Shown here in pieces: positions 1 to 24,559 of a stretch of 24,559 bases of DNA. Both the position numbers and the translations under genes were made by a program. Position 1 is the stretch's first letter. Each line of letters opens with the position of its first letter. This DNA is from an uncultured bacterium (GTDB taxonomy: Bacteria > Verrucomicrobiota > Verrucomicrobiia > Verrucomicrobiales > DEV007). The notes below the pieces were generated by a model. That model was given only the letters and a program-made list of their open reading frames with translations, ran no database searches and was not told where the DNA came from. Location of the stretch: assembly GCA_963977015.1 (NCBI GenBank), contig CAXBMO010000044.1, positions 1 through 24,559 of the forward strand, written 5' to 3'.

Positions 1-222
1 GGTGACCGCGACGATACCATGGCCCTAACATTTGCAGAAGATTTGTTACACTACCCTTTACCCGGGACGGTCGCATGCCGAGGGATCGCGATGACCCAGA
101 CTGGCAAACGGGCGCAAATTCTCGTCAATCCGTCGTCACCGGCAGAAAAATTGGGAGTTGGTTAAAAATCGCGCAGGAAAGTGTCCAAAATCCCGTGTTC
201 CAAGCCTCAGTAGTGCGCATCA

Positions 223-2178
223 ATGAGTTTTAAACCCCGCAACTCCTCATCCCGTGGCTTGATTGTTTTCCTGATGTTGGCTGGTTCGCCGCTTTCGGTC
301 CTGCCTGGCCGTGCGGCGACAGCAACGGAGGAGGATCCCGAGTTCGCGGCGTTGCAGGCGGAGGCGATCGAGACGTTCAGCAAAGGCGGGCGCGTGGACA
401 AGTTCATCCGGACGTATTGCGCGGATTGCCACGGGGATAAACGGGCGAAGGCGGGGATGAATCTTCAACGGTCGCTGAGGAGCCCGGGCAAAGTGACGTA
501 TCGCAAGCATTGGAAGGCGGCGGTGACGTTCATCGAGTCGCTGGAGATGCCGCCGGATGATGAGGAGATGCTGCCGACGGATGAGGAGCGCCGCCAGTTT
601 AAGGAGTGGGTCGGCCAACTCAAATATCTGAGCCCAAAGGATCCCGGGCCGTTTGAGATGCGCCGCCTGAACAAGATGGAGTTTGGGAATACCTTGCGCG
701 ATCTTTACGGAGTGGATCCGTCGATTGCCGATGAGTTGCCGGATGAAGTGATTGGCGCCGGGTATCTGAATTCGCTGTCGCCACTGCAGTCGGAGCAGTA
801 TCTCGGAATCGCCAACGCGGTGGTGGATCAGGTTTTGGCGGCTGAGGGGGAAGCGCCGACGGAGGTTCAAAAGCGTCTGTTCGGCGAGACGCCCGCTTCG
901 GAGGCGGACGCCCGCGCCACGGCGGATAACGTGGCTCGGTCGCTGGCGCGGGATGCATTTCGACGGCCCCCTTCGGACGCGGAGGTGGCGGTGCTGATGC
1001 AGGTTTACGATTTGGCTCGCGAGAATGACCTGACTCATCCGGCGGGCCTGCGCCTGATGCTGAAGGCGATCCTGGTTTCGCCGCAGTTTCTTTACATCAC
1101 GCCAGCCGGAGAGGTGAAAACGGAGAAGGCAATTGTTCCGCTGGACGATTATCAATTGGCGTCGCGACTTTCGTATCTGTTGTGGTCGACCATGCCAGAT
1201 GCAGAGTTGTTCGAGTTGGCGGATCGCGGGAAACTGCACGAGCCGGCGGTGCTGCGGGCCCAGGTAAAACGACTGCTGGCGGACGATCGGTCGCGGGCGT
1301 TGTTCGATGGATTTGGCGCTCAGTGGTTGGGGCTGGCTGACCTGAAGACCAAGACGTTCGACACCGACAAGTTTCCCCTGATGACCGAGGACATGCGTCA
1401 GGCGATGTCCGATGAGGCGCGGCTTTTTTTCCAGAGCATCGTTCAGGAAAACCAGAGCGTGGTGCGATTCATCGACAGCGATTACACCTTTCTCAACGGG
1501 AAGCTGGCAACGCTTTACGGGCTGGAGAAGAGCGTGACCGGGCCCGAGATGCGCCGGGTGAGCCTGACGAACCAGAATCGCGGCGGGATTCTGGGAATGC
1601 CCGGCGTCCTGGCGACGACGTCCTTCCCCAACCGCACGAGCCCGGTGAAACGCGGCGTGTGGGTGCTGGAACAGGTGCTGGGGGAACACGTGCCGCCCGC
1701 GCCGCCGAATGTGCCGACTTTGGAGAAGCAGAATAAAAAGGAGGTGGCGAATCTGACGCTGCGCCAGCGGACGGAGCTGCACCAGTCCAACGCCTCGTGC
1801 GCCGCGTGCCACAGGATTCTGGACCCGATTGGTTTTGGCCTGGAGAACTTTGATGCCATCGGCCGTTGGCGCGATCAGGATGATTCCGGCGGGGCGATTG
1901 ATTCGGCGGGAGTCTTGCCGAGCGGCGAGAAGTTCACAACGCCCCGGGAGTTGAAGAGCATCATCGCCACCCGGAAAGAGGCGTTGGCGAGGAACCTGGC
2001 GGAAAAACTTCTGTCCTACGCACTTTGTCGAAAGTTGGACGGCTACGACGAGGTGGTGGTGGATAACCTGGTGGAAACCATCGCCAAGGATGACTATCGC
2101 ATGCAGACGCTGATCAGCGAAATCGTGACCAGCTATCCCTTTACGCAACGCCGAGTCCGCAAAATCGACGCCAAATAA
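223..2178 (+). CDS. DUF1592-family (planctomycete-type cytochrome c; PSCyt/PSD domains DUF1587-1595-1592-1588-1585) exported protein
   Basis: 651-aa ORF with signal peptide and two CxxCH haem motifs (YCADCHG, SCAACHR). Family motifs: [64 protein letters not shown]. Confidence 0.92.
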
Positions 2179-2181
2179 CCC

Positions 2182-3549
2182 ATGGAAAAAAGCACCCTGA
2201 TCAATCGCCGCACCTGCCTGAAAGGGGCCGGAGTTTCCCTTGCCCTTCCGCTCCTCGAGACCATGGGCTGGGCCGCCAAGACGTCCAAGCCGCCGCTCCG
2301 CCTTGGATTCATGTACATGCCCCACGGCGTCATCCCGGATCAATTCTGGCCCACCAATCCGGAAACCTTTCTCACCGATCCGACTCCGGCGCTGAAGTCG
2401 CTCCAGCCCGTGCTCGACCAGTGCCTGATGATGAAAGGCATCTCAGGCGTGCCAATTTCTCCCTTCAACGGCGCGCCGCACGCGCTGGAATTGTCCACCT
2501 GGCTCACGGCGCAGTTGCCCGATCCACCCACGCGGCACCGCATCAACATTTCGGTTTCTGCCGATCAGATCGCCGCAAACTACGTCGGCGCCCTGACCTC
2601 ACTGCCGTCCCTGGAGTTGGCCACCATGCCTCAGACGCACAAGGAGAACCAGGAGGGCCTGCACGAAGGCTATTACAACTACTGCAGCTATCGCTCGTCG
2701 ACTCAGCCCGTTCCCGCGATCACCAATCCGCGCAGCGTCTTGAAACGGCTCTTCGGCCAATCTGAAAAAGCCGGGCAAGTTTCGCAGGTGGACCCGATGG
2801 ATCAGAAGATGCTGGACCTCGTCCTCGACGGCGCCAAGAATTTGCGCCGGACGTTGCCCCAGTCGGATCAGCACAAACTGGACGAATATCTGGACAGCGT
2901 GCGCGCCGTGGAACGCCGAATCGCGGCGATCGAATCCCGCCAGAAAGAGGCCGCGTTTGAAAAGGCCGGCGTCAGCACCCACAAGCGCGCGACCGATTCC
3001 CCACCCATCGAAATCAAGATCCCCGAGGGGGGCAAGCGCAGCGAATACATGCAGGTGATGTGCGACCTCAACATCCTGGCCTTCCAGACGGACACGACCC
3101 GCGTCAGCACCTACATCGGCTCCCTGCCGAACGGCGTTTCCTATCCGGAACTGGGCTTCCGGGACGAGCACCACGCCATGACCCACCACAAGAAGGACCC
3201 GGAAAAAGTCCGCAAAGTCGCTGCGATTACCAAGTTCAACATCGATCAATTCGCCTACATGATAAAGCGGATGCGCAGCCTCAAGGAAGGCGACGGCACC
3301 CTGCTGGACAACTGCATCATGATGTGGGGAACCGGCTTGGAAGACGGCGACCGGCACAGTCGCGAGAATCTGCCATTCATCATTGCGGGAGGAGGAAGCG
3401 GCTCGCTCAATACCGGCAAATTCTTTCCCAACACCAAAGGCAACCAGGGCGACCTGCTCACCACCATTCTCGGCTGCGCCGGCATTCCGCTGGATCGCAA
3501 CATCGGCATCGCGACGAAGACGTTCCCGGAATTGGTGCGCCAGTCCTGA
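2182..3549 (+). CDS. DUF1552 (HXXSHH-family) protein, Tat-exported
   Basis: Tat-like [59 protein letters not shown] motif, EGDGTLLDN. Lies 3 bp after the DUF1592 gene, its usual partner. Confidence 0.92.
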
Positions 3550-3643
3550 GCCCCGGTCCGCGGCGATTCGCGCGTGAAACCGCGTTCCATCGAGTCCCAA
3601 TCGTCCGGCTTTACCCGGGGTTGATTCTCGGCATGTTAGCGTC

Positions 3644-4321
3644 ATGGCCGAAGATCCGCCAATTCCCCTGAAAACCCGCATGCTCCGGCGTTACGAAGCC
3701 GAGCCGACCGTGTTTGCGACCGAAGGTGGTGATCCGCCGATGGAGTTGTTTTCGCCGTTTGGGCCGATGATCGGCCGCTACCGGTTGCCGCAGCCGTTGT
3801 TGGACCAGCTCAACACATTTGCCGATTCCCAAATCAAACCCGCGACGAGTTCGGAGTTTCTGGTTCCGGATTCCATTGTTTATGAGGGTGAGAAGCGATC
3901 GCTGGGGTACCTGACCGCGCATTGGATCGCGCGTTATCTGCAGGCGGTCGATCAGATCCCGGTCAAAGGCGTCAACTTCGAGAATTTCTGGGTGGTGAGC
4001 CAATATGCGGGAACTCCAAGCCCGGTGCATTTTCATTCCTCAGATGTGTCCGGCGTTCTGTATCTGAAGTTGCCGGAAGTTGAGAATGAGGAGGAGCAGG
4101 ACAGCCTTACCTATATCTCCGGTCGTCAGGCAGGATACATCAACTTCATCACGGGCGGACGACAGCCGTTCTCCAAATCCGTTGTCAGCTTTAAACCGGC
4201 GATCGGCGATTTTTACCTCTTTCCCGGTTGGCTCCTCCACGGTGCGGAACCGTTTCAGGGAAAAGGCGAACGCCGCTCACTCGCGTTCAACGCGACGATC
4301 ACGTTTGAGGAGATCGCGTAG
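3644..4321 (+). CDS. Putative 2OG-Fe(II) oxygenase (TIGR02466-like)
   Basis: HxH in PVHFHSSDVSGVLYL, distal His in FPGWLLHGAEPF, and terminal RRSLAFN, as in this double-stranded beta-helix family. Confidence 0.8.
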   Translation: MAEDPPIPLKTRMLRRYEAEPTVFATEGGDPPMELFSPFGPMIGRYRLPQPLLDQLNTFADSQIKPATSSEFLVPDSIVYEGEKRSLGYLTAHWIARYLQAVDQIPVKGVNFENFWVVSQYAGTPSPVHFHSSDVSGVLYLKLPEVENEEEQDSLTYISGRQAGYINFITGGRQPFSKSVVSFKPAIGDFYLFPGWLLHGAEPFQGKGERRSLAFNATITFEEIA

Positions 4322-4542
4322 CCGCTGTCGACGATGCCCTAGACGCAAGGGCCCTGGTTTCGAGAAAATATTTGCTTCGGTGAGGGAAAATCTTGGACGG
4401 GTGAACAACTCCGGCGAAGTTTCTTTCGCGAAAAAGGGAATCGGCTGTCACCCGGGTTCTGCGCTGGCGTCAAAGAGCGGGCGCACGATTTTCTGACGAT
4501 TCCCTAACGCGACACGAACTCTCGCGCTTTCTCTTCCCTTTC

Positions 4543-5448
4543 ATGACAACTTCCCGCTGGATCTCCTTTCGAAACTCCGTTCTCAGTTGCTTCGGCACCT
4601 GCATCGCGGGTTTGCTCTACGCAATCGCGCTGCACTACTTCGTGTTTCCATCACGAGTCATCCTAACAGGGTTCGAAGGGCTGGCCGCTGCCACCGCCTA
4701 TTACTTCGACGATCAGCGTCTCTTCCTGCTGATCTACGCGATCTCGCAGGCCATTCTCATCGTGTTCGCCTTTTTTCGGATCAGCCGGGTGTTCGCCTTC
4801 CGCACCGTGCTCACCGTCGGAACCGTGATCGGGGCGCTGCTGATTTTGCCGGACCTGGAGTTCGCCAGTCCGGAGTCGAGTAATGAGCGGATTATCCTGG
4901 TGCTGTTCGGCGGGATTCTCGCGGGCCTCGCCAAGGCCCTCGCCCTGCGTCTCCGGGGCTCGACCGGTGATGAGGACATTCTCGGGGCCTGGTTCGCGAT
5001 GCGCTATCTCAAGCCGGTCGGCCACATCGCCATCTTCGCCGCCGCGGTATCCACGACCTACGGATTGATCCTGGCTTACCTGGAGCAGGGAAATATCGAA
5101 CCCGTGGTGAACACGCTGATGTACACCAGCATCTACATTTTCACTTCGGCGGAGACGCTCAACAATTTCTTCCGCAAGTTCAAGCTGGTGCTCTTCACCG
5201 CGTTCGGGGAGGACCCGAAGAAGATCGGTTCCTGCATTACCGATGTGGCGCCGCACCGGACCTACACGATTCAGAATGCGGTGGGCGGATACAGCAACGA
5301 GGAGATGAAACTGGTCCGGACCATCATCACCCACGAAGAGCTGCCGGAGATCCTCGACCGGGTTCAGGAATCCTGTCCCGACGCCTTCTGGTTCCATCAT
5401 GACGTCGAGGGAATCTCGACCCGCTACTACATCAAACCGATCGGGTGA
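4543..5448 (+). CDS. YitT-family membrane protein with C-terminal DUF2179-like domain
   Basis: About 5-6 hydrophobic helices, motif GSTGDEDI (cf. GSTGGxDI) and C-terminal GGYSNEEMKLVRTII...PDAF. Confidence 0.85.
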   Translation: MTTSRWISFRNSVLSCFGTCIAGLLYAIALHYFVFPSRVILTGFEGLAAATAYYFDDQRLFLLIYAISQAILIVFAFFRISRVFAFRTVLTVGTVIGALLILPDLEFASPESSNERIILVLFGGILAGLAKALALRLRGSTGDEDILGAWFAMRYLKPVGHIAIFAAAVSTTYGLILAYLEQGNIEPVVNTLMYTSIYIFTSAETLNNFFRKFKLVLFTAFGEDPKKIGSCITDVAPHRTYTIQNAVGGYSNEEMKLVRTIITHEELPEILDRVQESCPDAFWFHHDVEGISTRYYIKPIG

Positions 5449-5495
5449 ACGGGAGATGGTCGACCGTCGTCAAAGCGCAATTGGTGCGTCGATGT

Positions 5496-6707
5496 TTACC
5501 GCCCTTTCAACCGCGCGACATAGGCGCTGACGGGGCGGCCGGAAGCTTTCGCGCCCCAGGACGAGGCCCAAATCACCCGCTTGCCGTCGGGAGATGGAAC
5601 GGCGTGTGCTTCGGTCAGGTAGTCCGTCCGCGGCGCATGAAGATGGGCGATGCGTTCCACGATCTGGCTCCCGTCGAGTTTCACCGCGACCACCTCGTTC
5701 CAGAAAGGAGGCCAGTCCGGGCCGCTGTATTGATAGGTGACGTAGGCCCAGCCGGGCCGGTCCAGGTTGCGCGTCGAGGAGTGTCCGGCAAAGCCGCCTG
5801 AAGTCAGAACGGTAACCGCGCCATCCCGAAGGCGGCGCTTGATGACGCGCCCCAGATCGGGCTTCGATTTTGACACTCCCACGGCAATATCATCCCCGTT
5901 TTCGTCAATCGTGAGGTCGAAGTGGCTGGGTCGGCCATACTCGCTCCACAGCGCTCCGATCCTGTTTCCCTGCAAATCGTAGACTTGGGATTGATCACCC
6001 TGCCCTTCGCTGAATTTCCCATTTGCCACGAGGTATTTCCCAGAAGTGGAAATCGACACCCAATCCAACCTGGCTATGGCAAATTCCACGTCCGGATACT
6101 TCGCCCGCTTCTCCAAATCGTAGACAAACGCCACCTGCCGCCCCCCATTTTTTGCCGAGATCGCCACCAACCGTCCGTCGTTTGAGAGATTACCTTCCCA
6201 CGGCCCGATGCCGAATTCCGAGTATCCCGGCAAGGTTACCACGATCTTGGTTGTGTCTTCCCGAACATTCCAAAATCCGATGGTGTTGTCTTTTACGAAC
6301 ACCATGTAATCCGGACGATTCGGAGTCCAGCGCGCCTCGGAGCCAGGCCCGATGTTGCGTCCGAAAACCGGCTTGTAGCTCGCTCCGTCGAGAAAAATCA
6401 TGGAAGGAAACCCGTGATGGGTGCGAATCCACAGCAGCGACTGGTCACAATTCCAGGCCCCCTCTTTGGAGTAACCGTGACGCGCGACGGCGTTCCAGAC
6501 GCTGTCCACTCCAGGAATCGCCGCGCCGGTATCACCCGTGACACGCGTGATTTCACTGCCGAAAACGGGATCGACAACGGTTTCCAGGTAGCCGGGTTTG
6601 GGGAGCTGCGGCATCTCCAGCTGCCGGGCGTGGGTAATTCCCAAGTCCTCTGCGCAGACTTGCCCGAGGCCCAGGATGAGGAGACACCAAATCGGGAGAA
6701 AGCGCAT
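5496..6707 (-). CDS. Exported TolB/PD40-like beta-propeller protein
   Basis: Start moved to ATG at 6707 (MRFLPIWCLLILGLGQVCA, a signal peptide). Propeller-blade motifs LSNDGRLVAI, ISTSGKYLV, AHAVPSPDGKRVIWASSW. Confidence 0.7.
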   Translation of the reverse strand: MRFLPIWCLLILGLGQVCAEDLGITHARQLEMPQLPKPGYLETVVDPVFGSEITRVTGDTGAAIPGVDSVWNAVARHGYSKEGAWNCDQSLLWIRTHHGFPSMIFLDGASYKPVFGRNIGPGSEARWTPNRPDYMVFVKDNTIGFWNVREDTTKIVVTLPGYSEFGIGPWEGNLSNDGRLVAISAKNGGRQVAFVYDLEKRAKYPDVEFAIARLDWVSISTSGKYLVANGKFSEGQGDQSQVYDLQGNRIGALWSEYGRPSHFDLTIDENGDDIAVGVSKSKPDLGRVIKRRLRDGAVTVLTSGGFAGHSSTRNLDRPGWAYVTYQYSGPDWPPFWNEVVAVKLDGSQIVERIAHLHAPRTDYLTEAHAVPSPDGKRVIWASSWGAKASGRPVSAYVARLKGR

Positions 6708-6751
6708 CTGGCATTCTCTGACAGGAAACCGGAGAGTCAACCCGACCGCGA

Positions 6752-9061
6752 CTACCGCTTCGCCTCAAGCATCCGCTTCACCCGCGCCTGCTCCTTCTCG
6801 AGCGCGGGACCCGTGACCGGCATCGGCTCGAAATCGGGATCGGGCGTGACCGTTTCCCCTTCCGGAATTTTGCGCCAGCGCACATTGCGATACCAGACGT
6901 CCTGCCCGTGATCCTGCAGTTTGATCTGTCCGCCTCGGCCGGTCAGGTCCCCACCGCGAATGCCGAGCAACTCGACGTATTCGGCCCACTTCGGATCCTT
7001 GTAGTCGAAGGAAATCACCGCCTCGCCATTGAGCCAGTGCTCGATCACGCTGCCCTGGCAGATGATGCGTCCGGTGTTCCACTCGCCAACGGGACGGGTA
7101 TTGTCTTTCTTTGGCGCCATGCAAAAGAAGAGCGAAGCCGCGGCCTGACGCGCATTCTCGCCATAGGGACTGTCGATGTTGTCGAGCACCTGGTATTCGA
7201 CCTGGCCGGGCCGGTAATAGACGCCGGAGTTACACCCTTTCGACACCTTCCATTCGAAACGCAGTTCGAAATCGTCCGGCACCTTCGCGGCGGTGTAGAC
7301 GAGATCGCCCCCGCGCTCCTTGCGATAGAAGGCTCCCTCGTCGTCGATGACCCAGTTGCCCTTTTGCTCCCAGCCGTCGAAGGTCTCGCCATCGGTGAGA
7401 AAGGTGAACCCGTGTTTCTTCTCCAAGCCCATGGGGCGGCTGATCAACATCTTCGCCTCTGATTTCGGCCCGCGGAATTCCTTCGCCATGACGTCTTCTT
7501 CGGTGAAGCGCGCCATCAGGATCTCGCCGTCGGCGGCCCGATTGCGATCGTAGGAGATGACGATGGTTCCGTCCGGTGCCTGGAAGCCGTCGGGATAGGA
7601 AATGCCCTCGCGCTCGTCGAGCACGAGCCCGCCCTGCCAACTCACGCCCTCGTCGTCGGAGAGCCAGGCGCTCAGTTGAACACGACCCGAGTGCGCATCG
7701 ATCTTGTCGCCGTGTTTCACCAGCAAAAGCTTGCCGGACTGGAGTCGGCGAATGAAAAAGCGCGCCACCGGATGCTTGATTGCTGACTCGACCGGCTCAC
7801 TCCAGGTTTTTCCGCTGTCCATGGAAGTGCTTTCCATGATGCCGCGCCTGGTCCGGGCCAACATCCAGAGCGATCCGTCCTTTTTCTCGACGATCATGTG
7901 CTCGTGCCAGTCGGGATCGGGAAACTTCACCGCGCCGCGTCGTTCCCAGGTTTCGCCTTCGTCGGTGGAGACGAACACGTTGGCTCCGCGCAGCGGGTCG
8001 AGTTCGGAAAAGCAGCCCCGGAATCCGCTCATGCCGGGACGTTGATCGAGCGAGAGCGGCAGCATCCATTCGCCGGTGGAGAGAACGGTCGGCTTGTTGA
8101 GCATGACGCCGTGCCAGATGCGGGTCGGTTCGGACCAGGTCGGCTCGTCGGCATCGGGATTATCGCAACGCGTCGCCCACCCCCCCGCGCGCCCGTCGAA
8201 CATGTGCATCGATTGATCGAAAAAGAGCCAGAGCCGGCCTTTCGGATCGGTCCAAAGATTGCCAACGAGAATGCTGCGTTTTTCGCCGAGTCCTTCTTCG
8301 TGGGAATCCAGCACCACTCGCGGATCAGACCAGCTTGCGCCCTCATCGTCGCTGCTCGCGAGCACGAAAAACGCGTCGGGGCTGTCGCCGCCGCCGACCC
8401 AACAGGCCCAGAGCCGTCCGCCGGGCGTGCGCTCGATTCCGATGGTCATGCCGTAGTCGAGCTTGTTGTAGCCATACTCCGGAAGCGGCGAGGTATTCAC
8501 CACCGGCGGCACCAAGGCGTGATCGGCGATCTTCTCCATCTTCGCGATCCGTGCGGCTTGTTCTTCCGGGGTCTCCGTAATTGCGGGACGGTGTGGCGAC
8601 GCGACCGCGAGCAGCTTGATCCCCACATTGTTTCCGAGAACCGGCACGGTGGTCTTGCCGAGCGAGAGTTTCTCCCCGTGCTCCATTCGCTTGCGGTAGG
8701 CGAAGGCGCGATGCACGTCGCCCTGCGACATCTGGAACTCGGGCGTGTCGACTTTTTCAAAGCCCAGCTTGAGCAAAGCCGCGGACTGATTGGCGGCATG
8801 TGACTGGCTCAAGGTCATGACGTAGAGCTCGCCGGGCGTGGTGCACTCGATGGTGTAGCCCTCGATCCGGGTGTGGAGAAATTGCTTCCCGAGCAGAATG
8901 TCCGGCGCTTCGATCAGGGTGTAGTCTCGATTGGTGAAAAGCTTCGCGCCTTCCTCCAGGGGATGGAGGGTCGTTTCGGGTCCGGCAGCGTGACCGGAGA
9001 ATGGGAGGCTTAGGGAAAAACACGTGGCGAGGGCCAGCGAGAGGATCGGGAGGTTTTTCAT
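6752..9061 (-). CDS. Exported sialidase-like (BNR/Asp-box propeller) protein fused to C-terminal DUF1080 (3-keto-disaccharide hydrolase-like) domain
   Basis: Signal peptide, four Asp-boxes (SSDDEGASWS, STDEGETWE, SMDSGKTWS, SDDEGVSWQ) and ISYPD. C-terminal DUF1080 motifs DGETFDGW, DFELRFEWK, NSGVYY, EYQVLD, GEWN, LQDHG..VWYRN. Confidence 0.88.
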   Translation of the reverse strand: MKNLPILSLALATCFSLSLPFSGHAAGPETTLHPLEEGAKLFTNRDYTLIEAPDILLGKQFLHTRIEGYTIECTTPGELYVMTLSQSHAANQSAALLKLGFEKVDTPEFQMSQGDVHRAFAYRKRMEHGEKLSLGKTTVPVLGNNVGIKLLAVASPHRPAITETPEEQAARIAKMEKIADHALVPPVVNTSPLPEYGYNKLDYGMTIGIERTPGGRLWACWVGGGDSPDAFFVLASSDDEGASWSDPRVVLDSHEEGLGEKRSILVGNLWTDPKGRLWLFFDQSMHMFDGRAGGWATRCDNPDADEPTWSEPTRIWHGVMLNKPTVLSTGEWMLPLSLDQRPGMSGFRGCFSELDPLRGANVFVSTDEGETWERRGAVKFPDPDWHEHMIVEKKDGSLWMLARTRRGIMESTSMDSGKTWSEPVESAIKHPVARFFIRRLQSGKLLLVKHGDKIDAHSGRVQLSAWLSDDEGVSWQGGLVLDEREGISYPDGFQAPDGTIVISYDRNRAADGEILMARFTEEDVMAKEFRGPKSEAKMLISRPMGLEKKHGFTFLTDGETFDGWEQKGNWVIDDEGAFYRKERGGDLVYTAAKVPDDFELRFEWKVSKGCNSGVYYRPGQVEYQVLDNIDSPYGENARQAAASLFFCMAPKKDNTRPVGEWNTGRIICQGSVIEHWLNGEAVISFDYKDPKWAEYVELLGIRGGDLTGRGGQIKLQDHGQDVWYRNVRWRKIPEGETVTPDPDFEPMPVTGPALEKEQARVKRMLEAKR

Positions 9062-9071
9062 AGTCGGTGGT

Positions 9072-9791
9072 TTAATTGGGAGAATTTTGGTTCAGGAGCG
9101 CCTGGTAGGCGTTGCGTAAAATCGAAAGGTCGGAGTCGATCGCGATATGGGTGAATCCGAGGTCCTGGTGGGCACCCAAAGTTTCCGCGTCGCGGAGGAG
9201 AATGCCGGTCTCTTTTCCGGCGGCTCGGGCCGCGCCGGAGATTTGCTGGATACAGCCGTCGAAGTCCGGAGCGGATTCGTCATCGGCCGTTGCAAGATCG
9301 TGTCGCAGGTCGGACGGCCCCACGAAGAGCACATCGATGCCCTCGACCTTCGCAATCGACGCGGAAGCGGCGACGCCGGCACGGGTCTCGATCTGCGCCA
9401 TCACGAGGGGCGCTTCCGGGTGTGATGTCAGCCCGTAGCCGGTCGCCGGAACGGTTCGGGAAAATCCCCGTCGTCCCCGGGGCGCGTGGTAGGCAGCGTC
9501 GACGATCACCCGGGCGGTTTCCGCCGTCTCCACCCGCGGCACCATGAGGCCATCCGCCCCCCAATCGAGCACCCGGGCGATCTGGTCCGGAAATGGCCCC
9601 GCGACCCGGACAATTCCCCGGGTCGTGGTTCCCCGGATCGCGCGGAGCTGGTCCGGGAGCCGGGCCTCGGCCTCGCAGCCGTGTTCGAGGTCAAAAAGGA
9701 CCCAGTCGAACCCGGACAGCGCGGCAAGTTCCGCGACTACAGGCGAACCGACCGAGAGCCAGGTTCCGATTTTCAGGGACGGTGAGTTCAT
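9072..9791 (-). CDS. HpcH/HpaI (class II pyruvate) aldolase family protein
   Basis: GFDWVLFDLEHG, IVRV, LDWGADGLMVPRVE, AQIET, LFVGPSDL. The catalytic Arg/His and metal-binding Glu/Asp motifs are present. Confidence 0.9.
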   Translation of the reverse strand: MNSPSLKIGTWLSVGSPVVAELAALSGFDWVLFDLEHGCEAEARLPDQLRAIRGTTTRGIVRVAGPFPDQIARVLDWGADGLMVPRVETAETARVIVDAAYHAPRGRRGFSRTVPATGYGLTSHPEAPLVMAQIETRAGVAASASIAKVEGIDVLFVGPSDLRHDLATADDESAPDFDGCIQQISGAARAAGKETGILLRDAETLGAHQDLGFTHIAIDSDLSILRNAYQALLNQNSPN

Positions 9792-10873
9792 AGGAGAGAA
9801 AGATCAGCTTGGGATCGAAGGCCATGCAAGGCGGTTGCGAGGCGGGCTTCCGTAAAGGTGCGGAGGTCCCCGCCACTGCATCCGCTTCCGATGAGAAAGA
9901 AACCGGAGTCTCGCCGGAAATAGCCCGCCCCGACCCGGATCACGGCTTTCACGATCAGGTTTCGGAGAAGATGGAGCCAGAATCGCGGCATGGCGTCGTC
10001 GGGCAGCGCCGCCTCGCTTTCATACCCGGCGAAGGCCCGTTCGAGGAACGCGCGGTCGTGAAAGCAGGCGAGGAGGGAAAGATCGTCCATCGGATCACCG
10101 GAAATCGCGTCATCGAAATCGATGAATGCGGTGACGTGGTCTGGGGTGCCGATCACGTTCCAGAGCGCGAGATCTTTGTGGACGAGGCAGCCTTCGGTGA
10201 GATTGAGGTGGTCCGCGTGGTCTTCCACCACCGAGGCGATCTCGTCACGTCGTGTCTTTGTTAGGAAGTCATCCTTCACCAGGAAATCGAGGTGTCGATC
10301 GAGCCGAAGGTTGAAGTAATCGGCGTAGGTCTCATGCCAGCCTCGCAGCTGCCCTTCACGTTGCCAGGTGGCAAGTTGAAACGGGCCGAAGCCCGGTGGT
10401 CGGATCTTTTGCCAACGCGCCACGTTCTGCCCGATTTCATAAGCCACCGTGTTTTCGTCCAGCGCGTCCTGTTTTGCCCACTGGTTCAAATCGGGTTCGG
10501 GAAGGAACTCCAACAGCTGCCACGCGAAAGGCGCCTTGGTTCGGCTCGCGTCGCATCCGAGGACACGGGGAACGGGAATCTCGCGAGCTGCGACTTCGCC
10601 GAGAACCGCCGATTCGATCTCGAGGTGCTGATCTCCCTCGGGACCGTTTTCCACCCGGAGAAAACCGGTTTCCCCATCCATTTCCACGATCCAGGTGAGA
10701 TGGTTTCCCTGACTCGACGAAGGCCGGAACGCGAGTTTGGCGGGCTGAAAGTGTTCTGTCAGGGCGACGCGGAGCTGTTCCTCGGACACGCCAGCATCCT
10801 CGTTCCTCGGCGCGGTTCCGTGAAACGCCGCCGGTCGGTCGCACTTCCAGTAGTAAATGTCGCGTCGGCTCAT
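9788..10873 (-). CDS. Aminoglycoside-phosphotransferase-like (APH/choline-kinase fold) kinase
   Basis: Brenner motif VHKDLALWNV, metal motif FIDFDDAISGDP, IPVPRVL. Start ATG at 10873 overlaps the upstream stop (ATGA); the stop overlaps the aldolase start (ATGA). Confidence 0.85.
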   Translation of the reverse strand: MSRRDIYYWKCDRPAAFHGTAPRNEDAGVSEEQLRVALTEHFQPAKLAFRPSSSQGNHLTWIVEMDGETGFLRVENGPEGDQHLEIESAVLGEVAAREIPVPRVLGCDASRTKAPFAWQLLEFLPEPDLNQWAKQDALDENTVAYEIGQNVARWQKIRPPGFGPFQLATWQREGQLRGWHETYADYFNLRLDRHLDFLVKDDFLTKTRRDEIASVVEDHADHLNLTEGCLVHKDLALWNVIGTPDHVTAFIDFDDAISGDPMDDLSLLACFHDRAFLERAFAGYESEAALPDDAMPRFWLHLLRNLIVKAVIRVGAGYFRRDSGFFLIGSGCSGGDLRTFTEARLATALHGLRSQADLSLL

Positions 10874-11808
10874 TCCTCGGATTCCGTCGAACGGCGTTTC
10901 CACCAGGCGGACACGAATCCACCAAGGATATTCTGCATCACCCCGCTAAAGACCGCCGCCGCAGCAGCAAGCGGCATCGCGGCAAAATGAGCTCGCGCCA
11001 GCGCTGCCGCCATGCCTCCATTCTGCATCCCAACCTCGATGCTGACGGTGCGGGCGGCGGACTCGGGATAGCCGAACAATTTGCACACCCCGTAGCCGAC
11101 TGCGAATCCGATGAGGTGCAACAGTGCCGCGGCGAGAACGAGGCGCCCGAAGTTTTCCGCGATGCTGTCCGCACTGGCCGCCACGATTCCACCGGTCACC
11201 AGAGTAAACGCGACGACGGCCACGGTCGGTCCGCAGGCGCCCATCCGGTCTGCGGTGCGCGGTAGTTTCCATCGAATCAGGACTCCGAGCGACACCGGTA
11301 GCACAGTGAGTTGGAGGGTTGAAAGGCAAAGGCCCAGCACATCCACTGGGACGCGGTTTCCGGCGAGCACGCTGGTCCACATCGGGGTGAAAAAGAAGGC
11401 GAGCATGGTCGAGCAGAGCGTCAGGACCACGGAAAGGGCGACGTTCGCCTTGGCAAGATAGGCAATCAGGTTGGAAGCCATTCCACCGGGACAACTCGCC
11501 ACGAGAATGATCCCGAGGGCGAGACCGGTCTCGAATTTCAGGACCGTGGCGATGCTCCAACCAATCAGCGGCATCAGCAAATACTGCGAGCCGAATCCGA
11601 CTGCGACCGCTCCGGGAATCCGGGCGATCTTCCGGAAATCCTCGATCCGAAGTGTCAGCCCCATCCCCAGCATCGACGCGGCGAGCGACCAGAGAATCCA
11701 CGGTTTGTCGAACCAGAGCATCGTGGAGGGCTTGAAATAGGCCACCAGCGACAGGCCCACGAGCCAGACGGTGTAGAGGCTGTTGAAGATTTCGAAGAAG
11801 CGTTTCAT
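10870..11808 (-). CDS. Bile acid:sodium symporter (BASS/SBF) family transporter
   Basis: True start probably MKRFFEIF at 11808. Motifs MLGMGLTL, QYLLMPLIG, SCPGGMASN, SIEVGMQNGG; about 10 TM helices. Confidence 0.92.
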   Translation of the reverse strand: MKRFFEIFNSLYTVWLVGLSLVAYFKPSTMLWFDKPWILWSLAASMLGMGLTLRIEDFRKIARIPGAVAVGFGSQYLLMPLIGWSIATVLKFETGLALGIILVASCPGGMASNLIAYLAKANVALSVVLTLCSTMLAFFFTPMWTSVLAGNRVPVDVLGLCLSTLQLTVLPVSLGVLIRWKLPRTADRMGACGPTVAVVAFTLVTGGIVAASADSIAENFGRLVLAAALLHLIGFAVGYGVCKLFGYPESAARTVSIEVGMQNGGMAAALARAHFAAMPLAAAAAVFSGVMQNILGGFVSAWWKRRSTESEE

Positions 11809-11840
11809 TTGCAAAAATGGGGTGGCGTTCCAAAGAACGG

Positions 11841-13886
11841 CTATTGGTCGACAATGGAGGAATTCCCGAGTTTCCCGGCGGCAAGGTAGCCGTCGCTCAG
11901 GCCAGATGGCGTGTCGCTGAACCAGAAGGAATAGAGGCTTCCCTTGCGTAACCGGAATCGAATGCGGACAGGGTCGTCCGGCAGCGAAGCGATCTCGGGG
12001 CCACCTTTCCACCGAATCTCTACGAGTGTGGAATCGGTGCTGACGGTCTCGCAATTCTCCAGAGTGAAAGGCTCGATGACCTGTCCTGACACATCAACAA
12101 GTTCGGCCTGCAGTTCTCCCTCCGGGCAGTCCACATTAACGAAGAGGTGGCTCCCTTCGAAGCTCAACGGGCGGGTGGTCAGGGTTCCCGCAGCATCTCC
12201 CGCATCCATCGACGCGAAGCCATCCCGTCGCAATCTCGCCAGTCCGATCGCGCCTCCAAAATACATGCCTTTTCTCCCGTCGGGCGCGACTCCGGAATAC
12301 CCGCAGTAGGGAAACACCAGTTCGTCCCCATCCAGAAAAAAGACGCCCCCGGTGCTGTGCAGGTAGGCGCGATCCCAGGAGCCTTCGGTTCGGGAAGCCG
12401 CGATGAATGCGCGCCGATCGGGGCGGCTCCAGTGAAACCCATCGCGACTGAATCCGAGTTTGAGCTCGGTGATTTTCGGGAATTTTCCTTCGTTGCAGAT
12501 CCGGTTGTCCGGTCCCAGGTGAATTGAGAATGCGCCAACGATCAGCGACTCATAAGCGACGGCATTCAAGCTGTAGAGCTGCGCCGAATCGCCGACTTCG
12601 GGATCGGGTTTGTCGAGCCGGTCCGCGCCGCACCAGAACACCGAGCGATCAAACGCCCCGGGGGTGAGAAATTCTGGCGCCTCCGCGTAATAGCGGGATC
12701 GACCGTGCTTCGTGCCGCGCTTGATGCTGTAGCTCCAGACCTTCCGAAACGGATTGTGGAAAAACGAGCAGTAGTCGCCCGCCTTGCCCGCCGGGACCGG
12801 AGACGACCAGATTCTTCCATCGGCGGAGGTGGCCAACCAATGCGGATCGCGGGGGTCCCGTTGCGTCAGAAACTTCAGCCGCTGCGAAGGGTCCTCGGTC
12901 TGCACATCCAGCCAGAGACAGTTGTCGCCGCCGGCGTGATCGCCCCGAGTCCGTCCGCCTTGGGGAAGCACGAGATTGCCACCGGCCGGCAAGCCCAGGT
13001 CCGGTCGTTCCCACTCCACGCCGTCGCGGCTGGTGGCGTAGGCGAGTGCCCCGTCGAGTTCACCGGCGCTGTACCACATTTTTAACAACCGCTCCGCCGG
13101 ATCGTAGAAGACGCCGCCATTGCCGAGATAACACACGCCGTTCTTGCGCTCAACTTTGGTCGTTGCGCTGAACACCGGATTGCGGGCATCCTTTTTCGCC
13201 GTGTGCCAGCTGCGCTTCAAGGTGGTTTCCTCGATCAAAAAATCATCGACAAACAACTGACGACCCACGGAGATATCGATCGTTTCTGGCGGATGTTCCA
13301 AGTAGGGAACCGGTATCGGTTCATACGAGTTCGGGTCGAGAGTACGCGGCGGCCAGACGCGGGGTAGCTGGATGTTGTTGTAGAGAATTTCCCCGTCGTT
13401 TTTCTGCCAATTCAAGGAGACGGGTTTCAGGAAAAACGCTTCGCGGGCGAGGAGAACGACCCACTTCCGCGTTTCGACGATCTCGCCGGGCTTCAGCGTC
13501 TTGCGGTAGACTCCGGCCAAGTCGGCTTCCTGGGTTCCGAACAATTGGAACGGTTCAATTTCGAGTCGTTCAAAGCCCTGGCTCACCAAAGCGTTCGCGA
13601 GCGAGTTGGTGGGGTGCTCCACCGGTGTGATCGCGTAGACGGTGAAGCTCTTGGCGCATTCCAGGAGCACTTGGGATTCAATATCCGTTCGAAGAAACGA
13701 AAACCCCGCAAGGGAGTCCGGCACTTCCAGAACTGGATAGGAACGATTCGAGAAAAGCTTGGCGCCTTCTGTAAACTCCACGACCCCGCCCGGAAGCCGG
13801 GCCGGTTCCGCACGGGTCTTGAAAGAGCCGAGCAGGGCCAGGCAGACGATCGTCCACGGGATCAGATGGGGTTTTTTGAAAGGCAT
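11841..13886 (-). CDS. Exported glycoside-hydrolase-like beta-propeller (GH32/GH43-clan-like) with N-terminal accessory domain
   Basis: Signal-like N-terminus, GRQLFVDDFLIE, Asp-box-like TSRDGVEWERP / TSADGRIWS / FSRDGFHWSRP, and C-terminal LRRDGFASM..GTLTTRPL..LFVN sandwich typical of this PVC-abundant family. Confidence 0.8.
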   Translation of the reverse strand: MPFKKPHLIPWTIVCLALLGSFKTRAEPARLPGGVVEFTEGAKLFSNRSYPVLEVPDSLAGFSFLRTDIESQVLLECAKSFTVYAITPVEHPTNSLANALVSQGFERLEIEPFQLFGTQEADLAGVYRKTLKPGEIVETRKWVVLLAREAFFLKPVSLNWQKNDGEILYNNIQLPRVWPPRTLDPNSYEPIPVPYLEHPPETIDISVGRQLFVDDFLIEETTLKRSWHTAKKDARNPVFSATTKVERKNGVCYLGNGGVFYDPAERLLKMWYSAGELDGALAYATSRDGVEWERPDLGLPAGGNLVLPQGGRTRGDHAGGDNCLWLDVQTEDPSQRLKFLTQRDPRDPHWLATSADGRIWSSPVPAGKAGDYCSFFHNPFRKVWSYSIKRGTKHGRSRYYAEAPEFLTPGAFDRSVFWCGADRLDKPDPEVGDSAQLYSLNAVAYESLIVGAFSIHLGPDNRICNEGKFPKITELKLGFSRDGFHWSRPDRRAFIAASRTEGSWDRAYLHSTGGVFFLDGDELVFPYCGYSGVAPDGRKGMYFGGAIGLARLRRDGFASMDAGDAAGTLTTRPLSFEGSHLFVNVDCPEGELQAELVDVSGQVIEPFTLENCETVSTDSTLVEIRWKGGPEIASLPDDPVRIRFRLRKGSLYSFWFSDTPSGLSDGYLAAGKLGNSSIVDQ

Positions 13887-13946
13887 TTTCTGATGATGCT
13901 GCGCAGATCATCATCAGGGTTTGCAAGTCGCGCGACGGCTTTTCAG

Positions 13947-13959
13947 TGTTACCGTAACA
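13947..13959. promoter_or_regulatory. Candidate LacI-family operator (TGTTAC-C-GTAACA)
   Basis: Perfect 6-1-6 inverted repeat in the 100-bp divergent intergenic region between the catabolic operon and the LacI gene. Confidence 0.55.
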
Positions 13960-13986
13960 TTTTGATGGCTTTCCCCTTCGATTTTC

Positions 13987-15024
13987 ATGTCTGACCCCCA
14001 TATTTCGCTTCGTGCCATCGCTGAAAAAGCGGGCGTTTCGACCATGACCGTATCTCGCGCCTTACGCAACGAGCCGCGGGTGGCCGCCGCGACCCGCGAT
14101 CACATTCTTCGAGTTGCGAGCGAACTCGGACATCGGCCGGATCCTCAGCTGTCCCGAATCATGACCCAACTCCAGGGGCGGCGTCGAAAGCAGGAACGGG
14201 AAACGATCGCCGTGATTCGCGAAGCCGAAACCGGCACCGACCTTCCCAGCCCGACCTACCAGTATGTCCCGATTGAAGCAATTCGCGACCGGGCCGAGCG
14301 GTTCGGATTTCTCGTCGAGGAATTCTGGCTTGGCATCGATGGCATGACGCCGAAGCGGATGGACCAGATTCTCCATACGAGGAACATTCGCGGGGTCATC
14401 GTCTCTCCGCAATCCGCCAGCATGCCGGTGCGGGAACTCGACTATTCTCGGCTCGCTGCCGCCACCTTCGGCTACGGACTGCTGACTCCCTCGCTTCACC
14501 GCTCTGCGGGAAACATGACCCTCGCCGTGAGTCTCGCCACGGACGAACTGGAGAAGCGCGGCTACCGCCGGATCGGTCTCGCCTTGTCCCAATGGGTCGA
14601 AGCGCGCGCCGAAAACGCCTACACCGCATCGCTCCTGCATTACCAACAGAAGATCGATCCGACGAATCGCGTGCCGCCCTTTCAGTTTCCCGGCAACGAC
14701 ATCACCAGCGGAAAAAATCGCTTCCTTGATTGGGTCGACGCGCATCAACCCGACGTGCTCCTGACCTTCGACCAGGAGATCCCCAAGTGGCTCGCGGAAC
14801 AGGGACTCCGGATTCCCCACGACATCGGTCTCGCCGCTCACGACTGGTCACCTAAAATGCCGGACTTTGCCGGAATCAACCACCGTCGCGAGCATGTCGC
14901 CGCCGCCGCCGTCGACCTCGTCGTGGCCCAGCTCCTCCAGAATGAAGGCGGCATTCCCGAGGCGCCCCGCCAGATCCTGATTCCGCCGGTGTGGGTCGAT
15001 GGTCCCAGTGTGCGGGAAAAATGA
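13987..15024 (+). CDS. LacI-family DNA-binding transcriptional regulator
   Basis: HTH ISLRAIAEKAGVSTMTVSRALRN, hinge LGHRPDP, sugar-binding domain with GYRRIGL and GLRIPHDIGL. Confidence 0.93.
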   Translation: MSDPHISLRAIAEKAGVSTMTVSRALRNEPRVAAATRDHILRVASELGHRPDPQLSRIMTQLQGRRRKQERETIAVIREAETGTDLPSPTYQYVPIEAIRDRAERFGFLVEEFWLGIDGMTPKRMDQILHTRNIRGVIVSPQSASMPVRELDYSRLAAATFGYGLLTPSLHRSAGNMTLAVSLATDELEKRGYRRIGLALSQWVEARAENAYTASLLHYQQKIDPTNRVPPFQFPGNDITSGKNRFLDWVDAHQPDVLLTFDQEIPKWLAEQGLRIPHDIGLAAHDWSPKMPDFAGINHRREHVAAAAVDLVVAQLLQNEGGIPEAPRQILIPPVWVDGPSVREK

Positions 15025-15062
15025 GCAACCCGGAGGCGGCCGACGGGTACAGGGGTTCGTGA

Positions 15063-15080
15063 CTTGGCGTTGCAGCCAAG
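15063..15080. terminator. Possible hairpin between convergent genes
   Basis: CTTGGC-gttgca-GCCAAG 6-bp stem between the lacI stop and the convergent gene's stop. U-tract is weak. Confidence 0.25.
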
Positions 15081-15109
15081 GGTAATTTTGACCTGAACCT
15101 CTTGGAACG

Positions 15110-17608
15110 TCACAGGGGCTTCGGCCCGCATTCAAAGGGAATTTCGGTCTGACCGGGCTGAATTGGCGACGCCGGCTTGCCGATGGTTCCGCTGATGGTC
15201 GGCTCGATAGCCCGTGCGGCTTCCTCAGAGAGATGATTCGAGCCTCCAATACTGCTGACATGAACCGGCAGGATCCGCTCGCCGAAAAACCTCGCGTTAC
15301 GATACCGAACATCATAGGCATCCTTCAGAAGGATCATCCGCATGTGTTCGTTCTGGTCGCTGGGATAATTCACGCCAAAACCGCCCTCCCTGCTGGATCG
15401 AAGCGGTTTCTCAGCATGGCCGAAAACACAGTCATTCACCTCAATATCATGCGGCGCGTAGTCTTTCATGTTGGTGGCGTTCAAGAGCTCGTTCCCTGGT
15501 CCTGACCGGCGTCCGCAATCCAGCGTCGTGATCACCAACGCGTTGGGCATGTCGTGAAACAGGCATCGTTCGACGAGGATGCCGATGTTCTCCGGCGCGA
15601 GCCCTCCGATCTTCCCAGTCCGAGATTCATAGTGGGATTTGAGATCAAGCCCCGAAGTTCCAAGACGACGAAAAACGCAATTCCGAATGACCGAGTCATT
15701 GAAGCCGCCCGTCGTGTCGATGCCGTCGCGAAGGTTGTCCTGAAAAACGCAGTCCTCCACCAACACCCGTCGCACCGCACCACTCGCGCCGCCCCCGGTC
15801 TTGATGCCGTCGCCCTGACACTGTTCGATCACACAACGCCGGAAGACCAACTTGTCGCACCCCGTCAGCAGCACAGACCAATGCCCACCGGCAACGTGCG
15901 TAGCGATGACCTCGATGTCGCTGCAGTCGGTGAATTTCAGGTGATGACCAATCGACCCCTTCAAGCGGCAGTTCTCGATCCGAATCCCGTTCTTTTCACG
16001 AGCCTGAATCCCAAGCCGCCTCGTGAAGTTCACATCATGCTTCTCGCCGGTAGGCCCGAGCGGAGGTGTGTTCAAATAGGTGATCGTCAGGTTCCTGACA
16101 ATGGCACCATTTCCAAGCTCCAAGAGCGGCCGATTGTCATTCGGGTCCGCTGCGTCGGTAACATCGAATCCTGCGTCCTCGGCCGCGGAAATGGTGAAGT
16201 CGTCTGGCAGACGGTGGCTTCCGGAGATTCGGAAGGTGTGTTCGAGGCGCAGTTCCTCGCCAGGATTGAGTTTGCCACTTTCCAGCAACTGTTGAAACGC
16301 CTCCGTGACGTCTTGACCCGCCTTCCAACCCAAGTCCGACGAGCGATGGAGTTTCGTGGAAACCCGAGGGTTTTCCTGCCCATGGAGAGATTCGAAGGCA
16401 CCGGTTTCTTCCAGCTTGCCGAAGACGATCCGTTCCTTGCGGCTCTGTGAATGATCGCCCTGCGTCGCGCAGACCCAGATCGCTCCGTCGTGCTCCCGGA
16501 AGGTGGGATACTGGAAGGACTTCGGAGATTCGAAGCGGTACTTGCGCTCCCAGGTCTTTCCGTCCCGGGAAACGTCGACATTGAAGACGCTGCGGTGGAC
16601 GCCTTGAATCTTCGTCGCCTCCTGCCAGCCGAGGTAGTAGAGGTCGCCGAACTTGTCGAAGGTCGGTTTCGAATTAGCCCCGTTGGGAACGAACTCGCGC
16701 TCCTTTCCGACGGTCCAAGTGACGCCGTCCACGCTCGTGGTGAAGTGGTAGTTGCCGCTGTCGTTGCGGCAGATCGCCATCCAGGTTCCGTCCGGGAGGC
16801 GGTTCACGGCGGACTCGCTGAGCTGCTGCGCCTGCGGTTCGTTGAAATGGCCTAACACTTCAACTGTCGCGAAATCTTCGTACATCCGGGCGAGGGCGTT
16901 CTGTTTTCCAACAAAGTTGTTCAGCGCCACGTAAACCTGGCCATCGAAGGTCTTGAAGGAATCGAAGAGATACATCCCGTAATCCTTGGCTGGCTTCGTG
17001 AATCCCTGGGCCACGGCGTCGGCGTGAAAATGCTGCGGTTGCATGTCAAAAACACCCGCCGCGGTCTTCAGCTTCACCCGGTGGATCGTCGGCGCGAACT
17101 CGCGCTTGCCGAGGTCGAAATCGCGAAACCACATTTGCGTCTGGCGTTTGCCCGGCTGTTCGCTGGCGAAGTAGCAGCGCAGGGTCTTGTCGTCTTTTTG
17201 GATGATGCGCGGCACGAAACACGCGCCAACCGGAAGCGTCTCGTTTTCAAAAGCCTCCTCGCTGCGGGCAACCGGGATCACGGCCTCAACGGCGAGCGTG
17301 TCGAGCCTCACGATCGACAACACGCTGTAAATCTCGGGCCATGCCGCACTTTCGCCGGAACCGAGGTCGTTCACCTCGGCAACGATGTAGGCGTGGTCGC
17401 CAAACAGCACCATCTCGGCATCGTGGGCGCCTTTGACGGCCGGCGCGGTCACGGTGACGAGTCGTTCCATCACGACATCGCCGGCCCGGACGGGATCCCA
17501 GCCCTCCGGAATTAACGACGGGACTTCAGCAAGTGCCGGTGAAGTGGACAAGAGCGTGAACAGCAAACCTGCAATGCTGCTCAGAAACGAAGGGGTTTGA
17601 ATGGTCAT
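15110..17608 (-). CDS. Exported sialidase-like propeller fused to right-handed parallel beta-helix (pectin-lyase-like) domain
   Basis: Start moved to ATG 17608 (MTIQTPSFLSSIAGLLFTLLSTSPALA, a signal peptide). Asp-boxes SVDGVTW and SRDGKTW, FQYPTF. C-terminal beta-helix repeats IENCRL, GDGIK, VEDCVFQDN, DGID, IRNCVF. Confidence 0.8.
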   Translation of the reverse strand: MTIQTPSFLSSIAGLLFTLLSTSPALAEVPSLIPEGWDPVRAGDVVMERLVTVTAPAVKGAHDAEMVLFGDHAYIVAEVNDLGSGESAAWPEIYSVLSIVRLDTLAVEAVIPVARSEEAFENETLPVGACFVPRIIQKDDKTLRCYFASEQPGKRQTQMWFRDFDLGKREFAPTIHRVKLKTAAGVFDMQPQHFHADAVAQGFTKPAKDYGMYLFDSFKTFDGQVYVALNNFVGKQNALARMYEDFATVEVLGHFNEPQAQQLSESAVNRLPDGTWMAICRNDSGNYHFTTSVDGVTWTVGKEREFVPNGANSKPTFDKFGDLYYLGWQEATKIQGVHRSVFNVDVSRDGKTWERKYRFESPKSFQYPTFREHDGAIWVCATQGDHSQSRKERIVFGKLEETGAFESLHGQENPRVSTKLHRSSDLGWKAGQDVTEAFQQLLESGKLNPGEELRLEHTFRISGSHRLPDDFTISAAEDAGFDVTDAADPNDNRPLLELGNGAIVRNLTITYLNTPPLGPTGEKHDVNFTRRLGIQAREKNGIRIENCRLKGSIGHHLKFTDCSDIEVIATHVAGGHWSVLLTGCDKLVFRRCVIEQCQGDGIKTGGGASGAVRRVLVEDCVFQDNLRDGIDTTGGFNDSVIRNCVFRRLGTSGLDLKSHYESRTGKIGGLAPENIGILVERCLFHDMPNALVITTLDCGRRSGPGNELLNATNMKDYAPHDIEVNDCVFGHAEKPLRSSREGGFGVNYPSDQNEHMRMILLKDAYDVRYRNARFFGERILPVHVSSIGGSNHLSEEAARAIEPTISGTIGKPASPIQPGQTEIPFECGPKPL

Positions 17609-17790
17609 GGATAAAGGCAATTCTCGGGAGGAGGAACCGCATTGCAAGAAAACAGGCAAGCCCGAAAAGAGCTAGGGCGGCGAATCCTTTCCTGGTGTGG
17701 AAACCGAACAATGCGACAACCCAGTAACGGAAAAGATGTTGCAATTTTTCGCCTAACCTGAAACATTCCACTCGACTTGAAGCAGAGGCA

Positions 17791-20700
17791 ATGGACAAGG
17801 CAAAGGTCATTCGTATTTTCATTTCCTCCCCCGGCGACGTGGCGGAAGAACGCGACCGTGCTCGACGGGTAATCGAGGGCTTGGGGAAGCGCTACAACGG
17901 GCGACTGAAGTTGTTGCCCATGTTATGGGAGGATCTCCCGTTGCAGGCGGACACCTCGTTTCAGTCGGGGATCGATCGGGTGATCGCAGAGGAGAGCGCG
18001 GTGGACATCGCGATCTTCATCCTTTGGTCGCGGTTGGGCTCACCGTTTCAGCCGACGCTGCTTCGCAAGAATGGAGAGCCATACCGGTCGGGAACGGAGC
18101 GGGAGTATGATTTAATGATGGAGGCGAGAAAACAGAGCGGCGGCGAGCGTCCTGCGATCCTGTTTTACACTCGGGATGACAAGGTGAGTTTCGATGAAAA
18201 GCTGAAGGGACGTCGAACCGAGGAGCAGGCTGAACTGTTGCGGCAGAAAGAACTTTCCGAGCAATTCCTGTCGGAGGAGTTTACGGATGCAGAAACGGGC
18301 CAGAACGTGAAGGCCTATCACTCGTTTCGTCATCCTCCGAGTTTTTCGCAGCGCTTGCGAGTGCATTTGCAGGAACTTCTGGATCCCATCAGCGGAATCG
18401 AAGGAGGAGATCCAGTGTGGGATGTGGAGACGAAAGGATCGCCGTTTCTCGGGTTGGAACCCTTTGATTACGAGCATGCGATGATCTTCTTTGGCCGGGA
18501 AGATGAGGAGCTGGAGATTCGGCAACACCTGAAGGAGCGCGCCCGGGAAGGTTCGGCTTTTGTCCTGATCGTCGGTCCGAGTGGCTCCGGTAAGTCGTCA
18601 CTGGCGCGAGCGGGAGTGATTCCATCGATCGTGGTGCATGAGGTCGACGAAAAAATGCCGGAGTGGATTCCCGTAATGCTCACCCCGAGCGAGCTCGGCA
18701 ACCAGATGTTTCGCAACTTGCTGGAGAAAATTTTTGCAGGTTTTCAGGTCGATTTCAATTTGGTGGAACTGGAGTCCAAAGCGCAACGGTTTCGGGAGAA
18801 TCCGGTGACGTTTTTCAGCATGGAGTTGAGTCCCCTTTTTGTGAGTCGACGAGGGACTTCGCGGCGGCTCTTGTTGTTGCTCGACCAGATTGAAGAGTTC
18901 TTCACCGGAAATGAGGAGATGGAGGCGGAGCGTGAGGTGTTGTTCCGGGCTCTACACTTCCTCTGCCAGACCGGGGATGTCTGGATTGTCGGAACGCTGA
19001 GGAGCGATTTTTATTCGACGGCACTGAGTTCGGAGGCTCTGAAGGAGCTCAAAGGCGCCAAAGGTTCGTTTGACCTGACGGTGCCGAACGACGCTTCTTT
19101 CCGCCGCATGATCGAGGAACCCGCACGCCTGGCTGGTCTCAAGTGGGGCGAGCGGAACGGGATTCCCCTAGTGAATGAGATCATGAAAGAGATCCGCGAC
19201 AAGGGCGAGTTGCTTCCCCTGGTCGGGTTCGTTCTTCGCGAATTGTTCGAGCAACGGGACGAGAACGACACCTTGCTTTACGAAAGCTATGAGAAGTTGG
19301 GCGGGGTGAGTGGCGCGCTTTCGCAGCGAGCGGAGAATGTTTTCACGAGCCTTTCCCCTTCGGCCCAACACCAGTTTTCGTTGATTATGCGACAGGTCAC
19401 AACGGTTCCGATGGACCGGAACCAGGATTTCACCCGTCGCTGGGCGGATTACGATCACTTGGCGATTACGGAGGACAACCGCGCTTTTCTGGAGGCGTTT
19501 CTAGACCGTAATTCGCGGATTTTTGTGCTGCGGGACGAAGTAGAGGATCGCCGCTCAGTCAGCATCGCGCATGAGGCACTGCTGAGGGCTTGGCCACGGT
19601 TGAGCGATTGGTTGATCGAGAACAAGACGTCACTCAAGGTTCGCGAGACGATTGCCTCTGATGCCCGGCAATGGGACCAAAATGGGCGCAAGGCAGGGTA
19701 TTTGTATCCCAAAGGAAGTAAGCTCAACGAAGCTGAGGAATTATTGGAGAACGGCTTTTTGGTCGATAACGAAGTCCAGTTTGTCGTCGCTTCGATCGCG
19801 CAGGCGCTTCGTACCGAATTTGAGCATACCCTGCGAAGTGGGCTGAATGTCGATGAGGCCTCCGGCGATCTTCGACAACGGTTCCCAGATTTGTGGGACT
19901 CCGTGATTGAGAGTTTTATTGAAAACAGTCCCGAGCAGCAACGGATTCGCGCAATTCAACAGGTGGCGGATCACCCTACCGCTCTGACTAAGAAGCTGCT
20001 TACCAAAGTTTTGGTCAGCGACGCATCATCCAAACTCCGAACGGCTTGTGCTGAGGCTCTCACCCAAATCGATAGTCCAGAAGCCTATCGCGAAGTGTGG
20101 AAGGATGGGTTTAGTTTCAACACCCTGATGGGGGCGGCAAGGCTGCTTCGCTCTTCGGAGGCGAAGTGGCAGAAAAATGCCTTTCATGAGGAACTGGAGA
20201 AGTTGAAACGATTTGTTCGATTTCGGATCTGGTGGCGCTCCTGCTACTTGCGTTTCAAGGATTCGCCTTTCCAAATTGTCCTCCAGATTCTCCCTGCGAT
20301 CACATTGGCGGCCATCGGCGCGGGCATTGCCAAACTGAATACCGCGCTCAACTACACGGCTTGCGCAGAACGTGCCGCACTTGGTCCGGGGATCTTTGCA
20401 GGAATTTTTGCAGGCGTGGTTCTCGGAGGGGCGATCGTTTTATGCATCACCGTCTACCGTCAGGTTTTCGATGCTGAGTACAGCGCCCGCTCAATGTGCC
20501 GTCCATTTGGGACGATTGTGGCCGGTTTCATTGGCGGAGTGATTGGGGGTACCGTGGTTTCCCTCTCCATTGGCCAGGTTCACTCACCCCACACCCTGGA
20601 AGGGATTGGTTGGCGGATTGGGGAAGGACCGATCTTTTGGCGTCCCTACCTCGAGAACATGCGAGGCTGGGCGTTCTTTATTACCAGTCTCGGGCTGGGC

Positions 20701-21198
20701 GTGGGGCTTGGCGCCATCGATAATTCCCTTCGCCTTTCAGATAAGATGCGTCAGTTTTATCAGGAAACTGGCGCGATGAAGAGTCTCCGGGACTTGCGCC
20801 GTGCCATGAGGCGCATCGCTTTTCTCATCCTGCCCAAAATGTGGATGCTTTTCGTCCCACTCATCGTTACAGCCTTCGGGGCGTTCGCGCTCATTATCAA
20901 TCCCATGGAGCTTCTCAAGGATGTCCCACCAACGAAGGAACTCTTTTTAGGCGGTATTCCCCAAACCTACGAACACCTCAACCTGACCGAGGACGAAGAG
21001 GTGGCCACGATCAATGCATGGAACCAATCGCCATACGGGACCCTGTTGGGAATTTATGGCGACACCTTCACCAAATTTGTCGGTGGGTTCTTCATGGTTA
21101 TGGGAATGGCAATCAGCAACCTTCTCCTTTTGAAGGGGGTCGTGATTGAGCCTCAGCGCAATTACATCCAGCGAGATGAATCAAACCAGAATCCGTAG
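17791..21198 (+). CDS. STAND NTPase: DUF4062 (TIR-like) N-terminus + nSTAND1 NTPase + HEAT-like repeats + multi-pass TM C-terminus
   Basis: N-terminal RIFISSPGDVAEER / DIAIFILWSRLGSP / SGTEREY. nSTAND1 motifs PFLGLEPF..FFGRE, Walker A GPSGSGKSS, Walker B LLLLDQIEE, TLRSDF, LPLVGFVL, YEKLGGV, AHEALLRAWPRL. HEAT-like LRTACAEALTQI; about 6-7 Gly-rich hydrophobic helices. GAGG lies upstream of the ATG. Confidence 0.88.
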   Translation: MDKAKVIRIFISSPGDVAEERDRARRVIEGLGKRYNGRLKLLPMLWEDLPLQADTSFQSGIDRVIAEESAVDIAIFILWSRLGSPFQPTLLRKNGEPYRSGTEREYDLMMEARKQSGGERPAILFYTRDDKVSFDEKLKGRRTEEQAELLRQKELSEQFLSEEFTDAETGQNVKAYHSFRHPPSFSQRLRVHLQELLDPISGIEGGDPVWDVETKGSPFLGLEPFDYEHAMIFFGREDEELEIRQHLKERAREGSAFVLIVGPSGSGKSSLARAGVIPSIVVHEVDEKMPEWIPVMLTPSELGNQMFRNLLEKIFAGFQVDFNLVELESKAQRFRENPVTFFSMELSPLFVSRRGTSRRLLLLLDQIEEFFTGNEEMEAEREVLFRALHFLCQTGDVWIVGTLRSDFYSTALSSEALKELKGAKGSFDLTVPNDASFRRMIEEPARLAGLKWGERNGIPLVNEIMKEIRDKGELLPLVGFVLRELFEQRDENDTLLYESYEKLGGVSGALSQRAENVFTSLSPSAQHQFSLIMRQVTTVPMDRNQDFTRRWADYDHLAITEDNRAFLEAFLDRNSRIFVLRDEVEDRRSVSIAHEALLRAWPRLSDWLIENKTSLKVRETIASDARQWDQNGRKAGYLYPKGSKLNEAEELLENGFLVDNEVQFVVASIAQALRTEFEHTLRSGLNVDEASGDLRQRFPDLWDSVIESFIENSPEQQRIRAIQQVADHPTALTKKLLTKVLVSDASSKLRTACAEALTQIDSPEAYREVWKDGFSFNTLMGAARLLRSSEAKWQKNAFHEELEKLKRFVRFRIWWRSCYLRFKDSPFQIVLQILPAITLAAIGAGIAKLNTALNYTACAERAALGPGIFAGIFAGVVLGGAIVLCITVYRQVFDAEYSARSMCRPFGTIVAGFIGGVIGGTVVSLSIGQVHSPHTLEGIGWRIGEGPIFWRPYLENMRGWAFFITSLGLGVGLGAIDNSLRLSDKMRQFYQETGAMKSLRDLRRAMRRIAFLILPKMWMLFVPLIVTAFGAFALIINPMELLKDVPPTKELFLGGIPQTYEHLNLTEDEEVATINAWNQSPYGTLLGIYGDTFTKFVGGFFMVMGMAISNLLLLKGVVIEPQRNYIQRDESNQNP

Positions 21199-21201
21199 AC
21201 T

Positions 21202-22506
21202 GTGGCCTTCCATTCTTCCCGATTATTCTTGTGGCCAATCCTCATTGTCGCAATCCTCCTTTCCGGTTGCGCCACCCAAAACAACCTTATCAATTCGATG
21301 ATCCCGGGCCAATTTGACCATCCTGATTCTGATTTGGGAAAGAATGCGAAAGTCCCTGAAAACGGGTTGGGAAAATTGGCATCTTCTCCCAGCCAAGCTG
21401 CCGCACCGAAACCACTCTCTCGCCAAAAGAAAAACTTCCTGCTGATTCAGGTCGATGGTGGCGGCATCAAGGGAATCACCCCGGCCATCCTGCTCGAAAA
21501 AATCGAAGGTGCCTACAACAAGCGTCCCGGACAGGAGGATACCGAGTTGCGCGACATCACGTCGGTCTTTATTGGGACCAGCACGGGCGCCGTGATTATC
21601 GGAGGGTTGGTCGCAGGTGTCCCGGCTGATCGCGTGGCTGACATTTACCGAATTGATGCCTACAACCTCATCCGCAAAGACGGTCGCCTTCCACTGCGTC
21701 CCTTGCTACAACACAACCTTCAGCGCAAAGCGTTTCAGGACTGTTGGTATCGGTCGATGGATGAGGGGGCTGACTATCCCCGAAACGTTCGCCTGGGTGA
21801 GTTAAGCCCCTCGCCTGTCGTTATCATTACATCCTACGATCTCGTCAGCAAACACACCGTCTTTTTGAGCAACTCGCCCTTATTCGACACTCCACGGAAT
21901 GCCCGCGAACTCCAGCTGATCGACGCCATGACGGCATCCGCCCTGTCTGCTCCCGTATTCTTTGGCCAAGTCCAGGCTCCCCACATTGTAACCCGCAAAA
22001 CGCTGGCCGATGGAAGCACCTATGATGTCCAAGGCGCTGCTTTTGCCGACGGAGGGCAGGGCACCCAGCAGTGCACACTACTCGTCACCGCCCACGAAGC
22101 CATCCGGATTGCGCTCGCTCATCCCGACAGCTTGGTCACGGTCATTTCGTTAGGCTGCGGAAACAATTTTGAGGAACGTTCTCCCCAAGCCATTCGCAAG
22201 CTGGGAAAGACCGACCAGTTGCTCGACTACATCACCAATTCCCAAAGCCGGGGAGAGTCAATTGATATGCAGGTGCAGGAAGCTCGCCGCCTGGAGTCTA
22301 TTGTCCCCAACCTACAGATTGCCCGGTTCGACTGGCATCACACCTCGGAGAAAGATGCGGCCTCACTCAGCGTAAAACCCCGTCAGCGGGATTTTCTCAT
22401 CAACAAAGCCGAAGAAATCGCGAAGCGCTCCGACTTCCAGACTCTCCTTGAGACGGTTGCAGACCCCAATTGCGTGGTTGAGCAATTCGACTACTCGAAA
22501 TTCTGA
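21202..22506 (+). CDS. Patatin-like phospholipase with lipoprotein signal peptide
   Basis: GTG start 3 bp after the STAND stop, lipobox LLSG|C. Oxyanion loop DGGGIKG, nucleophile GTSTG, SAPVFF, catalytic DGG, ISLGCG. Confidence 0.9.
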   Translation: MAFHSSRLFLWPILIVAILLSGCATQNNLINSMIPGQFDHPDSDLGKNAKVPENGLGKLASSPSQAAAPKPLSRQKKNFLLIQVDGGGIKGITPAILLEKIEGAYNKRPGQEDTELRDITSVFIGTSTGAVIIGGLVAGVPADRVADIYRIDAYNLIRKDGRLPLRPLLQHNLQRKAFQDCWYRSMDEGADYPRNVRLGELSPSPVVIITSYDLVSKHTVFLSNSPLFDTPRNARELQLIDAMTASALSAPVFFGQVQAPHIVTRKTLADGSTYDVQGAAFADGGQGTQQCTLLVTAHEAIRIALAHPDSLVTVISLGCGNNFEERSPQAIRKLGKTDQLLDYITNSQSRGESIDMQVQEARRLESIVPNLQIARFDWHHTSEKDAASLSVKPRQRDFLINKAEEIAKRSDFQTLLETVADPNCVVEQFDYSKF

Positions 22507-22594
22507 ACGCTGGATCCCGCAGCGAAGCGAGCCTGCAACAGAACCCGTCGACCGGGTAGAACTCTTGGCCCACAACCTGCTACAGCGGGTTTCG

Positions 22595-24133
22595 GTGAAG
22601 TCCCTTTTCCGACAACAGGATACGATTAGCGAAAACGAGTTGGAGCGCGGATTGCGCAACCTGATTCTGGACGGGGTTTGCTCCCAGAGCATGGGGGTGC
22701 TGACCGGGGGCGCGTTTTTGGTGGCGTTTGCCCTGCAAATGGGCGCGTCGAACTTTGTCGTTGGTTTCTTCGCCGCCATCATGCCGCTGTGCCAATTGTT
22801 GCAGATTCCGAGTATTCTGCTGGTCGAAAAGTTTCGGAAGCGCAAACCGCTCGTGGTTATTCCGGTGATTATTGCTCGGGCGGCCTGGTTGTTCGTGCCC
22901 TTTTTGCCATTCTGGTTTCCAGAAGCCGTCCGTGTCCCCCTGTTGGTGGCTCTTCTGTTCTGGTATTTTGCCCTGAGCGTTCCGGCTGGATGTGCCTACA
23001 ATTCCTGGATCCGCGACTTGATTCCGGAGGAGCGATTCAGCAGTTTTTTTGGAAAGCGCTGGGCGACGATCACCCTGGCCGGCGCGATTCTGACGTTGCT
23101 GACCTCATTCGCGGTCGCTCCGCTCAAGGCATGGACCGGGAGCGAGATCATGCCCTACAGCATCATTCTGGGTTTGGGCGGGGTGCTCGGGATTTTCGGT
23201 TCGGTGTTTCTGATGCGCATCCCAGAACCAAAAGCAGCCCCCAGCACGTCGCAAAGCCCGTGGGAACTGTTGGCTGAGCCGTTTCGGTCACCCGATTTCC
23301 GCAAGCTGCTCTACTTCACGGGACCGTGGAATTTCGCGCTCAACATGGCCGCAGCATTCTTTGGCGTCTACTTGCTGAAGCGATTGGAAGTCGATATCTC
23401 CACCGTGATTTTCCTGGCCGTTTCGAGCCAGTTTGTGAACGTGTTCTTCTTCAAAGTATGGGGAAACCTGGCGGATCGCTGGAATAACCGAAGTGCCCTC
23501 CTTGTTGCTGGCCAGCTCTTCTTTTTCAGTGTGCTGCTGTGGCCGTTCACGACGATGCCGGAGAAGCATGCCTACACATTGCCGCTTCTGATTTTGATCC
23601 ATGTGCTCGTCGGGATTTCCACGGCGGGAGTGAACCTTTGCGTCGGGAACCTGGCCCTGAAGAGTGCTCCAAAAGGCAAGGCAACCGCGTATCTGGCATC
23701 GAACACCGTCGTCGCCGGAATCGCGGCAACACTGGGCCCACTTCTGGGTGGTCTGTTGGGAGATTTCTTCGTTCAGAGCGAACTCAAGTTCACCCTCAGC
23801 TATACACAACTGGCTGAGGGCGCGACGATCGACGTCCCGACATTTAATCTTCGCGGTCTCGACTTTGTGTTTCTGCTTTCGGCGATCGTTGGCGCCTATG
23901 CAATGCACCGGTTGGCTTACGTCAAGGAATCGAGCCGTTCGACGGATCCGCTCGGGTTGCCGAGCTTCTTCCACGAGACCCGGAAGGCGATGGCCCACGT
24001 TTCCAACGTTGCCGGGCTGCGCAAACTCACCCACTTCCCGTTCGAAGTGATCATGAAGATCAAGCCAGCCAGGAAAGTGAAGAAGGGCGAGAAACTGACC
24101 GAGCCTCCAAACAGCAAACAGAATCGCAGCTAA
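22595..24133 (+). CDS. MFS transporter
   Basis: About 12 TM helices, DGVCSQSMGVLTGGAFLVAFAL, WGNLADRWNNR (motif A-like). Start uncertain: in-frame GTG at 22595 preferred over TTG at 22448, which overlaps patatin. Confidence 0.85.
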   Translation: MKSLFRQQDTISENELERGLRNLILDGVCSQSMGVLTGGAFLVAFALQMGASNFVVGFFAAIMPLCQLLQIPSILLVEKFRKRKPLVVIPVIIARAAWLFVPFLPFWFPEAVRVPLLVALLFWYFALSVPAGCAYNSWIRDLIPEERFSSFFGKRWATITLAGAILTLLTSFAVAPLKAWTGSEIMPYSIILGLGGVLGIFGSVFLMRIPEPKAAPSTSQSPWELLAEPFRSPDFRKLLYFTGPWNFALNMAAAFFGVYLLKRLEVDISTVIFLAVSSQFVNVFFFKVWGNLADRWNNRSALLVAGQLFFFSVLLWPFTTMPEKHAYTLPLLILIHVLVGISTAGVNLCVGNLALKSAPKGKATAYLASNTVVAGIAATLGPLLGGLLGDFFVQSELKFTLSYTQLAEGATIDVPTFNLRGLDFVFLLSAIVGAYAMHRLAYVKESSRSTDPLGLPSFFHETRKAMAHVSNVAGLRKLTHFPFEVIMKIKPARKVKKGEKLTEPPNSKQNRS

Positions 24134-24559
24134 AGTGTCAGGAAGTCCGCGACCCTGCGTTGAACAATACCAACGGCATCATCGGGAGAGCCTTCAACCA
24201 GGGCCGAAAATGGCAGCCAGTTATTGAGTTCTTGACCTTGAAACAACAAGAGGCCATCCGCTAAACAAACCGCTTTCGTGAATGCTGTCCATCCAAGCGA
24301 GGTGCTTCCTGCGGGCCCTTCTGCGACAAATTCTTCCTCAGTCAACCGATTCGAAATCTTTTCGTTTCTAAAAGGCGATTTGCGAAAGTTGCGAACTGAG
24401 TTCCATCGATCGATCGATCGCGCGGTAACAAAGATGAATGATGAGAAGAAACTTCAGAATCGTGATGGCCATGATTCCTTTGGAGATTTGGCGACGTTTT
24501 TGGAAATGACCTGATCCAGAAAGCTGGACACCTCAAAACGATAGTTCTGCTAGGATTTG
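24130..24559 (-). pseudogene. Degraded YcxB-like protein remnant
   Basis: The frame open from 24453 to 24130 reads ...IDRWNSVRNFRKSPFRNEKI..LTEEEF..GWTAFTKA..DGLLLFQ..NWLP (YcxB-like). It has an in-frame TGA at 24454-24456 and no ATG/GTG start. The likely N-terminal part (QKRRQ..MAITILKFLLII) is in another frame. Confidence 0.5.

Follow-up and report, generated by a model that had tools for sequence, protein, structure and literature searches.

Two adjacent genes in the window, the whole 24,559-nucleotide stretch that was analyzed, may be one instance of a conserved and as yet undescribed module of two genes that pairs a membrane-embedded, NLR-like STAND protein with a patatin phospholipase, with coupling through membrane lipid and NAD+ depletion as the output. 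We put the probability of this reading at about 0.5. Gene A (positions 17,791–21,198, + strand; protein P0001, 1135 aa) encodes a DUF4062/NIR-like head, an nSTAND1 NTPase, a HEAT linker and a C-terminal six-helix transmembrane (TM) domain, and closes with a TAG stop codon whose last base is 21,198. Gene B (21,202–22,506, + strand; protein P0002, 434 aa, GTG start) encodes an exported patatin-like phospholipase that is predicted to be a lipoprotein. The gap between the two genes is exactly 3 bp. Contigs from two sequencing runs span the junction without any difference; these are not independent, because they possibly derive from the source sample itself. An earlier note had described this arrangement, a DUF4062-like, nSTAND1, HEAT and multi-TM protein followed after 3 bp by an intact lipobox patatin, and it is confirmed far beyond chance, with HEAT_2 below its cut-off and DUF4062 marginal.

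The nSTAND1 module of P0001 (residues 218–635; 18,442–19,695, + strand) matches Pfam PF20703 with an E-value of 2.6e-84 and 284.5 bits against a cut-off of 27.1, over profile positions 1–378 of 379. A search of the genome returned identical coordinates. The full-length match, together with intact Walker A (GPSGSGKSS, residues 262–270; 18,574–18,600) and Walker B (LLLLLDQIEE, residues 360–369; 18,868–18,897) motifs on the + strand, places P0001 in the nSTAND1 clade of STAND NTPases. The HEAT-repeat linker (residues 710–766; 19,918–20,088, + strand) is a weak match, HEAT_2 scoring 20–24 bits against a cut-off of 27.7. Among the PADLOC profiles, P0001 matches PDC-S60 and, weakly, two mad P-loop profiles and nothing else; with no Avs profile among these matches and a six-TM domain at the C-terminus, it falls outside the Avs definition.

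The N-terminal head (residues ~5–200; 17,803–18,390, + strand) was assigned as a TIR-like DUF4062 (NIR) domain from Pfam, PADLOC and a fold model. When residues 1–215 were scanned alone, DUF4062 (PF13271) matched residues 8–107 at 25.0 bits, marginally above the gathering score of 24.7; the domain was absent from the whole-protein Pfam scan. P0146, a member of the same STAND-TM family, carries DUF4062 at 75.2 bits. The P0001 N-terminus matches PADLOC PDC-S60 with an E-value of 1.4e-7, and a PDB sequence search with it returned nothing useful. The head was modeled with a pLDDT of 90.5, and a Foldseek search was topped by plant TIR domains (best match the RPP1 TIR, 7xoz_A, E 8.3e-5), followed among flavodoxin-like folds by the L6 TIR, SPARTA TIR-APAZ and nucleoside 2-deoxyribosyltransferase. 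The model thus predicts a TIR-like (flavodoxin-like) fold. The head also contains an S-G-T-E103-R-E105 motif (18,088–18,108, + strand), of which E105 is kept in 26/26 and E103 in 25/26 aligned relatives. According to the main texts of two preprints, DUF4062 domains are NADase effectors in antiphage systems and require a conserved glutamate, which is E97, E98, E103 or E108 in the published proteins (10.64898/2026.05.01.722283, 10.64898/2026.09.04.749371). By analogy, the P0001 head is a predicted NADase, and its catalytic residue would presumably be E103 or E105.

The C-terminal membrane domain (residues 780–1135; 20,128–21,195, + strand) was delineated by hydropathy, AlphaFold2 and phmmer. Five TM segments are clear from hydropathy, which adds a sixth at residues 959–982, and the long helices of the model match the six (829–847, 868–886, 909–927, 959–982, 1009–1036 and 1096–1119). 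The AlphaFold2 model has a pLDDT of 92.8 and a pTM of 0.90. Foldseek found nothing at E ≤ 0.001 (best E 0.12) and a VIA fold search gave a best Z of 9.8, within the stated helical-bundle noise; neither search excludes any family, and the domain is best described as a confidently predicted membrane fold without a clear PDB relative. The topology is predicted to be N-in/C-in with periplasmic loops at residues 848–867, 928–958 and 1037–1095, which is consistent with a K+R density, over 72 sequences, of 0.15–0.29 in the predicted cytoplasmic loops versus 0.06–0.11 in the predicted periplasmic ones. A word-index protein search with the domain returned the query itself only, and a Protein Atlas search gave no usable match; the family emerged by exhaustive phmmer, with 100 matches among 1.84 billion representatives, 73 of them at E ≤ 1e-10. 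The matches lie mostly at the C-terminus of proteins of 1040–1300 aa, and the source names point to Verrucomicrobiota, Planctomycetota and Acidobacteriota. The C-terminal TM domain is real and conserved, and it defines a rare family.

Within this family the body of the protein is constant and the head is not. nSTAND1 precedes the TM domain in all 42 members scanned, and HEAT_2 (E ≤ 1e-3) occupies the same position as in P0001 in 32 of them. The heads comprise 14 TIR_2, 3 DUF4062, 1 PNP_UDP_1 and 1 Trans_reg_C domain, 18 without a Pfam match and 5 that are N-terminally cut; the S-G-T-E-x-E motif is common to 17 of the 18 without a match. The family is therefore a constant chassis bearing swapped N-terminal heads (DUF4062-like, TIR_2, PNP and wHTH). 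This exchange of TIR, DUF4062 and PNP heads fits the character of a conflict system that had been proposed for the locus. Trans_reg_C wHTH heads (P0137, L110, L107 and L112) suggest a regulatory rather than lethal output in part of the family.

The distribution of the family is patchy and rare. A single-sequence genome search with the TM domain found it in 0/100 relatives, and 400 other genomes of the phylum gave one weak partial match (G329), in which tblastn detected no patatin. One of 401 Planctomycetota genomes carries the TM-domain family; 351 Acidobacteriota genomes gave no match to the TM profile or to the type I patatin, an empty answer that is not proof of absence. The STAND-TM family was not found on viral contigs or plasmids. 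Horizontal transfer was considered on the basis of composition and rejected, the GC content of the locus being 55.2% and the genome mean 56.0%. PADLOC recognized no defined defense system among 80 neighboring ORFs of nine related loci, so the proximity to defense genes anticipated in the earlier note is not supported there; within the window, the PADLOC 2.0 profiles gave domain-level matches only and no system-level match. The Planctomycetota STAND-TM locus has as neighbors a TIR_2-TPR gene and a gene with a weak likeness to SLATT_1, and the defense-island context is weak overall. We counted the wHTH heads, the lack of PADLOC neighbors, the lack of viral or plasmid occurrence and the ordinary GC content against our main reading.

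These same observations bear on a non-immune alternative, in which the pair serves membrane-lipid homeostasis or signaling: the six-TM domain would read the state of the membrane, the STAND would switch, and the output would regulate lipid remodeling by the patatin, with NADase and TIR heads acting as metabolic brakes and not as suicide effectors. The wHTH-headed members, the absence of defined defense neighbors by PADLOC, the ordinary, chromosomal composition and the absence from viral contigs and plasmids favor such a role. However, the swapping of TIR_2, DUF4062 and PNP heads is a conflict-system pattern, the rare and patchy occurrence is at odds with homeostasis, the Planctomycetota locus has TIR_2-TPR and SLATT_1-like neighbors, and DUF4062 and TIR heads are, in the tested systems, abortive-infection NADases. 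We consider this alternative quite unlikely.

The coupling of the STAND to a patatin is conserved at the level of the family. A TM-only profile (alignment A3) collected 12 metagenome loci, and a Pfam Patatin ORF lies directly downstream on the same strand in nine of them and is the third ORF in two more; one locus is too short to judge. A patatin thus follows in the same-strand cluster in 11/11 assessable metagenome loci. In the Planctomycetota genome, two patatin genes come after the STAND-TM gene, with overlaps of 4 bp. The neighborhood count covers these 12 metagenome loci and this one genome, with about 60 further family representatives outside it. In a Verrucomicrobiota MAG, a STAND-TM protein and a type I patatin carry consecutive locus tags, and five more STAND-TM/patatin pairs were matched by the equal size of the source's longest contig. 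Over seven loci, the identities of the TM domain and of the type I patatin co-vary with an r of 0.95, a value reached by 5 of 5040 permutations.

The partner patatins elsewhere belong to two subtypes (I and II), which are cytoplasmic and have no signal peptides, and the patatin of the window is a third. P0002 matches Pfam Patatin (PF01734) at 40.1 bits against a cut-off of 27.7, and its catalytic domain (residues 85–275; 21,454–22,026, + strand) was delimited from Pfam and the family alignment A1. It carries a Gly-rich oxyanion motif, DGGGIKG (residues 85–91; 21,454–21,474), a G-x-S-x-G serine in GTSTG (Ser127, residues 125–129; 21,574–21,588) and, after the catalytic domain, a D-G-[GA] aspartate in DGG (Asp283, residues 283–285; 22,048–22,056), all on the + strand, which together with the PF01734 score identify it as a patatin-like phospholipase. 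The three motifs all fall on invariant columns of the family alignment (D85, G87, G88, G91, G125, S127, G129, D283 and G284). The N-terminus (21,202–21,270, + strand) has a hydrophobic segment at residues 2–26 and a signal peptide ending in the lipobox LLSG-C23 (residues 19–23), which fits the lipobox consensus [LVI][ASTVI][GAS]C. From the signal peptide and lipobox, P0002 is classed as a bacterial lipoprotein, with lipidation predicted. Cys23 is conserved in at least 90% of 29 members of the P0002 family (alignment A1), and for this reason the GTG start, which gives 434 aa, is favored over the database call of 402 aa from the ATG at 21,298.

P0002 is not an ortholog of the usual partners, which we counted against the main reading: BLASTP gave no match to type I patatins and 26–28% identity over 81–100 aa to type II. 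A predicted exported patatin beside a cytoplasmic STAND body, unlike every relative seen, was also counted against it. The earlier proposal of an inner-membrane STAND with a periplasmic lipase as the design of the system is not supported, because the partner patatins elsewhere have no signal peptides; the exported-patatin, across-membrane layout is a local variant of this window. The window fits the definition of the module, with the family's six-TM domain after nSTAND1 and a patatin of a different subtype 3 bp downstream. The occupation of one slot by three different patatin subtypes argues for coupling through enzymatic activity. A co-fold of the TM domain (alignment A4) with mature P0002 (residues 24–434; A1) scored 0.00, which is evidence neither for nor against contact.

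The lineage of P0002 raises the possibility that the adjacency is fortuitous, gene B being an ordinary exported lipase for nutrition or envelope lipid turnover and gene A a solo NLR-like protein whose usual cytoplasmic patatin was lost. The P0002 family belongs to Verrucomicrobial lipoproteins and is linked to STANDs in 0/80 genome loci, so that the expected co-conservation of the two genes stands for the STAND-TM family, in the 11/11 metagenome loci and one Planctomycetota genome, and does not stand for P0002's own family. Its neighbors in nine Verrucomicrobial loci are metabolic (Dus, sulfatases, Metallophos, SASA and ceramidase-like proteins), and a paralog in the same genome (46%) sits in a housekeeping context between Der, AhpC and KsgA-NUDIX genes. 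The subtype unlike all partners elsewhere and the predicted location of P0001 and P0002 on opposite sides of the membrane also agree with a chance encounter. Against this, the whole 6.9-Mb genome has only four patatin-domain genes, which makes a same-strand patatin 3 bp after the STAND improbable by chance, and still less likely given the 11/11 count in relatives; since two unrelated patatin subtypes fill the slot elsewhere, replacement has a precedent. We therefore regard fortuitous adjacency as unlikely.

A further reading would pair gene B with the downstream MFS transporter gene (22,547–24,133, + strand; Pfam MFS_1) for lipid scavenging or lysolipid recycling, leaving the STAND as a bystander. 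If the MFS gene starts at the GTG at 22,547, it lies on the same strand ~40 bp after the patatin, and in a sister species an 84%-identical MFS ortholog is directly preceded by another patatin-domain gene. However, that patatin is a different protein of 684 aa, which has a cytoplasmic head and C-terminal TM segments and which tblastn at 1e-5 does not match to P0002, and the synteny with the sister species is limited to the MFS gene. The upstream flanks (2.6 to 10 kb) of four other MFS homologs hold no patatin (a fifth flank is too short), no MFS homolog lies near any other locus examined for a patatin or STAND-TM gene (80 + 12 + 1), and the transporter does not match the curated lysolipid transporter model; a PDB sequence search with it returned nothing useful. 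This pairing is very unlikely, and the MFS gene is probably not part of the STAND-patatin module.

In our main reading, the six-helix domain would sit in the inner membrane as the constant, sensor-side part, nSTAND1 would be the nucleotide-driven switch and oligomerizer, and the DUF4062 (NIR) head would be the swappable output, a predicted NADase. Gene B would supply the phospholipase A partner, a Verrucomicrobial lipoprotein patatin having taken the place of the usual cytoplasmic one. The patatin and the membrane domain would be coupled via membrane lipid, whether by the products (lysolipids or fatty acids) or by access to the substrate, rather than via a fixed interface between the proteins. 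The lipid signal may be altered by a cue at the membrane, for instance infection or an attack on the envelope; the STAND would then assemble, the NIR head would deplete NAD+, and growth would stop. The direction of signaling and any immune role are conjectural. A bolder version, which we hold to be doubtful, is a new class of NLR-like receptor, in which a six-helix membrane domain of a kind not seen before senses a lipid signal that a dedicated phospholipase A produces or takes away. Membrane lipid products would then be the second messenger, setting off STAND assembly and NAD+ depletion, and with the lipase shifted to the periplasmic side in this window, the module would monitor the envelope from outside.

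Known bacterial NLR-like proteins detect soluble phage proteins via cytoplasmic repeat domains. If the main reading is true, a family built on a constant membrane domain, with a phospholipase as its obligatory partner, would bring STAND/NLR immunity to the membrane and connect lipid chemistry with NADase effectors. The filling of one gene slot by three unrelated patatin subtypes is a clean natural experiment. The pairing does indeed appear not to be a named system, as the earlier note had supposed: besides the domain-level PADLOC matches, no description of a STAND-TM and patatin module was found in the literature searched. The CapV patatin of CBASS is cytoplasmic. CBASS with CapV and the present module both have a patatin in an immune-type operon, and P0002 (E 3.7e-25) and the type II partners (E 1.6e-44 and 9.5e-46) best match one PADLOC phospholipase-effector profile, PDLC00758. 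In contrast to CBASS, P0002 is a predicted lipoprotein that scores 45.4 bits against the NF041079 CBASS_lipase cut-off of 200, which places it outside CapV, and no cyclase was matched by PADLOC among the 15 ORFs of the window. Fungal NLRs with patatin-like N-terminal domains likewise join a patatin lipase to a STAND NTPase in the setting of cell death; the fungal patatin belongs to the same polypeptide, as its N-terminal effector, whereas the patatin of the present module has a gene of its own and the N-terminal position is taken by NIR, TIR, PNP or wHTH. A phage-defense system with a membrane-embedded NTPase shares that feature, but its NTPase family differs from that of P0001, it lacks both a TIR/NIR head and a partner patatin, and Mg2+ export is the output reported for it.

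There is also a likeness to PsAvs2, an NIR (DUF4062)-headed NLR-like/Avs protein, and to the DUF4062 systems Swarozyc, Vulcan, Vesta and Evangelion. As the main texts of the 2026 preprints present them, these share with P0001 the N-terminal TIR-like DUF4062 and its conserved Glu; in PsAvs2 a STAND NTPase comes next, and the NIR-headed NLR-like/Avs proteins share the combination of a swappable N-terminal effector with a C-terminal sensor. They differ in that P0001 has a six-helix membrane domain as its sensor and not soluble TPR-type repeats, its NTPase belongs to the nSTAND1 clade and a patatin gene is the constant partner; the words 'transmembrane' and 'patatin' are absent from those main texts, and the supplements may list such architectures. 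The nSTAND1 counter-invader systems (Kaur et al., 2021, eLife 10:e70394) and the DGR-diversified nSTAND1-FGE proteins (PNAS 2024) have an NTPase of the same clade as P0001; unlike P0001, their C-terminal sensors are soluble repeats or lectin-fold domains, and 'phospholipase' is absent from the main text of the former and 'patatin' from the text of the latter. Classical nSTAND1 genes are also present in the genome of the window, namely nSTAND1 with TPR next to a caspase, and nSTAND1 with FGE-sulfatase.

The window, an entire contig of 24,559 bases within a 6.9-Mb genome, carries the two genes on its forward strand; genes of PSD/PSCyt type and the names attached to its relatives assign it to Verrucomicrobiales. 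Gene A (17791–21198, +) encodes a protein of 1135 residues by translation (P0001), in which Pfam assigns nSTAND1 (residues 218–635, 284.5 bits), AAA_16 and, below threshold, HEAT_2 (residues 710–766). Hydropathy places transmembrane (TM) segments at residues 829–847, 868–886, 909–927, 1009–1036 and 1096–1119, with a weaker sixth at residues 959–982. Gene B (21202–22506, +) has a GTG start codon, separated by three bases from the TAG that ends gene A, and encodes a 434-residue patatin (P0002) with the motifs DGGGIKG, GTSTG and DGG and the lipobox LLSG-C23. The open reading frames, Pfam matches, motifs and three-base gap confirm the pair described in the earlier note, a multi-TM STAND gene and a lipobox-bearing patatin gene 3 bp apart. 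The public call for gene B (P0005, 402 aa) takes the ATG at 21298 as its start and omits 21202–21297, which encode the family's conserved signal peptide and lipobox. Since the lipobox cysteine is conserved in 90% or more of the 29 aligned relatives, the long 434-aa form is the better reading. Contigs from two runs of one study, which may be the source sample, span the junction of gene A and gene B without differences. Fragments of the STAND gene, the patatin gene and the same-strand MFS transporter gene that follows gene B (22547–24133, +) also occur, slightly diverged, in one run of another study; the runs listed include none of RNA.

With the membrane domain as query, word-index and single-sequence genome searches gave almost no matches; exhaustive phmmer against 1.84 billion representatives gave 100, of which 73 reached E≤1e-10. 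Most are proteins of 1040–1300 aa with the aligned part at the C-terminus, and source names place the members of this STAND-TM family in Verrucomicrobiota, Planctomycetota and Pyrinomonadaceae. All 42 members scanned contain nSTAND1 and 32 contain HEAT_2. Their heads are TIR_2 (14 members), DUF4062 (3), PNP_UDP_1 (1) and Trans_reg_C (1); 18 heads have no Pfam match and 5 are cut N-terminally. The membrane domain was modelled from a 72-row alignment with a pLDDT of 92.8 and a pTM of 0.90. Foldseek found no match at E≤0.001, and the best VIA-align Z of 9.8 is the noise level for helical bundles according to the tool. Across the 72 sequences, the K+R density is 0.15–0.29 in predicted cytoplasmic loops versus 0.06–0.11 in predicted periplasmic loops, which fits a predicted topology of six helices with both termini inside. 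The third outer loop keeps F-x-G-G and G-D motifs, although its length ranges between 18 and 128 residues.

Scanned alone, the N-terminus of gene A barely reaches DUF4062 (25.0 bits; cut-off 24.7), and it is also matched by PADLOC candidate PDC-S60, in that protein's N-terminal part. Of the 18 Pfam-less heads, 17 were aligned to P0001, and an S-G-T-E-x-E motif is common to all 17; E105 is fully conserved among 26 relatives, E103 almost fully. The head model (pLDDT 90.5) has plant TIR domains as its top structural matches, and SPARTA TIR-APAZ and nucleoside 2-deoxyribosyltransferase appear among further flavodoxin-like folds. In Swarozyc, PsAvs2, Vulcan, Vesta and human TEP1, DUF4062 domains are TIR-like NADases dependent on a conserved Glu, according to the portions consulted of two preprints (10.64898/2026.05.01.722283, 10.64898/2026.09.04.749371).

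A TM-only profile search of metagenomes recovered 12 STAND-TM loci, which amount to about ten distinct lineages because L109 and L114 are near-identical. Pfam Patatin is the next same-strand ORF downstream in 9 of the 12 (E 1e-7 to 1.6e-19). At L105 and L108 the patatin, of 365 aa, comes third among the ORFs (E 2.1e-23 and 8.5e-26); L106, whose sequence is that of L105, is too short to be scored. At L113, a DUF4062-type STAND-TM gene has a gene for a RyR-domain and DUF4231 protein (5996–7462, +) immediately upstream. The STAND-TM profile matched 1 of 401 Planctomycetota genomes, in which genes of both patatin subtypes come after a TIR_2-nSTAND1-TM gene, overlapping by 4 bp. In a Verrucomicrobiota MAG, STAND-TM and type I patatin carry consecutive locus tags, and five more such pairs have an equal longest-contig value, a hint of co-location and not proof of it. 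Over seven loci, TM-domain identities between pairs correlate with those of type I patatin (r 0.95, reached by 5 of 5040 permutations), which shows long co-inheritance, a correlation that shared host ancestry would give as well. Type I patatins (333–398 aa) carry the motifs EGGAMR and ATSAG, lack a signal peptide and match no PADLOC profile; type II patatins (359–365 aa) begin at the catalytic motif and match CBASS-type phospholipase profiles at ~1e-45.

P0002 belongs to neither subtype: BLASTP finds no match with type I, and 26–28% identity over 81–100 residues with type II. One relative (66% identity) sits on a 2-kb contig, and some 35 further relatives (33–47% identity, ~430 aa) are from Verrucomicrobiales or Verrucomicrobiota wherever named; the lipobox is present in these relatives. 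A paralogue in the window's genome (46% identity) lies between Der, AhpC and KsgA-NUDIX genes, and the neighbours in nine Verrucomicrobial loci are metabolic genes. When 80 genome loci of the P0002 family were searched with pieces of P0001 (tblastn), no STAND was found within 10 kb, the sole match being P-loop-sized. For the patatin's own family, STAND and patatin are thus not a conserved pair, which would agree with the two genes being adjacent by chance. That chance explanation is set against the patatins downstream of STAND-TM genes across the family, and we regard it as improbable. The co-conservation whose absence the earlier note named as a refutation thus holds from the STAND side, with patatins of other subtypes than P0002, and fails from the side of gene B's own family. 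Because P0002 is unlike types I and II, and the window's genome holds four patatin-domain genes and no type I gene, we read gene B as a probable third, exported patatin in a slot that is always filled in the STAND-TM family.

An immune role is favoured by heads swapped among NAD- and nucleotide-directed domains, by the rare and patchy STAND-TM distribution in genome searches, and by neighbouring genes. The Planctomycetota STAND-TM/patatin/patatin operon (locus L117, contig C39 of genome G1235) adjoins a divergent gene for a 1026-aa TIR_2-TPR protein (2613–5693, +) and one for a 539-aa membrane protein (5768–7387, −). This membrane protein matches SLATT_1 weakly (E 2.2e-4, sub-threshold) and shows weak similarity to the ~700-aa ORF that separates STAND from patatin at L105 and L108. 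The window's genome also holds classical nSTAND1 conflict genes: a 1318-aa DUF4062-like-nSTAND1-TPR paralogue (contig C27, 6097–10053, −) adjoins a caspase (Peptidase_C14)-DUF4384 gene (4363–5847, −), an arrangement resembling that of classical conflict systems, and a gene for a 2139-aa TPS-domain protein is nearby. A 1063-aa DUF4062-like-nSTAND1-FGE-sulfatase paralogue (C47, 7082–10273, +) has the nSTAND1-FGE architecture that the part consulted of a PNAS 2024 paper describes as a DGR-diversified antigen sensor. A third, 1778-aa nSTAND1 paralogue (C9, 7593–12929, +), its C-terminal kilobase without assignment, is followed by a 1218-aa ORF without a Pfam match (12746–16402, +) and by a further ORF (16416–18983, −); the flanks encode protein kinases, one fused to TIR_2. 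Against an immune role, wHTH-headed STAND-TM members exist, the locus composition is ordinary for the genome, and STAND-TM was not found in the viral contigs and plasmids searched. Nor, for the defence-island proximity that the earlier note proposed to score, did PADLOC find any defined defence system in the window or in the 80 ORFs surrounding nine related loci.

Building on the observed architecture, family, conserved neighbourhood, intact motifs and confident folds, we give a probability of roughly 0.5 that gene A and gene B form a functionally coupled conflict module. The membrane domain would be the constant, sensor-side part of STAND-TM proteins, and the patatin would be coupled to it via a membrane lipid and not a fixed interface, because three unrelated patatin subtypes, on either membrane side, serve. 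STAND assembly would then trigger the predicted NIR NADase. This lipid-messenger version is doubtful, and the STAND could, in the reverse direction, gate the lipase. The family is an NLR-like STAND variant whose membrane domain is new and whose lipase partner is obligatory. PADLOC 2.0.0 profiles gave domain-level matches only for the module, and no description of the STAND-TM/patatin pairing was found by searching the literature on nSTAND1, DUF4062 and patatin with STAND NTPases, and more widely, in keeping with the earlier view that this is not a named system. "Transmembrane" and "patatin" are absent from the main texts of both DUF4062 preprints and the Evangelion preprint, whose supplements may bear on novelty.

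A functional pair of patatin and MFS transporter is a minor alternative, to which the MFS orthologue in a sister species (84%) lends some weight, since a patatin-domain gene directly precedes it as well. However, that gene (contig C38 of genome G402, 9509–11563, −), between an AcrB gene and the orthologue, encodes a different protein of 684 aa, whose N-terminal part is a patatin domain and whose C-terminal part has several TM segments; a relative of it (33–34%) lies on contig C43 of the window's genome. In addition, no patatin was found upstream of four other MFS homologues in the flanks examined, and no MFS gene near the other patatin or STAND-TM loci studied. The MFS gene is therefore treated as a neighbour of the STAND-patatin pair. 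A partial second copy (80% identical, residues 257–512 only) lies at 78268–79023 of contig C14 in the same genome.

The left part of the contig, about 4 points higher in GC than the STAND-patatin-MFS part, contains a PSD/PSCyt (DUF1592/1588/1585/1595/1587) and DUF1552 pair and a BNR sialidase-like and 3-keto-disaccharide hydrolase gene (223–3549 and 6752–9061). Together with aldolase, kinase and SBF transporter genes, the latter appears to form a cluster for sugar use. Near the right contig end, contigs of three runs cease to follow the window at 24507 and continue in three different sequences, which may mark a strain-variable or repeated junction.
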